NCBI GenBank assembly: GCA_945892985.1
Contig: CAMDDU010000004.1
Span: forward strand, 9,910-73,909
From: Bordetella parapertussis
Lineage (GTDB): Bacteria; Pseudomonadota; Gammaproteobacteria; Burkholderiales; SG8-39
Length of the DNA: 64,000 nt
Direction of reading: 5' to 3'
Shown here piece after piece: positions 1-64,000 of the stretch. The notes below the pieces were generated by a model, which was not told where the DNA came from, ran no database searches, and saw only the letters and a list, made by a program, of their open reading frames with translations. The stretch's first letter is position 1; the number at the start of each line of letters is the position of its first letter. The translations under genes and the position numbers were made by a program.

Positions 1-126
1 AAAAACCGGGCTGCGCGCCAGGAATTCAGCAGGCATTTTTCCTCACCCAAGTTCCTGCTCAGTTATCTGGCGACCTTCTTCCCCTATCCCGCGATCGAAC
101 GGATTGCCAGACTGCTTCGACGTTAG
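1..126 (+). CDS. 3' end of a CDS entering from the left edge (partial, function unknown)
   Basis: Frame 1 is open from nt 1 to TAG at 124-126 (..PKFLLSYLATFFPYPAIERIARLLRR*). It is on the same strand as the next gene and ends 18 nt upstream of it. It is absent from the ORF track because it has no start in the window. Confidence 0.3.
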   Translation, partial: KNRAARQEFSRHFSSPKFLLSYLATFFPYPAIERIARLLRR

Positions 127-144
127 AACCCATCATTCACGACT

Positions 145-1278
145 GTGTCCCCTCCCACCAATAAGCCCAGTTTGCGCGAAGCCCGCTTCGAGGACTGCGA
201 CGGCGTGCTTGCGCTGATGCGCCGGAACGGCCTTCCCGTAGAATCGACGACTGCCCGCTGGCATTGGCTTTGGCAAAACAATCCGGCAATCGCCCTGCTA
301 CAGGAACCCTGGCCGATGGGCTGGATCCTGGAGAATGAAAGCGGCATTGTCGGCTATCTGGGCAACGTGCCGATGTTGTACCGGTTTAATGGCAAAACTC
401 TGCGTGTCGGCGCTGCACGGGGGTTTGCCGTGGATCATAGTGCACGCAGCCATAGCCTTCGTCTTGTTGCCGCATATTTTTCCCAGACTGGCGCCGATTT
501 GCTCCTGAACACCAGCGCCAATGCGGCGGCAGCGTCCGTTTGGGGCCTGTGCAAGGCACGCACCGTGCCACAGGCCAATTACGACAAGGTATTGCTCTGG
601 ATACTGAAGGATCGGGCCTTCGTTGAATCCTACCTCCTCAAACTGGGCAAAGCGCCGTGGTTGGCGAAGCTCGCGGCGTTCCTGGCGGCCCCAGCCGTGT
701 CGGCAGAGGGCATCGTGCGCCGCCGTATCCCGCGATCCAGTTCATCAGGAGCCGTTGTTTCTGTCCTCGACCCGAGCGAAATCGGGGAGGAGTTTGACGT
801 ACTTTGGCAGGACATTGTGAAGTCCCGCCCTGACCGCCTTCTGGCTGACCGAAGCGCGCATTCCCTGTGCTGGCATTTTGATACCCAAAACGCCGTGGAG
901 CGACAGGCGAAGGTGATCGCACTGAGACGAAATGGCGTTTTGAGCGGTTACGCCATACTCACGCGGGAGGATTCCGGGAGGCTGGGACTCAAACGCGCCC
1001 GCATCTCCGACATGATTGCGAAAGACGACGACGTCTCGGCTATCGATGACTTACTTGCCGCGTCCTACAAGCAGGCAAAGGCCACTGGCTGCCACGCCCT
1101 GGAGCTTGTCGGATTCCCCGGCTTTGTACGCGAACGCGCCCTTGCCGCAAACCCGCATATCTACCAACTGCCCGCTCCGCCCTACTGGTACAAGGCCCGA
1201 GACCCGTTGCTTGCCTCGGAACTGGAAAAAGAACTGCACTGGTACGCCTTGCCGTACGACGGCGACGCGACACTCTGA
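145..1278 (+). CDS. GNAT/FemAB-like acyltransferase (377 aa)
   Basis: GTG start. The N-terminal region (REARFEDCDGVLALMRRNGL...GIVGYLGNVPMLYRF..RVGAARGFAV) looks like a GNAT fold, with a long C-terminal extension. It is the first gene of the + operon, and the next gene starts 3 nt after its stop. Confidence 0.6.
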   Translation: MSPPTNKPSLREARFEDCDGVLALMRRNGLPVESTTARWHWLWQNNPAIALLQEPWPMGWILENESGIVGYLGNVPMLYRFNGKTLRVGAARGFAVDHSARSHSLRLVAAYFSQTGADLLLNTSANAAAASVWGLCKARTVPQANYDKVLLWILKDRAFVESYLLKLGKAPWLAKLAAFLAAPAVSAEGIVRRRIPRSSSSGAVVSVLDPSEIGEEFDVLWQDIVKSRPDRLLADRSAHSLCWHFDTQNAVERQAKVIALRRNGVLSGYAILTREDSGRLGLKRARISDMIAKDDDVSAIDDLLAASYKQAKATGCHALELVGFPGFVRERALAANPHIYQLPAPPYWYKARDPLLASELEKELHWYALPYDGDATL

Positions 1279-1281
1279 TCG

Positions 1282-2451
1282 ATGAACCAGCCGAAACAAA
1301 TCTCTGACTGGAAGATAGGGGACAGTCGCTCACTCATACACACCTTCTCGGCTGAAGAATTGCACGCGTTTGCCCGTCTCATCGGGGATATGAACCCGCT
1401 GCATGTGGACCGCGCCTATGCCGAACGCACTGCCGCTGGCGGTCCCGTCGTTCACGGAATGCTCGCCGCGTCTTTCATTTCCACGCTCATCGGCGTACAT
1501 ATCCCAGGACCGGGCGCGCTTTGGAATTCGTTCCAGATCAATTGGCGAAAGATGATCCGTATCGGCGATACACTTCGCCTCGAAGCGCACGTGACCGCAG
1601 TACACACAGGCAGCAGCACGCTTGATCTGGAAATACGCGGCTATTGCAGTGAAGAAGTTTATCTTGACGGTAAAGCAAGGGTGATGATCATGTCTGAATC
1701 CAAAATTGGCAAGGCTGCTGGATTATCCGGCAAGCGAATCCTGGTGACGGGGGCGAGCGGCGTTCTGGGCAGTACCATCTGCCAAACTCTGGCCGCAGCC
1801 GGCGCCCATCTGGTTTTATGGGGCAGGGATGCAACGCGACTGAACGAACTCAAATCCAGGCTTGGCGAACCGGCAACCTGTGAGGTGGCGGATCTGCTCG
1901 ATCCGGCCAGCATTGAAGCCGCGCTTGTAAAAACCCTTGCCTCCGGCCCCATCTACGGTTTTATCCATGCGGCGGCCGCTCCCATCGTGTACTCAGCCAT
2001 AGACGATCCACAAAACCAGGTTCAACTCGGCTTGCATTGGTCGGTGAGCGTCGCGGCACTCAATCAAATCGCCCAGCGTGTTGCCGCGGGCATGCACGAC
2101 AGCGGTGTCATCGTTGCCGTACTTGCCGACGCCATACTGGAAACCCCGGCTCCAAAGACATCCGCATATGTGGCGGCCAAGCTTGCGGCATTGGGACTCG
2201 TGCGCGCCTATGCTGCAGAACTCGGAGTCAAAGGCGTACGGTGCAACGCGGTATCGCCCGGCATGATGGATACCCCCTACACACGGGACATGCCGGTACG
2301 CATCAAACAGGTAAAAGCCGCAAGCAACCCGATGCGACGCCTGTGCCATCCGGAAGATGTCGCAAATGCGGTACTGTATCTGGCGGGCGACAGCTCCGGG
2401 TTCATCAATGGCGTGAACCTTCCAGTAACCGGCGGATCGAGCATGTCCTAA
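1282..2451 (+). CDS. MaoC-like (R)-hydratase hot-dog domain fused to a short-chain dehydrogenase/reductase
   Basis: N-terminus: GDMNPLHVDRAYAERTAAGGPVVHGMLAASFISTLIG (MaoC dehydratase signature). C-terminus: KRILVTGASGVLGS (Rossmann TGxxxGxG) and SAYVAAKLAA (YxxxK) of an SDR. Confidence 0.8.
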   Translation: MNQPKQISDWKIGDSRSLIHTFSAEELHAFARLIGDMNPLHVDRAYAERTAAGGPVVHGMLAASFISTLIGVHIPGPGALWNSFQINWRKMIRIGDTLRLEAHVTAVHTGSSTLDLEIRGYCSEEVYLDGKARVMIMSESKIGKAAGLSGKRILVTGASGVLGSTICQTLAAAGAHLVLWGRDATRLNELKSRLGEPATCEVADLLDPASIEAALVKTLASGPIYGFIHAAAAPIVYSAIDDPQNQVQLGLHWSVSVAALNQIAQRVAAGMHDSGVIVAVLADAILETPAPKTSAYVAAKLAALGLVRAYAAELGVKGVRCNAVSPGMMDTPYTRDMPVRIKQVKAASNPMRRLCHPEDVANAVLYLAGDSSGFINGVNLPVTGGSSMS

Positions 2452-2454
2452 GCG

Positions 2455-4305
2455 ATGAGTTTGCCGGATATCCCCTCCGTCTGGCCTGCGCCCCTCAGAG
2501 CCGAGATCGATGAGGCGCTCAAGTCCCGCCGGATTACCGCCGTTCGCAGTGTATTGCGCAAGGTGGGCGAACTACCCGAAGCGATGCGCGGCAGGCCATT
2601 CAACCTTGGCATCGTTCGAACCTTCACCATAGAAACGCAGATCGAAGCCCTTGGGCTTGCGCTCGCTGTGCTGCCTTGCCGGCCGCATCTTTTAGTTGGT
2701 CCGCTTGAAAGCCTGGAGCAAACCCTGCTTGATCCCCAATCGGACCTCCTTCGCGCGCAACCCGACGCAATTCTGGCGCTCTGGAGAATCGATGAGCTTC
2801 ATCCCCGGTTGGCGTACGAAGCCCCCGGCATGTCTGCGACCCAACGCGGGGACGCCGCCGATGCATTAATCGAGCGCCTTGTTGCTTTGTGCAGAAAATT
2901 CACGGCAGTTTCGCCGGCACCGCTGTTTATCTCCACCTTACCCTTGCCTCCCGACTTGGCCGGCCATCCCGCGGACAGTCACGACTCGAATGGCCTTCGT
3001 TCCATCGTGTTCCGGATCAACCACGCCCTGCTGGCAATCGCATCTGGTGGCAATCAAATCCATATTTTCGATTTTGCAGCTTGGGCCGAGCGCTTTGGTG
3101 AGGCAGCGTTCGATCGAAAAATGGACTTCTTTGCGCGCCAGCCATTGTCTTCGGCAGCATTGATGTCCTTTTCCACTGCACTCGCTCGAACCTTCCGGCC
3201 GCTGCTTTATCCTTCAAGCAAAGTCCTTGCGCTTGATCTTGATAACGTTCTCTGGGGGGGGGTAATGGGCGAGGAAGGCCTGCAGGGATTGAAAATCGGT
3301 CATGACTTTCCGGGAAACGTCTATCGGCGCATACAGCAATACGCACTTAATCTCAGGGCACGGGGGACGCTGCTCGTTTTGCTAAGCAAAAATAACCAGG
3401 AGGATGTGGAGGAAGCATTTGGCAGCCTGCCGGACATGCCTCTCAGGCTCGAACATTTTTCGGCGACCCGGATCAATTGGCGCGAAAAGCACACAAACCT
3501 TGCTGAAATAGCCACCGAACTCAGTCTGGGCCTCGACAGCTTTGTCTTTGTTGACGACCAGCAATTCGAACGCGAGCAAATGATGTTCAATCTGCCTCAA
3601 GTCAAAACCCTTCCGGTCACTGAAGATCCGCTTGCAATCCTGAATGCGCTTACGGGTTGCGGGTACTTTGACGCTTATCGCACAAGCACCGAGGATCTGA
3701 TGCGCAGCAACGACTACGCCATGCAGCATCAGCGCAAGGAACTCGAACGCAGAAGCGGAAGCGGCGAGGAATTCCTCGCAACCCTGAACCTTCAGGCGAC
3801 CATCTCCCCGGTCAATGATGCATCGTTGGGTCGGGCGGTACAGATGCTGGCGAAGACCAATCAATTCAACGTTTCGACGCGCCGCCACGACGAAGCTGAC
3901 ATTCGACGCCTGATGGCCGGGCCTCGCAACGTCTTGCTTGTTCTTTCCCTTCGCGACCGCTTTAGCGATCAGGGGATTGTCGGGATCGGCATAGCGGTAA
4001 CCGGGGCGACCACTGATGAAGTTTTCATCGACAGCCTGCTCCTGAGTTGCCGCGCGATTGGACGGGGCGCTGAGGCCGTCTTGTGGGCAGCCATCATCTC
4101 GCGCGTCAATGCACTCGGGTACCGGCGCCTGTCCGCCGATTTCCTTGCCTCCAGTAAAAATCAGCAGGTTGCCGATCTGTTCGATAAGTTCGGCATGCAA
4201 AGGATTGGGGAAGACAGCGGGCGCCGGCGCTATGTCCTCGAATTGCCTGCAAATGCACCCACACCCGACTGGATCGACATACAGGATATGCAGGGCAATG
4301 AGTAA
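2455..4305 (+). CDS. FkbH-like HAD-IIIC phosphatase/acyl-loading protein with a C-terminal GNAT-like domain
   Basis: LALDLDNVLWGGVMGEEG is the FkbH/HAD-IIIC nucleophile motif. The remaining HAD motifs are also present (LLSKNNQEDV.. ; FVFVDDQQFE). The C-terminal part (QGIVGIGIAV..LLLSCRAIGRGAE) matches the acyltransferase-like tail typical of this family. Confidence 0.8.
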   Translation: MSLPDIPSVWPAPLRAEIDEALKSRRITAVRSVLRKVGELPEAMRGRPFNLGIVRTFTIETQIEALGLALAVLPCRPHLLVGPLESLEQTLLDPQSDLLRAQPDAILALWRIDELHPRLAYEAPGMSATQRGDAADALIERLVALCRKFTAVSPAPLFISTLPLPPDLAGHPADSHDSNGLRSIVFRINHALLAIASGGNQIHIFDFAAWAERFGEAAFDRKMDFFARQPLSSAALMSFSTALARTFRPLLYPSSKVLALDLDNVLWGGVMGEEGLQGLKIGHDFPGNVYRRIQQYALNLRARGTLLVLLSKNNQEDVEEAFGSLPDMPLRLEHFSATRINWREKHTNLAEIATELSLGLDSFVFVDDQQFEREQMMFNLPQVKTLPVTEDPLAILNALTGCGYFDAYRTSTEDLMRSNDYAMQHQRKELERRSGSGEEFLATLNLQATISPVNDASLGRAVQMLAKTNQFNVSTRRHDEADIRRLMAGPRNVLLVLSLRDRFSDQGIVGIGIAVTGATTDEVFIDSLLLSCRAIGRGAEAVLWAAIISRVNALGYRRLSADFLASSKNQQVADLFDKFGMQRIGEDSGRRRYVLELPANAPTPDWIDIQDMQGNE

Positions 4306-4540
4306 TCAGGAAAAACTGCTCAAAGCGGCCGCAGAGGTCTTCGGAGTCGACCCGGCAACGATAAACGATGACTCTTCGCAAGAAAGCGTTCCAAAATGGG
4401 ATTCGCTTGGCATGGTAAATCTCGTTGCAGAGCTCGAAGCCGTGTTCGAGGTGCAGTTCGACATTATGGAGATTGCCGACTTCCACACTATTGGCATCAT
4501 TAAAAGCGTCCTTGTCGAAAAGGGAGTTCGCTTTGAGTGA
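4298..4540 (+). CDS. Acyl carrier protein (80 aa)
   Basis: These are the last 80 codons of ORF 4058..4540: MSNQEKLLKAAAEVFGVDPATINDDSSQESVPKWDSLGMVNLVAELEAVFEV.., with a DSL phosphopantetheine-attachment motif. The ATG at 4298 overlaps the FkbH-like stop (ATGAGTAA). Confidence 0.8.
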   Translation: MSNQEKLLKAAAEVFGVDPATINDDSSQESVPKWDSLGMVNLVAELEAVFEVQFDIMEIADFHTIGIIKSVLVEKGVRFE

Positions 4541-4591
4541 CTCGCGCTTTTCGCTTCTTCGTCTCCTCTCGCGAATCGCAGCGCTTATCGG

Positions 4592-5380
4592 GTGGACCTG
4601 ATGGGCTGGCGCAGAGCGGTCTCGCGGATAGTTTCGGAAGCCCATTCGGCTGTGCACTGCCTGAGAGGACCGCGACACGGATTCCGTGTTCTCATGTACC
4701 ACGCCATCGGTACGCCCGCAGACCGCGACCGGTTTGGCTTGTACAGCATTTCCCCGCCGCTATTTGCAAGCCATATGCGGGCCTTGGCGGCTTATCAGGT
4801 ATGTTCAATCAACGACATTCAGACAGATGAAGCTATTGATGACAGATTGCACCTCGCAGTAACATTTGACGACGGATACAAGGACAATCTCTATCAGGCC
4901 GCGCCGATTCTCGTGGATCTTGGCATTCCGTTCACAATTTTCGTATCGACCGGATTTACACAATCTGCGCACCCTTCGTTCCTGTCTCCTGCAGACCTCA
5001 AGGAACTCGCCGGACTACCCCAGGTAACGATAGGCACGCACGGGGTGACGCATACGTCCCTCACCGAATGTGATGACAACTCATTAAGGAGCGAGCTTGG
5101 CGACAGCAAAGCCTATCTTGAAAATCTTCTCGGCCTTCCAGTGAGCACGATGTCCTATCCGTTTGGGGCCGTAGACCGGCGGGTCAGGAGCGCGGTGGAG
5201 GCGGCCGGATACAAAATGGCCTTCTCCAGCAGGTTCGATATCAATCGCAGCGGACGCGATCCTCTTTTGCTTTGCCGGACGGATATTCTCGCCATGGATT
5301 CGGTCAGGATTCTCCGGCAGAAACTCTGTGGCGCCTGGGACTGGTACCGATGGCGCAACCCCGACCCGGCCCTCGCATGA
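4592..5380 (+). CDS. Polysaccharide deacetylase (NodB homology domain)
   Basis: VLMYHAIG.., LAVTFDDGYKDN (NodB motif 1, TFDDG), IGTHGVTH, MSYPFG. The start is either GTG 4592 or ATG 4601. Confidence 0.8.
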   Translation: MDLMGWRRAVSRIVSEAHSAVHCLRGPRHGFRVLMYHAIGTPADRDRFGLYSISPPLFASHMRALAAYQVCSINDIQTDEAIDDRLHLAVTFDDGYKDNLYQAAPILVDLGIPFTIFVSTGFTQSAHPSFLSPADLKELAGLPQVTIGTHGVTHTSLTECDDNSLRSELGDSKAYLENLLGLPVSTMSYPFGAVDRRVRSAVEAAGYKMAFSSRFDINRSGRDPLLLCRTDILAMDSVRILRQKLCGAWDWYRWRNPDPALA

Positions 5381-7203
5381 GTCCGTCAGTCGCCATTGTC
5401 GTCCCGATCCTGAACGAGGCCGCGTCGCTACCGCAACTGCTGGCAGGGATCGCGCAACAAACCGTGCGGCCGCAGGAACTGCTTTTTGTGGACGCGGGTT
5501 CAACCGATGGCAGCGTTGAACTGATTGAAAGCTGGTGGCGTGCTCACGCCTGGCCCCCTGCAGACTGCAAGGTCCTTCGATTGAACGGTGGGCTGCCCGG
5601 TGGCGGCCGCAATATGGGGATCAATGCAGCAAAGTCTGAATGGATTGCCTTCATTGATGGGGGAATTTTTCCCGAGCGTGACTGGATCGAGCAACTTCTC
5701 GCGTGTGCCAAATCACGCAATACGAAAGCGATGTTCGGCTATTGTCATTTTGACGCGGACGGTTCGTTCGAGCGCGCCATATGCGCTCTCACTTACGGAT
5801 ATCTGGCGAAGCATCCCGTACTTCCCGCATCGCTTTTTCATCGCGACGTACTTCGATCTATTGGTCCTTTCCGCGAAGATTTGCGCGCGGCCGAAGATAT
5901 CCTTTGGACGCGTCGGTTCAGTCAGCTCTTCGGCCCCTGGCCCACTTGCCCTGGGGCACGAGTGCACTATCGACACTTCCCTGAAAATGTTTTTTCTGCA
6001 TTTCTGAAATGGCATCGTAACGAGCGCAATGCAGTCCGTGCCGGCGTGCGTAGCTGGCAACATTTTTTCTACTCATTTGGTGTGCCCGCCATTTGGCTTT
6101 CGCCGATTTACTCCCCAGCTGGGGGCGGATTACTGATCCTGGGTTATCTTCTTTTGCGCGGGATCGCCGATCCGATACGTCGCAGTGCAGCGCTCCACTG
6201 GTGGCAAGGCCGCCCGATGGCGTTTTTCATTGCCATTGGCATGTCCGCGCTCATCGACATCGCCAAATGGTTTGGCATAGTAGGGGGGGTTATGGAGCGC
6301 TTGCGAGTTTCGTCTACTGCCCCCCGTGGCAACGGAAACCCGGGGCTTTCGAATATCGATGCTGCCGTGGTATCTGGATTTGGCGATGAGTGGATGCGGA
6401 TGCCGCAAGACAATCTGTCGGTTGATGAACAGACCGGCATTTTTTCCGACTACTTCGATATTTTCCCCTGGAATTTTCTCCCGCACGGGAGTGTTGGCGC
6501 CGATATCGGCTGTGGCAGCGGACGATGGGCGAAACTCGCATCCGAAAAATGCGCTCAATTGCATGCTATTGATGCCAGTACCCAGGTAATCGAAGTTGCA
6601 CGTGGCAATCTTTCGAACCAAAAAAATATCGTATTCCACCACGCCAGCGTGGGGGAATTACCGTTCCCCGATGCATCGCTCGATTTTGCCTACTCGTTGG
6701 GCGTGCTGCACCATGTTCCCGATCATGCTGCAGCAATTCGGGAGATTGCCCGCACCCTAAAACCAGGCGCCCCCTTCCTTGTGTACCTGTACTACGCATT
6801 CGACTCCAGACCCCTCTGGTTCCGGGCGCTCTGGTACGCATCAAATCTGATGCGCGTACTCATTTCACGACTCCCCCACGGCCTTCGCTATGTCATATGC
6901 CAGATACTTGCGCTGATCGTCTACTGGCCGTTGGCAAGGACTGGAGCTGTCCTGGAAAAAATGGGACATATGCCAGACTCCTGGCCTCTTGCCTTTTATC
7001 GCGACAAGTCGTTCTACACCATGCGCACCGATGCGCTTGACCGCTTTGGGACGCGTCTTGAAAAGCGTTTCACGCGTGTCCAAATCAAGGTGCTGCTCGA
7101 GCAATCTGGCTTCAACGAAGTCCGCTTTTCCGACAAACCGCCCTTTTGGTGCGCCGTTGCGATTCGTCGCTCGACCGATGACCCACTAGTGGCGGGGGTA
7201 TGA
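5377..7203 (+). CDS. Tri-partite fusion: family 2 glycosyltransferase, membrane segment, class I SAM methyltransferase
   Basis: ATG 5377 forms an ATGA overlap with the deacetylase stop; the ORF track's 5272 start is an extension. GT2 part: VAIVVPILNEA..FVDAGSTDGS..FIDGGIF. Hydrophobic helices follow (FGVPAIWLSPIYSPAGGGLLILGYLLL, MAFFIAIGMSALIDIAKWFGIVGGV). The methyltransferase part has motif I (GADIGCGSGRW) and LGVLHHVPD. Confidence 0.75.
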   Translation: MSPSVAIVVPILNEAASLPQLLAGIAQQTVRPQELLFVDAGSTDGSVELIESWWRAHAWPPADCKVLRLNGGLPGGGRNMGINAAKSEWIAFIDGGIFPERDWIEQLLACAKSRNTKAMFGYCHFDADGSFERAICALTYGYLAKHPVLPASLFHRDVLRSIGPFREDLRAAEDILWTRRFSQLFGPWPTCPGARVHYRHFPENVFSAFLKWHRNERNAVRAGVRSWQHFFYSFGVPAIWLSPIYSPAGGGLLILGYLLLRGIADPIRRSAALHWWQGRPMAFFIAIGMSALIDIAKWFGIVGGVMERLRVSSTAPRGNGNPGLSNIDAAVVSGFGDEWMRMPQDNLSVDEQTGIFSDYFDIFPWNFLPHGSVGADIGCGSGRWAKLASEKCAQLHAIDASTQVIEVARGNLSNQKNIVFHHASVGELPFPDASLDFAYSLGVLHHVPDHAAAIREIARTLKPGAPFLVYLYYAFDSRPLWFRALWYASNLMRVLISRLPHGLRYVICQILALIVYWPLARTGAVLEKMGHMPDSWPLAFYRDKSFYTMRTDALDRFGTRLEKRFTRVQIKVLLEQSGFNEVRFSDKPPFWCAVAIRRSTDDPLVAGV

Positions 7204-7853
7204 GCCGCATTGTTCGTGCCCTGGCAACCTCGCTAAGAGTGCTTTCTTACTGTTCCCTTGCCCTCCTTTTGTTCGGCGTGGCAATCCTGCTCACTGCAGG
7301 CTTCTGGCTTGCGCCCCCAAAGGATCCGCCTGAGCGATCAGATTTCCTGGTCGTTTTGGCTGGCAGACTGGATCGTTCGACCTATGCGGCCGATCTGTTT
7401 CGAGACGGTCTGGCGCCCAAAGTACTGGTTAGTCGTCCGGCGATAGAGCAGTTTGCCAGGGAGCTTGGTGCACTAAAAATTAAATTGCCGTGCGAGGAAA
7501 ACCTGCACCAACAAATTCTTGTCGGCAAAGGCGTACCGCTACAGGCCATAGAGTTCTTCGGGGAAGGTTCCCTGAGCACGGTCGAGGAGGCGCGAGCGCT
7601 GGACAGACGCGTCACCCCTCCGGCCAGACTGCTCGTAGTGACATCACCGTCCCATGTACTGCGCGCGCGCCTCGCCCTCTCGGCTGCGTTGCGTGACCGA
7701 GGAATAATCGTGCAAGTCGTTCCCACTCCTTATGAACCCCTTCGGACACGCTGGTGGCAGTCTCAAGAATCTGCGAGATCGGTCATTCTTGAAATCGCAA
7801 AGCTGGCTTATTATTTTCTAGGCGGACGATTCTTTTCGCAAGACGGGCATTGA
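7200..7853 (+). CDS. DUF218 (YdcF/ElyC-like) domain protein with an N-terminal membrane anchor
   Basis: ATGA overlap with the upstream gene. TM helix LLLFGVAILLTAGFWL, then DFLVVLAGRLDRSTYAADLFRDGLAPKVLVS and LLVVTSPSHVLRA, which are typical of DUF218. Confidence 0.6.
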   Translation: MSRIVRALATSLRVLSYCSLALLLFGVAILLTAGFWLAPPKDPPERSDFLVVLAGRLDRSTYAADLFRDGLAPKVLVSRPAIEQFARELGALKIKLPCEENLHQQILVGKGVPLQAIEFFGEGSLSTVEEARALDRRVTPPARLLVVTSPSHVLRARLALSAALRDRGIIVQVVPTPYEPLRTRWWQSQESARSVILEIAKLAYYFLGGRFFSQDGH

Positions 7854-7938
7854 GGGCGGCGGTTTGTCGTCGATATAAAATGCCTTATCATGGAGGAAGA
7901 ATAATAAAATATCCCCTACCCCCTCCTGGCGCGCCTGA

Positions 7939-9360
7939 ATGAGTTGGTCCGATAGAATCCAAACCGCGCAGCGGCGTCCCCTGCTCTTTGCATGGGCCGT
8001 ATTCACGCTCTACGGCATATGCGCATGCGCTATTGCACAATTGATCGTGCTGCCGTACATACTGCCCGGCATTCACGCAGGACACGGCTTGCTCGCCGGC
8101 GGCGATTTTCCCGGACTGCATGAAATTGCCATTCGCATGACATCAAAAATCGAACGCGAAGGTTGGTCTGCGTGGGAGCTACTGCCCGGCGGCCACTCTG
8201 CTGCCGGAGTTGCTGGCGCAATTTACGCCCTGACCTATCCCGAGCCCTGGGTGCTTATCCCCTTCAACGCCGGGATGCACGCGCTTGGCGGCCTGATCAT
8301 CATGCGGCTTATCCAAATCCTGACCGCAAATACACCCCTATCGTTCTGGTGCGCCGCGCTGTATGTGGCCTTTCCCTCCTCATTGCACTGGGTCAGCCAG
8401 ATTCAAAAGGACAGCACCTATTTTGCAGGAATGCTTGCAGTCCTTCTTGGTCTGGTTGCGTTGATCCATGCGGCATCCAAAAAAGCGCAGCTATCAGAGA
8501 TGGCCGTCGCACTTGGATTCTTGCTCCTTGGCTTTTTACTTACCGGCGTGGCCCGGCTCTACGGGTTTGAACTCATCCGAGGTGCAGCAGGCTTGATTGC
8601 AGTACTTATCGCCCCCTCCATTTTTCTCAGATGGCGTACAAAAGATATTCCGATCGGCCGCTTGGGCATGGTAGCGGCATTAGTGATAACCGTCGTCATG
8701 GCAGGAAAATACCTGCCTCACGAGAAGAGAATCGAAGTCGAATTGCCCCCAGTCGCCGCCGCCAACGCTAGCACCCAGCCGAAGCCAACATTCCTTGATT
8801 CATCCAAGGCGCAAAATGCCCTGGAATTGGTGTTTCAGTGGCAGCGCAACGAACTCCTTCCGGATGGCGTGGATCACGCCATCATGCGGCTGGCGGTAGC
8901 GCGTCGCGGTTGGAGCGGGCCGTCCTACGCGACTGCGGGCAGCAAGATAGATACAGATGTGGAGTTCATCAGCGCCCGTCAATTCGCACAATATTTTCCC
9001 CGCGCCCTGCAAGTCGGCTTTTTGACGCCTTTCCCTGAACATTGGTTTGCACCGGGCGCCAGCCCCGGCGGAACCATCATGCGAAGAGTGGTTGGACTTG
9101 AGATGCTGATTCTCTATCCGATTCTTCTGGTCGGCTTGCCGCTTGCCGCCTGGCGATGGCGGCGAAGGGTGGAATTCTGGATGATTGTTACCTTTTGCAC
9201 CCCAATCATCGTTGCTTACACTTACGTCATGCCAAACATGGGGGCATTATACCGCATACGATACGGATTTTTAATGTGTCTCGCCGCTATAGGTCTGGCT
9301 GCGATCTGGCTAAACTTGCAGACTTGGCGGGCTAACCCTAAACAAACGTCTGCCAATTGA
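7939..9360 (+). CDS. Polytopic inner-membrane protein of unknown family (candidate Wzy-type polymerase or GT-C)
   Basis: 473 aa with many hydrophobic helices and one long hydrophilic loop (about residues 255-345). I recognise no family motif. The call rests on its position in a Wzx-type locus that has no other polymerase candidate. Confidence 0.35.
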   Translation: MSWSDRIQTAQRRPLLFAWAVFTLYGICACAIAQLIVLPYILPGIHAGHGLLAGGDFPGLHEIAIRMTSKIEREGWSAWELLPGGHSAAGVAGAIYALTYPEPWVLIPFNAGMHALGGLIIMRLIQILTANTPLSFWCAALYVAFPSSLHWVSQIQKDSTYFAGMLAVLLGLVALIHAASKKAQLSEMAVALGFLLLGFLLTGVARLYGFELIRGAAGLIAVLIAPSIFLRWRTKDIPIGRLGMVAALVITVVMAGKYLPHEKRIEVELPPVAAANASTQPKPTFLDSSKAQNALELVFQWQRNELLPDGVDHAIMRLAVARRGWSGPSYATAGSKIDTDVEFISARQFAQYFPRALQVGFLTPFPEHWFAPGASPGGTIMRRVVGLEMLILYPILLVGLPLAAWRWRRRVEFWMIVTFCTPIIVAYTYVMPNMGALYRIRYGFLMCLAAIGLAAIWLNLQTWRANPKQTSAN

Positions 9361-10598
9361 CCCAACACTCGCACATTTGCCGTTTTTGCGATGCGCCTCT
9401 TCGCCACCGGTTTTGCGATCTGGGCCTCAATCCACTTTCGAATGCATTCATTCGCAAGCAGGACCTGAGCCTGATAGAGCCGTTCTACCCGCTCCAGGCC
9501 GACGTATGTGAGCAATGCCTGTTGGTGCAGGTGCCGCAATTCGAATCGCCAGCCCGGATATTCAGTGATTACGCTTATTTTTCTTCCTACTCCGACTCAT
9601 GGCTTGCACATTGCGAAGTATTTGCGAACGAGGCCATTGCGCGCTTTAAGCTTGAAAAACAAAGCCGGGTAGTGGAAATTGCCAGTAATGATGGATATCT
9701 GCTGCAATTTTTCCTGCGCGCAGGCGTACCCGTTTTGGGCGTGGAACCGGCAGCAAACGTCGCCATGGCTGCCCAAGCCAACGGCATCGATACCCTAGTG
9801 GAGTTCTTTGGCCAGGAACTGGCCACAAAAATGGCGGCGGAGGGAAAGCGGGCAGATCTCATCGTATGCAACAACGTTTTCGCACACGTTCCCGATCTGC
9901 ATGACTTCACGCACGGCTTGCGTACCCTGCTTAAACCAGATGGGGTGTTGTCTATAGAGTTCCCGCATTTACAAAAATTGATGGAGCAAAATCAATTCGA
10001 CACAATTTACCATGAACACTTTTGCTATTTTTCGTTCCTGACCGCCAATCGCGTCCTGGCACATTACGAACTTGACATCTTCGATGTCATCCAACTTCCG
10101 ACTCACGGTGGTTCGCTGCGCGTGCTGGCACAGCACGCCGACAGCGGATCCAGACCAGTGTCAGACCGTGTCGCCCAACTGGTTGAGCAGGAAAACCGCT
10201 TTGGCATCGAACGCCTGGATCGGTACCTGGACTTCGACTCCCAGGTGCGCGTCGTGAAACGCGAGTTGCTTAACTTTCTCATTGATACAAAACATCAAGG
10301 CAAGTCCATTGCCGGCTATGGCGCACCAGCCAAGGGAAACACTCTGCTGAATTACTGCGGCATCCGACAGGACTTGCTCGACTACACGGTGGACCGCAAT
10401 CCGGAAAAGCAGGGGCGATTCCTCCCGGGAACGCACATACCGGTATTGGCGCCGGAGAAATTGAAACTCACCAAACCCGACTACGTACTGATTCTGCCAT
10501 GGAACATCAAGGACGAAGTTATTTCACAAATCAGCCATATCCGTGAGTGGGGGGGCCGCTTTGTGATTCCGATCCCATCGCTGCAGGTGTTGGATTGA
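9357..10598 (+). CDS. NDP-hexose C-methyltransferase (TylCIII-like, class I SAM)
   Basis: TTG start with a TTGA overlap. N-terminal Cys4 zinc ribbon (CRFCDAP...CEQCLLVQV), SAM motif VVEIASNDGYLL, and the C-terminal C-methyltransferase domain (IAGYGAPAKGNTLLNYCG..DRNPEKQGRFLPGTHIPV). Confidence 0.75.
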   Translation: MTQHSHICRFCDAPLRHRFCDLGLNPLSNAFIRKQDLSLIEPFYPLQADVCEQCLLVQVPQFESPARIFSDYAYFSSYSDSWLAHCEVFANEAIARFKLEKQSRVVEIASNDGYLLQFFLRAGVPVLGVEPAANVAMAAQANGIDTLVEFFGQELATKMAAEGKRADLIVCNNVFAHVPDLHDFTHGLRTLLKPDGVLSIEFPHLQKLMEQNQFDTIYHEHFCYFSFLTANRVLAHYELDIFDVIQLPTHGGSLRVLAQHADSGSRPVSDRVAQLVEQENRFGIERLDRYLDFDSQVRVVKRELLNFLIDTKHQGKSIAGYGAPAKGNTLLNYCGIRQDLLDYTVDRNPEKQGRFLPGTHIPVLAPEKLKLTKPDYVLILPWNIKDEVISQISHIREWGGRFVIPIPSLQVLD

Positions 10599-11125
10599 TT
10601 TTCACGCCCACCCCCATTGGCGGCACGTACATCGTCGAAATCGAACCCGAGAACGATGATCGCGGGTTCTTCGCGCGAACATGGTGTGCCGAGGAACTTT
10701 CCCGCGCCGGCCTGGTGGCAAACCTCAGCCAGTGCAGCATTTCCAACAACCGTTACGCATACACTCTGCGCGGCATGCACTACCAGACAGAACCAGACAT
10801 CGAAACCAAGTTGGTGTCCTGTCGTGCTGGCGCGCTGTTCGACGTAATTGTCGATCTTCGCCCGGGATCGCCCACGTATAAGCAATGGTTCGGCACAGAA
10901 CTGACTGCCGGCAATTATCGCTCGCTCTATATTTCCCCCGGCATTGCCCATGGTTTTCTGACACTTGAAAACAACACCGAGGTGTATTACCAGATAAGCG
11001 GAACCTACGCACCAACAAGCGGGCGTGGTGTGCGTTGGAACGATCCAGCATTTGACATTCAGTGGCCTGCCAAACCCGCGATGATGGCCGAACGCGACCG
11101 GGATTATCCGGACTTCCTGGCGTGA
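10595..11125 (+). CDS. dTDP-4-dehydrorhamnose 3,5-epimerase family (RmlC-like cupin)
   Basis: ENDDRGFFARTW, LRGMHYQ, KLVSCRAGALFDVIVDLR, GIAHGF. I prefer TTG 10595 (AGGTG 5 nt upstream, overlaps the upstream stop) over the track's GTG 10547. The start is uncertain. Confidence 0.75.
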   Translation: MIFTPTPIGGTYIVEIEPENDDRGFFARTWCAEELSRAGLVANLSQCSISNNRYAYTLRGMHYQTEPDIETKLVSCRAGALFDVIVDLRPGSPTYKQWFGTELTAGNYRSLYISPGIAHGFLTLENNTEVYYQISGTYAPTSGRGVRWNDPAFDIQWPAKPAMMAERDRDYPDFLA

Positions 11126-12027
11126 AAAAGGTTTTGCTCACAGGCGCAAGCGGGTTTATCGGCCGGCACTGCATCCCCGCTCTCGCCGCCCGCGGCTATG
11201 AAGTGCACGCCCTTAGTTCACTAAGTAAGCCCAATGAGCCAGATGCGATTTGGCACAAGGCGGATTTGCTTGATGTGTCCAGCATCGGGCCGCTTGTCGA
11301 AAAGCTGCACCCATCGCATTTGCTGCACCTCGCATGGTATGCCGAACCGGGGAAATACTGGACATCACCAGAAAACCTGCGCTGGGTTGCCGCCAGCATG
11401 GAATTGTTCAGGCAATTCGCCGCATGCGACGGTCAACGACTGGTCGCGGCCGGAACCTGCGCTGAGTATCAGTGGCTTGACGCACTTTACAGTGAGGATT
11501 CGACTCCGACGATCCCCGCCACCCTGTATGGCTCGTGCAAGCACGCTACCCAAATCGCGCTTTCTTCGTATGCAAAGCAATCCGCATTCTCAGTGGCCTG
11601 GGGGCGCATTTTTTCTCTGTATGGGCCACATGAGCACCCTGCCCGGCTTGCCGCTTCGGTCATACGCTCACTGCTGCAAAGCGAATTTGCCAGCTGCAGT
11701 GAAGGCCGTCAGGTACGCGACTACCTTTATGTAACCGATGTCGCAGAGGCCTTTGTCGCCATTCTGGAAAGCCCCCTGTCCGGCCCGGTGAATATCGGTA
11801 GCGGTGCCGGCATTGCGGTCCGGGATCTCGTTAAAAACATCGGAGATCTGACTGGAAAACAAGAATTGATCCAATTGGGCCCCCACCCTGGAAATACAAC
11901 CGAACCGGCGGAGATCGTGGCTGACATTCGCAAGCTTCTGTCGACAGGTTGGCGCCCTGCAACCAAACTCGACAGTGGGCTTACTCAAACCATCGCTTGG
12001 TGGCAGCATCAGTTACACACAAGTTAG
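11122..12027 (+). CDS. NAD(P)-dependent epimerase/dehydratase family protein (probable sugar 4-ketoreductase)
   Basis: GTG 11122 forms a GTGA overlap with the epimerase stop. KKVLLTGASGFIGRH (Rossmann) and LYGSCKHA (YxxxK). Confidence 0.75.
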   Translation: MKKVLLTGASGFIGRHCIPALAARGYEVHALSSLSKPNEPDAIWHKADLLDVSSIGPLVEKLHPSHLLHLAWYAEPGKYWTSPENLRWVAASMELFRQFAACDGQRLVAAGTCAEYQWLDALYSEDSTPTIPATLYGSCKHATQIALSSYAKQSAFSVAWGRIFSLYGPHEHPARLAASVIRSLLQSEFASCSEGRQVRDYLYVTDVAEAFVAILESPLSGPVNIGSGAGIAVRDLVKNIGDLTGKQELIQLGPHPGNTTEPAEIVADIRKLLSTGWRPATKLDSGLTQTIAWWQHQLHTS

Positions 12028-12098
12028 ACAAGTTCGCGAAGCTTTGCCCAGCCGGCACGCTCAGCATCCGTGTCGTTTCTTGGCTACGTGAAAGAAAC

Positions 12099-12941
12099 AT
12101 GATGAAAACAGCGGCATTAACCACAAAAGCGAAATTAAGACGGCTGATATACGCCGTTCCTGGAATGCGACGGCTGCGCGCAGCGCTTGGTAGACTCATG
12201 AACACGCCAGATTTCGATGGCTGGGGAATGGTGACGCACACATTCCCGCCCTGGCACGGAGACGGGAACAAAAATGCTGCCGATTTTTCGCGGGGACATG
12301 AAAAAATTCTTCGTGATGTTACGACAGGAAAATTCACGCTGTCACAGTTCCAAGGTCACGAGAGTATCGAACGAGTCCTTGGTGGGTTGATGTGGCGGCA
12401 TTACCTGGTATTCTGGTCTGCTCGATACGCTGCACAACATTGCAAGCAAAAAATAGCCACACTCGTTGAATGCGGTGTATGTGATGGCCTGACGGCATCC
12501 TTTGCCATGAAATCTATCGACAGTCCATTTCGCGCCTACCTATACGATGCGTGGGCCGGCATGCAAGGCGGAAGTTCGATGGCGGAAACAGAAATGGCGG
12601 GGAACTATGATTACTTGGAATTGGAAGTAACGAAGGCCAATCTGCGCGAGTTTGAAGACTCGATCGTATTCATCCAAGGCTATATCCCGGGGTCGTTTTC
12701 TTCCGCCGGCCTACCCGATGCCATTTGCTGGCTGCATATCGACCTCAATGCGGCTTCCCCGACAAAAGCCACTCTGGAAACCATGTTCGATCGTATGCTA
12801 CCCGGATCAGTAGTTCTATTCGACGACTATGCTTGGCACGCACATGCTGAGACAAAAAGCGTTGTAGATGCCTTTTTTGCGAATAAATCCGGGGCACTAT
12901 TGCCATTCCCCACTGGACAAGCAGTCTTTTTCAAGACTTAG
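12099..12941 (+). CDS. TylF/MycF-like (macrocin O-methyltransferase family) SAM methyltransferase
   Basis: Internal ATG 12099 (MMKTAAL..). LVECGVCDGLTA (SAM motif) and WLHIDLNAASPTKATLETMFDRMLPGSVVLFDDYAW (metal-binding D..D..N region typical of TylF). Confidence 0.7.
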   Translation: MMKTAALTTKAKLRRLIYAVPGMRRLRAALGRLMNTPDFDGWGMVTHTFPPWHGDGNKNAADFSRGHEKILRDVTTGKFTLSQFQGHESIERVLGGLMWRHYLVFWSARYAAQHCKQKIATLVECGVCDGLTASFAMKSIDSPFRAYLYDAWAGMQGGSSMAETEMAGNYDYLELEVTKANLREFEDSIVFIQGYIPGSFSSAGLPDAICWLHIDLNAASPTKATLETMFDRMLPGSVVLFDDYAWHAHAETKSVVDAFFANKSGALLPFPTGQAVFFKT

Positions 12942-13004
12942 CCACCTTCCACAACACGCCCTATGGCAGATCGGTAAAGAGGGGTAATCACAGGCTCGTC
13001 AAGA

Positions 13005-14942
13005 TTAAAGCCACCTTTCCCGCCACGCCTGAAACATCAGAACACCCCACAACTCGTTTTGCCAATTGCGTTGGCCCGAGAGGTGTTCTTCCCATTTTTT
13101 GCGAATCGGCAAGGGGTCAAAATAGCCTTCGGAGCGCAGTCGCGCCTCACCCAGTAGCGTTTCAGCCCAGTCACGCAAGGGGCCCCGCAACCAACTGTCA
13201 ATGGGAATGGCAAATCCCATCTTGGGTCGCTCGATCAGTTCGCGCGGCACATGCTTATAGAGAATTTGACGCAGTATCCATTTGCCTTGCCCTTCCCTTA
13301 TTTTCAAATCCAGCGGCAAGGAGGAGGCCAGCTCGGCTACACGATGATCCAGAAATGGGGCACGCGACTCCAGACTCACACCCATCGTCGCCCTGTCTAC
13401 CTTCGTGAGAATATCGTCCGGCAGGTAGCTCTGCGAGTCAGCATGCATCATGAATTCGGGCAAACCCAGTCCCGCAGGCCAGCGGGATGCATCATTCGCG
13501 ATGGTGGATATAAAACGACTTCCCGCCACCATCTCGATTCCGTGCCAAAGAGAAGTCAAATCAAAATACACCTCGCTGGCGTGCCGCGCGCCCAGCAGCC
13601 GCGCAAGCTTGTGCAGCTTGTCTCCCGGAGCGTTGTAACGCATGCGTCTTGGGATGGCTCCGTTGAAAAAAGAAAATACACGATCCCAATCCTGGGGAGA
13701 AAGAACCCGGATCAGGCGCGCAACCGCCTGGCGGCCCGGCAGGGGCAAGAGTTTTATCCAAGCCCAAAGTTTGCCTCCCCACACATACCGATTGTAGCCG
13801 CCAAAGAGTTCATCTCCGCCATCCCCGGAGAGACTGACCGTCACGTGCGCCCGGGTTAGCCGCGCCACCAGATAGGTCGGAATCTGCGATGAATCGGCGA
13901 AAGGTTCATCGTAGAGGGTTGGCAACAGTGGGATGACATCCAGCGCATCGCGGGGAGTGACATAAAATTCCGTATGTGATGTTCCCAGATGAGCCGCCAC
14001 GGCCTTGGCGTGTTCGGCCTCGTTGAAAGCGCTTTCGTTAAAACCGACGGTAAAAGTGCGGACCTTGCCGGCGCTTTGTTTTTGCATCAGCGCCACAATT
14101 AAAGATGAATCTATGCCTCCGGACAAAAAAGCGCCGACGGGCACGTCAGCAACCATCTGCCCCTCAATCGCCTGGCTGAGCGCCTCCTCCACCTGATCTA
14201 CAGCCCGTGCCGGCATAATCCCGTCTCGGGAAGTTTTAGCGTTATCGCCAAACGACCAATATCTTTGCGTCTCAACATGCCCGTCCGTCCGCGTACCGTC
14301 TATTCGGGCAATGCACCCAGGCTCAAGCTTGCGGATATGTTGATAAATCGTGAAAGGCGCAGGTATGTAATTGAGCTTGAGATACAGGGCAAGCGCATCC
14401 CGGTCCACTTCGGCTTCCCATAGCGGGTGCGCTCGTAACGCCTTCAGTTCCGAGCCAAAAATAAAATGTCCTGCCATATTCCCGTAATAAAGCGGCTTTT
14501 CCCCCATGCGATCACGAACCAGGTAAAGCTGCCTTTCGGCCTTGTCCCAAAGCGCAAACGCAAACATCCCCACAAATCGCCTGACTGCCTCCAATACCCC
14601 CCACTGCGACACAGCAGCGAGCATCACCTCGGTGTCCGAGTGGCCGCGCCAGGCATGGCCGGGCAACTGCTGGCGCAACTCGGCATGGTTGTATATTTCG
14701 CCGTTGAACACGATCGTAAGCCGGCCTGACGATGAAGCCATCGGCTGATGCCCCTCGCTTGACATATCAAGAATCGAGAGTCGGCGGTGCGCCAGGTAAA
14801 TACCCGACGCATTGTCAGACCATATGCCCATATCGTCCGGCCCACGGTGGGCCAGTTGGAGCACCATTTTGGTCGTTATTTCAAGCAAGTTCTCCCTCGC
14901 GATGTCGCGACCGAAAACAAGTTGCCCGGCTATGCCACACAT
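13005..14942 (-). CDS. Asparagine synthase (glutamine-hydrolysing) family amidotransferase, glycan-locus paralogue 1
   Basis: MCGIAG N-terminal Cys nucleophile, PP-loop FLSGGIDSS, 645 aa. It is the last gene of the minus-strand operon. Confidence 0.85.
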   Translation of the reverse strand: MCGIAGQLVFGRDIARENLLEITTKMVLQLAHRGPDDMGIWSDNASGIYLAHRRLSILDMSSEGHQPMASSSGRLTIVFNGEIYNHAELRQQLPGHAWRGHSDTEVMLAAVSQWGVLEAVRRFVGMFAFALWDKAERQLYLVRDRMGEKPLYYGNMAGHFIFGSELKALRAHPLWEAEVDRDALALYLKLNYIPAPFTIYQHIRKLEPGCIARIDGTRTDGHVETQRYWSFGDNAKTSRDGIMPARAVDQVEEALSQAIEGQMVADVPVGAFLSGGIDSSLIVALMQKQSAGKVRTFTVGFNESAFNEAEHAKAVAAHLGTSHTEFYVTPRDALDVIPLLPTLYDEPFADSSQIPTYLVARLTRAHVTVSLSGDGGDELFGGYNRYVWGGKLWAWIKLLPLPGRQAVARLIRVLSPQDWDRVFSFFNGAIPRRMRYNAPGDKLHKLARLLGARHASEVYFDLTSLWHGIEMVAGSRFISTIANDASRWPAGLGLPEFMMHADSQSYLPDDILTKVDRATMGVSLESRAPFLDHRVAELASSLPLDLKIREGQGKWILRQILYKHVPRELIERPKMGFAIPIDSWLRGPLRDWAETLLGEARLRSEGYFDPLPIRKKWEEHLSGQRNWQNELWGVLMFQAWRERWL

Positions 14943-16060
14943 ATGGGGGGACGCCTGCGTAGCATGTCGAGATAGAGCGCGTATGTGCTATCGAGGGTTT
15001 TCATCAATGAAAATTCATTCATAACCCTTTGATGCGCCGCCTCGCCCAATTCGGAACGTCGAGCAGGATCACGCAACAGCCGGATAATCGCCTCCGCGAA
15101 AGCTTGCGGGTTATCAGGATCGACCAGAACCCCGGACGCGCCATCCTGAATAATATGGTTGATCGGATAAATATTGCTGGCAACGACGGGACGCCTCATG
15201 GCCATTGCCTCCAGCAAAACGATTCCGAATCCCTCGGCAGTGGATGCAAATACAAAAATATCCAGATCACGCAAAAACTCCAAAGGAGTCTGACAGAATC
15301 CCTGTATCCGCACATTGCGCTCAACCGCAAGTGCCTTCGCAAGATCCCTCAAGGTGTTGGCGTAGCCCTTGGGATCGCTTCCGGCGAGCAACAACTGCGC
15401 ATCCGGGAACACCTTGCTGACTTCGGGCATGGCCTTAACAAGAGTCTCAAGGCCTTTCCGTTTTTCAAACCGGGCGAGACACCCGATAAAGAAGGGCGGG
15501 CCAGCAGGCTTTGGAGAAACGTCAGGCAACTCCCGCAAAGAAATGCCATGGTAGATCACGGTAACTTTGTCCGTTGGCAATCCGAGGCTATGCCTGCCCC
15601 ATTCGCGAGCACGATTTGATACCGCAATAAAGTGATCCGCTCGCCGCCATGTCCAGCGAAAAATTGGCACAACCCAATGGCCGGAATACGTCGTTTTTGT
15701 ATAGCCGTCATGAATGGTGCTAATCCACATTACGTCCGGACAAAACCACTTCGCCCACGATGCCGCAACATCCGATCGAGGTAGATGCGAATGAAGAACG
15801 TCCGGATGCACCTTCTTCAATAACAGCACCAAGCTGGACCACAAGCCAATTTCAGAAAGACCCGCAGATTTCAAATGAACGACATTTATGCCTGCCGCTT
15901 CAAAATCGGGCTTGAGGTTCCTAGCCCCACCCGGAATGTCTTTTTTAAAATCGGCAACCCAGACAAGATGACCTCGACGCACCATGTCGCGAGCAAGGTC
16001 GAGCAAATGCAACTCCGCCCCCCCCGCCCCGAGAGAATTGATCAGGTACACTATCTTCAC
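14930..16060 (-). CDS. Glycosyltransferase family 4 (GT-B)
   Basis: VKIVYLINSLGAGGAELHL.. at the N-terminus and FVFASTAEGFGIVLLEAMAMRRPVVASN (E-x7-E region). GTG 16060 is preferred because the track start at 16138 would overlap the upstream gene by 47 nt. Confidence 0.8.
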   Translation of the reverse strand: MKIVYLINSLGAGGAELHLLDLARDMVRRGHLVWVADFKKDIPGGARNLKPDFEAAGINVVHLKSAGLSEIGLWSSLVLLLKKVHPDVLHSHLPRSDVAASWAKWFCPDVMWISTIHDGYTKTTYSGHWVVPIFRWTWRRADHFIAVSNRAREWGRHSLGLPTDKVTVIYHGISLRELPDVSPKPAGPPFFIGCLARFEKRKGLETLVKAMPEVSKVFPDAQLLLAGSDPKGYANTLRDLAKALAVERNVRIQGFCQTPLEFLRDLDIFVFASTAEGFGIVLLEAMAMRRPVVASNIYPINHIIQDGASGVLVDPDNPQAFAEAIIRLLRDPARRSELGEAAHQRVMNEFSLMKTLDSTYALYLDMLRRRPPICVA

Positions 16061-16091
16061 AGCATGAGACCCTCTGGAGTCGCCATATGCG

Positions 16092-17330
16092 TCACTCGTG
16101 ACGTCGACCGGCAATTGCTTCGTAGGCCTGGATCTCAATTTGCGTCAGCTTGTCAGGCGCCATCATATTCATCGCTATGGCGCGAGCCTGTTGCCCCAAA
16201 CGCCGCGCCTCATCCGGATCATTGAGCAAGTCGGCCGAAGCGCGCGCCATTGCGCCCCAGTCTTTCTCGTCGACCAAGCGTCCGGTAACGCGATCTTGAA
16301 TCAGTTCCTTCTGCCACTCGAAGTCATACGCCACAATCGGAACTCCGGCCAGACAAGCCTCAACCAGGGCCCGCCCCATGTGCGGAGATAAAACCAAGCT
16401 GGCTTTAGGCAACACATCCGCGATCCACTGCTGCGACTGGTTACCCGCAAAAGAAACATACTCTTTTAAATTCAAGTCCTGAGTCATTCTCTCAAGTTCG
16501 CTCCGAAGACTACCATCCCCGACAAACAGCAATTTAAGGTCGAAACCCATGTCGCGAAGTTCTTTCAAGACCAGCAAATTGTGCTGTGAATGTTTTATCA
16601 ATTCCAGGCGACTGACTGTCATCAAAAAACGGCCATCAAGTCCCAACTCGCTGAGCCTGAAGACACCACCGCTCCGCCTCTTGGGCTCCTCGAAATGTCC
16701 GAGGTGTATCAGGTTTCCGTAGCGAAATACAACCCCGGTTTCCGGTTTGGCACCATTGGCAATCGCATAATCAAGGTTGTTTTGATTTGCGCCGGCGACC
16801 AGCGCGCATTTCGGGAACACGAAGCGCTCTATAAGTTTCTCCAGCCATCGGTAGCGAAACAACCTGGGGAAAACTGCTCTTCCGGTGACTTCGAAATGAC
16901 GGTCATAGTTGAAACACACTCGAATCACAAGAGGGACGTGAAGCAATCGGGAGAGAACCCAGCCCATGAGGCCAAGATAGTAAGGATCGCCAATACGGAT
17001 GATATCGACTTTCTTCTCTTTGGCCATTTTGAACAACAGTCGTATCAATCTGATCTGAGCCAGAAACAGGTTCACTGGCGGGACAAATCGCCAAAATTCA
17101 CTGGCTCCGATTTTTCCTTCCACAAAAACATGCGAATCCGTCAAGTCAGTCACCACGGGCTGACCAAATCGATCCGCCCCGGTCTCAAACAGGCCGGCAA
17201 GTGGATGCACGGAAATGACATGATCAAAGTAGCCGTCCAGCTGCCTGCTTTCCAGAGCCTGGGTAAGATGCCTCTCCCTGATCATCTTCAGGGTGAAGGA
17301 CATATCCAGTAAAAGGATGGTTCGCATCAA
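16092..17330 (-). CDS. Glycosyltransferase family 4 (GT-B)
   Basis: LVLSPHMGRALVEACLAGVPIVAYDFEWQKELIQDRVTGRLV is the C-terminal GT1/GT4 nucleotide-sugar binding region. Confidence 0.75.
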   Translation of the reverse strand: MMRTILLLDMSFTLKMIRERHLTQALESRQLDGYFDHVISVHPLAGLFETGADRFGQPVVTDLTDSHVFVEGKIGASEFWRFVPPVNLFLAQIRLIRLLFKMAKEKKVDIIRIGDPYYLGLMGWVLSRLLHVPLVIRVCFNYDRHFEVTGRAVFPRLFRYRWLEKLIERFVFPKCALVAGANQNNLDYAIANGAKPETGVVFRYGNLIHLGHFEEPKRRSGGVFRLSELGLDGRFLMTVSRLELIKHSQHNLLVLKELRDMGFDLKLLFVGDGSLRSELERMTQDLNLKEYVSFAGNQSQQWIADVLPKASLVLSPHMGRALVEACLAGVPIVAYDFEWQKELIQDRVTGRLVDEKDWGAMARASADLLNDPDEARRLGQQARAIAMNMMAPDKLTQIEIQAYEAIAGRRHE

Positions 17331-17336
17331 TCCCGT

Positions 17337-18071
17337 CTAGGCATGATCGGCGCCAAATTGCCTGGGCCGGACCAGGAAGTACAAATTGGGCCCGACCAGC
17401 GGCTCACCCAATCGCCCCAAAACATATCGAAACAGCGCCTTTACGAAGAGCTTTGCCGATGGTCGCCTGAAATCGGGGAAGCTCCGAGGGTACAGTCTCT
17501 CCACGGCGAACCCGTGCTGATCGAACAATCGACTTAGGGTAGCCTTCTCAAAACTACGGGAATGCCCCCAGCGGTGAAACTGCGATTGGCAGTGGGGACA
17601 AATTACCTCGTTATCGCGCAGGTTTTCTCTGTAAGGGACTGAGCCTGTGAAATACCCGTCCCGCTTCAATACCCGTCTTACATCATCGAGCGTACTGTGA
17701 AGAGTCTCCTCTGGAAGATGCTCGAGAACTTCGGTCATGATCACTTTGTCAAAATGACCCGCACCAAAAGGTATCGCATGGCTATAGCCCTGCTTTGCGC
17801 GCTCGCCCAAATCCAGATCCGCTCTTAATTTTTCGATGGTTTCAGCGTTTGGGTCAAGTGAAAATACCTGCACACCCCGGTCAGCAAGCAGTTTTTCCAA
17901 CATCCCAGATCCTGCGCCGATATTCAAAACGCGCTCTCCCGCTTCACACCGCTCGGCGAAAAAACGCAGCCGAGGGACGCTGGCGTCAAAGCTCCAGCTC
18001 GACCTGTTCTGGAAGTGATTCCAGATACGGTCTTGCTCTTGCTGCTCGGGACTAATGGGTTCGTGAATCAT
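17337..18071 (-). CDS. Class I SAM-dependent methyltransferase
   Basis: RVLNIGAGSGMLEKLLADRGVQVFSLDPN (motif I) and VIMTEVLEHLP (motif II region). Confidence 0.8.
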   Translation of the reverse strand: MIHEPISPEQQEQDRIWNHFQNRSSWSFDASVPRLRFFAERCEAGERVLNIGAGSGMLEKLLADRGVQVFSLDPNAETIEKLRADLDLGERAKQGYSHAIPFGAGHFDKVIMTEVLEHLPEETLHSTLDDVRRVLKRDGYFTGSVPYRENLRDNEVICPHCQSQFHRWGHSRSFEKATLSRLFDQHGFAVERLYPRSFPDFRRPSAKLFVKALFRYVLGRLGEPLVGPNLYFLVRPRQFGADHA

Positions 18072-18211
18072 TACTTTTTTTCACCACAGAAAACAAACTC
18101 CAGACTTATCACGCTGTTCATCTAAAAATTATCCGGAAATACGCAAAAGGAAATGCGCACGCATTCTTAACTCGAACCCGCTTGCGAGCGATATCCGCAA
18201 CACCCCGCACC

Positions 18212-19054
18212 CTAGACAACTGAGGCGGCAGTTTTGGGATCCAGCCTGTACCAAGACATCTGCCTCGCGCGCCCCTCCGAACATATCAACCATCGATCAG
18301 TATCACTGAATTTTTTCAATTCTGGAATTTTCGACAAATCCCTGGATGAGGTTGTCAGTTCGGTAATATCAAAGAATGCGGACGCATCGGCCCTCAGTTT
18401 TGCCAGTTTGTTCTGCGCGTAATCGAAGAGCCAATCGTGAAGTTCTATAAAAATGACCGCGTCTTTGAACGAACGGAAAAGATCCGCGTCAAAAAGTTCA
18501 AATTCCGCCCCCTCTATATCGACCAACAGGACCGATGTTGCAAGCCGGTCGACCGGTATGATTTTATAAAACTCCCTGTCGGCAACGCCGTGAATCGAGA
18601 TTCTGCCGGAAACACCGTTAAGCTCCGCATTCTTCCCAAGAATGCTCCGGCTTTGCCCGGACATTTCGAAGCAATAGGATCTTTCAAAAAGATTTCCCAC
18701 TAAAACACCTACCGCGTAGTATCCGTCCGCCGCTCCCAAATCGATGAATGTCGAATATTTTTTCGGAACGGTGACAAGCGACTCCAAAACTTCCTTCTCA
18801 TACAGGCCGAGCATCATTGATGCCCTATCGGTCATTCCCCACCAATCTTCCGAAGGGAATTTCAGCCCTTTGAAGGCGCCATAGGCAATGGCCGCGCCAA
18901 ACATGCGACTGACTTCGGCGGAAATGTTCTTCCGTCTCTGGTTTATTTTATATTCATCTCCGAACCTGTACCAGATATAAGACCCTACCTCATTCAAAGC
19001 GGCGGAAAATTCCTTGTTTTTTACGGCATCGACGAATCTCTTGATGAGCTTCAT
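18212..19054 (-). CDS. FkbM family methyltransferase
   Basis: FIDLGAADGYYAVG and LLVDIEGAEFELF are FkbM signatures. The gene and its flanks are visibly more AT-rich than the neighbours. Confidence 0.75.
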   Translation of the reverse strand: MKLIKRFVDAVKNKEFSAALNEVGSYIWYRFGDEYKINQRRKNISAEVSRMFGAAIAYGAFKGLKFPSEDWWGMTDRASMMLGLYEKEVLESLVTVPKKYSTFIDLGAADGYYAVGVLVGNLFERSYCFEMSGQSRSILGKNAELNGVSGRISIHGVADREFYKIIPVDRLATSVLLVDIEGAEFELFDADLFRSFKDAVIFIELHDWLFDYAQNKLAKLRADASAFFDITELTTSSRDLSKIPELKKFSDTDRWLICSEGRARQMSWYRLDPKTAASVV

Positions 19055-19134
19055 AGTGGCGCACCCTTAAAAATCTGTTCTCGATAGCTCATCAGGGGAA
19101 TAGCATGGCCATCTGGTTGATCAAGCCTCGTGCG

Positions 19135-20145
19135 CTACCGGGGAGGCGCGCCAGCCCACCCCAGCCTCGGTAAAATGACTCGCCGATAAAACAAACTATC
19201 TGACCCAACCTTCACATTCGGGCTGTGCATCCAGCGCCAGTAAATTTGCCGCGCAAGTTTGGATTCATATCTGGCCGGGCATATACAACCAGCGGACTTT
19301 ATCAATATCTTTAATGCAATTTGCCCGGCCTCATGCACAACCAACACAGCCCACAATCCGCATTTCGTTGAAACCGGAAGGGATGCATCGGCCACGCGTT
19401 TGCAGTTGTTTAGGAACAGGACAAGGAAGGGCAAATGCCACCAAGGTTTGCGCGCGCCTCCAAAAACCATTCGGTGATCATCATGCACGGAATTCCAATT
19501 CTCCCGGCCGTAGTATGTGAACAACGCTTTTTTGACTTGCACGAAATCGCCGTGGATCGATAACTCCTGAATCATCGCCAGGTCCGCCCCCAAAAATCGC
19601 GCAAATAACCGTGTTTTGCGCAACGCCGAGGAGCGGTATACCCCGTAAATCGCCGTTGCAGGAAAGTGTTTCAAAGTTTCACGGTATCTGCGCACAAGGC
19701 CGCTTACGCCTTCAAAGCTATCCAGATCAGCCGTGTAAAGTAATTCGCGCCCCCCTTGAATAAAGGAGTGTGTATGTGCGGCGCACAAGACCGCCCCCGG
19801 ACACCTCTCAAACTTCTCAACGCACTCCCGGACAAATGAAGATTGCCGCTGATCATCATGCGCCGCCCACATAAAAAACTGACCGATTGATAGCTCAAAA
19901 ACCCTGTTGAAATTATTGGCCCCGCCAACATTTTCAAGAGATCTGAAATATCTTATTCTCGAATCTTTCCGAACGTAGTCGGCGCAAATATCGGGGGTAG
20001 CGTCTGTCGATGCATTATCCGAAATAATTATTTCCAACTTGTCGTAATCTTGCTCCAGTAAGGAATCGAGCGCTTTCGCCAATCCCTTCTCCCCGTTAAA
20101 TACGGGCACACCGATACTGACAAGTGGATGTTGGGCTTCATTCAC
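19135..20145 (-). CDS. Glycosyltransferase family 2
   Basis: VSIGVPVFNGEKGLAKALDSLLEQDYDKLEIIISDNASTD..., AHDD. ATGA-type overlap with the upstream wzx stop. Confidence 0.85.
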   Translation of the reverse strand: MNEAQHPLVSIGVPVFNGEKGLAKALDSLLEQDYDKLEIIISDNASTDATPDICADYVRKDSRIRYFRSLENVGGANNFNRVFELSIGQFFMWAAHDDQRQSSFVRECVEKFERCPGAVLCAAHTHSFIQGGRELLYTADLDSFEGVSGLVRRYRETLKHFPATAIYGVYRSSALRKTRLFARFLGADLAMIQELSIHGDFVQVKKALFTYYGRENWNSVHDDHRMVFGGARKPWWHLPFLVLFLNNCKRVADASLPVSTKCGLWAVLVVHEAGQIALKILIKSAGCICPARYESKLARQIYWRWMHSPNVKVGSDSLFYRRVILPRLGWAGAPPR

Positions 20146-21632
20146 GTGAAACTTCTCTTAACGGTATTGCGCAGTTCAGTGCATGCGAGCAGGGCCAAGA
20201 ACCACGCCACCATCAGGCTTGCCGCCAGGGCCGCAATAAATGTCACTCGTCCCTCTATGTGACTTAATAGAACACCCGCAACCGCTGCGACCGTCGCCGA
20301 TACAGCAAGAGGCGCCAGAAAGTCCTTAAGTACCGACAAAGGAATATTCGCTGACGCCAGTCGGCGAAGCACAAGGATTTCGCAGGATACGTACAGCACA
20401 ATGCCATAGCCACACCAAAACATGGCGGCGCCCATAGTTCCAAAATAAGCGACTACTGCAATCAATACCGGCACGCACACAATAAGCGATCCCAAACTCA
20501 ATCGGATAACCGGCCTGAGTTCCTTTTTGCTGTAAAGAACGCTCAAGGCCGGATAGGAAATCGCCGAGAGCGCAGTACCCGCCGCCATGACTGACAGAAT
20601 GGGAGCAACTGCAACCGCCACACTCCGATTGCCGATCCAGGCAAACACGATGGGTTCCGCAAGAAACGCAATGAACGCAGCTGCTGGAAGGATAAAAACA
20701 CTCATCAGTTGGGAGGCAAGATGCAATTGCCTCTCTAGCTGAGTCTCATCTCCCTCGGAGACGAGCTCCGTAAACCGGGGGGAAAAAGCTTGGATCAGTG
20801 GCGAGGCAACCCGCGTCAAACCTGAAGCCGCGGCCCACGCCAGCATGTAATACCCCAGAGCCTCCAATGTCACCATTTTACTGAGGACGAATTTATCAAC
20901 CTGGGTCATCGCAATGCCGCTAACAGCTATCAGCATCATACCCCCGGCATAGCCTTTCACGGAGGATAGTATCTTGATCGAAAGCCTGGGAGCGCCAGGC
21001 TCCATCGGGATACGTCGCCACAGACGATTCCGCAAAACCAACGTTTGAACGATGCAGAAAACAACCTGCCATAAAAAGAACATGCGGATATCAGCAGACA
21101 CCATCCAAAGCAGCGCGATCGCACCCGCTCCGCGCACAGTCCCAAACACGGCAGCCAGTCCGGAACTCTCGACTTGCCGTTGAAGACCAACCATGCCTCC
21201 CAGGTAAAGACCCGACGGAATTTGAATGGCCAGCGAGACCACCATCAGCAAGAGCGCCTCTCGCACCACCTCTGGTGCCAGAGATTTTGTCTGAAACCAT
21301 CCCGCGCCAAAGAACCAGACGGCAGCCAGACCGCATACACCCAGCATGAGCACAATCCCCCAATAAACCACCTCCAGACTGAATACCAAATCAGGAATCG
21401 TTCGTCGCCCCTCGGGACGAACGGCAAGCCAGGCAATCTCCCTTACCGCAGTTGCAGAGATTCCCGTATCCAGGATGCCCAGCACTGCGACTAGGGAAAG
21501 GTGAAACCCGATCAGCCCGTAACTCTCAACACCCAAGAGCAGGACATACAGGGGCGTAAGGATTAGCGCGAGGAGAACAGACCACAAGTTCGACAATAGA
21601 TTCGCCGACACATTCCTGCCCAGGACACTCAA
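20142..21632 (-). CDS. wzx: Wzx-type oligosaccharide flippase (MOP/PST family)
   Basis: 496 aa with ~12-14 predicted TM helices. N-terminus NVSANLLSNLWSVLLALILTPLYVLLLGVESYGLIGF is typical of polysaccharide biosynthesis (PST) flippases. Confidence 0.75.
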   Translation of the reverse strand: MSVLGRNVSANLLSNLWSVLLALILTPLYVLLLGVESYGLIGFHLSLVAVLGILDTGISATAVREIAWLAVRPEGRRTIPDLVFSLEVVYWGIVLMLGVCGLAAVWFFGAGWFQTKSLAPEVVREALLLMVVSLAIQIPSGLYLGGMVGLQRQVESSGLAAVFGTVRGAGAIALLWMVSADIRMFFLWQVVFCIVQTLVLRNRLWRRIPMEPGAPRLSIKILSSVKGYAGGMMLIAVSGIAMTQVDKFVLSKMVTLEALGYYMLAWAAASGLTRVASPLIQAFSPRFTELVSEGDETQLERQLHLASQLMSVFILPAAAFIAFLAEPIVFAWIGNRSVAVAVAPILSVMAAGTALSAISYPALSVLYSKKELRPVIRLSLGSLIVCVPVLIAVVAYFGTMGAAMFWCGYGIVLYVSCEILVLRRLASANIPLSVLKDFLAPLAVSATVAAVAGVLLSHIEGRVTFIAALAASLMVAWFLALLACTELRNTVKRSFT

Positions 21633-21726
21633 GGCAGGTCAATAAAACAATGGGAGGCGAAAACACAAATTCGCATGCATCTTATTTGCCTCAGTTGATC
21701 AATTGCCTCGTTGCAAATGTCGCCCA

Positions 21727-22494
21727 CTACCGCACTCTTTTGAGATAACCGTCCGGTGCAACGCTGATCATCAACCGATGCTCAATTTGCTTGTCAATCT
21801 CGAACATCGATTGTTCCTCAAGGAATTCCCATACTGCAGTTTTCGGGTTATTTCCCGGCCCCCAGGGCCTATCCACGGCGGCGGCGGGCAAGTCCTCAAT
21901 CATGGTGTCAAACACCACGCAGTAACTCCCGCAAGTCGCCAGAGGCGCGTATGCGCGCAACTCCGCGAGTACGTGATCGTGAGTGTGATTGGAGTCCAAG
22001 CAGACAAGTACAGCCCCACAACCCCTCGCGCGGTCGCGCACTTGCGAGATTATTTCAGGAGAGATGGAGGAACCCTGAATCATGTCGATACGATTGGACA
22101 TCGGATGCGCCTCGACCGCGACGCGATTGGGCGCGCGTATGTCAATGTCGATCCCAAGAACCTTTCGGCGTGGTTCCGCTGGATCAAGCATCGTGCCTCC
22201 CGCCAGCGCATCGCAATAATCCAACAACGCCAACATTGATGCACTCAAGATCAACGACCCACCATGTGCAATCCCCGTTTCGATGATCAGATCCGGCCTT
22301 ATTTTCCAGATTAATTCCTGCATCGCAACAATATCCTGTGGATATTGAATAATCGGGCGACCGAGCCATGCGAAGTTGTACGAATACTTAGAGACAAAAG
22401 ACGCGCGCATAAATGCTGTGCCTGCCTCGGCAAATTCTTTGTTGCGTCTATTCTCCTCTACACGCGCAAGAACTTCATTTTGAAAATCAGTCAT
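21727..22494 (-). CDS. CmcI/cephalosporin-hydroxylase family methyltransferase (sugar O-methyltransferase type)
   Basis: Internal ATG 22494 (MTDFQNEV..). FAWLGRPIIQYPQDIVAMQELIWKIRPDLIIETGIAHGGSLI is the CmcI family core. It is the first gene of the minus operon. Confidence 0.7.
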   Translation of the reverse strand: MTDFQNEVLARVEENRRNKEFAEAGTAFMRASFVSKYSYNFAWLGRPIIQYPQDIVAMQELIWKIRPDLIIETGIAHGGSLILSASMLALLDYCDALAGGTMLDPAEPRRKVLGIDIDIRAPNRVAVEAHPMSNRIDMIQGSSISPEIISQVRDRARGCGAVLVCLDSNHTHDHVLAELRAYAPLATCGSYCVVFDTMIEDLPAAAVDRPWGPGNNPKTAVWEFLEEQSMFEIDKQIEHRLMISVAPDGYLKRVR

Positions 22495-22733
22495 GCTTAT
22501 CACGCCCCCCCTAGCAAACCACACGCCGGATGCCTTGTATCGGCAGCCCCCGCTAACAGCCCTAATTATAGGGTGTACAGGGGCGCGGCCGCACGGCGTT
22601 GTAAAATGGGAACGTGCGAAGAATGCTTCAGCCTCAAAGTGGGATGACGCGCCACATTGCCGCATTGACCGACACGCAAATATTTATCCCGGCTTGACAC
22701 GATTCACAAACCCATCCCGTCACACCCCAATCC

Positions 22734-23876
22734 ATGAATTCAAAATCGCCGCGTCTGCTTTTTTTCGTGACCGAAGATTGGTACTTTTGCTCGCACCGGC
22801 TGCCAATCGCTATCGCGGCCAAACAAGCCGGGTTCGATGTCTGCGTATTGACGCGGGAGATTGCCCACGGCGATGTGATCCGTAGCGCCGGTCTCACCTT
22901 GTTTAACATCGACCTGACACGGGGCGGCAGCAACCCCTTTCAAGAGCTTGCCGTACTCGCCCGCGTCACCCGTGCCTACCGCAACATCAAGCCTGACATA
23001 GTCCACCACGTTGCGATGAAACCAGTCATCTATGGCTCTATCGCGGCGCGCATCAATAAAGTCGGCGGGGTAGTCAATGCGCTTGGGGGGCTCGGGTATA
23101 TGTTTTCATCGCGAGACTTTTTCGCGAAACTGCTCCGCCCGATTGCCGAATTCTGGCTGCGCGTTGGCCTGCGTCGCGAAGGCAGCGTCACCTTGCTACA
23201 AAACCCGGACGACTCCGCTTTGCTGTGCGCGCACGGCATAGTGCGGCGCGAGGACGTGCGGCTGATCCCGGGATCAGGGGTGGACACCCAACAATTTCAT
23301 CCGACTCCGCCTCCAGGCGGAGCCATTACCATCGTTCTAGCCGCACGCATGCTGCGCGACAAGGGCATTGTCGAGTACGTCGAAGCGTCCAGGCAACTGG
23401 GCGGGAATTCGCCGCAACTCCGCTTCGTTCTGGTCGGTGATCCAGATCCATCCAATCCCGCCTCCCTTTCAGCGCAGCAACTTAACGGCTGGGTCACCGA
23501 AGGTCTCATAGAATGGTGGGGCTGGCGCGGGGACATCGCGGCGGTCTACCGAGCTGCCCACATCGCCTGCCTGCCCTCCTATCGGGAGGGCCTCCCCAAG
23601 TCTTTGCAAGAGGCTGCCGCCTGCGGGCTTCCCATCGTCACTACCGATGTTCCGGGCTGCCGCGAAGTCGTCCGGGACGGGGAGAACGGCATTCTGGTAC
23701 CGCATCGCAATGTCGACGCGCTGGCAAAAGCGCTGCTCCGCCTTATTACCGACCCGGCGTTACGCGCACGCATGGGAGAGGCCGGTCGGCGAATCGCAGA
23801 AAATGAATTTTCCGTGCAACGCGTCATCGCATTGACACTCGCGGCATACCGGACTGTCCAGCGACCCCTAGCATAA
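22734..23876 (+). CDS. Glycosyltransferase family 4 (GT-B)
   Basis: LLFFVTEDWYFCSHRLPIAIAAKQAGFDVCVLT at the N-terminus, and CLPSYREGLPKSLQEAAACGLPIVTTDVPGCREVV (E-x7-E). Confidence 0.8.
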   Translation: MNSKSPRLLFFVTEDWYFCSHRLPIAIAAKQAGFDVCVLTREIAHGDVIRSAGLTLFNIDLTRGGSNPFQELAVLARVTRAYRNIKPDIVHHVAMKPVIYGSIAARINKVGGVVNALGGLGYMFSSRDFFAKLLRPIAEFWLRVGLRREGSVTLLQNPDDSALLCAHGIVRREDVRLIPGSGVDTQQFHPTPPPGGAITIVLAARMLRDKGIVEYVEASRQLGGNSPQLRFVLVGDPDPSNPASLSAQQLNGWVTEGLIEWWGWRGDIAAVYRAAHIACLPSYREGLPKSLQEAAACGLPIVTTDVPGCREVVRDGENGILVPHRNVDALAKALLRLITDPALRARMGEAGRRIAENEFSVQRVIALTLAAYRTVQRPLA

Positions 23877-23992
23877 TTCACTGCACCAGCCGCACCACCA
23901 TCTCCATGCGATACTAGGCTGTATTTCAACACTATTTACGCCAATTCTGCGAACGACTTTCGAGCGCGATTATCAAACCAAACCCGGTCATT

Positions 23993-25270
23993 TTGCTGGA
24001 GCTCAACGAACTCAATTTTGAGTACGTGGAGCACTACATCGCCCGCGGCGAACTGCCCAATCTAAAACGGCTTATTGCCGGGCACGGCTACGCTCACACG
24101 CAATCGGAGGCGGTCTACGAGCACATCGAGCCGTGGATTCAATGGGTGAGCGTTCATACCGGGAAAACCTACGCCGAACACAAGGTTTTCCGTCTGGGCG
24201 ATGCCCCGGGCTCAGGACTGGAACAAATCTGGGAAACACTGGAAAAACGCGGGCTCACGGTTGGCGCGCTGTCTCCGATGAATGCTGGCAACAGCCTAGT
24301 CGCACCGGCGTTTTTCGTACCCGACCCCTGGACGACTGCACCGGTAAGTGGATCGGTCGTGCTAAAACGACTTTACCAAGCCATCGCGCAGGCGGTCAAC
24401 GACAACGCACAAGCACGCATCACCCCGCGCTCGGCGCTCGATCTGATCGTCGGTTTTGTTGCGTACGGCAGGTTGCGCAATCTCGCCCACTACCTGCGCG
24501 ATGTATTGCGGGCACCCAAAGCACACTGGGCCAAGGCCTTGTTCCTCGACCGCCTGCTGGCCGATTGCTTCATCAAGCTGTGGCAAAAAAGCCGGCCTGA
24601 CTTTTCAAGTTTGTTCCTTAACGCCGCCGCCCACCTGCAACATCACTACCTGTTCAATTCCAGCGCGTATTCCGGGCCCAATCGCAACCCCGGATGGTAC
24701 ATCCCGCCATCCGCTGATCCTGTGCTTGAAGTTTGCCGGCTATATGACCGCTTGATCGGCGATGTACTGGCGCTTGATCCCCGACTGCGGGTGCTAATCG
24801 TAACCGGCCTTCATCAAGACCCTGTACAGAAGCCAGTGTATTACTGGCGCCTTCGCGACCATGCGGCATTTCTTCGAAAAATACAATGCCGCTTCGCCTC
24901 CGTAGAACCGCGCATGTCCCGAGACTTCGTCGTCGTTTGTGACGATGTCCTGCAGGCCGCTGCGGCGCAAGCCCTTCTGGCTTCAGGCCGGGACGCCGGC
25001 GGTGTCCCTTTATTCGAAGTCGATAACCGCGGCACCAGCATATTTGTAACACTCACCTACCCGCACGCCATCAAAACGGAATTCCGCGCTCAATTCGGCC
25101 AGCGTGTCATCGGTGATTTTTCGGCGGACGTAGTGTTCGAGGCAATCAAGAATGCCCACCACAACCAGGCCGGATACCTGCTTGATACCGGCGCGAAGCG
25201 CGTAGCGCGGGACGGCAAGACCGTGGCGCTGACCGATGTCTGGCAGCGCATCGTTTCCGCTTTTACATGA
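23993..25270 (+). CDS. Divergent alkaline-phosphatase-superfamily-like protein (function unknown)
   Basis: TTG start, which is the first start after an in-frame TAG at 23915. GELPNLKRLIAGHG.., EPWIQWVSVHTGK.., NAAAHLQHHY.., NAHHNQAGYL resemble the layout of PF01663-type phosphodiesterases. The usual N-terminal DG(A/S)T nucleophile motif is replaced by LELNELN. Confidence 0.35.
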   Translation: MLELNELNFEYVEHYIARGELPNLKRLIAGHGYAHTQSEAVYEHIEPWIQWVSVHTGKTYAEHKVFRLGDAPGSGLEQIWETLEKRGLTVGALSPMNAGNSLVAPAFFVPDPWTTAPVSGSVVLKRLYQAIAQAVNDNAQARITPRSALDLIVGFVAYGRLRNLAHYLRDVLRAPKAHWAKALFLDRLLADCFIKLWQKSRPDFSSLFLNAAAHLQHHYLFNSSAYSGPNRNPGWYIPPSADPVLEVCRLYDRLIGDVLALDPRLRVLIVTGLHQDPVQKPVYYWRLRDHAAFLRKIQCRFASVEPRMSRDFVVVCDDVLQAAAAQALLASGRDAGGVPLFEVDNRGTSIFVTLTYPHAIKTEFRAQFGQRVIGDFSADVVFEAIKNAHHNQAGYLLDTGAKRVARDGKTVALTDVWQRIVSAFT

Positions 25271-25274
25271 CGCC

Positions 25275-26318
25275 GTGAATCGCCTTATTTTTCACGCGCT
25301 GCTCGCCTTCGCGATCACCGCCTTCCTCGCACACTTCCTGCGCAGTCCCGCGCTGCGTATCGGCCTGGTCGATATCCCCGGCGGCCGCAAACAGCACGCA
25401 GGCGAAATTCCGGTAATTGGGGGCATCGCCATGTTTTGCGGCTTTACCTTCTCGCTCCTGGGTGTGGGCAAACTGGACGGTGCGAATTTAAGCCTGGTCT
25501 GCGCCCTCGCACTGATGATCATGGTCGGCGCCCTCGATGATATGCGTGACCTTGCTGCCAGGCATAAATTCGTGGCCCAGATTATCGCCGCGCTGTTCAT
25601 GACCTCATGGGCCGGCAATTATGTCGGTCAGGTCGGCAATCTGCTCGGTTTTGGGTCACTAAGCCTTTACAACTGGGCCATACCGTTCACCGTGGTATGC
25701 GTTCTCGGCGTGATCAACGCCATAAATATGCTGGACGGCTCGGACGGACTCGCCGGCAGCGTGTGCCTAACGGCACTGACATGGTTCGCCGTAGCGGCGG
25801 GCTTGAGTGGTCAGGACATCCCCCTTTTGATCGCGGTGCTGATGATGAGCGCCGTTGCTGGATTTTTGCTCTTCAACCTGCGACTGCCGTGGCAAGCCCA
25901 TGCGCGCGTATTCATGGGCGATGCGGGCAGCATGATGCTCGGCTTTGCGCTCGTTTGGCTGGCCGTCGACCTGACACAAGGCTCGGGCCGCACTCTGCCG
26001 CCGATTGTCGCCGTCTGGATTATCGCGCTGCCACTCGCCGACATGGCCAGGGTCATGCTCACGCGTATCCTGCGCAACCAAAGTCCATTTGTCGCCGACC
26101 GCATCCACCTGCATCATCTTTTGATCGCACGCGGCTATAGCAACAATCGTGTCGTGCTAACCATGGCCGCGCTGTCAGCGACGGCGGGCGGTGCGGGCAT
26201 CGGGGCATGGAAGCTGGGCGTGCCCGAGTATGTGCTGTTCTACGCCTTCATTTTTGCGCTGGCCGCCTATTGCCTTGCCCTGCGTCGCTGTGGCGCGGAT
26301 AACGCACCTCCCCAATGA
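25275..26318 (+). CDS. Undecaprenyl-phosphate HexNAc-1-phosphate transferase (MraY/WecA/WbpL family)
   Basis: VINAINMLDGSDGLAGSV, FMGDAGSMMLGF, DRIHLHH, ~10 TM helices. The start is uncertain: GTG 25275 is just after the upstream stop, and the track start at 25236 would overlap by 35 nt. Confidence 0.85.
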   Translation: MNRLIFHALLAFAITAFLAHFLRSPALRIGLVDIPGGRKQHAGEIPVIGGIAMFCGFTFSLLGVGKLDGANLSLVCALALMIMVGALDDMRDLAARHKFVAQIIAALFMTSWAGNYVGQVGNLLGFGSLSLYNWAIPFTVVCVLGVINAINMLDGSDGLAGSVCLTALTWFAVAAGLSGQDIPLLIAVLMMSAVAGFLLFNLRLPWQAHARVFMGDAGSMMLGFALVWLAVDLTQGSGRTLPPIVAVWIIALPLADMARVMLTRILRNQSPFVADRIHLHHLLIARGYSNNRVVLTMAALSATAGGAGIGAWKLGVPEYVLFYAFIFALAAYCLALRRCGADNAPPQ

Positions 26319-26342
26319 GGTACAAGCCGACGGTTTGCGTAT

Positions 26343-28196
26343 ATGAAGACGCCTGATCAACGCGCCTTGGCAGGATTTATCCACGACAGTGTGGCCATGC
26401 TGCTCGCATGCTTGCTCGCCAATTGGATCTGGCTCAATCTTCAAGGCGGTTCGCATGCTGGCCCGCAGGGCGGATCGCTTTGGATTGTGCCGATACAAAT
26501 GCTGGTGTTCTGGCGCATGCGCCTGCACCAGGTGATCTGGCGATACTTTGGCATTCCCGATTTCAGCCGGCTACTAAAGGCCTGCGCCATTTCGGCGGCA
26601 ATCTGCATTGTGATTGCCCTGGCAGTCGGTCTTCCGAATGCATCGGGGGTCGGGGGCGCGTCCATCGTCGCACTTGACAGCCTGTTACTGCTTTTTCTGA
26701 CCGGCACCGGCAGACTGGCCTTTCGCCTCTGGAAGGAGTCTTCACATCCGGCCGGGAACACCACCGTGCAAAAGCCGGTTTTGATCTTGGGCGCCGGAGA
26801 CGCTGGTGCCGACCTCCTCAAGCACCTGGCCCGCAGCAGGGAGTGGCGGGTTGCCGGCCTGCTCGATGACAACGCCGCCAAGCATGGCCGGCAAATCCAG
26901 GGCTGCCCTGTGCTCGGTTCGCTAGCTTCGCTCCCGCGGTTTGCAATGCAGTTGTCGATCACCCAGGCCATCATCGCCCTCCCCGGGCAATCGCACGCCG
27001 CGCGGCGTCGGGCGATGGACCTCTGCACCCAGGCCGGGGTGGCGGTGATGACAGTGCCTTCCTACGATGACATCATGAACGGGAAAATAACCGTCTCGCA
27101 AATTCGCAAGGTCGAGTTGGACGACCTGCTCGGGCGCGATCCGGTGATCCTCGACGGCGCGGGGCTGCGCGAGTGGATCAGTGGCCGCACAGTGATGGTC
27201 ACAGGAGCCGGCGGCTCGATCGGATCGGAACTGTGCCGCCAAATTGCACGCTTCGCACCATCTACCCTGGTGTTGCTCGATGCGAGTGAACTCGCACTCT
27301 ACACCCTCGAGCAGGAGTTCGTTCGCAACCATCCCGAGCAACATATTGCCTGCGTCATTGGCGACGTGAAAGATGGAACACGCCTTGCGGCGCTCATGCG
27401 CCGCTTCCAACCAGCGGTGGTTTTCCACGCCGCCGCCTACAAGCATGTGCCGCTAATGGAGGAACTCAATGCCTGGGAGGCGGTGCGAAACAACGTTGCC
27501 GGCACGCTTGCGGTGGCGCGCGCGGCGATTGAAAACGGCGTCGAGAAATTTGTACTGATCTCCACCGACAAAGCGGTCAACCCGACCAATGTGATGGGCG
27601 CTTCCAAACGCCTCGCGGAGTTGGTGTGCCACAGTCTCAATACCCAGGCGACGCGGTTTGTGGTGGTGCGCTTTGGCAACGTCCTGGGTTCCACCGGCAG
27701 CGTCATCCCAAAATTTCGTGAGCAAATCGCCCGTGGCGGACCGATCACCGTCACGCACCCGGAAATCACACGCTACTTCATGTCCATCCCGGAAGCGGCG
27801 CAACTCGTGCTGCAGGCCGGCTTGATGGGCCAAGGCGGCGAGATTTTTGTTTTGGACATGGGTGATGCGGTGAAGATAGTAGATCTTGCACGCGACCTGA
27901 TCCGGCTATCGGGCTTTGGTGAACAGGACATCCGCATCGAATTCACCGGCCTGCGCGCCGGTGAAAAGTTGTATGAAGAATTACTCGCAGACAGCGAACA
28001 AACCCTGCCAACCCCGCATCCGAAGTTGCGTATCGCCAAGACCAACACCCATCCGGATACCGCGTGGCGCGATGAGCTGGCGCGTTGGCTTGGAGAGCCT
28101 GCATCGCCCTCCGATGACCTGGTGCGCGCGAGACTGAAGGTCCTGGTGCCGGAGTACGCTCCGACTAACTCTGGGACAAACACCCTACCCGGGTAA
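26343..28196 (+). CDS. Membrane-anchored nucleotide-sugar 4,6-dehydratase (CapD/WbpM/PglF family)
   Basis: N-terminal TM helices, a first Rossmann-like region (VLILGAGDAGADL), then the catalytic SDR part: VMVTGAGGSIGSEL, FHAAAYKHVP, ISTDKAVNPTNVMGASKR. Confidence 0.85.
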   Translation: MKTPDQRALAGFIHDSVAMLLACLLANWIWLNLQGGSHAGPQGGSLWIVPIQMLVFWRMRLHQVIWRYFGIPDFSRLLKACAISAAICIVIALAVGLPNASGVGGASIVALDSLLLLFLTGTGRLAFRLWKESSHPAGNTTVQKPVLILGAGDAGADLLKHLARSREWRVAGLLDDNAAKHGRQIQGCPVLGSLASLPRFAMQLSITQAIIALPGQSHAARRRAMDLCTQAGVAVMTVPSYDDIMNGKITVSQIRKVELDDLLGRDPVILDGAGLREWISGRTVMVTGAGGSIGSELCRQIARFAPSTLVLLDASELALYTLEQEFVRNHPEQHIACVIGDVKDGTRLAALMRRFQPAVVFHAAAYKHVPLMEELNAWEAVRNNVAGTLAVARAAIENGVEKFVLISTDKAVNPTNVMGASKRLAELVCHSLNTQATRFVVVRFGNVLGSTGSVIPKFREQIARGGPITVTHPEITRYFMSIPEAAQLVLQAGLMGQGGEIFVLDMGDAVKIVDLARDLIRLSGFGEQDIRIEFTGLRAGEKLYEELLADSEQTLPTPHPKLRIAKTNTHPDTAWRDELARWLGEPASPSDDLVRARLKVLVPEYAPTNSGTNTLPG

Positions 28197-28339
28197 GTCC
28201 GCACCCTTGCATGATCACGAGCGAGTGCGACACGCGGATGTAAAGGTGATTTTTTTGTCACCAAAATAAACCTGAAATCCTTATCTGGCGCTGTTTTCCA
28301 ATTTTTAAAGTTAAAGATTTTAGAAAAATTTTCAAAAAA

Positions 28340-29374
28340 CTAAATGGCGTTCGCACCGGACAATGATTCCCACGCCGACACGACTTCATCGACCGCGATA
28401 TCCCGGACATCGTGGCTTGGCGTCTGCAGCAACCGATGGGGCACGCCCCACGGATGCCATAACTCGGACCGTTCGCTGCCGAACAGACTGACGACCGGTT
28501 TGCCCAGTCCGGCAGCCAGATGGACCGGGCCGCCATCACTGCAAATCACCTGATCGCAAAGGGCAAGTCCGGCGATCAGTTCATCTAAGCCTGAAGTTGG
28601 CAAGGCCAGCAGGTTTTCGCCCGCACATGCTGCGGCGATCTCCGCTGCGCTGGTGTCATCCCCGGGGAACAGCGAATTTTCGCCGCCGCCGGGCGCCCAA
28701 CTCAAGAGGATGCGCGCCGCATGCTTATCCCTGAGGCGGCGTATCAAGTCGATGAAGTGGACGTCGGGCCAGCGCCGGTCCGCTTCCCGTGCGCTGATGT
28801 GTACGCCAACCAGCGGCCCACCACCACCAGGCAGCCGTTGCCGCCAGGCTTGGAGCAGCACCGGATCGGCAGTGAGTTTTAGCGGCGGCGGCGGTCCGTT
28901 CACCCCCAGCACCTGCAGCAGGCGAAACGTATTCTCCACCTGGTGCAGCATTCGACCCGATTGAATCGGCACAGCCATGTCAGCAAGACCGGATCCGTTG
29001 TCGAACCCAATGACATGTCTGGGTTTTACCCAACGGGCCAAGCGCTCGGCGCTGCGCTGGTAGCCCGGGGAGGCGAGGATCACGTAATCAATCCCGCGCT
29101 GGCGCAAGCCGAGCAGCATACGCAGGCGCTGCAGGTAGAGGCCCAGCACCGTCTCTCCCGGCAGACGATGCTTGCCTTTCTGGTAGCTGAATACCGCGTC
29201 CAGATCGGTATTGCCCGCCAGCACCGGTTCGGTGTAGCGGTTGACCAAGGCCGCTATCCATGCCTCCGGATAGCGCGCCCGCAACCCGGCGATCAAAGGC
29301 GTGGTGCATACCAGGTCACCGATGTTGTCGCGGCGGACAACCAGGAAACTCGGCCGCTTGGCGGCGGTCGTCAC
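28340..29374 (-). CDS. Glycosyltransferase family 9 (heptosyltransferase-like)
   Basis: FLVVRRDNIGDLVCTTPLIAGLRARYP.. and the C-terminal VICSDGGPVHLAAGLGKPVVSLFG. It is the last gene of the 16-gene minus operon. Confidence 0.8.
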   Translation of the reverse strand: MTTAAKRPSFLVVRRDNIGDLVCTTPLIAGLRARYPEAWIAALVNRYTEPVLAGNTDLDAVFSYQKGKHRLPGETVLGLYLQRLRMLLGLRQRGIDYVILASPGYQRSAERLARWVKPRHVIGFDNGSGLADMAVPIQSGRMLHQVENTFRLLQVLGVNGPPPPLKLTADPVLLQAWRQRLPGGGGPLVGVHISAREADRRWPDVHFIDLIRRLRDKHAARILLSWAPGGGENSLFPGDDTSAAEIAAACAGENLLALPTSGLDELIAGLALCDQVICSDGGPVHLAAGLGKPVVSLFGSERSELWHPWGVPHRLLQTPSHDVRDIAVDEVVSAWESLSGANAI

Positions 29375-30489
29375 GCCCCCGACTCCAGCGCTTTTAGCAT
29401 TGCAGCCAGTTTTTCCGCGCGGGCAGCCCAGGTGTAATCGCGCGCTTTTTCGCGCAAGCTGGCACCCAACCGTCGCGCCCGCTCCGGGTCTTTAACCAGT
29501 GTGCTAATGGCCGCCGCGAGAGCGCTCGGATCCCCGGCGCGTGTCCATATGGCGTCCTCCTCGGACAGCACGTCATGCAGGGCGGGCAAATCACTTGCCA
29601 CCACCGCGCATCCCGCCGCCATGTATTCAAACAGCTTGATCGGCGAGGTGAAGCGGCTGTCGGGTTCGTCACGATTGGGCAAAACGGCAATGCAGGCCGA
29701 TTGCAGGGCCAACGCGACCTGTGCATGCGGCAAATGCCCAAGAAACTCCAATTTCGCCCCACCGGAAGATGCGACAGCCCGTAGCCGCGCCACCTGTTCC
29801 GCATTGCCGCCGATGATGCTGATGCGACACCCGGCCAGCGTCGCCGCAGCCTTGACGAGGTCATCGACCCCCTTCCAGCCAAACAAGCTCCCGGCGTAAA
29901 TGATGTTCAAACCCGCCGACCGCCAATCTTTGTCCGGAAGCGTCTCCGGCCAGTCGACGCCGTTTGCCAGCACTTGCACGCTGCGCCCACCGTGGAGCGC
30001 CGCCAATCTCGCCGCGGTGGCCGCAGAATTGGCGATCACCAGCGCGGCACCGCGCATAACCTGGGCCTCCATTCCAAAATTGGCGGCACACCGGCTCTGC
30101 GCACCCGTGTCACTAAACACCTCGTGCGCTTCGTATACAAGCTTTATTGCCGGATTGCGCCGAAGCAGCATTGCCGCGAGCTTGAGGTGCCGCACAAAAA
30201 TGATGGCATCCGGGCTTGCGGCAATACGGCGAACCAGCCGGGAGAAAAACAAACGGTTGGAATGCACGCGCCCCAAGGGCCAGGGCAGTGACCGCGAAAG
30301 CGGCGTCAGGGTCAGGCTGGCTGGCGCCCGCAATCCATAAAACTCAATTGGATGTACGCCAGCAACAGGAACATAGGCAAGTTCCACCCGCATTCCCATG
30401 CGCGCGAGGTCGGTGACAACATGCGCGACTTGCACGCCTCGCGCCCGATCCAGGGGAAGCGGCTCAGGGAAGGCGTAGAGCAGGGTCAC
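29371..30489 (-). CDS. Glycosyltransferase family 4 (GT-B)
   Basis: SPIKLFEYMAAGCAVVASDLPALHDVL (E-x7-E-like region) and a GT-B layout. 4-nt overlaps with both neighbouring genes. Confidence 0.75.
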   Translation of the reverse strand: MTLLYAFPEPLPLDRARGVQVAHVVTDLARMGMRVELAYVPVAGVHPIEFYGLRAPASLTLTPLSRSLPWPLGRVHSNRLFFSRLVRRIAASPDAIIFVRHLKLAAMLLRRNPAIKLVYEAHEVFSDTGAQSRCAANFGMEAQVMRGAALVIANSAATAARLAALHGGRSVQVLANGVDWPETLPDKDWRSAGLNIIYAGSLFGWKGVDDLVKAAATLAGCRISIIGGNAEQVARLRAVASSGGAKLEFLGHLPHAQVALALQSACIAVLPNRDEPDSRFTSPIKLFEYMAAGCAVVASDLPALHDVLSEEDAIWTRAGDPSALAAAISTLVKDPERARRLGASLREKARDYTWAARAEKLAAMLKALESGA

Positions 30490-31241
30490 GTCGTCTTCTT
30501 ACCCTCGATGATGATGCAATCGCCGAACAACATCTCCTCCGAAGAGGCGCCATGGTCGGGAAATTCCCGTCTCTTGATGTTGTAGCGAATGACGCGGGCG
30601 ATCAAATTCTCAAAAAAACGCTTGATCCACTGCGGTTTGTAAAAGAACGCGTTGGTGTTAACACGTTCGATACTCACGCCGCCGATCATGAGGAAATAGT
30701 TCAACTGCCAGAAGTAAATTGGACTGATATGCGCATCGTCAACGGCTTGATCCATGACCTTCGAGGGCTGTTGCATCAAGGGCTTGAAACGCGGGAAATA
30801 TCCGGAGGCGAGGTATTTAATCCGGGCATCCACTGAAAATGTATTAGGCGTGCTGATGTACAAGCGGCCGCCAGGTTTCAGCACCCGGCACAACTCGCTG
30901 GTAAAAGTCCAGGGGTTATGGAAATGCTCGATGCCTTCGATGCTGAACACGTAGTCAAAGTAGCCATCCGGGTAGGGCAGCGGCTTGATGACATCATGCT
31001 GCTGAAATCTGACGCGCTCGTCCTTCAGCACAAATGCTTCGGCGTTAATGTCGAGACAGTGAATATCGCTGTACCCGAGCTTGACCAGTTCCTGGGCAAA
31101 TGCACCGTGCCCTGCCGGCACATCGAGAATACGCCCCTTGGGTGCGCCCTCAAATAATTTCAGCACCGCCGGATAGTGATCGTCCGTGGCAAGGGCGCGA
31201 ATCTTCTGGTCAGCAGTGTTGTTCATGGATGAGCAAGCCAA
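30486..31241 (-). CDS. Class I SAM-dependent methyltransferase
   Basis: RILDVPAGHGAFAQELVKLGYSDIHCLDIN (motif I) and YVFSIEGIEHF..LKPGGRLYIS. Confidence 0.8.
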   Translation of the reverse strand: MACSSMNNTADQKIRALATDDHYPAVLKLFEGAPKGRILDVPAGHGAFAQELVKLGYSDIHCLDINAEAFVLKDERVRFQQHDVIKPLPYPDGYFDYVFSIEGIEHFHNPWTFTSELCRVLKPGGRLYISTPNTFSVDARIKYLASGYFPRFKPLMQQPSKVMDQAVDDAHISPIYFWQLNYFLMIGGVSIERVNTNAFFYKPQWIKRFFENLIARVIRYNIKRREFPDHGASSEEMLFGDCIIIEGKKTT

Positions 31242-32962
31242 AAGGGTCCGATTGCAAGACAGTCAACACGCTTTTCAGTAAAAGCGCGGATCGCCTCAAC
31301 AGGGGCGCAGACAATGGGTTCTTCATGCACATTGAAGCTTGTGTTGAGTACGAGTGGAATTCCAGACAGCGCATGGTAAGCCGCTATCAAGCGGTGATAG
31401 AGCGGATTGACCTCGGCCCGAACCAGTTGCGGCCTTGCCGTCCCATCCACATGCACAACAGCGGGGATGCGCGATATCCATTCCTTGCGCACATCAAAAG
31501 TCATGGTCATGAATTCGGCCGTATGCCGGGCTTTTTCGACATTCTCGAACACCTCGTCGGCACGCTCGGCCAGCACACTGGGCGCAAAAGGCATGAATTC
31601 AGACCTATCCAGTCGGTCGTTAAGCCAGTTGTTAATGGCCGACTCCGTGGGACGCGCCAGCATGGAGCGATTACCCAATGCGCGCGGGCCAAACTCCATC
31701 CGGCCCTGAAACCATCCGACGATGCGGCCATCGTGGATGGCTTTCGCCGCGAGCGCCACAAGCGCCGTCTCATCGTGCCGCTCAGCCACCAGATTCACGT
31801 CGCTCAGCGCTGCGAGTATCTGCGTATCATCGAACGCGGGCCCCCAATAGACATCGTGCAGGGGCGTGGTATGTCGCATGCTTGCCGGATCGCGGCGCGC
31901 CAACTCAAGCAACACTGCACCAACACAATTCCCGGTATCGCTCATCGCCGGGAATACAAAAATACTGTCGACCTCAGGTAGGGCCGCGATACGCTGATTG
32001 AGCTTCACGTTGGCAAACACGCCGCCGTTCAGGGCGATACGGCGCTGTCCTGTGGCCGCAAGATAATTACGTACCATCTGTACCACGACATCCTCCAGCA
32101 CCCGCTGCGCCGCCGCAGAAATGTTTTCACGACTATGCCCTTTGATGGCTTGCTCAAGAAAGGCGTAGCGCCGTGTCTCTGCGTCGGGTGAACCCGCAAA
32201 TTCCGAATCCAGGCACTGCCCGTCTGGCGACAGTTTCAGCGCGCGCTTGAACGCCTCGTAAAGTGGCGCCGGGTCGCCAAGGGCGGCAAGTCCAACCACC
32301 TTGCCTTCATGGCGCATGACGCGAAATCCCAGCAATTCGGTGATAAAGCCGTAGAAGGCTCCCGCAGAAGCGCCAAAGGCATCGGTACTAAATTCTCGCT
32401 CGTAGCGGCCATCGCGCCAAATCCCGGATGTATGGCTGATATTGCAGTCGCCGTTACCGTCCATGGTAATGACGGCGCACTCCTTAAAGCCCGAATAATA
32501 GGCGGCGGGCAGGGCATGCGAATAGTGGTGGTCAAAAAACACCGTCGACGCGCCGCCAAATCCCTCTGCTTTGAGGAATTTCTTTTCGAGAAAATGATCG
32601 TCGAAGGATTTTCCGCGCGACTCAAGGCGTTCAAGAAAATTGCCCGAATGCATTTGCGGGCGCGGGCCGCCGGCATTACGCCGGCGCGCCCTGTGGATGC
32701 GTCGCTCGATTTCTTTGTACCAAGTCTCCCGGACAAAATATTCTTCCGGAAAAAACGTATAGAGCAGAGCCAGGCGTTCGACTTCTTCGCGTTTGTGTCC
32801 GGCAAGGCGCAATACTTCGTCAATCGCAAGATCAGACAACTTGCCGCCGTCATTCTTGATCCGGGAAAGACGTTCATCCGAAACGGCCGCGAGCAGCCGC
32901 CCGTCCTCAAACAATACGGCCGAGGATTCATGTCCTGTCTGCAAACCAAGAATCAAAGACAA
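31223..32962 (-). CDS. Carbamoyltransferase (NodU/CmcH family)
   Basis: MSLILGLQTGHESSAVLFEDGRLLAAVSDERLSRIKNDGG.., DHHYSHA.., and the C-terminal LNTSFNVHEEPIVC. 579 aa. Its 3' end overlaps the methyltransferase start by 19 nt. Confidence 0.85.
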   Translation of the reverse strand: MSLILGLQTGHESSAVLFEDGRLLAAVSDERLSRIKNDGGKLSDLAIDEVLRLAGHKREEVERLALLYTFFPEEYFVRETWYKEIERRIHRARRRNAGGPRPQMHSGNFLERLESRGKSFDDHFLEKKFLKAEGFGGASTVFFDHHYSHALPAAYYSGFKECAVITMDGNGDCNISHTSGIWRDGRYEREFSTDAFGASAGAFYGFITELLGFRVMRHEGKVVGLAALGDPAPLYEAFKRALKLSPDGQCLDSEFAGSPDAETRRYAFLEQAIKGHSRENISAAAQRVLEDVVVQMVRNYLAATGQRRIALNGGVFANVKLNQRIAALPEVDSIFVFPAMSDTGNCVGAVLLELARRDPASMRHTTPLHDVYWGPAFDDTQILAALSDVNLVAERHDETALVALAAKAIHDGRIVGWFQGRMEFGPRALGNRSMLARPTESAINNWLNDRLDRSEFMPFAPSVLAERADEVFENVEKARHTAEFMTMTFDVRKEWISRIPAVVHVDGTARPQLVRAEVNPLYHRLIAAYHALSGIPLVLNTSFNVHEEPIVCAPVEAIRAFTEKRVDCLAIGPFWLAHP

Positions 32963-32973
32963 CTAGGAAGCCC

Positions 32974-34221
32974 TCATTGGGAAGAAGAGGCTGACGGAAC
33001 CGGCGGGCGGAGCAATTGAAGCAAGGCAGCCCCGATTCTGTCCAAGGAAAAATCGCCGGCCATGATGCGGGAACGGCCCTGCCACGTCAAGCGTAACGCC
33101 CTGTTTTGCAAGGCGGCAATTACTGCGGCGCGCAGCGCCGGCACATCGCTGGCGGGCACAACCGCGCCCGCTTCAAATTTGGTGATCCAGTCGGAAATCC
33201 CCGCCCCGTCGCTGGTCACCGTGGGCGTGCCAACTGCAGCCGCCTCGACCGTCACCATATTGAGCCCCTCACAAAGGGTCGGGTTGACATGCAGGTCGGC
33301 TGCGGCCAAGTGCTCGAAGACCGACTCGCCCTGCAGGGGGCCGGTGAAGCGCACGGTATGTTCCAGCCCGGCCGCCCGCAACACCGGCCAGACGCCCTGG
33401 GCTAACCACGGATCATCGGGGCCGCACATCAGCCAGCAACTCCCCGGAACCGCGGCAACAATTCCCGCCCACGCCGCAGCCAGATCCTGCAAGCCCTTAC
33501 CCTTGTGATTGCCGCTCAGGCTAACCACCAGCGGGGCTTCAGGAGCAATGCCATGACGCTTTCTGACTGACTCACTGACCGAAGCCCGCCTGGTGAAAAT
33601 GGCGTCCAAAACCGGCATCGGTACGACCAATTGAATGGGCAGTAAAGCGATGCGTGATTGATCCGCCCCCTCCCGGATAAGAATGCGCTCCAGGGAGTCG
33701 CACAAGGCGCGCATGACATCAATGCCCGGGAAGGAATTGCGCAGCAACCAGGTCACCATGGGAGTGCGACGTTTGCCCACCCCGGCCTCGGGGCAGTCGA
33801 GAATATCGCCGCCGATATAGCTTGCGACAAGGTGGGTATGAATCAAGCCCAATCGCTTCAGAAAGGCCGCGGGAATGGCGTAGGTAAACCCATCGCTACA
33901 GACCAGTACGTCCGGCTTGAAATGCCGTATTGCCTCGTAAATAACCCACATGCGATGAACCAGATTGCGGCCCTCGAACGCGCGGCGAAAGATGCGGTCC
34001 GGCAGCCACGTCAGCAGTCGCTCCCAACCGCGTCGCGGGTCATACCACAGGGTCGAAATGCCGTCCCCCGCCTCCCGGTAATGGTCTTCAAGCTGTCGCT
34101 TTCCCCGCGCCAGGCCGCGGCGCTCCTCGAGCGCACACACCTCCTCACCCATCATTCGCAGCTTGACCAGCATCGGATATTCGCCGGTCCACGCCTTGGG
34201 GTGCAGGTAAAGAATCCGCAT
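32974..34221 (-). CDS. Glycosyltransferase family 4 (GT-B)
   Basis: HVNPTLCEGLNMVTVEAAAVGTPTVTSDGAGISDW (E-x7-E), 415 aa. Confidence 0.75.
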   Translation of the reverse strand: MRILYLHPKAWTGEYPMLVKLRMMGEEVCALEERRGLARGKRQLEDHYREAGDGISTLWYDPRRGWERLLTWLPDRIFRRAFEGRNLVHRMWVIYEAIRHFKPDVLVCSDGFTYAIPAAFLKRLGLIHTHLVASYIGGDILDCPEAGVGKRRTPMVTWLLRNSFPGIDVMRALCDSLERILIREGADQSRIALLPIQLVVPMPVLDAIFTRRASVSESVRKRHGIAPEAPLVVSLSGNHKGKGLQDLAAAWAGIVAAVPGSCWLMCGPDDPWLAQGVWPVLRAAGLEHTVRFTGPLQGESVFEHLAAADLHVNPTLCEGLNMVTVEAAAVGTPTVTSDGAGISDWITKFEAGAVVPASDVPALRAAVIAALQNRALRLTWQGRSRIMAGDFSLDRIGAALLQLLRPPVPSASSSQ

Positions 34222-34224
34222 GCT

Positions 34225-35361
34225 TTAGCCCCGAACCTGAGCCAGCGCCAGCGCCACACGCTCGCCAAATGCGCGGCGCGAAAACCGCTCGAGATGGGTA
34301 ATCGCCCTTCGCGGCTCAGGTCTTGCCGCAGCGTGGGCAAGCCGATCCAATAGCCGATCAAACGCCAGGCCGTTGTCAGCACGCGGGTCTTCGAACAGCC
34401 AGCCCGTTTCACCATCCACCACCGTCTCCGTGAAAGGGGGTGCATTCACCGCCAAAACCGGCGTGCCGCAACTTTGTGCCTCAATCAGATTCAAGCCCAA
34501 GGCCTCTTTTTCCGGCAATCCCGACAGCACATAGTCCAATTGGCCATAAACCGCCCCGACATCGCTTTGCTGCCCCCAAAAACGCACCTGCTTGCGCGCC
34601 GGAGCGAGCGCACGGCGAAGGTCGCGCACCGACGCATACCCGCCGCTGCCGAAAATTTCCAAATTGACAGTTGGATGCTTGGCCAGGATAGGGGCGAGTA
34701 TCGAGAACATCCTTGGAAACTGCTTTATTGGCGTCAGGCGCGACACAATACCCACGGTCAGGCCGGGGCGACGAGAAAACGCCGGTCTGGGCCGAAATAC
34801 ATCCACCAAAGGCGCAAGCACCCCCAACAAACGGTCCCGCAGCTTGCGCCGGTCCCAGTCGTAGGGGCTGGCCGCCCGGAGCGCCCCTGGCGCTTGCGGT
34901 GCACCTCCGGGACGCATGGCGAGGTCGGCAATACCGTACATCGGTTCTGGATAGACGTTGGCAAAGCCCTTTTTTTGGGCGCTATCCATGACGTGCCGTG
35001 ATACGGCAAAAAGCCGCTCATAGTGGGCAAATCCGGCGGGACTGCGTTCGTATAGCGGCATATGCACAAACCCGGTGAGCCGGTGCCGTTTTGCCAGTGT
35101 GGCGGCAAAATCAAGGCTTGCCGCTGTATGCGTAACAATCAGACTGCGGCTTGTTGGCAGCGCATTGAGTATATCCGTCTCGTTCGCAACCTCACGCAAG
35201 CGCACCCCCTGCATATTCAACTGACGCCAAAACGGGGCATCTTTGGCAACAAATAGTTCGACTTCCCAGCCGAGCGCGATCAGCGCTTCGCTGAAGAAGC
35301 GCGTGTAGACCTCGCCGCCGCCGAAGGTTTTTTGCAGGTTGATCTGGTAGCAGACTGGCAT
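34225..35361 (-). CDS. Glycosyltransferase family 4-like (GT-B)
   Basis: LSGLPEKEALGLNLIEAQSCGTPVLAVNAPPFTETVVDGETGWLF (E-x7-E). Confidence 0.75.
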   Translation of the reverse strand: MPVCYQINLQKTFGGGEVYTRFFSEALIALGWEVELFVAKDAPFWRQLNMQGVRLREVANETDILNALPTSRSLIVTHTAASLDFAATLAKRHRLTGFVHMPLYERSPAGFAHYERLFAVSRHVMDSAQKKGFANVYPEPMYGIADLAMRPGGAPQAPGALRAASPYDWDRRKLRDRLLGVLAPLVDVFRPRPAFSRRPGLTVGIVSRLTPIKQFPRMFSILAPILAKHPTVNLEIFGSGGYASVRDLRRALAPARKQVRFWGQQSDVGAVYGQLDYVLSGLPEKEALGLNLIEAQSCGTPVLAVNAPPFTETVVDGETGWLFEDPRADNGLAFDRLLDRLAHAAARPEPRRAITHLERFSRRAFGERVALALAQVRG

Positions 35362-35374
35362 CGTGTCTCAGCGT

Positions 35375-37267
35375 TTATATCGGCACACGAAAACGTTCCA
35401 CCCACAACGCCAATACCAATAAGGGCCAAAGCCGCGTGCTGTGCGACCCGCGTCCGGACAAATGCTCCGCAACATAGCGTTCTGTCACATCCTGACGAAA
35501 CCAGGGCGCCAGCGTGCGCTTATCAACCAAAGTGTCACGGAGCATGTCAGCCAGGTCTTCCTTCAGCCAGCGCGACAGCGGCACCGAAAATCCCTTTTTC
35601 GGCCGATCCATGAAACCAGCCGGCAACCAGTCTTTGAACGCCTCTTTGAGGATATGTTTGTGCCGGCCCGCAGCCGATAGTTTGTAATGCCCCGGCAAGC
35701 TCGCGGCAAATTCGATCAGGCGATGGTCAAGGAAGGGCGACCGGCATTCCAGTGAATTGGCCATGCTGGCGATATCCACCTTGAAAAGGATGTCCTCAGG
35801 CAGGTAAGTCGTCATATCCAGGGCGAGGTAGCGGTTGACGACATCATCGCCGGGCCGCTCGAAATGTTTTTCCAAGTATTCAGTCGTACGCGAAGCGCCA
35901 ATCGCCGCCCTAAAATTAGGCATTAGCATGTCCTGCTTCTCCGCATCCGGGAAAAATGCCAGTAGGTGCTTGTAGGCGTCGAGGCCGCGCATTTGGAGTA
36001 TTTCATCTGCGCGCGAAGCCGGGAAGCGCTTACCACGCCGGTCGGCGCGAAGACGCGATTCGAGCGCAATGGTCGCGCGTCGCATGCCGCGCCACAAGGG
36101 CTTCAGGCCGCGGCGCTCCAACCACTCGGCGCGGCGGATCTGGTAAAACCGCCGGTAGCCTGCAAACACTTCGTCGCCGCCGTCGCCAGTGAGCGCCACC
36201 GTCACCTGGGATCGCGCAAACTGCGAAACATAGAACGTTGGCATCACCGAGTTGTCGGCGAGGGGCTCTCCCAAATGGTCGATCATCTTCGGCATGATGT
36301 CCACCGCATCGGCTTTGACCATCATTTCGTTATGATCGGTGCGAAGGTGGGTCGCGATGTCCCTCGCTTGCGGCAATTCGTTAAATCGCTCGTCCTCAAA
36401 GCCGATGGAAAAGGTCTTTAACGGAGAAGCGCCAAGGTGCGCCATCGCTGCCACCGTAATGGTCGAATCGATACCACCGGACAGAAAAGCACCCAGGGGC
36501 ACATCCGACACCAGGCGCAGCTTGGTGGCCTCGAGCACCTGCTCGCGTAGCGCCTCGCAAGCGTCCTTGAACGACAAGGCACTGCGTTTGGTAAGGTCGA
36601 CATCCCAATAACGGAATAGCCTTTCGATCTTGCCATTTTTCACAACCATCGCATGCGCCGGCGGCAATTTCCGAATAGCCGCAAACCCGGACATGGGCGC
36701 AGGAATGTACTGAAAACTGAGGAAATGATCGAGCGCCTGGTAGTCGGGTTGGCGCGGCAGGGCCGGATCCAGTGCAAAGAGGGCCTGAATTTCGGACCCG
36801 AACAGAAAACCGTGTGGCGTTTGGGCGTAGACCAGCGGCTTTACGCCAAGCCGGTCTCTCGCGATAGACAGTGTTTTTTCAAGCCGATCCCAAACAGCAA
36901 AGGCGAACATACCGCGCAGCTTCGCGAGGCACTTTTCCAGCCCCTCTCGCGCAAACAAGCGCAGCAGCACCTCGGTATCGGAATGGCCGCGAAAGATTTC
37001 ACCCGCGCTCGCCAGGTTTTCTCGAAGCTCCCGAAAGTTGTAAATCTCGCCATTGAAAATAATGACGTAACGCCCGTCCGGACTATGCATGGGCTGATGG
37101 CCCAACTCGGATAGATCGAGAATGGAAAGGCGGACGAAACCCAGCGCAGCCGCATCTTCACGCCAGATGCCATTGTCGTCAGGCCCGCGATGATGCAGGC
37201 TGGCAATCCCGCGCTCAAGGTCGACCCGCCCCCCGGGGGCCACGATGGCGCCGACGATGCCACACAT
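35375..37267 (-). CDS. Asparagine synthase (glutamine-hydrolysing) family amidotransferase, glycan-locus paralogue 2
   Basis: MCGIVG N-terminal nucleophile, PP-loop FLSGGIDST, 630 aa. Confidence 0.85.
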   Translation of the reverse strand: MCGIVGAIVAPGGRVDLERGIASLHHRGPDDNGIWREDAAALGFVRLSILDLSELGHQPMHSPDGRYVIIFNGEIYNFRELRENLASAGEIFRGHSDTEVLLRLFAREGLEKCLAKLRGMFAFAVWDRLEKTLSIARDRLGVKPLVYAQTPHGFLFGSEIQALFALDPALPRQPDYQALDHFLSFQYIPAPMSGFAAIRKLPPAHAMVVKNGKIERLFRYWDVDLTKRSALSFKDACEALREQVLEATKLRLVSDVPLGAFLSGGIDSTITVAAMAHLGASPLKTFSIGFEDERFNELPQARDIATHLRTDHNEMMVKADAVDIMPKMIDHLGEPLADNSVMPTFYVSQFARSQVTVALTGDGGDEVFAGYRRFYQIRRAEWLERRGLKPLWRGMRRATIALESRLRADRRGKRFPASRADEILQMRGLDAYKHLLAFFPDAEKQDMLMPNFRAAIGASRTTEYLEKHFERPGDDVVNRYLALDMTTYLPEDILFKVDIASMANSLECRSPFLDHRLIEFAASLPGHYKLSAAGRHKHILKEAFKDWLPAGFMDRPKKGFSVPLSRWLKEDLADMLRDTLVDKRTLAPWFRQDVTERYVAEHLSGRGSHSTRLWPLLVLALWVERFRVPI

Positions 37268-38370
37268 TAGCGGCCCCCTTTCAATAGCACTTCCAGTTGG
37301 GCCGAAGTCCTCGCCCAGGTGAATTGGGCCTCGACGCGCCGGCGTGCAGCCTCGCCCATTTGCCGCAACCTCGCTCGGTCACTCAAGGCCTCGTTCAAGG
37401 CAAGCGTCCATGCCGTTTCATCGCCCGGAGTCGCCAACCAGCCCGTTTCACCATCAGCCACAACTTCAGGCAAGCCGCCATTGCGCGAAGCAAGCACAGG
37501 CAGGCCACAAGCCATCGCCTCAGCCACACTGATGCCAAAGGCTTCTTCGCCTATGGAAGGCTGCACGTAAAGATCAGCCTCGCTCAATACACCAGGCAGG
37601 TCGGCGTGAGCAACCCGCCCGGCAAAATGAACCCGATCAGCCACCCCGAGGGCGCTAGCCTGGGCTTTCAAGTTAGCCTCCTCAGGCCCGGCACCGACCA
37701 CCAGATAACGCACGTCCGGCGCGAGTTGCGGCAATACGGAAATGATGATGCGCAGGCCTTTCCAGCCGACCAGCCTTCCCACGCTGGCCAGGATGCGCGC
37801 GTCAGACGGAAAACCCCAGGTCGCACGACGCGCCGGGTCGCGCAGCATGGGACGAAAACCTTCGATGTCCACGCCGTTGTGCACGATCGATACCGCGCGG
37901 CCGTAACGCAACTCCTGCTGGCGCGCCGTGTAGCGGCTGACACCCACCAGGTGGTCAATGGCGCCAACGAACCAGCGGTCACCGGCAAAAAAATCCGTAC
38001 CCCCGGTGTGAAACAAGGTCACGGCTTTCATTCCACGCTGCCGCGCCCACCACATGACGGGAAAATCAAAGGGTTTGCATATCACGATCGCGTCGTATGC
38101 GCCCGATAGCAGGTGATCCAACGCATGGCGGGCAAACGAAAGGCGTTCCATCAACCGCTGGAAGCGATGCCCGAAGTTCGGCCAATCCTGCTCGAGTCGG
38201 AACGGAAATTGCACAAGCCGCAGCTCGTCATGCCAGGCCCCGCCCCTATCCCCCGCCACCAGGGTGACTTCATGTCCACGTCGTGCGAGAGCCCTGCCCA
38301 TTTCCCAGTAATAGGTTTCGAGCCCACCCGGAATAAAGCAACTGGTGACGTTGTACATGCAAATTTTCAT
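37267..38370 (-). CDS. Glycosyltransferase family 4 (GT-B)
   Basis: ATG 38370 (MKICMYNVTSCFIPGGLETYYWEM..) forms an ATGA overlap with the ligase-family stop. YVQPSIGEEAFGISVAEAMACGLPVLASRNGGLPEVV (E-x7-E). Confidence 0.8.
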   Translation of the reverse strand: MKICMYNVTSCFIPGGLETYYWEMGRALARRGHEVTLVAGDRGGAWHDELRLVQFPFRLEQDWPNFGHRFQRLMERLSFARHALDHLLSGAYDAIVICKPFDFPVMWWARQRGMKAVTLFHTGGTDFFAGDRWFVGAIDHLVGVSRYTARQQELRYGRAVSIVHNGVDIEGFRPMLRDPARRATWGFPSDARILASVGRLVGWKGLRIIISVLPQLAPDVRYLVVGAGPEEANLKAQASALGVADRVHFAGRVAHADLPGVLSEADLYVQPSIGEEAFGISVAEAMACGLPVLASRNGGLPEVVADGETGWLATPGDETAWTLALNEALSDRARLRQMGEAARRRVEAQFTWARTSAQLEVLLKGGR

Positions 38371-39563
38371 GGCACCGCCGGTCGCGCCGTTGGTAGCGAC
38401 AGCCGACAACCCAGGCCAAGCAACATTCCATTTAATGCCCAAAACAACAAGGCTTGGTCACGTACAAACATATCGTTGACCATATTCCGCAAAAATACGC
38501 CAAGAACAAGCGCAATGCCACACACGCCGATCATCACCAGCCGCCGATCGCCTGAACGCCAAAACCGCAAATATTCACGCAGCAACGCGCCAAATACCAA
38601 CAGTATGGCCACCATCCCCGGTAAGCCCATTGAGAGTCCATAGTTGAGGACGACATTGTGCCCGTGCCAGAGCATCAGGTTGTCAGGAGGAACAAGATCC
38701 GGATGGGCCTTACTCAGCGCGCGACGTCCAAATCCCGCTCCGCTCCAGGGCGTTTCCAAAATGCGCGCTACCACCTTAGGGAAAAAAAATAATCGACCGT
38801 CTTTGTTCATGACCGTACTTGGCTGCGCAATGGCTTGGAAGCGCGTTGCCTGTGTCAGCTGTAAAGCGAGTAAAGTCGCCAAGGCGACCAAAATAAGCAT
38901 TCCCGCGACACGCTTGATACCAAACCGAAACCGCGTGCCGCAAAGGATTAACGCCACCAAGACCTGTACAAACAAAACTGGCCAAATAATTCGCTGCAAA
39001 CAGTAATAGCCCGCGATAAGCAACAGACCGAGCAGCGCCCAAGACAGGCGGCGCAGCCATTTATCATCGGATAGAAATAAAAGCAGGCACGCCATCGGTG
39101 CGACAGCCACAAGGTAGCCTGCAAATGCAGCCGATCCTCCAAAGGGGTAGGCGCTCGATTCGCTCCACAATCCAAGCTGGGCGCGCATCCACAGAGCGCT
39201 GATACACAACACCAACGCGCCCGCGCTCAGGGCGAGCAAAAACCACCTTATCCGCCGCCATTCGCTCGTGATGACGAAAAACCCAATAAAAACCATCATC
39301 GTGTACATCAACTCATTTTTGACCTCCGACAGGCTGTAGTCCGGGTCTACCGCATAAAAAAGTGATGCAAGTACTGTTGCTCCCCAAAACAACAACACTG
39401 GTAAAAATGGAATCTGCGGAACCGATGATCGCCTCCAGACAAACATCGCGTAGACAAAGGCAAGCGCAACGCACAGCAGGCGAAACGCCACCGTTCCGGA
39501 AAAGGGCAGGATAAACAGCAGCAGCATAAAGGGCAGCAAACCCGCTTCGGTAAAGCGCCTCAT
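38367..39563 (-). CDS. O-antigen ligase (WaaL)/O-antigen polymerase family membrane protein
   Basis: ~10-12 TM helices and the Wzy_C-like region WHGHNVVLNYGLSMGLPGMVAILLVF (H-x-N...G..G). Embedded among core glycosyltransferases. Confidence 0.7.
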   Translation of the reverse strand: MRRFTEAGLLPFMLLLFILPFSGTVAFRLLCVALAFVYAMFVWRRSSVPQIPFLPVLLFWGATVLASLFYAVDPDYSLSEVKNELMYTMMVFIGFFVITSEWRRIRWFLLALSAGALVLCISALWMRAQLGLWSESSAYPFGGSAAFAGYLVAVAPMACLLLFLSDDKWLRRLSWALLGLLLIAGYYCLQRIIWPVLFVQVLVALILCGTRFRFGIKRVAGMLILVALATLLALQLTQATRFQAIAQPSTVMNKDGRLFFFPKVVARILETPWSGAGFGRRALSKAHPDLVPPDNLMLWHGHNVVLNYGLSMGLPGMVAILLVFGALLREYLRFWRSGDRRLVMIGVCGIALVLGVFLRNMVNDMFVRDQALLFWALNGMLLGLGCRLSLPTARPAVP

Positions 39564-40771
39564 CCTGCGACCCTAGCTTGCCTGTCCAGCAAGCGGTCGT
39601 ACAGATTCTCAAACTCTTCGCATACGCGCGACCAATCGAAATCACGTTCTATCTTGGCCTGCAGCCAGCGCCCGGCGGCTTCGCGTCGCTGCGCATCGGT
39701 CACGTAGGCATCAACGGCTTGGCAAAGCTCTTGCGGATTGGCCGGATCGGCGACAAATTCAAACCCCGCACACTCTTGCAAAAATTCGGTGACCCCCCCT
39801 CGCGCCGCCGCGACAATAGGCAGGCCGGCTGCGGCGGCCTCCAGCATCACTGTGGGGAAGGGATCGTCCCACAAGGATGGCAAGACGAACACGTCTCCTG
39901 CAAGCAGAAACTCATGCATCTGTGCCGGGTGCAGGCTGCCCACCCAACGCACCCCGGGCATGGCCGCCATACGCGCGACAACAGCCCGTCCATATACGGC
40001 CTTCTCATTACGAGGGTCATCGCTGTCGCGCACATTGCCCGCAACGAGCAGGCGAACACGATCGCCACGCACTGCCCGCAGTCGCTCATATGCATCGAGT
40101 AATTCCTGAACCCCTTTTTCTTTCACCAGTCGCCCGGCAAAGAGCAACACGACAGCCTCCGGATCATCCACGCCGTATTTTTCCCGCATCGCGCTTCGCT
40201 GCGCGGGCGCAAGTTCCCAATGCGGCCTGCAGCGCGCGGTATCAACGCCCGTATAAATAACACTGACGCGCTCTGCGGCGATACCGTTTGAATTCACCAG
40301 CCATTGCGCCATGTAGTGGCTGCAGGCTACCCAGTGCCTTACTGCGGCAAGCGCATCCCTCGGAAGCGGCTTTTCGTTCGCCACGTGCACCACGGCAGGC
40401 ATTGCCGCACGACGGATCTGCTCATGCAAAGCGGCAAGCAGTTTGGGTTCGTTGTGGATATGCACAAGCGCCGCGCCCTCGTCGCGCGCGATGCGCCACA
40501 TGCGCTGCGCATAGGGAAGTGGATCGAGCCGGGTAATTTTCTGCAACAGCCGCCGATAAAGACGTCCGATGCGAACCCGCCGCACCTGCATGGCGTCAAA
40601 GGACTCTCGCTCGACTTGCTCAGCAAAGGCCCGGCAAATGACAACCGGGCGATAGCGGCGTTGCCGGCGGGCCACCTGCTCGACGCGTAGCTCGGTTCCG
40701 GCCGGATAGACGGGCGGGAAGGGATTGTGGTCGGGCAAGAGGTGAGCGACCGTGACAGTGGGGCGAAGCAT
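39560..40771 (-). CDS. Glycosyltransferase family 4 (GT-B)
   Basis: ATG 40771 (MLRPTVTVAHLLPD..) shares one base with the upstream stop (TGATG). VLPSLWDDPFPTVMLEAAAAGLPIVAAARGG (E-x7-E region). Confidence 0.8.
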   Translation of the reverse strand: MLRPTVTVAHLLPDHNPFPPVYPAGTELRVEQVARRQRRYRPVVICRAFAEQVERESFDAMQVRRVRIGRLYRRLLQKITRLDPLPYAQRMWRIARDEGAALVHIHNEPKLLAALHEQIRRAAMPAVVHVANEKPLPRDALAAVRHWVACSHYMAQWLVNSNGIAAERVSVIYTGVDTARCRPHWELAPAQRSAMREKYGVDDPEAVVLLFAGRLVKEKGVQELLDAYERLRAVRGDRVRLLVAGNVRDSDDPRNEKAVYGRAVVARMAAMPGVRWVGSLHPAQMHEFLLAGDVFVLPSLWDDPFPTVMLEAAAAGLPIVAAARGGVTEFLQECAGFEFVADPANPQELCQAVDAYVTDAQRREAAGRWLQAKIERDFDWSRVCEEFENLYDRLLDRQARVAG

Positions 40772-41886
40772 CAGTGCAAAGTGCGCCTTAGCGCCGAAAA
40801 AATCTCGTCGACGCCAATTTGGTCCATGCAGTTTTTCGGCACATACGGGCATTGCTTTTCCACACAAGGCTCACACGTCCGCGGCTTTTGCACGATGGTC
40901 GGCTTGGCATTTCCCGCCCGCGGCCCTATCAGCGTGGAAAAGGTCGGCGCATACAAGGCGACCAAGGGGATATCCAGTGCGCTCGCAAGATGGCCAATCC
41001 CTGTGTCTGGGGCCACCACGCAGGCGGCACCAGCCAACACTGCGGCCGTACCGGCGATATCCAGCCGGCCGGCAAAGTTGTGCACGCCCGGTATGCCGTC
41101 CGCCAGCTCCGCCAGAGGCGCCCGATCCTGCCCACCGCCTGTCAACACAATGGCGTGCGATGGCCAGGTCATCCGGGCTTGTTCCAACAATTGCCGCACT
41201 TTTTCAAGCGGCCACACCTTGTACGCATCGGCCGCATACACATGCATCACCCAATACGGCCCGGCACCGATCTCATCGCGTAGCATTGCTGCGCTTTTAC
41301 GCGCAGCCTCCTCCGCCAGAAATACCCGCGGCGAATTGCCTGCGGGCGCGATCCCCAAGGTGTCCAGGATACGCAGGCGATTCTCGATGTAGTGGACGCC
41401 CGGCAGCGTCGTCTGGTCGACTTTGCGTTCCCGGTTGGAAAGCAAAAATCCGTAGCGTGTGCCGGTCGTGGGAATGCGCACAATGAACGGACTGCCGGAA
41501 AGATAGCAAAGCGGAAGAATATCGGGGTCATTGCCGTGCAGGACAAGGGTCAAATCCGGACTGAAATCGCGCAACGCGCGCAGGGTGGCAAAAAAACGGC
41601 GGTACTTCCCCGAATAGGGAATAAGCGCGTCAAGATCCGGATCTGCCGCAAACAGGGGGGCCCAGGCGGCGCGACAAAAAAGCCGGATATCAGCTTGGGG
41701 CAGTGCCGCGCGTAGCGCCGGCAATACGGGCGTCGACAGCACCGCATCGCCCAGCCCCGTGGTCAGCACCACGAGAACCCGCTTGACCTCATCCAACTGC
41801 AATTGCGCGAGCGGCCGAACCGGCATGGTGCCGGTCCTGCGCCGAACGTGGGAGAACAGCAGGGAATCGATAAAAGGCAGATTCAT
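40771..41886 (-). CDS. Glycosyltransferase family 9 (heptosyltransferase-like)
   Basis: VKRVLVVLTTGLGDAVLSTPVLPALRAAL.. and VVAPDTGIGHLASALDIPLVALY. A C-terminal Cys cluster (CEPCVEKQCPYVPKNC). ATGA overlap upstream. Confidence 0.8.
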   Translation of the reverse strand: MNLPFIDSLLFSHVRRRTGTMPVRPLAQLQLDEVKRVLVVLTTGLGDAVLSTPVLPALRAALPQADIRLFCRAAWAPLFAADPDLDALIPYSGKYRRFFATLRALRDFSPDLTLVLHGNDPDILPLCYLSGSPFIVRIPTTGTRYGFLLSNRERKVDQTTLPGVHYIENRLRILDTLGIAPAGNSPRVFLAEEAARKSAAMLRDEIGAGPYWVMHVYAADAYKVWPLEKVRQLLEQARMTWPSHAIVLTGGGQDRAPLAELADGIPGVHNFAGRLDIAGTAAVLAGAACVVAPDTGIGHLASALDIPLVALYAPTFSTLIGPRAGNAKPTIVQKPRTCEPCVEKQCPYVPKNCMDQIGVDEIFSALRRTLH

Positions 41887-43001
41887 TTTTCGAGTGCGGC
41901 TCGCACCAGCGTGCCCTTGCCCATCACATCGCGGAAAATCGCCTCCATACGCGTGAGCATGATGTCCGCGGAAAACCGGGCCTGCGCTTCAATAATTGCC
42001 GCCCGTCCCAAGCGCTCGCGCAGCGGCGCGTCATCGCGTAGTCGCACCATCGCCGCGGCAAGCGCCTCTGGATCTTGCGGCCGCACCATCATCGCGGTGA
42101 CGCCATCACGGGCGATCTCGCCAATCGCGCCGACATTGGTCGTTATAATCGGCAAGCCGCACGCCATTGCCTGCATGATGGCCTGTGGCACGCCCTCGTT
42201 CGCATAGGAGGGCAGAACAAAGGTGTCAAAGCTCTGCAGCCAGGGCACGACGTCTTCACGCTGCCCGGCCATGATCACGCGATCGGCGATGCCAAGCTCC
42301 TGCGCCTGACGGCGCAGGTTGGTTTCCCCAGGCCCCGCACCGACAATAACCACCTTCAAATGGCCGTCGTCAATCATGGCGAGGGCATCGAGCAAGTAAC
42401 GATGTCCTTTCCAACTGCGCAGGGTCGCCACGATCCCGACCAGAAAATCGTCCGCCGCAAGTCCGAGCGTCGCCCGGGACGCGAGCCGATCGCCGGCTCG
42501 GAAATGAGCAAGATCAATCCCGGTCGGAATGGACACCACACGCGCAGGGTCGGCAGCAGTTTCACGGACAACCTGCAGTCGCAAGGCCTCGCCTGTGGTC
42601 ACTATCCGCGCGGCTGCCCGCCTATAGAGCCAGCGCGTTCCCATGTTGGAGGGGATAGGCGCGGATATGTGCCTGGTGCGCACCACTGCAGGCGCATTCC
42701 TCAAGCCAATACAGGCAAGCGCGGTCAGCCAACTATCCGTGGAGCTATGCGTATTGACGATATCCACAGCCTCAGCTGAAAGAAAGGATCTGAGTGCGCG
42801 ATAGCCGGCAATGGTTTTGCGCTCAATGGGAACCGCACAGGCGGGCAGACCTCGCTTTAGGGCCTCCGCGTAAATGCGCGATTGCCGCGGGGCCGCAAGG
42901 CGAACCTGATGCCCGCGTCTGGCCATTCCGAGCGCCTCATTGAGAACGCGCAACTCCTGCCCGCCCCACCCGCATGAGGCCTCCGTATGCACGATCCTCA
43001 T
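41883..43001 (-). CDS. Glycosyltransferase family 4 (GT-B)
   Basis: MRIVHTEASCGWGGQELRVLNEALGMARRGH.. and VLPSYANEGVPQAIMQAMACGLPIITTNVG (E-x7-E). Confidence 0.8.
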   Translation of the reverse strand: MRIVHTEASCGWGGQELRVLNEALGMARRGHQVRLAAPRQSRIYAEALKRGLPACAVPIERKTIAGYRALRSFLSAEAVDIVNTHSSTDSWLTALACIGLRNAPAVVRTRHISAPIPSNMGTRWLYRRAAARIVTTGEALRLQVVRETAADPARVVSIPTGIDLAHFRAGDRLASRATLGLAADDFLVGIVATLRSWKGHRYLLDALAMIDDGHLKVVIVGAGPGETNLRRQAQELGIADRVIMAGQREDVVPWLQSFDTFVLPSYANEGVPQAIMQAMACGLPIITTNVGAIGEIARDGVTAMMVRPQDPEALAAAMVRLRDDAPLRERLGRAAIIEAQARFSADIMLTRMEAIFRDVMGKGTLVRAALEK

Positions 43002-43092
43002 GCGTTACCGCGCGAATGCACATCGCGCGCACCCAAGCCAAAGCGAACGATTTGCGTACGGAAGCCGTTCCCCGCACCAAAAACGCGACGAT

Positions 43093-44859
43093 TCATGCGT
43101 CTGAATCCTCCGGCAACTCGGCGAATTGGATCCGATAAAGACGCGCGTAAAGTCCATCGCGGGCCAAAAGCTCCGCATGGCTGCCAATCTCGGAAATTCG
43201 TCCGCGCGACATGACAACGATGCGATTCGCATGCTCGATAGTCGATAGCCGATGCGCGATGACAATCGTGGTCCTCCCCCGCATCAGGGTCGTGAGCGCC
43301 GCCTGCACATGCCGCTCCGATTCGCTATCGAGGGCCGAGGTTGCTTCGTCGAGAATGAGGACGGGAGCGTCTTTTAGCAACGCACGCGCAATCGCAATGC
43401 GCTGCCTCTGCCCCCCTGACAGGCGGACACCATTTTCTCCGATGAGCGTATCAAAGCCTTGCGGCATCTCGCGAATGAAATCCAGCGCATGTGCGGCGCG
43501 GGCGGCCTCCTCGATTGCCTCCCGCGAAGCGTCGCGCATGGCGCCATAAGCGATATTGCCGGCCACCGTGTCATTGAATAAAACCACGTCTTGGCTAACG
43601 AGTGCGATGTTGTCGCGCAAGTTTGCCAGCTTCAGCGCTTGCAGGTCATGTCCATCGAGGAGAATGCGCCCGGTCGTGGGTTGGTAGAAACGGGGAACCA
43701 GATTCACAAGGGAAGTCTTGCCGCCGCCGGAAGTTCCGACCAGTGCGACGGTCTCCCCCGGTGCGATGTTTAGCGAAACACCATCGAGAGCCGCACGCGA
43801 AGAGCCGAAATAGACCATCCCGACATTTTCAAAGCGAAGTTCACCCCGCGCGCGTGAGATCTCCTCGGTTCCCTCGTCAAGCTCCTGCGCCTCATCGATC
43901 AGCTCAAACACACTCTCGGCAGAGGCCAGGCCGCGCTGAAGCGGTGCATTGATATCCGCGAGGTGTTTAAGGGGGGTAAGCAACATGAGCATCGCGGTGA
44001 TGAACGAGACAAAGCTGCCCACGGTAAACCCGCCGCTTTCGGAATCCTGGATGGCGAGGCTGATGATAATGGCCAGCGCCAGCGCCGCGAACAATTGCGT
44101 GATTGGCACCGTCGCCGAAGCGGCGATGGTCTGGCGCATATTGAAACCGCGCAAGGCCTGGTTCGCGCGGTTAAATCGCTCGGCTTCGGCCGCCTGCCCG
44201 CCAAATATTTTCACCACACGGTGGCCTCCGATCGACTCCTCGAGCGAATGGGTGATGTCGCCCATAGCCTTCATCGAGCCCACGCTCATGCTTCGCAGGC
44301 GCTTGGAAAATACCTTGATCGCGATCGCAATTCCAGGCGCTATCAGAAAGGTGATAAGCGTAAGTTTCCAATTGAGCCAGAACAACCAACCGAGCAAACC
44401 GAGCACGGTAATGGAGTCGCGAACCAAAACCGTAAGCACGGTGGTCGCGGCGCTCGTAACCCCGCCCACATCGAAAGCAATTTTGGAGATCAGGCTTCCG
44501 GAGGACTGGTTGTCGTAGTAACGCACCGGCAGTCGCAGCAATCGACGAAACATCGCGTTACGCAGATCCATCACGACGTGATTGGATACCCACGCGAGCG
44601 TGTAGGACCCAAGATAAGAAAGCACACCGCGAACGAGAAATATCCCGATCAACGCTGCCGGTATCAGGTAAGGGTTAGCGTTGCTTTTGTTTACGAAACT
44701 GCCGTCAAGCAGCGGCTTCAGCAAAGCCGGAAACAAGGGCTCGGTGGCGGCCGTCAAAACCATGCTCAATATGGCAAGTGCGAACACCTTCCAGTACGGA
44801 CGGACGTACCGAAGCAGCCGAAAATACAATTCACGTGAACCGGGAGCGGACGAAGCCAA
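43093..44859 (-). CDS. msbA: Lipid A export ABC transporter, fused permease/ATPase
   Basis: Six N-terminal TM helices, Walker A GTSGGGKTS, signature LSGGQRQRIAIARA, Walker B VLILDEATSALD, H-loop IVIAHRLST. 588 aa, sitting inside a core-LPS operon. Confidence 0.85.
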   Translation of the reverse strand: MASSAPGSRELYFRLLRYVRPYWKVFALAILSMVLTAATEPLFPALLKPLLDGSFVNKSNANPYLIPAALIGIFLVRGVLSYLGSYTLAWVSNHVVMDLRNAMFRRLLRLPVRYYDNQSSGSLISKIAFDVGGVTSAATTVLTVLVRDSITVLGLLGWLFWLNWKLTLITFLIAPGIAIAIKVFSKRLRSMSVGSMKAMGDITHSLEESIGGHRVVKIFGGQAAEAERFNRANQALRGFNMRQTIAASATVPITQLFAALALAIIISLAIQDSESGGFTVGSFVSFITAMLMLLTPLKHLADINAPLQRGLASAESVFELIDEAQELDEGTEEISRARGELRFENVGMVYFGSSRAALDGVSLNIAPGETVALVGTSGGGKTSLVNLVPRFYQPTTGRILLDGHDLQALKLANLRDNIALVSQDVVLFNDTVAGNIAYGAMRDASREAIEEAARAAHALDFIREMPQGFDTLIGENGVRLSGGQRQRIAIARALLKDAPVLILDEATSALDSESERHVQAALTTLMRGRTTIVIAHRLSTIEHANRIVVMSRGRISEIGSHAELLARDGLYARLYRIQFAELPEDSDA

Positions 44860-45016
44860 GGAAAGTGGCGCTCGTAAAAGAGTGAATTATAACTGCTCTT
44901 CATCCCGTGTGAGTCTAGGCTTGGCGCGTATCACCGCCTGAAAATACGCCGCAAGAAGGCCAAACACCGACCCCGTTCGCGGGCACCCCATTCTTGAGCG
45001 CGCCGTCTGCGTCACG

Positions 45017-46261
45017 TCAGGCCACGGTCGCCGGCGCGTGCTGTCTGAACCACTGCAGCAGATGTAGCGCAGATTCATCGACGTTCAACACCCGCTCGGT
45101 GCATTGGGCAATCGTCCGCATTTCATCCGTCCCGGCTTGCGTCATCAAAAGTCTGCCCATCGCGCCCCCAAACGCCTCGATACCTCGACCAATCAACACG
45201 ATCGCGGCACCCGTTTCCGACAGCCAGGCCCCCGAACCAATTTTATCCGTCATGAGTGTGCGCGTCCCGAGCAGGGCCGCCTCGACTGCAGAGTAGTTAA
45301 AGGTTTCGATCCAGGAGGGCACCAAGTGCAGATCTGCCGCGGCGTAGTACTGTTTGACTTGTTGCGATTCAATATTGCCGGTGAAGATCACCTTCGCATC
45401 AAGCTTCAACTCGCGCACAATGCCCTCAAGGTGCTGACGATAACTACCCAAGCCCTCCACCTGCCGGTCGCCCCCGCAAACAAGTAATACGGCTTCAGGC
45501 GACGCTCGTACCGCCAATGCAAAACCCTGGATCGCAAGTTCAATCCCCTTGAACGGGGTCAGGCGGCACATGATCAGCGCTATGCGGCAGTTTTCTTGCA
45601 AGCCATGCCCTTGGATTACGCTCGTTCTAGCCTGTGCCCGGAATAAGGCCATGTCTTCATTGAGCAGCATCCTGTCGATGCAATGTAAGGGGATAACGGT
45701 GATGCGCTCGGGGCCGATGCCCGCCTTGATCATGACATCTCGTGTGACCCGGGAGTTAGCCCGCAAACCGTCGGCTCTCGAAAAAACCCATTTTTTTACC
45801 CTTGCCTTCAGCCAACTTGTGGGCTCGCCCGGGTAACCCAAGGTCACGCCCAGGTTTTCGTGGTCATGCACGCATAACACCCACCGGATACCGATAAACG
45901 GTGCTAAAAGCGCGACGAATTTTCCCAAGCCGTCACCCTCCACCATGTAGATATCGCAACGCGTGCGGGAAATGAAATTCGCAATGGCGATAAGACTGGT
46001 GAAAAACCGCCTCCCCCCGAGAAACGGCTTCAGGAGCTTATCCGGGAGCCAGACCCAAGGGTTGCGCTTCTCATTGTGAATACCCCATATGTTCACCCCA
46101 TCTTCCTCAACACGGCTGAGTCGAACCACGGTAGGCAAGCGCTGATCTTCGGTAAAAACGTGAACTTCATTGCCCGAACGCTGCAGCGCCTTGGCCACGT
46201 CCAAATGCACTGAGCGCCATATGCCTGCTGCCAACATTCCGATGCGCATCTGCTTTCTCAT
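45017..46261 (-). CDS. Glycosyltransferase family 4 (GT-B)
   Basis: LHLVPSWIETFNYSAVEAALLGTRTLMTDKIGSG (E-x7-E-like) and a GT-B layout. The start could instead be the M at codon 5. Confidence 0.7.
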   Translation of the reverse strand: MRKQMRIGMLAAGIWRSVHLDVAKALQRSGNEVHVFTEDQRLPTVVRLSRVEEDGVNIWGIHNEKRNPWVWLPDKLLKPFLGGRRFFTSLIAIANFISRTRCDIYMVEGDGLGKFVALLAPFIGIRWVLCVHDHENLGVTLGYPGEPTSWLKARVKKWVFSRADGLRANSRVTRDVMIKAGIGPERITVIPLHCIDRMLLNEDMALFRAQARTSVIQGHGLQENCRIALIMCRLTPFKGIELAIQGFALAVRASPEAVLLVCGGDRQVEGLGSYRQHLEGIVRELKLDAKVIFTGNIESQQVKQYYAAADLHLVPSWIETFNYSAVEAALLGTRTLMTDKIGSGAWLSETGAAIVLIGRGIEAFGGAMGRLLMTQAGTDEMRTIAQCTERVLNVDESALHLLQWFRQHAPATVA

Positions 46262-46326
46262 TTTTTTGTTTCCCGCCCCGATCTGGAGCTTCTTGACCCT
46301 GCCTCGATTCGGCGGACGCCGCAGGC

Positions 46327-47487
46327 CTAGACAGCCAGCGTGCCTCTGGCCGCAATCAAAGACCGATACAAGCGGGCCAACTTTGCCGCCATCGCCTCGG
46401 TTCCAAGACCCGACACCGCAATCCGTGCAGCCCTACCCATTGTTTCTGCCTGCGCAACTTCGTTTAACTTTCCCATCGCGAGGGCCAATCCCACAACATC
46501 GCCCGCCTCGCACACTCCACCCCCGACGCCCTGTTCCACGAACTCCGCCGCGCCGCACTGGGTCGTCGTGATGACGGGCAGACCGCTTGCCATGGCCTCC
46601 AGCGCCGCATTGGGGAAGGGGTCGTAAAGCGTTGGCAATACGAAACAGTCGGCAGCCCCGTACCAAGGCTTTACGTCCTTCTGCGGACCCATGAAATGCA
46701 CGCGCGGTGCAACACCCAGTTCCATACACAGCCGCTGCATAGCCTTTTGCCGCTTGTCTTCCCCGACCACAAGCAGATGTGCGGAGGCCAAAGCGGGCAT
46801 CGCCCGAAGCAGTTGCGGCAATCCTTTTCTCTCGAAGCCCGACCCAACGAAAAGATAAAGCATCGTTTCGGGCGCAAGCCCCATAGCGGCACGCACAGCC
46901 AATCGTTGGGATTTGAGCCGCGGGTGGAAAACATCAAGATCAACACCGTTATAAACAACGTGCAGCTTTTCTTCAGGCGTTCCAAAGTGGCGGCGGATTT
47001 CGTCGCGAACCATTTTGGAGTTGCAGATCACCGCCCTCAGCCTTGGGCTTTTGAACAAGCGCCGTTCCGCCGCCAAAAGAAAACGGTGGTATGGGTTCAG
47101 CGCCAGTCCGATGCGGCCTGCGGCCCCCAGCACGCGCGCCCGGTTTTCCAGCCATTGCGCATGCACGCCGTCACCGGCACGATACACATCGCAGCAGGCA
47201 ATGCGCTCATGGGATTGCACAAGGTCAAATTCCCTTTCGGAAAGCGCCCGGCACACGGCGCGCGAGAAACTCCAGTCGCGCCATGTCCGCCCCAGGAAAA
47301 AAGGCTCGCATCGCACCAACTCCGTTGCACCCTGCCCGACGGCACCGTCACTCCAGTCTCGCGCAAACACCGTTACGGCCACGCCTTCGTGCGCCAACGC
47401 GGTCACGGCTCGGGAGACGAAGCGCTCCGCCCCACCGTAGGGGTTATACCGTTGTCTGACAATGGCGAGTTTCATGCGAGGGGACAT
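46327..47487 (-). CDS. Glycosyltransferase family 4 (WaaG/RfaG-like core glycosyltransferase)
   Basis: MKLAIVRQRYNPYGGAERFVSRAV.. N-terminus, and FVLPTLYDPFPNAALEAMASGLPVITTTQCGAAEFV (E-x7-E). Confidence 0.75.
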   Translation of the reverse strand: MSPRMKLAIVRQRYNPYGGAERFVSRAVTALAHEGVAVTVFARDWSDGAVGQGATELVRCEPFFLGRTWRDWSFSRAVCRALSEREFDLVQSHERIACCDVYRAGDGVHAQWLENRARVLGAAGRIGLALNPYHRFLLAAERRLFKSPRLRAVICNSKMVRDEIRRHFGTPEEKLHVVYNGVDLDVFHPRLKSQRLAVRAAMGLAPETMLYLFVGSGFERKGLPQLLRAMPALASAHLLVVGEDKRQKAMQRLCMELGVAPRVHFMGPQKDVKPWYGAADCFVLPTLYDPFPNAALEAMASGLPVITTTQCGAAEFVEQGVGGGVCEAGDVVGLALAMGKLNEVAQAETMGRAARIAVSGLGTEAMAAKLARLYRSLIAARGTLAV

Positions 47488-47562
47488 CGCGCCATGCGAC
47501 GAATCGTCAAAACAACGTAGCGATCCACGATCGGCAAGCTCGTGTTTCTGGTGAAGCGCAAT

Positions 47563-48678
47563 TTAACCGACAAGCAATGCGCGCGCAGCGTTCAGCACGG
47601 CCTCAACCGGCAAGGTCTCCAGGCAATCACTCACCTTGCTGCCCCCGCACCCGTCGTTGCCGCAAGGCCTGCACGGGTGAAGGCTCGAACTGACGACCCG
47701 GTGCGCTACCGCCCACGGCCCCCATTCCATCTCTCCGCTCGGCCCGAAAAGCGCCACCACCGGTGTACCCATCGCAGCGGCCATATGCATGGGCGCCGAA
47801 TCAACGCCGATAAAGAGGCGGGCACGGCGCGTCAGTTCCGCGAGCGTTTTCAAGGAGAGCCCCCCCGCAAGACTCAAAGGCTTCGTCCTGGCCTTGGCAA
47901 GGACTGCATCGATCAACGCCGTTTCATCCTGGGTCGGCGCCGCTGTGATCACCACCCTTTGCCCACTCTCTTGCAGCAGATCGATTAAGTGTGCCGTGCG
48001 CTCGGCAGGCCAGCACTTGAATTGCCAGCGCGAGGCAGGATGCAGATGAATGAATCCGCCCGCCGTAAGCGCATGCTTGGCAAATAAAGCATCCACTTCC
48101 ATCTCGGCCGCCACTCCCGGGACCAGGGTCAATCGCCTTTGCTCGGGCGCGGCATACACGCCAAGGCGCCGCAATGCGTCAAGATTCCACTCAACCATGT
48201 GGCGGCGCGGATTCTTCGCCATGGCGAATCGGTGGGTGAAACTTTTTTTCCACTGTTGGCTGCGCCCGGCGTAATCAGGGGCGACCGCATACCGGGGTTT
48301 AAGCAGTCGTACCAACGCCGCGCCACGGGGATTCTCAGACAGATGAATGATCAGGTCATAATGACGTTTGCGCAACGCCGAATACAGGCGCCACTCCGCC
48401 GCCAGGCGCGAGAAGAAGGGGAGCCTCTTCCAGTTCCTGTCAATGTCATGGATTTGCGCAATGGCCGGGTGCAAGGCAAGCATGTCACGCGTGTCGGAAT
48501 AGACAAGCGCATCGATCTGCGCCGCCGGGGCGTGGGCTTTGAGCGTCGTGAACACGGGAGAGGTCAGCAACACATCGCCGTGATGGCGCAACTTGATGAC
48601 CAAAACGCGCACGACGCCGCTCAGGTCAATGGCATCTTTCAACATGACCGGCAAGATAGCAGAAAAGCGCCCCTGCAT
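47563..48678 (-). CDS. Glycosyltransferase family 9 (putative LPS heptosyltransferase III type)
   Basis: VRVLVIKLRHHGDVLLTSPVFTTLKAH.., FIGVDSAPMHMAAAMGTPVVALFGPS, C-terminal CRPCGNDGCGGSKVSDC. It is the first gene of the minus operon. Confidence 0.8.
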   Translation of the reverse strand: MQGRFSAILPVMLKDAIDLSGVVRVLVIKLRHHGDVLLTSPVFTTLKAHAPAAQIDALVYSDTRDMLALHPAIAQIHDIDRNWKRLPFFSRLAAEWRLYSALRKRHYDLIIHLSENPRGAALVRLLKPRYAVAPDYAGRSQQWKKSFTHRFAMAKNPRRHMVEWNLDALRRLGVYAAPEQRRLTLVPGVAAEMEVDALFAKHALTAGGFIHLHPASRWQFKCWPAERTAHLIDLLQESGQRVVITAAPTQDETALIDAVLAKARTKPLSLAGGLSLKTLAELTRRARLFIGVDSAPMHMAAAMGTPVVALFGPSGEMEWGPWAVAHRVVSSSLHPCRPCGNDGCGGSKVSDCLETLPVEAVLNAARALLVG

Positions 48679-48908
48679 TCCGCTCTCGGTTTGGTGAAGT
48701 CAAAAAGTAAGCAAGCGCTTACAGCTTACAGTTTTCAGTTAGGCTCGCGCTTTAATGGCCCGCGATGCTGCCATCGAAGCTTTTGCTACGTCTACGTGTC
48801 ACCGGACACCAGACGTCGTCCGCCGATTCGCCACTTAAACTCGCTTTTTTCCATTTTTGCAGTGATGCACAACACCACGAATCTACATTGGGAAATTATC
48901 GTTACGCC

Positions 48909-48938
48909 TTGACTTATCAGGTTTTTTAAAACTATAGT
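48909..48938 (+). promoter_or_regulatory. Sigma70-like promoter for the ZapB-like/zapA(/6S RNA) unit
   Basis: TTGACT (48909-48914), an 18-nt spacer, then TATAGT (48933-48938). The -10 element ends 6 nt before ATG 48945. Confidence 0.45.
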
Positions 48939-48944
48939 ACTCCG

Positions 48945-49136
48945 ATGGATAGTGAACTTACCAGCCTTGAGGAAAAGATCGATCGCACGGTGGCACTCTG
49001 CCAGCGATTGCGCACCGAAAACCATGACCTCCGACAACAACTTGTCAATGCGCAAAGCGACAACAAAAACCTAGCCGAAAAGGTGGAAGCCGCTCGCGTC
49101 CGTCTCGAAACCATATTGCAGCAAATCCCTGAATGA
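48945..49136 (+). CDS. Small coiled-coil protein, ZapB-like (TIGR02449-type) family
   Basis: 63 aa with heptad-rich sequence (LEEKIDRTVALCQRLRTENHDLRQQLVNAQSDNKNLAEKVEAARVRLE). ATGA-type overlap with zapA. Confidence 0.55.
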   Translation: MDSELTSLEEKIDRTVALCQRLRTENHDLRQQLVNAQSDNKNLAEKVEAARVRLETILQQIPE

Positions 49137-49441
49137 CCGCTAAAGCCAAAGCCCTTGATATCAGCATAATGGGCCGCAATTACAAAGTCGCCTGCGCTGA
49201 AGAGGAACGCGAAGCGCTGCTACAAGCGGTGAGCTACATTGATCGAAAAATGAACGAGATCAAGGTGGCGGGAAAAGTTGCCAGTCTGGAACGTATCGCT
49301 GTCATGGCCGCGCTCAATATCACCCACGAGTTGTTATCGCAAAAAATTGGTGGCTTTGATACTGGCGAAATGCGGCGTAGAATAAATGCCATGCAGGTGA
49401 CGCTCGACGAAACACTGTCAAAGCAAGACAAGTTGTTCTGA
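49133..49441 (+). CDS. zapA: Cell division protein ZapA
   Basis: ISIMGRNYKVACAEEEREALLQAVSYIDRKMNEIK..ERIAVMAALNITHELL. The size (102 aa) and the zapA-ssrS synteny both fit. Confidence 0.8.
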   Translation: MTAKAKALDISIMGRNYKVACAEEEREALLQAVSYIDRKMNEIKVAGKVASLERIAVMAALNITHELLSQKIGGFDTGEMRRRINAMQVTLDETLSKQDKLF

Positions 49442-49533
49442 CAATGCGGTTCGCTTTCGCAAGTTAGCGGGTTTCATGCCAGTGCAACTGGGTCCAACTG
49501 GGTCAAGTGTTAGCCGGGTCGCCCCATCGTATC

Positions 49534-49717
49534 AATGTCCCCTGCGATGTGCGTTAAGGCCAGCATCTTCTTGAACCAATTTCTCCAATGGCCGCCGACC
49601 ATTGCGCCACTGTTGTGCGCGTCCCATTGCCGGATGTGCCTGATGTGACCGGAACGCGGCCAAATTGAACCGCAAGGTTCAGGGGATAGGTCTGACGGCA
49701 TTTGCGGGGGGCGCCAT
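49534..49717 (+). ncRNA. ssrS: 6S RNA
   Basis: It lies directly downstream of zapA, as in E. coli. The 3' arm TTGAACCGCAAGGTTCAGGGGATAGGTCTGACGGCATTTGCGGGG parallels E. coli UUGAACCAAGGGUUCAAGGGUUACAGCCUGCGGCGGCAUCUCGG. The 5' arm CCCCTGCGATGTGCG..CTTCTTGAACC can pair with it to form the closing and internal stems. The ends are approximate (+/-10 nt). Confidence 0.75.
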
Positions 49718-49724
49718 TCCAAAC

Positions 49725-49756
49725 AAAACGCAGGCAGATGCCTGCGTTTTGCTTTT
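49725..49756 (+). terminator. Rho-independent terminator after 6S RNA
   Basis: Perfect 11-bp stem AAAACGCAGGC / GCCTGCGTTTT with loop AGAT, running into TTTTGCTTTT. Confidence 0.8.
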
Positions 49757-49860
49757 GGCGGATCAGCACAAAAACCACGCGCCCAATTGCCTCCCCTTTT
49801 AGCCTCCCCTTTTCGCCGTGAAGGCTTTACCATTCCTTGTTTCAATCTGAATACTCCCCC

Positions 49861-49876
49861 ATGCGCTACTGGCTGA
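49861..49876 (+). repeat. Candidate att core repeat, left copy
   Basis: ATGCGCTACTGGCTGA versus ATGCGTTACTGGCTGA at 50835-50850. The right copy is the start codon and first codons of the EVE-domain gene. Confidence 0.5.
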
Positions 49877-49962
49877 GTAACACGGATATAAATAGCTAAC
49901 TTGTTGATAATAATAAATTTATTATCATTTCTACCACTCAATAAAAAGGCCATTTTCTATAT

Positions 49963-49985
49963 TGGGTGGGAATCTGGGTGGGAAT
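49963..49985 (+). repeat. Tandem TGGGTGGGAAT motif (2 units), candidate integrase arm-type sites, left
   Basis: TGGGTGGGAATCTGGGTGGGAAT, 22/23 identical to 50715-50737. Confidence 0.55.
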
Positions 49986-50127
49986 ATAGTTCGCCTGCCT
50001 CGCGGCAAGCCCTAGGGGGTACCGGGGTACATGGGCTTTCCGTGCTCACCCCTGCCGCCATTGAATTGGCCTCATGGATACACCCCCGCCCCTTGAGCCT
50101 TTCTATTTTCCGGCGCAAAATTTTTTC

Positions 50128-50457
50128 ATGGAATGGATCGAAGCCTTTGCGCTCATGCCATTCGAGCGCCCGCTAATCTGGCTCATGCTCTGGCCTGCGC
50201 CTTCCCTCTATGCCTGGGCAGAGGGGTATCGGTCTAAGCGGCTTTACTTGGTCAATCTACTGATCGGCTGGCTCCCGCCGTTCTGGCTGATTACTTGGTG
50301 GCTGGCGATATTCCCGCCGATGCTTGAGCGACCTCTGCCAGTTTGGTCGCCACGATTTCACTCTCCTTGGAAAGCAAGAATTCCCATTCCGCTGCTGGAT
50401 CATGCCCAGCGCGACGTGCAGCCTTCCAACCCCCAGCAATGGAACGGGCTTGGGTGA
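50128..50457 (+). CDS. Possible small membrane protein (superinfection-immunity-like), 3' part probably not genuine
   Basis: MEWIEAF..LIWLMLWPAPSLYAWAEGYRSKRLYLVNLLIGWLPPFWLITWWLA resembles the ..NLLLGWT..GW.. pattern of small phage immunity proteins. Beyond ~50300 the ORF runs antisense to the integrase fragment and looks non-coding. Confidence 0.25.
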   Translation: MEWIEAFALMPFERPLIWLMLWPAPSLYAWAEGYRSKRLYLVNLLIGWLPPFWLITWWLAIFPPMLERPLPVWSPRFHSPWKARIPIPLLDHAQRDVQPSNPQQWNGLG

Positions 50458-50692
50458 GCGATTGCTGGCCGTGACGCAGCCAGTCTGGGATACTCTCGCC
50501 TGACCCACCGTCGCGTGAATACCCGCCGATGGTGTACTTTGTTCGGCTTCCCTGAAACTCATATTCGATCACCCATGTTTTTGTCCCGTGCGGTCGTATC
50601 CGCAGAAACAATCCATCACCATCACCTAGTAGCCGGTCACGTTTCGGATCGGGCTTTGCTGTTTCACAAGTTACAGCGGCAAGCTTACCCAT
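50291..50692 (-). pseudogene. Truncated phage/P4-type integrase (arm-binding DUF4102-like N-terminal domain only)
   Basis: DGDGLFLRIRPHGTKTWVIEYEFQGSRTKYTIGGYS...SLTQARSIAGGWKAARRAGHDPAAE matches the N-terminal arm-binding domain of tyrosine integrases. The ORF stops after 133 aa and no catalytic core (R..HxxR..Y) is present anywhere nearby. Confidence 0.7.
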
Positions 50693-50702
50693 ATCGCCTC
50701 CT

Positions 50703-50737
50703 TGGGTGGGGTTTTGGGTGGGAATCTGGGTGGGATT
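50703..50737 (+). repeat. Tandem TGGGTGGGnnT motif (3 units), candidate integrase arm-type sites, right
   Basis: TGGGTGGGGTTT TGGGTGGGAATC TGGGTGGGATT, lying just upstream of the integrase fragment start. Confidence 0.55.
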
Positions 50738-50834
50738 TTACAGGACGATCAAGGAACAATCCAGCAGGCAGTCGGTCTTATTCCCCCTTAAATACAGGGG
50801 AGAGCGCGCAACTCAGGAACAATAAGGAATCTAT

Positions 50835-50850
50835 ATGCGTTACTGGCTGA
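50835..50850 (+). repeat. Candidate att core repeat, right copy
   Basis: ATGCGTTACTGGCTGA, which is the 5' end of the EVE-domain CDS. Confidence 0.5.
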
Positions 50851-51299
50851 TGAAGTCCGAACCCAATGAGTTCTCCATTGATGACCTTGTCGCGGCGAAA
50901 CAGCAATCGACGCCGTGGGTCGGCGTAAGAAACTATCAGGCGCGCAACTTCATGCGCGACCAGATGCAACAAGGCGATGCGGTATTTTTCTACCACTCCA
51001 GTTGCCCCGAACCGGGCATTGCCGGGCTCGCCGAGGTCAGTTCGCCAGCCTATCCGGACGCCACGCAATTCGACAAAAACAGCCATTACTTCGACCCTAA
51101 AGCGACATCCGAAACGCCGCGCTGGATGCATGTCGATGTCAAACTGGTCAAGAAAACCCGGTTAATAAGTCTCACCGAACTTCGTGGCCACGATGAACTG
51201 GCGGAAATGCGCATCCTGGCGCGCGGCAACCGTCTGTCGATCACACCCGTAACCCCCGCAGAATGGCGCTTCATCAACCAAAAACTCATCGCAAAATAA
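50835..51299 (+). CDS. EVE (PUA-like) domain protein
   Basis: [18 protein letters not shown]...[25 protein letters not shown] is the typical EVE/DUF55 N-terminus. AAGGA Shine-Dalgarno 6 nt upstream. Confidence 0.8.
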
Positions 51300-51307
51300 A
51301 CCATCCC

Positions 51308-52375
51308 ATGGCTCTCCAGAACGACACCTTCATCCGCGCACTGCTGGGCCAGCCAACGCCCTACACCCCCATCTGGCTGATGCGCCAGGCCGGACGCTAC
51401 CTGCCTGAATACAACGCCACCCGAAAGCGCGCCGGGTCCTTTCTGGGCCTGGCCAAATCACCGGCCTATGCCACCGAAGTCACATTGCAGCCGCTTGATC
51501 GCTTTCCCCTGGATGCAGCCATACTTTTTTCGGACATCCTCACCGTCCCCGACGCAATGGGGCTGGGCCTTTATTTCGCCGACGGAGAGGGGCCCAAGTT
51601 CAAACATCCCCTGCGCGATGAACGCGCCATCATGGCGCTGGCACAACCGCCAATGGAAAGCCTGCGCTACGTCACCGACGCCGTTGCGGAAATCCGCCGC
51701 GCCCTGTCCGGGCGCGTGCCGCTGATCGGCTTTTCCGGCAGTCCATGGACCCTCGCTTGCTATATGGTCGAAGGGGGCGGCAGTGATGACTTTCGCACCG
51801 TTAAATCAATGCTCTACGCCCGCCCTGACCTGATTCATCGCATCCTGGAGGCAAATACGATAGCGGTTACGGCCTACCTGAACGCGCAGATCGAAGCGGG
51901 CGCGCAGGCGGTGATGATTTTTGACACCTGGGGTGGCAGCCTCGCCCATCAGGCCTTTCACGATTTCTCTCTTGCCTATATCCAGCGCATCCTCGTCGGA
52001 CTAAAACGCGAGCACAATGGCGAGCGCATACCCAGCGTGGTATTCGTCAAGGGTGGCGGCGCTTGGCTGGAAGCCATTGCCAGCTCCGGCTGCGACGCTT
52101 TGGGCATCGACTGGACGCTGGATATCGGCGAAGCACGCGAGCGCGTCGGTAATCGCGTGGCCTTGCAAGGCAATCTGGACCCGATGGTATTAATGTCATC
52201 GCCCGCTGCAATCGCACGCGAAGCCAGGGCCATACTCGACGCCTATGGTCCCGGACCAGGACACGTTTTCAACCTCGGACACGGCATTTCTCAATTTACC
52301 CCGCCGGAAAACGTTGCAGTTTTAGTTGAAACCGTGCATCAGCACAGCAAAGCGCAACGCCAAAACAAGCGCTGA
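51308..52375 (+). CDS. hemE: Uroporphyrinogen decarboxylase
   Basis: Internal ATG 51308. [31 protein letters not shown].. and [12 protein letters not shown] are canonical HemE motifs. Confidence 0.9.
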
Positions 52376-52422
52376 AAAAAAATCCCATTGCCGCAGGCTT
52401 CCCACTTCGTTGATGCCCTCAC

Positions 52423-52431
52423 TTATGCACA
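52423..52431 (+). promoter_or_regulatory. DnaA box (TTATGCACA, fits TTATNCACA)
   Basis: Exact match to the 9-mer consensus, in the hemE-priA intergenic region. Confidence 0.4.
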
Positions 52432-52586
52432 ACAGTCCGCCCCAAGCCAATACCGGCGCGGGTTTTCGGGCAGTTCAGAGGGGGAGTTCGCAACCATTTG
52501 TTTTAAATAGGTTTAAATACCCGCCAAAAAATTGTGCATGGTGAAAATATCCTTTACTTCAGTATAGTTACCGTACCACTACAAGA

Positions 52587-52621
52587 CTATCCACAAACTT
52601 ATCCACAGAAAATGTGTAGAA
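52587..52621. promoter_or_regulatory. Cluster of three DnaA-box-like 9-mers
   Basis: CTATCCACA (52587-95, 8/9), TTATCCACA (52599-52607, 9/9), and inverted TGTGTAGAA (52613-21, 8/9 to TGTGNATAA). An AT-rich tract at ~52495-52580 lies immediately upstream. Confidence 0.5.
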
Positions 52622-52704
52622 CTGGAAAACCTCATTTGTACCAAGGGCCTTAAGCAATTTCTCGCAGAAGAAGGTTTAGCTTCGCGGCGGAAGTTTATTT
52701 ACCG

Positions 52705-54879
52705 ATGAGCATAGTCGTCGTTGCGCTGGATGTTCCGCTGGCGCGCCTATTTGACTATCGCGCCAGCGATGCACACCAGGATGACGTGGGTCGCCGGGTG
52801 CTGGTTCCCTTTGGCAACAAGCTCCTTGTCGGTCTGATCATTGAAGTGCGCGAAGCAAGCGAAATCGCTCCGGGGAAACTGCGCGAAGTGCGTTCCATCC
52901 TGCGCGACACGCCGCCCTTGCCTGCAAGTTGGCTCGCGCTAACGCGCTTTTGCGCAAACTATTATCATCGCCCGCTTGGCGAGGTGATGCTTAACGCCTT
53001 GCCGCCCCGATTGCGCAAGGCCGCCCCGATGGCCGACAAACCGCAGCTGCTTTCACTCTCAGCGCTGGGGCGCGCAGAATCAGACACCCTCCCCTCCCGG
53101 CAAAAAATAAAAAAAATTATCCTGGGCCGCCTGGGGCAAGGGCCGGCAAGCCATAGCGAACTCATCGCCATCGCCGCCTCGGCAGGCAAAGCGCTATCAG
53201 CACTGCGCGAAGCAGGATGGGTGAGTGCATCGGCAATGCTTGCGGCGCCGCCAAATAGTGAATCCGTCTCCGAACACCAGCTGAACTCCGACCAGGAAGC
53301 GGTCGTCACACAGATCAGCAAGGGGTTGCAGCAATTTGGGGTGTTTCTCCTGCACGGCATCACAGGCAGCGGAAAAACCGAGGTCTACATGCGGCTCATC
53401 GCCGCCAGCGTCGCGGCGGGCAAACAGGCACTGGTGCTGGTTCCGGAGATAAACCTCACCCCCCAACTGGAGGAGACATTCCGCCGGCGATTTCCCGGCC
53501 TGCCCTTGCTGACATTACACAGCGGGCTTGCCGAAACCGCACGCGCACAGCACTGGCTGGCGGCGCAGGAGCAAGCCGCCTGCATCGTACTTGGCACGCG
53601 TCTGGCGGTTTTCACCCCGCTGTCGAATCCCGGGCTGATTGTCGTGGATGAGGAACAAGACGCCTCCTACAAGCAACAAGACGGCGTGCGCTACTCCGCA
53701 CGCGACCTTGCCATCTTTCGCGCGCAGCAAGACGGGTTTCCCGTCGTCCTGGGGTCCGCCACCCCCTCTTTGGAGAGCTACGCCAAGGCGGTTTCCGGGC
53801 GCTACGCCCTGCTCAGCCTGCCACAGCGCGCGCACGGGCAAGCCAGCCTTCCCCGTGTCGGCCTTATTGACCTGAACGAGCAATCAGAAGGTGACGGCCT
53901 GTCCGCGCCCTTGGTTGCGGCCATCGAGGCGCGCCTTACACTCGGCGAACAAAGCCTTATTTTCCTCAATCGCCGCGGCTATGCCCCAGTGCTCGCCTGC
54001 GCTGCTTGCGGCTGGGTGAGCGGCTGTCCGCGCTGCTCCGCCAGAATGGTCGTGCACCTGTCCGATGGCGTTCTACGCTGCCACCACTGCGGCGACGTGG
54101 AACGCATCCCACGCGCCTGTCCGCAATGCGGCAACGCCGACATCCAGCCGTTTGGCCGCGGCACGCAGCGCCTCGAACTTGCGCTTGCCGCGCGCTTTCC
54201 AACAGCACGCATTCTGCGGGTCGACCGCGACAGCACGCGAACGAAGGGGAGCTGGAGCAATATGCGCGAGGCGATCCGCGACGGACAGGCGGATATTTTG
54301 CTCGGCACGCAGATCCTCGCCAAAGGCCACGATTTTCCCAACGTGACACTGGTCGGTGTTCTCAACGCCGATGCCGCGCTGCACGCATCCGACTATCGCG
54401 CCGGTGAGCGTCTGTTTGCCCAACTCGAGCAGGTGGCAGGCAGGGCTGGGCGGGCCCAACTGGCCGGCGAGGTTTTGATACAGACACGCTATCCCCGCCA
54501 CCCCTTGTACCAGGCACTGACACGGCACGACTACGCCGGATTCGCCAAGGCAACGCTGACCGAACGTGAGCAGGCGGGCTTTCCCCCTTATGTTTTCGAG
54601 GCCGTTCTCCGGGCGGAAGCGCCCGGCAGCAAGTCCGTCCTTGAGTTTCTTTCGCGCGCCCGCGATCTGGCCCCGACGGACCAGGAACAGCTGATGATTT
54701 TTGATCCGGTACCCATGTCGGTTGCGCGCATCGCCAATCGCGACCGGGCGCAACTGCTGGTGCAGTCGTATTCACGCCCCGCCTTGCAGACCTTCCTGAG
54801 CGGTTGGACAGAGGCGTTGGCGAAAGAGCGCGCACCCGGCTTACGCTGGCATCTGGACGTCGACCCGATAGAGTTCTAG
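52705..54879 (+). CDS. priA: Primosomal replication-restart helicase PriA
   Basis: Walker A GITGSGKTEVY, VVDEEQD, and Cys-rich zinc module CAACGWVSGCPRCSARMVVH..CHHCG..CPQCG. 724 aa. Confidence 0.9.
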   Translation: MSIVVVALDVPLARLFDYRASDAHQDDVGRRVLVPFGNKLLVGLIIEVREASEIAPGKLREVRSILRDTPPLPASWLALTRFCANYYHRPLGEVMLNALPPRLRKAAPMADKPQLLSLSALGRAESDTLPSRQKIKKIILGRLGQGPASHSELIAIAASAGKALSALREAGWVSASAMLAAPPNSESVSEHQLNSDQEAVVTQISKGLQQFGVFLLHGITGSGKTEVYMRLIAASVAAGKQALVLVPEINLTPQLEETFRRRFPGLPLLTLHSGLAETARAQHWLAAQEQAACIVLGTRLAVFTPLSNPGLIVVDEEQDASYKQQDGVRYSARDLAIFRAQQDGFPVVLGSATPSLESYAKAVSGRYALLSLPQRAHGQASLPRVGLIDLNEQSEGDGLSAPLVAAIEARLTLGEQSLIFLNRRGYAPVLACAACGWVSGCPRCSARMVVHLSDGVLRCHHCGDVERIPRACPQCGNADIQPFGRGTQRLELALAARFPTARILRVDRDSTRTKGSWSNMREAIRDGQADILLGTQILAKGHDFPNVTLVGVLNADAALHASDYRAGERLFAQLEQVAGRAGRAQLAGEVLIQTRYPRHPLYQALTRHDYAGFAKATLTEREQAGFPPYVFEAVLRAEAPGSKSVLEFLSRARDLAPTDQEQLMIFDPVPMSVARIANRDRAQLLVQSYSRPALQTFLSGWTEALAKERAPGLRWHLDVDPIEF

Positions 54880-54970
54880 AGTACCGCGGCAATCGTTCTC
54901 CTGCTTCGGGCAAAGCGTATAATGCGCAGCCCTGCGGTTTTCCGTTTCACCGGTCCCCACCCCACACGAC

Positions 54971-56650
54971 ATGTCGGCTGCAATCAAATCACACATCGCC
55001 GGGTTGTTCGCGCATGCGCTCGCCAAGGTGGCGCCCCAACAACCGGCATCCCTGGTCGAAATCGAACGTCCGAAACAGGCGCAACACGGCGACTGGGCCT
55101 GCAACCTTGCAATGCAACTTGCTCGTCTGGAAAAAAAGAAACCGCGCGAACTGGCCGAAGCGCTGATCGCCGCCCTGCCCGCTTCCGACTGGGTCGAAAA
55201 GGTCGACATTGCCGGCCCCGGATTCATCAACATACACATCCGTCACGCTGCCAAGGTCGCTGTCATCCGCACCGTGATCGCGCAGGGCGCTCAGTTCGGC
55301 ATGATTCCGGCCGCAACCGGGCAGCGGGTTCTGGTCGAATTCGTATCGGCCAACCCGACCGGCCCCCTGCACGTGGGACACGGTCGCCAAGCCGCCCTCG
55401 GCGACGCCATTTGTGCCTTACTGCAATCACAAGGGTCACAGGTAAGCCGTGAGTTTTACTACAACGATGCGGGTAACCAGATTGAAAACCTCGCCCTTTC
55501 GGTGCAGGCCCGCGCGCGCGGCATAGCACCCGATACGCCACAATTTCCGGCCGATGGCTATCGCGGCGATTACATCCTCGATATCGCCAATGATTTTCTT
55601 GCGCTAAAAACAGTGTCGGGGGAGAAGGTTGCCGCAGTCACCGCCAGCGGTGCTGTCGATGATCTCGATGCGATCCGCCGTTTTGCCGTAGCCTACCTGC
55701 GCAACGAACAGGATATGGACCTCAAGGCATTCGGCGTGCGCTTTGACAACTACTATCTGGAGTCTTCACTGTACTCAGAGGGGCGCGTCGAGGCGACAGT
55801 CAACGCGCTCAAGGCGAGCGGCGAGACCTACGAGGATGGCGGCGCGCTATGGCTGAAAACCACCGATTACGGCGACGACAAAGACCGCGTGATGCGCAAG
55901 TCTGACGGTGCCTACACCTACTTCGTGCCGGATGTCGCCTATCACATCACCAAATGGGAGCGTGGCTACGCCCGCGCCATCAACATCCAGGGCTCTGACC
56001 ACCACAGCACAGTAGTACGCGTGCGCGCCGGCCTGCAGGCGGTCAAACGCGACATCCCGGTGGACTACCCCGACTACGTGCTGCACAAGATGGTGACCGT
56101 CATGAAAGGTGGCGAGGAGGTAAAAATCTCCAAGCGTGCCGGCAGCTATGTCACCTTGCGCGACCTCATCGACGAAGTCGGGCGCGATGCCACGCGTTTT
56201 TTCCTGGTGTCGCGTAAAGCCGATACCGAGTTCGTCTTTGACATCGACCTCGCAAAATCGCAGTCCGAGGAAAATCCCGTCTATTACGTGCAATACGCAC
56301 ACGCCAGACTGTGTTCGGTGCTGGCCCAGTACCAAAGCGCCGGCACATTGCCCGGCGCCGAAGGCGCGGACCTTTCTGTGCTCGACAGCCCGCGTGAGCT
56401 GACCCTGCTCGCGCGATTGGGCGAATACCCGCTGGCGCTGGCGCATGCCGCCGAAGAACTCTCGCCGCACCTGGTTTCGTTTTACCTGCGCGAACTGGCC
56501 GGGGATTTTCACAGCTACTATAATGCCGAGCGTATGCTGGTTGACGATGAGCGCCTGAAACACGCGCGCATTGCCCTGGCGAGCGCCGTCAAACAGATCC
56601 TTGGCAACGGACTCGCCCTGCTGGGCGTGAGCGCGCCCGAGAAAATGTGA
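54971..56650 (+). CDS. argS: Arginine--tRNA ligase
   Basis: [14 protein letters not shown] (HIGH-type motif), C-terminal anticodon-binding DALR region (..[13 protein letters not shown]..). 559 aa, ends ..APEKM. Confidence 0.9.
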
Positions 56651-56656
56651 TCCCGG

Positions 56657-57280
56657 ATGAACAAAGACTACAAACCACGCCAGGCGGCAAGAAAATCCTC
56701 AGGGGGCAGCACCCTCCTCGGTGTGTTCATCGGCCTCATTTTCGGTCTCGCGCTGGCGGCGGGCATCGCCGTCTATATCAACAAGACGCCGATCCCCTTT
56801 CTCGACAAAGTCAAGCCTGCGGACAAAACCGCATCATCCAAGACGCCAGCGGTGGCGCCAAATCTGTCCGAAACGCTGAAAACCGCTCCTGAAAAGCAAG
56901 CTGGCGACAAACCGCGCTTTGATTTTTACAAAATCCTGCCCGGCCAGGAGGAACCCGTATCCGAACAGCAAATCAAACAGGCGGCGAAAGATGCGGTCAA
57001 AGCCACGGCAGAGGGCAAAGACCTGAAGGATTTTTACCTGCTGCAAGCCGGTGCTTTTCAGAACCCGGCCGATGCGGACAACCTGAAAGCCAAACTTGCC
57101 TTACTGGGATTGGAAGCCGGCGTGGAACCGACCAATCTGGCCGAAAAAGGCATTTGGTACCGCGTGCGTATCGGGCCCTATACCAAGATCGACGACCTGA
57201 ATCGCACCAGGGCGACACTGGCGCAGAACGGAATTGAAGCAACACTGGTCAAAGTAAAAGATAGCAGCGCAAAAAATTAG
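56657..57280 (+). CDS. SPOR domain protein (FtsN-like septal peptidoglycan binding)
   Basis: N-terminal TM anchor (LLGVFIGLIFGLALAAGIAVYI), a low-complexity linker, and a C-terminal SPOR fold (FYLLQAGAFQNPADADNLKAKLALLGLEA..WYRVRIGPY). Confidence 0.8.
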   Translation: MNKDYKPRQAARKSSGGSTLLGVFIGLIFGLALAAGIAVYINKTPIPFLDKVKPADKTASSKTPAVAPNLSETLKTAPEKQAGDKPRFDFYKILPGQEEPVSEQQIKQAAKDAVKATAEGKDLKDFYLLQAGAFQNPADADNLKAKLALLGLEAGVEPTNLAEKGIWYRVRIGPYTKIDDLNRTRATLAQNGIEATLVKVKDSSAKN

Positions 57281-57315
57281 CTTCCAGATGGCTTACGCTT
57301 AACTCGGAGACGCAT

Positions 57316-57966
57316 ATGTTGAAAATTTTTATCGCCGGACTTTTCTCCCTTATCAGCCTCGTTCCGCTCAACGCCGCAGCGCAGGGGCCGCAGCCTGGCA
57401 TCGACTATGCGGAGCTCAAACAGGCGCAGCCGGTTGATTCTGGAAACAAAATAGAAGTCTTGGAATTCTTCTGGTACAACTGCCCGCACTGCTACGCACT
57501 GGAACCAACGCTGGAGCTCTGGGTGAAAAAAATGCCCAAAGATACACAGTTCAAGCGCGTACCTGCGATTTTTAACGATCAGTTGGCGCTTGCCGCCCGC
57601 GCCTACTATGCCCTCGAGGCAAGCGGCGACGTGGAACGCGTCCATCGTGCCTTATTCGATGCCATCCACAAGGACGGCCTTAAAATAACGGACGAAAAGG
57701 CCCTCGCCGAATGGCTGGGCAAAAAAGGCGTTGATGCGGCCAAATTCGGCGCCGCCTACCGCTCTTTTGCCGTTGAAAGCAAACTCAAGCGCGCGCTGCA
57801 ATTGACACAGGCCTACCAGATCGACGGCGTGCCTTCACTCACCGTGCAAGGCAAATACGTGGTCAGCACAGGCAAGCACGGCAATTCGGGCGCCATGCTC
57901 TCTACCGTTGAGTTTCTGGTCGCCAAGGCACACGCGGACGCCGTAAAATCACCGGCAAAGAAATAG
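57316..57966 (+). CDS. dsbA: Thiol:disulfide interchange protein DsbA
   Basis: Signal peptide and the FFWYNCPHCYALEP active site (CPHC). Confidence 0.85.
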   Translation: MLKIFIAGLFSLISLVPLNAAAQGPQPGIDYAELKQAQPVDSGNKIEVLEFFWYNCPHCYALEPTLELWVKKMPKDTQFKRVPAIFNDQLALAARAYYALEASGDVERVHRALFDAIHKDGLKITDEKALAEWLGKKGVDAAKFGAAYRSFAVESKLKRALQLTQAYQIDGVPSLTVQGKYVVSTGKHGNSGAMLSTVEFLVAKAHADAVKSPAKK

Positions 57967-57969
57967 TCA

Positions 57970-57989
57970 CGCCGTCCGCCTGGACGGCG
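57970..57989. terminator. GC-rich hairpin between convergent genes (possible bidirectional terminator)
   Basis: CGCCGTCC-GCCT-GGACGGCG, an 8-bp stem. A T-run follows only on the minus-strand reading (..ACTATTTCTTT). Confidence 0.35.
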
Positions 57990-58000
57990 GGCGGCCGTAC

Positions 58001-58564
58001 TCACCGGGATTGCAGCGGTTCCAGCGCGAGCATCGCGGCACGCCAGGACTCAATGCCGCCGCGATACCAAAGAACCCTGGTGTAGCCAAGCACACTGGCC
58101 CGAAGCGCGGCGTTGTAGGACAACCAGCACTGTACGCTGGCGCAAAAAAACACCATCATGCGATCCTTGTTTCCCTGGGTAATGCGCGCCAGGGCATCGC
58201 CAAACGCCACCTGCACCGGATCAAAAAAATTGCTGCCGCCTCCGGCACCGCTAATCCAGAGCGAACCGGGCAAGGACAAACGCCCCTCCGCTGACAGCAC
58301 ATCGATGAGCAAAGGCGCATCGGCCGAGGCCAGCAGCGCGCGCAAGCTTTGCGTATCCACGACAGCCGCACCCGGAATCTCAATCGGAGTAGGCGCGGTA
58401 TAGGGGGCCCGGCGCAATGTCGGCGACGGCCTAACGCCCCAATCGCGCCCTTCATCGGCATAGCCCTGCGCCGCCACCCCCAATGGCAGCACGCACCCGA
58501 GCAGTAGCAAACCCCTGCAAACCGACCTTGATAAGGATCTTGATAAACACAAACGCATCGACAC
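58001..58564 (-). CDS. Periplasmic rhodanese-like domain protein
   Basis: Signal peptide (LLLLGCVLPLGVAAQG) and a rhodanese active-site region MVFFCASVQCWLSYNAALRASVLGYTRVLWYRGGIESW (C-x4-CW). Confidence 0.65.
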   Translation of the reverse strand: MSMRLCLSRSLSRSVCRGLLLLGCVLPLGVAAQGYADEGRDWGVRPSPTLRRAPYTAPTPIEIPGAAVVDTQSLRALLASADAPLLIDVLSAEGRLSLPGSLWISGAGGGSNFFDPVQVAFGDALARITQGNKDRMMVFFCASVQCWLSYNAALRASVLGYTRVLWYRGGIESWRAAMLALEPLQSR

Positions 58565-58640
58565 AGCCTACTGCGTCACCCGGGCTTTGGCAATTTGACC
58601 GATAAAGCCGTATCATTTGACGCTATTCCCTGAGGCTGCC

Positions 58641-59282
58641 ATGCGCGTACCCACCCCGATCGCCCGCCTGCTGTTGCTGCTGTTGCTGTGCACCTTCTCC
58701 GGACTGGCTTCGGCGCAAATTCAACTCAACCGCGAATACACGCGCATCGACCCGGCCGTGCCGCCCCGTACCGCCGGCCAGATCGAGGTCATCGAATTTT
58801 TCTACTATGGCTGCCCGATCTGCTATGAGCTGGAGCCCGCCTTGTCGCGCTGGCACACGATCGCACCCAACTACGTCAAGCTCACGCGCGTGCCCGCGCT
58901 GTCATCAGAAAACTGGGAACCCTTCGCCAAGCTCTTTTACGCGCTCGAGGCCACAGGCGACCTCGGCCGGCTGCACTTCCCCATTTATGACAACTTTCAC
59001 TTTGACGGCATCAAACTGAACGACGAAAAAATAATGCTCGACTGGATTACCCGCAACAAGGTCGACGTGCAAAAATTCACCGAGGCCTTCAACGCAGAGA
59101 CGACAAAAACCAAAGTCGAATCGGCACGCAAACTGCTGCATGATTTCAACATCCGCGGCGTGCCGACACTGATCGTTGACGGCAAATTTGTCACCTCGGC
59201 ACGCCTTGCCGGCGGCACCCGGCAGATTCCCTCCGTCCTGAATCAGCTTGTGGAAATTGCGCGCAAGGAGCGGGGCAACTGA
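58641..59282 (+). CDS. DsbA-family thiol:disulfide oxidoreductase, second paralogue
   Basis: ATG 58641 with GAGG 5 nt upstream. Signal peptide and the FFYYGCPICYELEP active site (CPIC). Confidence 0.8.
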   Translation: MRVPTPIARLLLLLLLCTFSGLASAQIQLNREYTRIDPAVPPRTAGQIEVIEFFYYGCPICYELEPALSRWHTIAPNYVKLTRVPALSSENWEPFAKLFYALEATGDLGRLHFPIYDNFHFDGIKLNDEKIMLDWITRNKVDVQKFTEAFNAETTKTKVESARKLLHDFNIRGVPTLIVDGKFVTSARLAGGTRQIPSVLNQLVEIARKERGN

Positions 59283-59296
59283 GCGATAGTCTCAGG

Positions 59297-60052
59297 GTGG
59301 TCATCACCGGCGCCTCGAGCGGCCTTGGTGCCGCCCTCGCCACCCACTACGCGACGTCGGGCGCGACAGTCGGCCTGATCGCCAGGCGCCTCGACCGGCT
59401 GGAAGCCCTGGCCGCGGCACATCCCGGAAAAATGGCCGTCTGGGCGGCTGATGTCACCGACAGCGCCGCCATGCAAATCGCCGCCAAATCCTTCACGAAT
59501 CGATTCGGTCCGCCAGACATCGTCATTGCCAACGCCGGGGTTTCCGTCGGCACCCTTGGCGACAGCGCCGGCGACCTGCCCGCGTTCCGGCGCGTGATGG
59601 ACGTCAACGTCTTTGGTATGGCCGCGACATTCCAGCCCTTCATTGAAGCGATGCGCACGCGCGGGCGGGGCAGCCTGGTTGGCATCGCCAGTGTCGCCGG
59701 GTTTCGCGGTTTGCCCGGTGCAGCCGCCTATAGCGCATCAAAATCCGCCGCAATCACCTACCTTGAGAGCCTGCGCACCGAACTTCGCGGCTCGGGCATC
59801 GTAGTGACCACCATCTGCCCCGGCTACGTGCGCACACCCATGACCGAGGTCAATCCCTATCCCATGCCATTCATCATCGACGCCGACGATGCGGCCAAGC
59901 GCTTCGCCCTTGCCATCAAACGCAAACGACGCCGCGTCGTCATTCCCTGGCAGATGGGTGTGATCGGCTGGGTGTTGCGTCTACTCCCCGGATGGCTGTT
60001 CGAAAGACTGTTCGCGCACGCGCCGCGCAAGCCGCGTCAGCTGCCGCTATAA
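59297..60052 (+). CDS. Short-chain dehydrogenase/reductase
   Basis: VVITGASSGLGAAL, AAYSASKSAA (YxxxK). The true start may be slightly upstream, because only GTG 59297 or CTG 59279 are available. Confidence 0.8.
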   Translation: MVITGASSGLGAALATHYATSGATVGLIARRLDRLEALAAAHPGKMAVWAADVTDSAAMQIAAKSFTNRFGPPDIVIANAGVSVGTLGDSAGDLPAFRRVMDVNVFGMAATFQPFIEAMRTRGRGSLVGIASVAGFRGLPGAAAYSASKSAAITYLESLRTELRGSGIVVTTICPGYVRTPMTEVNPYPMPFIIDADDAAKRFALAIKRKRRRVVIPWQMGVIGWVLRLLPGWLFERLFAHAPRKPRQLPL

Positions 60053-60212
60053 CCATGCGGGCAAACCGGTCGACCTGATCACCGCTGAACTAACATCCTG
60101 GTATGGCAGCCGTGCAATCGCAGGGCTCGAAGACCTTGCCCGCCTGCGACGCACGTCGACCCGCTGAGCCAGCGCGCGGACGGTCTTGCCGGCCGTCCCT
60201 CAAGAACAGGCA

Positions 60213-62006
60213 TCAATCTGCAGGTCCTTGCGACACGTAGCTGCCGGGGGCGGCTTCGATCACTTTGAGTTTGCCCTCGCCTGGCTGGCGGGCGGGCACT
60301 TTCGTGTCCGAAATGGACGTTATCCAACCCTGCCAGTCATTCCACCATGAGCCTTCGTGGTGCTCGGCCTGCTCCAGCCATACGTCCACCGATTCGGGCA
60401 GTGCATCGTGCGTCCAGTAGCCATACCTGTTGGCCGCGGGCGGATTGACGATGCCGGCGATATGGCCCGAACCGCCCAACACAAAACGCGTGTTATCGCC
60501 AGCCTGGGCGAGCAGGTGTGCACCCTTGTAGGTCGATTTCCACGGGGCAATGTGATCCTCGGCGGTGGAGACAAAGTAGGCCGGCAGCTTTATTTTACGC
60601 AAATCAATCGGGACGCCGCAAAGGGCAATACCGCCGGGCTCCTTGAGCAGATTATTGAGATACATATTGCGCAGATAAAAGCTGTGCATCGCCGCAGGCA
60701 TGCGCGTTGAATCGGAATTCCAGTACAACAGGTCAAATGGGAACGGCTCCTTGCCAAGCAGGTAGTTATGAATGACAAAAGACCAGACCAGGTCATTGGC
60801 GCGCAGCAGATTGAAGGTGGCGGCCATCTCCCTTCCCTCCAGGTAACCGCGCTCATTCATTCGCTTCTCCAGCGCACCGACCTGCGCCTCGTCGATAAAC
60901 ACCCCCAGTTCGCCCGGAATCGAAAAATCCAGCAGCGAGACAAAAAAGCTTGCCGACGCGACACGCTTGTCTTTTTTCGCCGCCATATACGCGAGGGTCG
61001 CGCCCAGCAGCGTCCCGCCCAGGCAATAGCCGATCACATTGACATGGCGCTCACCGGTCGCCAGTGCGATGGCATCGATCGCGGCGAGCGGGCCCTCGGT
61101 CATGTAATCCTCAAATCCCTTGCCGGCGAATCTGGCGTCCGGATTGACCCAGGAGATCACGAACACCGTATGCCCCTGCGAAACCGCCCAGCGGATAAAT
61201 GAGTTTTTTTCGCGCAGGTCGAGAATGTAGAACTTGTTGATCCACGGCGGCATGATCAGCAAGGGACGTTTGAATACATCCTTGGTCATGGGATCGTACT
61301 GTATGAGCTGCATCAAGTCATTCTGGAACACCACCTTGCCGGGCGTGGTCGCGACATTGACGCCAACAGCGAAGGCCTTCGGGTCGGTCATCCGGATATG
61401 CAGCGCGCCGTCCCCGTCCCCGATATCTCCGAGCAGATTACTGAGTCCGTTCAGCAGGTTCTGTCCGCCGCTGTGCGCGGTTTCACGCAACACCTGCGGG
61501 TTGGTGAGCGCAAAATTGGAGGGCGCCATCGCGTCGAGGTACTGCCGGGTGAAAAAATTCACCTTTTTACGCGACTCATCCGAAAGGCCTTCCGTGTGCG
61601 CCACCGAATCCTGGATATGGCGCGATGCGATGAGATAGGATTGCTTGATATAGTCAAAAAGGAAGTGGTTCTGCCAATCCTCATCACGAAAGCGGTTGTC
61701 TCCCTTTATCGGTGAAGCAACCGGCTCGGGCACGCCTCCGGACAGCCTGGCCATGGAAAACTGCCACAGCGACATGTAGTCCCAGAACATATTTATCTGC
61801 GTCGCTGCAATCTGGTATGGATTGGCGAACATATTGGCCGCCAGATCCATGTAGGCCTTGGCGATGCCAAATTCGTCCGGCGGCGGGGCGTTCCGATGAT
61901 CTGACTGACGTTTGAGAAAATCCTCCAGGATCCGACTCGACTGGCGCGCGACATCGCCGAATACCCGGGCGAGTTCGGCCGGGTCCGGAGCAAGCGGCTG
62001 GTTCAT
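60213..62006 (-). CDS. phaC: Class I poly(3-hydroxyalkanoate) synthase
   Basis: ATG 62006 (MNQPLAPDP..) is preceded by AAGGAGAG. Lipase box GYCLGG, 597 aa. The track's 664-aa version is an upstream extension overlapping the next gene. Confidence 0.9.
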   Translation of the reverse strand: MNQPLAPDPAELARVFGDVARQSSRILEDFLKRQSDHRNAPPPDEFGIAKAYMDLAANMFANPYQIAATQINMFWDYMSLWQFSMARLSGGVPEPVASPIKGDNRFRDEDWQNHFLFDYIKQSYLIASRHIQDSVAHTEGLSDESRKKVNFFTRQYLDAMAPSNFALTNPQVLRETAHSGGQNLLNGLSNLLGDIGDGDGALHIRMTDPKAFAVGVNVATTPGKVVFQNDLMQLIQYDPMTKDVFKRPLLIMPPWINKFYILDLREKNSFIRWAVSQGHTVFVISWVNPDARFAGKGFEDYMTEGPLAAIDAIALATGERHVNVIGYCLGGTLLGATLAYMAAKKDKRVASASFFVSLLDFSIPGELGVFIDEAQVGALEKRMNERGYLEGREMAATFNLLRANDLVWSFVIHNYLLGKEPFPFDLLYWNSDSTRMPAAMHSFYLRNMYLNNLLKEPGGIALCGVPIDLRKIKLPAYFVSTAEDHIAPWKSTYKGAHLLAQAGDNTRFVLGGSGHIAGIVNPPAANRYGYWTHDALPESVDVWLEQAEHHEGSWWNDWQGWITSISDTKVPARQPGEGKLKVIEAAPGSYVSQGPAD

Positions 62007-62026
62007 GGCTCTCTCCTTAAAGACTT

Positions 62027-63085
62027 CTAAACGCTGCGATAGCGTAGCACGCCCCCTGCGTCGACCTCGCGCGTGACACGGCCCTCGGCCAGCAGGTAAT
62101 GAAGATGGGCCATCGCCTCGCCCATGGCGAAAAATGTCTGGTGTATATCCAGTTCGCGCCGGAACAGCGTGGTCAGCACCTCTGCCGCGCTGCGCGGTTG
62201 TGCGCACGCCTCCTCGAGTTCGCCCAGACGCAAGCGATGGTGCTCGCGCAATTGCCCAATGCGCACGTGTGTGCTGCGAAAGGGCAGTCCGTGCGAGGGC
62301 AGCGTCAGCGTTTGCACCGGCAGTTCAAGGTAGCGCTCGAGCGAATCGAGGAACTGCTTGAGCGGATTACCATCCGGATTGATGCCCCATACGCCGACGT
62401 TGGTCGAAATGCGCGGCAGCACCATGTCACCCGAAATAAGCACCCCCAGCGCCTCACAGTAAAGCGCGGCATGCTCGGGGGCGTGGCCATAGCCGGCGAT
62501 CATGCGCCAGCCATTGCCGTTGATCTCCACCACATCGCCGTCCATGATGCGCACGAATCCGACCGGAAAATCCGGGACATTGCGCGCGTAATGATTGCCA
62601 CGGGTCGCCAGTTCGGCAACGCGCGCCTCGTCCAGTCCATTTTTCCGGAACAAGGCCAGCAAGGCTTCCTGCGACGTGCCACCGCGCCCCTCGGCAATGA
62701 GGTGCGCCATCATGTACTCACCCTGAGGCATCACCAGCGGAACGTCAAATTTCTTCGTCAACCAGCCGGCAAGTCCGGCATGGTCGGGATGATAGTGTGT
62801 GACGATGACACGCTTTACCGGTTTGCCCCCCAGCTTCGCCGCAAACACCTGCTCCCACAAATCGCGTGTCACGTCGTTGCCAATGCCACAGTCAACGATG
62901 GACCAGCCCTCGCCATCCTCAAGCAGCCACAGGTTGATGTGATCCAGGGCAAAAGGCAGCGGCATGCGCAGCCAGTGCACCCCGGGGGCGATTTCCAGCG
63001 TCGTGCCTGGCGCAGGCGGCGTGCGTTGCGGATAATCAAACAACAGGTCTGGGGGGGCGGGTTTGGACATGGGCTGGGGACGCAA
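62027..63085 (-). CDS. MBL-fold metallo-hydrolase
   Basis: VIVTHYHPDHAGL (HxHxDH). Its stop is 20 nt upstream of the phaC start. Confidence 0.8.
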   Translation of the reverse strand: MRPQPMSKPAPPDLLFDYPQRTPPAPGTTLEIAPGVHWLRMPLPFALDHINLWLLEDGEGWSIVDCGIGNDVTRDLWEQVFAAKLGGKPVKRVIVTHYHPDHAGLAGWLTKKFDVPLVMPQGEYMMAHLIAEGRGGTSQEALLALFRKNGLDEARVAELATRGNHYARNVPDFPVGFVRIMDGDVVEINGNGWRMIAGYGHAPEHAALYCEALGVLISGDMVLPRISTNVGVWGINPDGNPLKQFLDSLERYLELPVQTLTLPSHGLPFRSTHVRIGQLREHHRLRLGELEEACAQPRSAAEVLTTLFRRELDIHQTFFAMGEAMAHLHYLLAEGRVTREVDAGGVLRYRSV

Positions 63086-63129
63086 GAATGGTTGAGAAGT
63101 GCCGGCGCGCGGACGGTTCGGCTAGAATC

Positions 63130-63151
63130 AGCGCAAAGTTCACTTTGCGCT
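63130..63151. promoter_or_regulatory. Perfect 10-2-10 palindrome (candidate operator) in a divergent control region
   Basis: AGCGCAAAGT-TC-ACTTTGCGCT, immediately after a TAGAAT hexamer (63123-63128). It lies between the MBL hydrolase (-) and the ivd unit (+). Confidence 0.4.
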
Positions 63152-63276
63152 TGAATGTTCATTTTCCCAGAATTCCCGGAACCCAAGGTAAAAGGTAAAA
63201 ACAAGGCAAAAACAGGGTGAAAACAAATCCCTTTAAGTGCCAAGGAACACCCGGTTTCCCCGATCACCAAGCCACC

Positions 63277-63438
63277 ATGCCCGACCACAAAATCGAAGCC
63301 CAGACCTACACCATCAGCGAACTCGCGCGCGAATTCGACGTGACCCAGTGCGCCGACACCATGCAAGTGCGGCCGCCAAGGAACACCACGAAGAGCGCCG
63401 GTCTGTGCCGCCTGCCCCATTACCGGGGGTCCCGATGA
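63277..63438 (+). pseudogene. Remnant of a MerR-family (LiuR-like) regulator
   Basis: [23 protein letters not shown] matches the start of the MerR HTH (..[21 protein letters not shown]..), but similarity then stops. The ORF ends after ~53 codons in an ATGA overlap with ivd, whereas full-length relatives are ~130 aa. Confidence 0.4.
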
Positions 63439-64000
63439 CCGATTTTCCCGCACTGCGCTTTGCCCATGGCGAAGACATAGCCGCGCTGCGCGCCACCGTG
63501 CGCGACTTCGCCGTGGCCGAGATCGCGCCGCGCGCCGCCGAAATCGACCGGTCCAACCAGTTTCCGATGGACTTGTGGCACAAGATGGGCAGCCTCGGGC
63601 TGCACGGCATCACCGTCGAGGAGGAATACGGCGGCACGCCCATGGGCTACCTGGCGCACATCATCGTGATGGAAGAAATCAGCCGCGCATCCGCCGCGGT
63701 TGGTTTGTCATATGGCGCCCACTCCAACCTGTGCATCAACCAGATCCGCCGCAATGGCACGCCGGAGCAAAAGAAAAAATATCTTCCCCGGCTTATCTCC
63801 GGCGAGCATGTCGGCGCACTCGCCATGTCGGAACCGGGCGCCGGATCCGATGTGGTCAGCATGAAATTGCGCGCCGATTACAACAAGGGAAAATTCACCC
63901 TCAACGGCACCAAGATGTGGATCACCAACGGCCCGGATGCAGACACGCTGGTCGTCTATGCCAAGACCGACGCCAATGCCGGGCCCAAGGGAATCACCGC
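63435..64000 (+). CDS. ivd: Isovaleryl-CoA dehydrogenase (5' part, runs off the right edge)
   Basis: My translation of the open frame from ATG 63435: [123 protein letters not shown]. This closely resembles LiuA/IVD. It is not in the ORF track because there is no stop in the window. Confidence 0.85.

Follow-up and report, generated by a model that had tools for sequence, protein, structure and literature searches.

The deacetylate-then-reacylate logic of Nod-factor synthesis is carried out by NodB and NodA, and MshB/MshD and ArnC/ArnD are comparable pairings. The tetronate genes rfbK-O of Vibrio cholerae O1 form an ACP-based cassette for an N-acyl side chain within an O-antigen locus. A different supply of acyl groups starts with an FkbH-family enzyme and a dedicated stand-alone acyl carrier protein (ACP), which divert 1,3-bisphosphoglycerate to glyceryl-ACP (PMC7489565). 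The bifunctional DH-KR proteins of the FR901464 and lankacidin pathways turn glyceryl-S-ACP into lactyl-S-ACP, as stated in the passage of PMC4765723 that cites He et al. 2014. The FR901464 (spliceostatin) trans-AT polyketide synthase (PKS) of Burkholderia sp. FERM BP-3421 (Bsp3421_RS01755) starts MaoC(10-98)-SDR(280-467)-FkbH(511-1070)-ACP(1156-1217)-KS.

The window, the whole 64,000-nucleotide stretch of Bordetella parapertussis DNA that was analysed, carries the five consecutive plus-strand genes of the original prediction, p1 to p5 (Table 1), and the predicted MaoC_dehydratas plus adh_short, FkbH, PP-binding and Polysacc_deac_1 domains were all matched in profile searches. The tight packing claimed for every junction holds for 3-nt gaps at p1/p2 (1278/1282) and p2/p3 (2451/2455), for an 8-nt overlap, ATGAGTAA, at 4298-4305 in which the p4 start codon overlaps the p3 stop, and for ATGA at 5377-5380 between p5 and p6 (read directly), but not for p4/p5, where the gap is 51 nt with the GTG start at 4592 or 60 nt with the ATG start at 4601. 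Nor does the cassette head its operon. A GT2 gene stops 18 nt ahead of p1, and its C-terminus is near-identical to that of a 298-aa GT2 in the related contig L002, whose DNA identity to the window ends at about 5981, within the p6 gene. In contigs with 94.6% DNA identity, NDP-sugar genes (NTP-transferase, 4,6-dehydratase, 3,5-epimerase-like and reductase) precede that GT2.

Table 1. Genes of the cassette and its immediate neighbours, with positions in the window.
Feature	Position	Strand	Assignment	Basis
Upstream neighbour	1..126	+	3' end of GT2 glycosyltransferase gene, cut by window edge	frame-1 translation ends ...FLLSYLATFFPYPAIERIARLLRR and stop
p1	145..1278	+	377-aa tandem-GNAT-fold protein, proposed ACP-dependent off-loading acyltransferase	AF2 fold, Foldseek, neighbours
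p2	1282..2451	+	MaoC dehydratase (residues ~10-140) fused to SDR ketoreductase (~148-388)	Pfam, PDB, hhalign, motifs
p3	2455..4305	+	FkbH-family loader, 616 aa: FkbH_N-like N-terminal domain, HAD-IIIC phosphatase domain, C-terminal GNAT-fold domain with Cys532	TIGR01686, PDB, AF2, conserved residues
p4	4298..4540	+	80-aa acyl carrier protein, phosphopantetheine serine in WDSLG	PP-binding 3.9e-7
p5	4592..5380	+	cytoplasmic CE4 (NodB-fold) deacetylase/esterase; start GTG 4592 or ATG 4601	Polysacc_deac_1 4.7e-21
p6, downstream neighbour	5377..7203	+	GT2 glycosyltransferase fused to SAM methyltransferase	Glycos_transf_2 6.5e-18, Methyltransf_11 3.5e-24

The FkbH/ACP pair, p3 and p4, looks genuine from its sequences, as originally predicted. 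p3 scores 258.5 bits against the FkbH model TIGR01686 (cutoff 146.65) and 60.9 bits against HAD-SF-IIIC, and PDB entry 3slr matches it at 1.5e-29. Its AF2 model (pLDDT 88.9) agrees with 3slr at TM 0.83 over the N-terminal and HAD domains, and the C-terminal ~160 aa match GNAT folds. Eight residues, among them the HAD aspartates and the C-terminal cysteine, are invariant in 29 homologues (D261, D263, K312, N313, D367, D368, C532 and R533). D261/D263 and C532 align with DCDN and LLSCR of the PKS-embedded FR901464 FkbH domain (DLDN in p3 opposite DCDN); identity to this domain of a characterised pathway is just 30% over 575 aa, which weighs against the pathway set out below. p4 scores 30.7 bits against PP-binding (cutoff 20.8), and 74 of the 81 homologous loci have a carrier protein no more than 3 kb from FkbH. 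The parallel drawn earlier with methoxymalonyl-ACP (fkbGHIJK-type) and tetronate pathways extends to an FkbH enzyme, p3 belonging to TIGR01686, with its own ACP, but not to the other pathway enzymes: the two dehydrogenases and O-methyltransferase of the former (FkbG/I/K) and the FabH-like tetronate synthase of the latter are absent from the cassette, and there is no PKS here. An extra N-terminal domain of ~250 aa, also present in BF1531 and the FR901464 module, further sets p3 apart from the FkbH proteins of these pathways.

p2-p3-p4 is an unfused homologue of the FR901464 DH-KR-FkbH-ACP loading module, its four domains following one another as they do there. p2 matches MaoC_dehydratas (1.5e-18) and adh_short_C2 (6.9e-35) in Pfam and PhaJ (1iq6, 4.8e-18) and FabG-type reductases in the PDB, and contains the motifs GDMNPLH, TGASGVLG and YVAAK. 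The p2 family aligns with the N-terminal 520 aa of the FR901464 PKS across both domains (hhalign probability 99.7%, E 4.4e-26), mainly at the profile level, since BLASTP of p2 against the PKS DH-KR recovers short segments only. The two systems differ in that the domains here are split over three genes, no KS or other PKS domain follows p4, and p2 lacks a ~100-aa insertion of the PKS DH region. Because the DH-KR proteins of the homologous pathway are reported, in that passage of PMC4765723, to make lactyl-S-ACP, the predicted product here is lactyl-ACP, which strengthens, and makes more specific, the earlier suggestion that a C3 unit undergoes dehydration and reduction while bound to the ACP. 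Rather than priming a polyketide, this acyl-ACP is predicted to pass to a tandem-GNAT transferase in a lipopolysaccharide (LPS) locus.

From these gene-level comparisons we propose, at about even confidence, that the cassette assembles a C3 2-hydroxyacyl group on its dedicated ACP, with lactyl (2-hydroxypropanoyl) the most likely, for transfer to a sugar of the O-antigen/LPS glycan. The HAD domain of p3 would dephosphorylate 1,3-bisphosphoglycerate, and the glyceryl unit would pass via Cys532 of the GNAT-fold domain to holo-p4. In the proposed role of p2, glyceryl-ACP would be converted by way of pyruvoyl-ACP to lactyl-ACP: its MaoC half would eliminate the 3-OH, giving an enol-pyruvoyl that tautomerises to pyruvoyl-ACP, and its SDR half would reduce the 2-keto group. 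On the cytoplasmic side, p1 would then transfer the acyl group to a nucleophilic group of a sugar linked to a nucleotide or lipid, the acceptor having most likely been readied by p5 through N-acetyl removal, for example from a WecA/WbpM-derived 2-acetamido sugar, to yield an N-lactoyl amino sugar. Homology and conservation show what the domains are, that p2-p3-p4 corresponds to the FR901464 module, that p1 is linked to carrier proteins and that the setting is a glycan locus; the chemistry of the first three steps comes from the literature. We infer that p1 uses acyl-ACP as its donor, which acceptor it serves, that the linkage is an amide and what p5 does. The ensemble resembles rfbK-O, where a dedicated ACP is likewise paired with acyl-processing enzymes in an O-antigen cluster, and it too would furnish an amino sugar with a short hydroxyacyl group; there, an adenylating enzyme loads the ACP, whereas the loader here is FkbH and the carbon would come from glycolysis.

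The GNAT-type assignment originally given to p1 stands at the level of fold and fails at the level of sequence models: no Pfam or NCBIfam model matches the protein, and no GNAT or FemAB sequence model does so at E <= 0.01. Its AF2 model (pLDDT 90.7) retrieves N-myristoyltransferase (NMT) and Eis in Foldseek (E ~1e-11 to 3e-12, TM 0.53-0.58), and p1 shares with these enzymes and FemABX a two-GNAT-domain fold across its whole 377 aa, but at 9-14% sequence identity and with an ACP thioester as predicted donor in place of their acyl-CoA or aminoacyl-tRNA. Tandem-GNAT enzymes of established function are mostly N-acyltransferases. The p1 family comprises 677 clusters (50% identity) at E<=1e-30, and of 79 loci around its members, 50 have an adjoining carrier protein and 46 an AMP-binding loader. 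Related domains are fused C-terminally in NRPS (C-A-T-TE) and PKS (KS-ACP) proteins, directly after the T-TE or ACP, and another 21 FkbH loci have a remote homologue (hhalign probability 94%) downstream of the ACP. p1 is likely to be an off-loading acyltransferase that takes acyl-ACP; since 71 of the 79 loci have no FkbH neighbour, p1 itself does not specify the lactyl donor.

p5 scores 75.5 bits against Polysacc_deac_1 (cutoff 23.1) and contains TFDDG, HGVTH and SYPFG; the MT3 Arg and MT5 LxH motifs were not recognised in its sequence. Its closest PDB match is 6dq3 (2e-9). As in the NodB/NodA, MshB/MshD and ArnC/ArnD systems, a cytoplasmic CE4-fold deacetylase here shares a glycan pathway with an acyltransferase and a GT2 encoded close by, and of 79 other p1-family loci, 20 have a CE4 gene next to the p1 homologue. 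The likeness to the Nod enzymes has limits: p5 reaches only 24 bits against the NodB equivalog (cutoff 240) and is also far below the PgaB cutoff, p1 as a tandem GNAT falls outside the NodA family, and the partnership of p5 with p1 and the order of their reactions are putative. The retention of p5 in every window-type cassette is consistent with transfer to an amino sugar that it has deacetylated; its score far under the NodB cutoff speaks against it. An unlikely but substantial alternative is that p1 places the same acyl group as an O-ester on a hydroxyl, perhaps of the 6-deoxyhexose encoded upstream, and that p5 is an esterase or editing enzyme or acts on a different residue. The sub-operon just 5' of p1 (NTP-transferase, 4,6-dehydratase, 3,5-epimerase-like, reductase, GT2) includes no aminotransferase, and no DegT-type aminotransferase occurs among the window ORFs scanned, so an ester is as compatible with this context as an amide. 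A sister variant has a DegT aminotransferase in place of the reductase yet retains GT2-p1-p2-p3-ACP-deacetylase, which suggests that p1 may act on whatever that sub-operon makes, at either OH or NH2. Glycans are known to carry lactic acid through amide, ester and ether bonds (PMC9912281). Against the ester, the nearest structural relatives of p1, NMT and Eis, are N-acyltransferases, and the presence of the CE4 gene in both variants and beside other p1 homologues fits an amine-unmasking partner.

It is improbable that the ACP ends up carrying something other than lactyl: glyceroyl, should p2 act elsewhere; pyruvoyl, should only the dehydration take place; or an oxidised C3 unit, for instance hydroxymalonyl or tartronyl semialdehyde. 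SDRs can work in the oxidative direction, and MaoC-SDR is present in only 19 of the 81 FkbH-ACP loci, the others having a VOC/glyoxalase-type protein, methyltransferases or sulfotransferases; within the family the glyceryl unit therefore has several fates. N-glyceroyl sugars are also known, Pse5Am7Gra of Tannerella forsythia being one (PMC9912281). In this cassette, however, both p2 domains are homologous to the DH-KR of a loading module with lactyl-S-ACP as its product in the cited passage, MaoC retains its catalytic motif GDMNPLH, and FkbI-, FkbK- and FkbG-type genes (acyl-CoA dehydrogenase, 3-hydroxyacyl-CoA dehydrogenase and ACP-acting O-methyltransferase) are missing.

The glycan setting held up as predicted. 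The window encodes Wzx, WecA-like, WbpM-like, GT2, GT4 and GT9 proteins, related loci hold GT, Wzx and RmlD clusters, and the loader/ACP pair was correctly placed away from any PKS, with a ketosynthase match in none of 85 FkbH-centred loci. The survey of other contigs recovered the full order p1 / MaoC-SDR / FkbH / ACP / deacetylase in independent contigs at only 54-58% FkbH identity, so the arrangement is not due to chance. We consider it very unlikely that, instead of decorating a glycan, the cassette produces a small molecule or a lipid, for instance an N-acyl amino acid or a lipid A/core substituent, and just happens to be located in an LPS region. p1-family domains do occur in NRPS and PKS proteins, acidobacterial p1 loci neighbour amino-acid-modifying enzymes (N-monooxygenase-like, PLP enzyme, HTS, P450), and PKS-type clusters on Ralstonia and B. 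ubonensis replicons contain more remote FkbH homologues (~30% identity); but GT2, Wzx and RmlD genes border the acidobacterial blocks too, the window cassette contains no KS, C or A domains, it is translationally coupled to the GT2-methyltransferase gene downstream and close to the GT2 gene upstream, and its GT2-flanked order is found in five independent window-type loci. That p3 is a mere HAD phosphatase of sugar-phosphate metabolism, with the ACP serving another enzyme, would fit its NCBI family name ('HAD-IIIC family phosphatase') and the sole solved structure, 3slr, which spans the N-terminal and phosphatase parts only, but is highly improbable given the FkbH-specific score well over cutoff, the conserved C-terminal GNAT-fold domain with its invariant cysteine, and an ACP that overlaps p3 here and is adjacent in nearly all homologous loci.

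We found no account of FkbH in glycan loci in the open-access full text searched. A predicted lactyl-ACP module of a kind hitherto known only from antibiotic synthesis is present here as a free-standing copy in a lipopolysaccharide gene cluster, next to a previously undescribed probable acyltransferase, p1.

The cassette is a run of five plus-strand genes, p1 to p5, followed by p6, which encodes a GT2-SAM methyltransferase fusion (see table). The tight packing described in the original prediction holds at all junctions but one: p1/p2 and p2/p3 are separated by 3-nt gaps each, the p3 end ATGAGTAA contains the p4 ATG so that the p4 start overlaps the p3 stop, and the TGA of p5 and the ATG of p6 overlap as ATGA, but 51-60 nt lie between p4 and p5. 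Profile searches likewise confirmed the domains named for p2 to p5 but returned no match to any sequence model for p1. The claim that the cassette heads its operon did not survive. Positions 1-126 of the window encode the last 41 residues of a GT2 glycosyltransferase, ending 18 nt before p1, and the same cassette, with proteins 95-98% identical, is found in two metagenomic contigs, L001 and L002. Upstream of it, L001 carries in order an NTP-transferase, a 4,6-dehydratase, a short 3,5-epimerase-like protein, a reductase and this GT2, and the shorter L002 keeps the last part of this series; the cassette thus seems to head the operon only because the window begins inside it.

Coordinates of the cassette genes, of selected genes in the wider window and of the domains in the first 1500 residues of the FR901464 PKS
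Feature	Sequence	Position	Strand	Remarks
p1, predicted tandem-GNAT protein	window	145-1278	+	377 aa
p2, MaoC-SDR fusion	window	1282-2451	+	389 aa
p3, FkbH loader	window	2455-4305	+	616 aa
p4, ACP	window	4298-4540	+	80 aa
p5, CE4 deacetylase	window	4592-5380	+	262 aa, or 259 aa from ATG 4601
p6, GT2-SAM methyltransferase fusion	window	5377-7203	+	
Sugar C-methyltransferase (Methyltransf_13/14) with its own RmlC-like epimerase and reductase; TylF-like and CmcI/rhamnosyl O-methyltransferase genes	window	9357-12941 and 21727-22665		
AsnB-like glutamine amidotransferase	window	13005-14942	-	best model XrtA/PEP-CTERM system amidotransferase
AsnB-like glutamine amidotransferase	window	35375-37267	-	best model XrtA/PEP-CTERM system amidotransferase
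MaoC_dehydratas	FR901464 PKS	residues 10-98		
adh_short	FR901464 PKS	residues 280-467		
FkbH-like region	FR901464 PKS	residues 511-1070		
PP-binding	FR901464 PKS	residues 1156-1217		
Ketoacyl synthase	FR901464 PKS	from residue 1256		

FkbH and ACP pairs are otherwise known from methoxymalonyl and tetronate pathways. The p3 protein scores 258.5 bits against the FkbH model TIGR01686 (cutoff 146.65, residues 254-581) and 60.9 bits against HAD-SF-IIIC (cutoff 35.75), and its HAD motif I, D261-L-D263-N-V, aligns with LDCDNTLW of the FkbH domain in the PKS of Burkholderia sp. FERM BP-3421, the FR901464 producer. In an alignment with 29 relatives (43-96% identity), D261, D263, K312, N313, D367, D368, C532 and R533 are invariant. 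C532 lies in LLLSCRAIGRG, the counterpart of LLSCRVLGR in the PKS domain; from work on OzmB, the conserved C-terminal cysteine of FkbH is reportedly the acyl-S-enzyme site. In the AlphaFold model of p3 (pLDDT 88.9), the predicted N-terminal and HAD domains superpose on BF1531 (3slr) with a TM of 0.83, and C532 falls in a C-terminal domain of about 160 aa modelled with a GNAT fold. The adjacent p4 matches PF00550 (PP-binding) at 30.7 bits (gathering threshold 20.8), with a DSL-type phosphopantetheine-serine motif, WDSLGMV, and 74 of the 81 FkbH-centred loci have a carrier-protein gene no more than 3 kb from FkbH. We predict with good confidence that p3 loads p4 with a glyceryl unit from 1,3-bisphosphoglycerate. 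Scanning genome contigs with the p3 sequence by itself found no relative; with an alignment-based search, relatives turned up in at least 594 GTDB species representatives. In metagenomes p3 has many full-length relatives of about 610 aa, with 944 hits at E <= 1e-10 among the scored candidates.

The closest precedent for what follows loading came from a tblastn search of plasmids with p3, which matched the FR901464 PKS gene. This trans-AT PKS begins with a MaoC-SDR-FkbH-ACP loading module, and in the cassette p2, with its MaoC-type dehydratase ahead of its SDR reductase, directly precedes FkbH and ACP. The p3 protein aligns with the FkbH region of the PKS at 30% identity over 575 residues, including the N-terminal domain, DLDN/DCDN and LLSCR. 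For p2 a profile comparison was needed, since tblastn against plasmids (1e-20) recovered neither the FR901464 nor the lankacidin DH-KR and BLASTP by itself aligned the catalytic MaoC segment (53% identity, 38 aa). The p2-family profile matched the first 520 residues of the PKS with an hhalign probability of 99.7% (E 4.4e-26, 312 aligned columns), the alignment spanning both the hot-dog and Rossmann domains. Given the shared order, the p3 alignment and the p2 profile match, p2, p3 and p4 are, as judged from sequence, an unfused version of the FR901464 loading module, with its order kept.

The catalytic motifs of p2 are intact in translation: GDMNPLH (the hydratase-2 Asp/His), TGASGVLG (TGxxxGxG) and YVAAK (YxxxK). 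Dehydratases of the PhaJ/MaoC type take the beta-hydroxyl off a 3-hydroxyacyl thioester. Acting on glyceryl-ACP, the MaoC half of p2 would yield enol-pyruvoyl, that is, pyruvoyl-ACP, whose ketone the FabG-like reductase half would then reduce. A published account (PMC4765723, citing work of 2014 by He et al.) reports such DH-KR conversion of glyceryl-ACP to lactyl-ACP for PKS systems only, namely those of FR901464 and lankacidin, and the FR901464 system is a precedent for the chemistry of p2 to p4 solely as a PKS loading module. On this domain chemistry and the PKS precedent, lactyl-ACP is the probable product. The methoxymalonyl and tetronate pathways were rejected as models for the steps after glyceryl-ACP because their remaining enzymes are missing here.

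The original prediction assigned the cassette to a glycan rather than a polyketide or lipid context, and the gene neighbourhoods of its homologues favour this. None of 85 FkbH-centred loci gave a ketosynthase hit; the set combines metagenomic loci with the 80 GTDB loci that matched p3 best, at 31-49% identity. Recurrent neighbours of FkbH are GT2 and GT4 glycosyltransferases, AsnB-like amidotransferases (in 26 loci), CE4 deacetylases, hexapeptide acyltransferases, sulfotransferases, methyltransferases and a VOC protein, and the loci centred on p1 homologues have GT2, Wzx and RmlD genes on their flanks. PKS clusters house more distant FkbH homologues, at about 30% identity, on replicons of Ralstonia, B. 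ubonensis and Burkholderia FERM BP-3421. Judged by gene neighbourhood, p3 thus appears to belong to the glycan-associated part of the family. Among named organisms, the cassette proteins are closest to those of a Gallionella MAG, with gene order kept (p1 45%, p2 60% and FkbH 54% identity), and of a Thioalkalispiraceae MAG; among GTDB representatives, none is close. Their origin is accordingly likely to be a proteobacterium that has not been cultured, and the full cassette was found in no cultured organism.

Variant arrangements were seen among the FkbH loci. In 18 of the FkbH-centred loci L009-L083, a VOC/Glyoxalase_4 protein of about 150 aa is immediately next to FkbH-ACP, often with sulfotransferases, and MaoC-SDR is absent, which suggests a different processing of glyceryl-ACP. 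On pSymB of Sinorhizobium meliloti (CP140883.1 1050782-1055816), an MBOAT gene, a gene annotated as 'TonB-dependent receptor', an ACP and a 628-aa FkbH-like 'HAD family hydrolase' follow one another, suggesting Dlt-like delivery of an FkbH-derived acyl group outside the cell in an organism amenable to genetics. Tunturiibacter empetritectus M8UP27 carries a related module in the order Hexapep-FkbH-ACP-deacetylase.

The candidate for off-loading the acyl group is p1. Against Pfam and NCBIfam it matched no family at E <= 0.01, GNAT/FemAB profiles included, and a sequence search of the PDB gave nothing useful, leaving the predicted fold as the sole informative route; PF13508/PF00583 were detected only in the most distant homologue, P0156. 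The AF2 model (pLDDT 90.7, pTM 0.89) is a predicted tandem GNAT, which Foldseek matched best to N-myristoyltransferases and Eis/Eis2 along its whole length, at probability 1.00 and TM 0.53-0.58. Counted as representatives of 50%-identity clusters, the family has at least 677 members at E <= 1e-30, rising to 2128 at E <= 1e-10, and members were found in 118 GTDB species, among them cultured strains of Bradyrhizobium and many Acidobacteriota. In window-type cassettes p1 directly precedes the ACP-loading genes. Of 79 p1-centred loci, 50 encode a carrier protein no more than 3 kb away and 46 an AMP-binding enzyme within 5 kb; in Acidobacteriota the common block consists of p1, a carrier protein of 86 aa with the motif IDSTG, and an AMP-binding enzyme. 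Finally, p1-like domains form the C terminus of NRPS proteins of about 1730 aa (C-A-T-TE-p1; P0192 and P0209) and of a 1168-aa KS-ACP-p1 protein (P0249), which is the off-loading, or chain-releasing, position. These three links to carrier proteins make an acyltransferase with a carrier-protein thioester as donor the best reading of p1, and we predict with moderate confidence that it is acyl-ACP-dependent.

A remote p1 homologue (c4_376; hhalign probability 94%) directly follows the ACP in 21 other FkbH loci; another GNAT in those loci, Acetyltransf_6, is unrelated to p1. Tblastn with p1 against the 80 FkbH-centred loci matched near-identical contigs only, and we therefore no longer regard p1 as a partner shared by all FkbH proteins. 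Only 8 of the 79 p1 loci have an FkbH-like neighbour, so the loader, and not p1, defines the acyl group. Tentatively, p1 may stand for a large, unannotated family of off-loading transferases that move acyl or aminoacyl groups from carrier proteins to surface glycans. With interchangeable loaders, FkbH for glycolysis-derived C3 units and adenylating enzymes for other acids, these would make up a widespread, undescribed system of carrier-protein-dependent glycan acylation, the window cassette being its lactyl-specific version.

A longer block recurs in the acidobacterial loci L088-L162 (for example at 6-16 kb of L149). It contains genes for an FAD N-monooxygenase-like protein, a Cys/Met-metabolism PLP enzyme, a homoserine O-acyltransferase (HTS), a p1 homologue, the 86-aa carrier protein, an AMP-binding enzyme, an SDR, a lipocalin-like protein, a P450 and a TPP enzyme, flanked by GT2, Wzx and RmlD genes, and may serve a different kind of glycan acylation, likewise dependent on a carrier protein, in which a modified amino acid is attached.

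The p5 protein matches PF01522 at 75.5 bits (gathering threshold 23.1) and has the motifs of the Asp-His-His metal triad, TFDDG at residue 91 and HGVTH (HxxxH) at 150. It reads SYPFG where the MT3 RxPY is expected, and LxH (MT5, which holds the catalytic acid) was unmatched in a pattern search; divergent CE4 members vary at these places. Read directly, the sequence has no obvious signal peptide. With 24.1 bits against the NodB equivalog TIGR04243 (cutoff 240), and scores far below the cutoffs of NodB, PgaB, IcaB and HfsH, p5 is by profile scores a NodB-fold protein and not NodB. A deacetylase is present in all window-type cassettes seen, and a CE4 gene is found no more than 3 kb from p1 in 20 of 79 p1-centred loci and no more than 3 kb from FkbH in 24 of 81 FkbH-centred loci. 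The recurring pairing of p1 with CE4 and the N-acyltransferase nature of the nearest folds favour a deacetylate-then-reacylate scheme, for which the WecA and WbpM genes of the window would supply a 2-acetamido sugar. N-acylation of an amino sugar deacetylated by p5 is possible, though we hold it at somewhat less than even confidence. Acylation of whatever sugar the upstream sub-operon makes would also fit. Directly upstream, the window variant has a 6-deoxyhexose route with a reductase and no aminotransferase, and the sister variant (loci L084 and L166) has a DegT aminotransferase instead of the reductase; this swap is compatible with such a reading, under which the linkage would be an ester in the window variant and an amide in the sister variant. 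We give the amide route, through p5, a modest edge over the ester route.

The wider window is an LPS region, containing Wzx, many GT2 and GT4 enzymes, a WecA-type initiating transferase, a WbpM/PglF-type UDP-GlcNAc 4,6-dehydratase, two GT9 heptosyltransferases, a Wzy_C-domain protein and an MsbA-like exporter. Given its methyltransferase genes, 6-deoxyhexoses with C- and O-methyl groups are probable constituents of the glycan. As listed, ORF 11062-12027 shares 64 nt with ORF 10547-11125, and its true start is probably further downstream. Among the core and O-antigen glycosyltransferases is a NodU-like carbamoyltransferase gene (31223-32962, minus strand), implying an O-carbamoylated sugar. We rejected a PEP-CTERM/XrtA EPS-type assignment: p1 and p5 miss the FemAB and deacetylase NCBIfam models, and the two AsnB-like proteins, at 568 and 550 bits, are below the TIGR03108 cutoff of 816.9.

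L002 (2721-8701) matches window positions 1-5981 at 94.6% DNA identity; this identity ends at about 5981, within p6, and proteins downstream are only 60-77% identical, a pattern that suggests recombination at this point in an O-antigen locus of mosaic structure. Region 48945-50700 contains zapB-like and zapA genes (49133-49441), after which some 1.3 kb show no convincing ORF before a truncated N-terminal fragment of an integrase gene (50291-50692, minus strand). It may be an integration-site remnant; tRNA and Rfam scans of the window at gathering thresholds gave no match, 6S RNA included.

In the open-access literature, we found no paper placing FkbH-type/HAD-IIIC loaders in a polysaccharide, LPS, O-antigen, flagellin or glycosyltransferase context. 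Table 3 of PMC5554493 lists, for Campylobacter genomes, a subfamily IIIC gene with ACP, 3-oxoacyl synthase and methyltransferase genes, a combination that may represent an FkbH-type pathway for acylating the sugars of flagellin. Passages of PMC9912281 describe lactic acid in amide and ester linkage in glycans, and N-glyceroyl sugars such as Pse5Am7Gra of Tannerella, and name no route to them. We regard the cassette as a known acyl-ACP module in a new setting, joined to an undescribed transferase family.

If our reading is correct, a polyketide starter route through lactyl-ACP also decorates lipopolysaccharide, as free-standing enzymes, and rare C3 hydroxyacyl groups on bacterial sugars, such as lactoyl and glyceroyl, gain a testable origin. 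It also offers a working hypothesis for the pairs of an approximately 610-aa 'HAD-IIIC phosphatase' and an ACP, with at least 594 matches among GTDB species representatives, and for the p1 family, for which Pfam has no model. C3 substituents of this kind would alter O-antigen epitopes and phage receptors, so the cassette genes could act as genomic markers from which to predict glycan chemistry.
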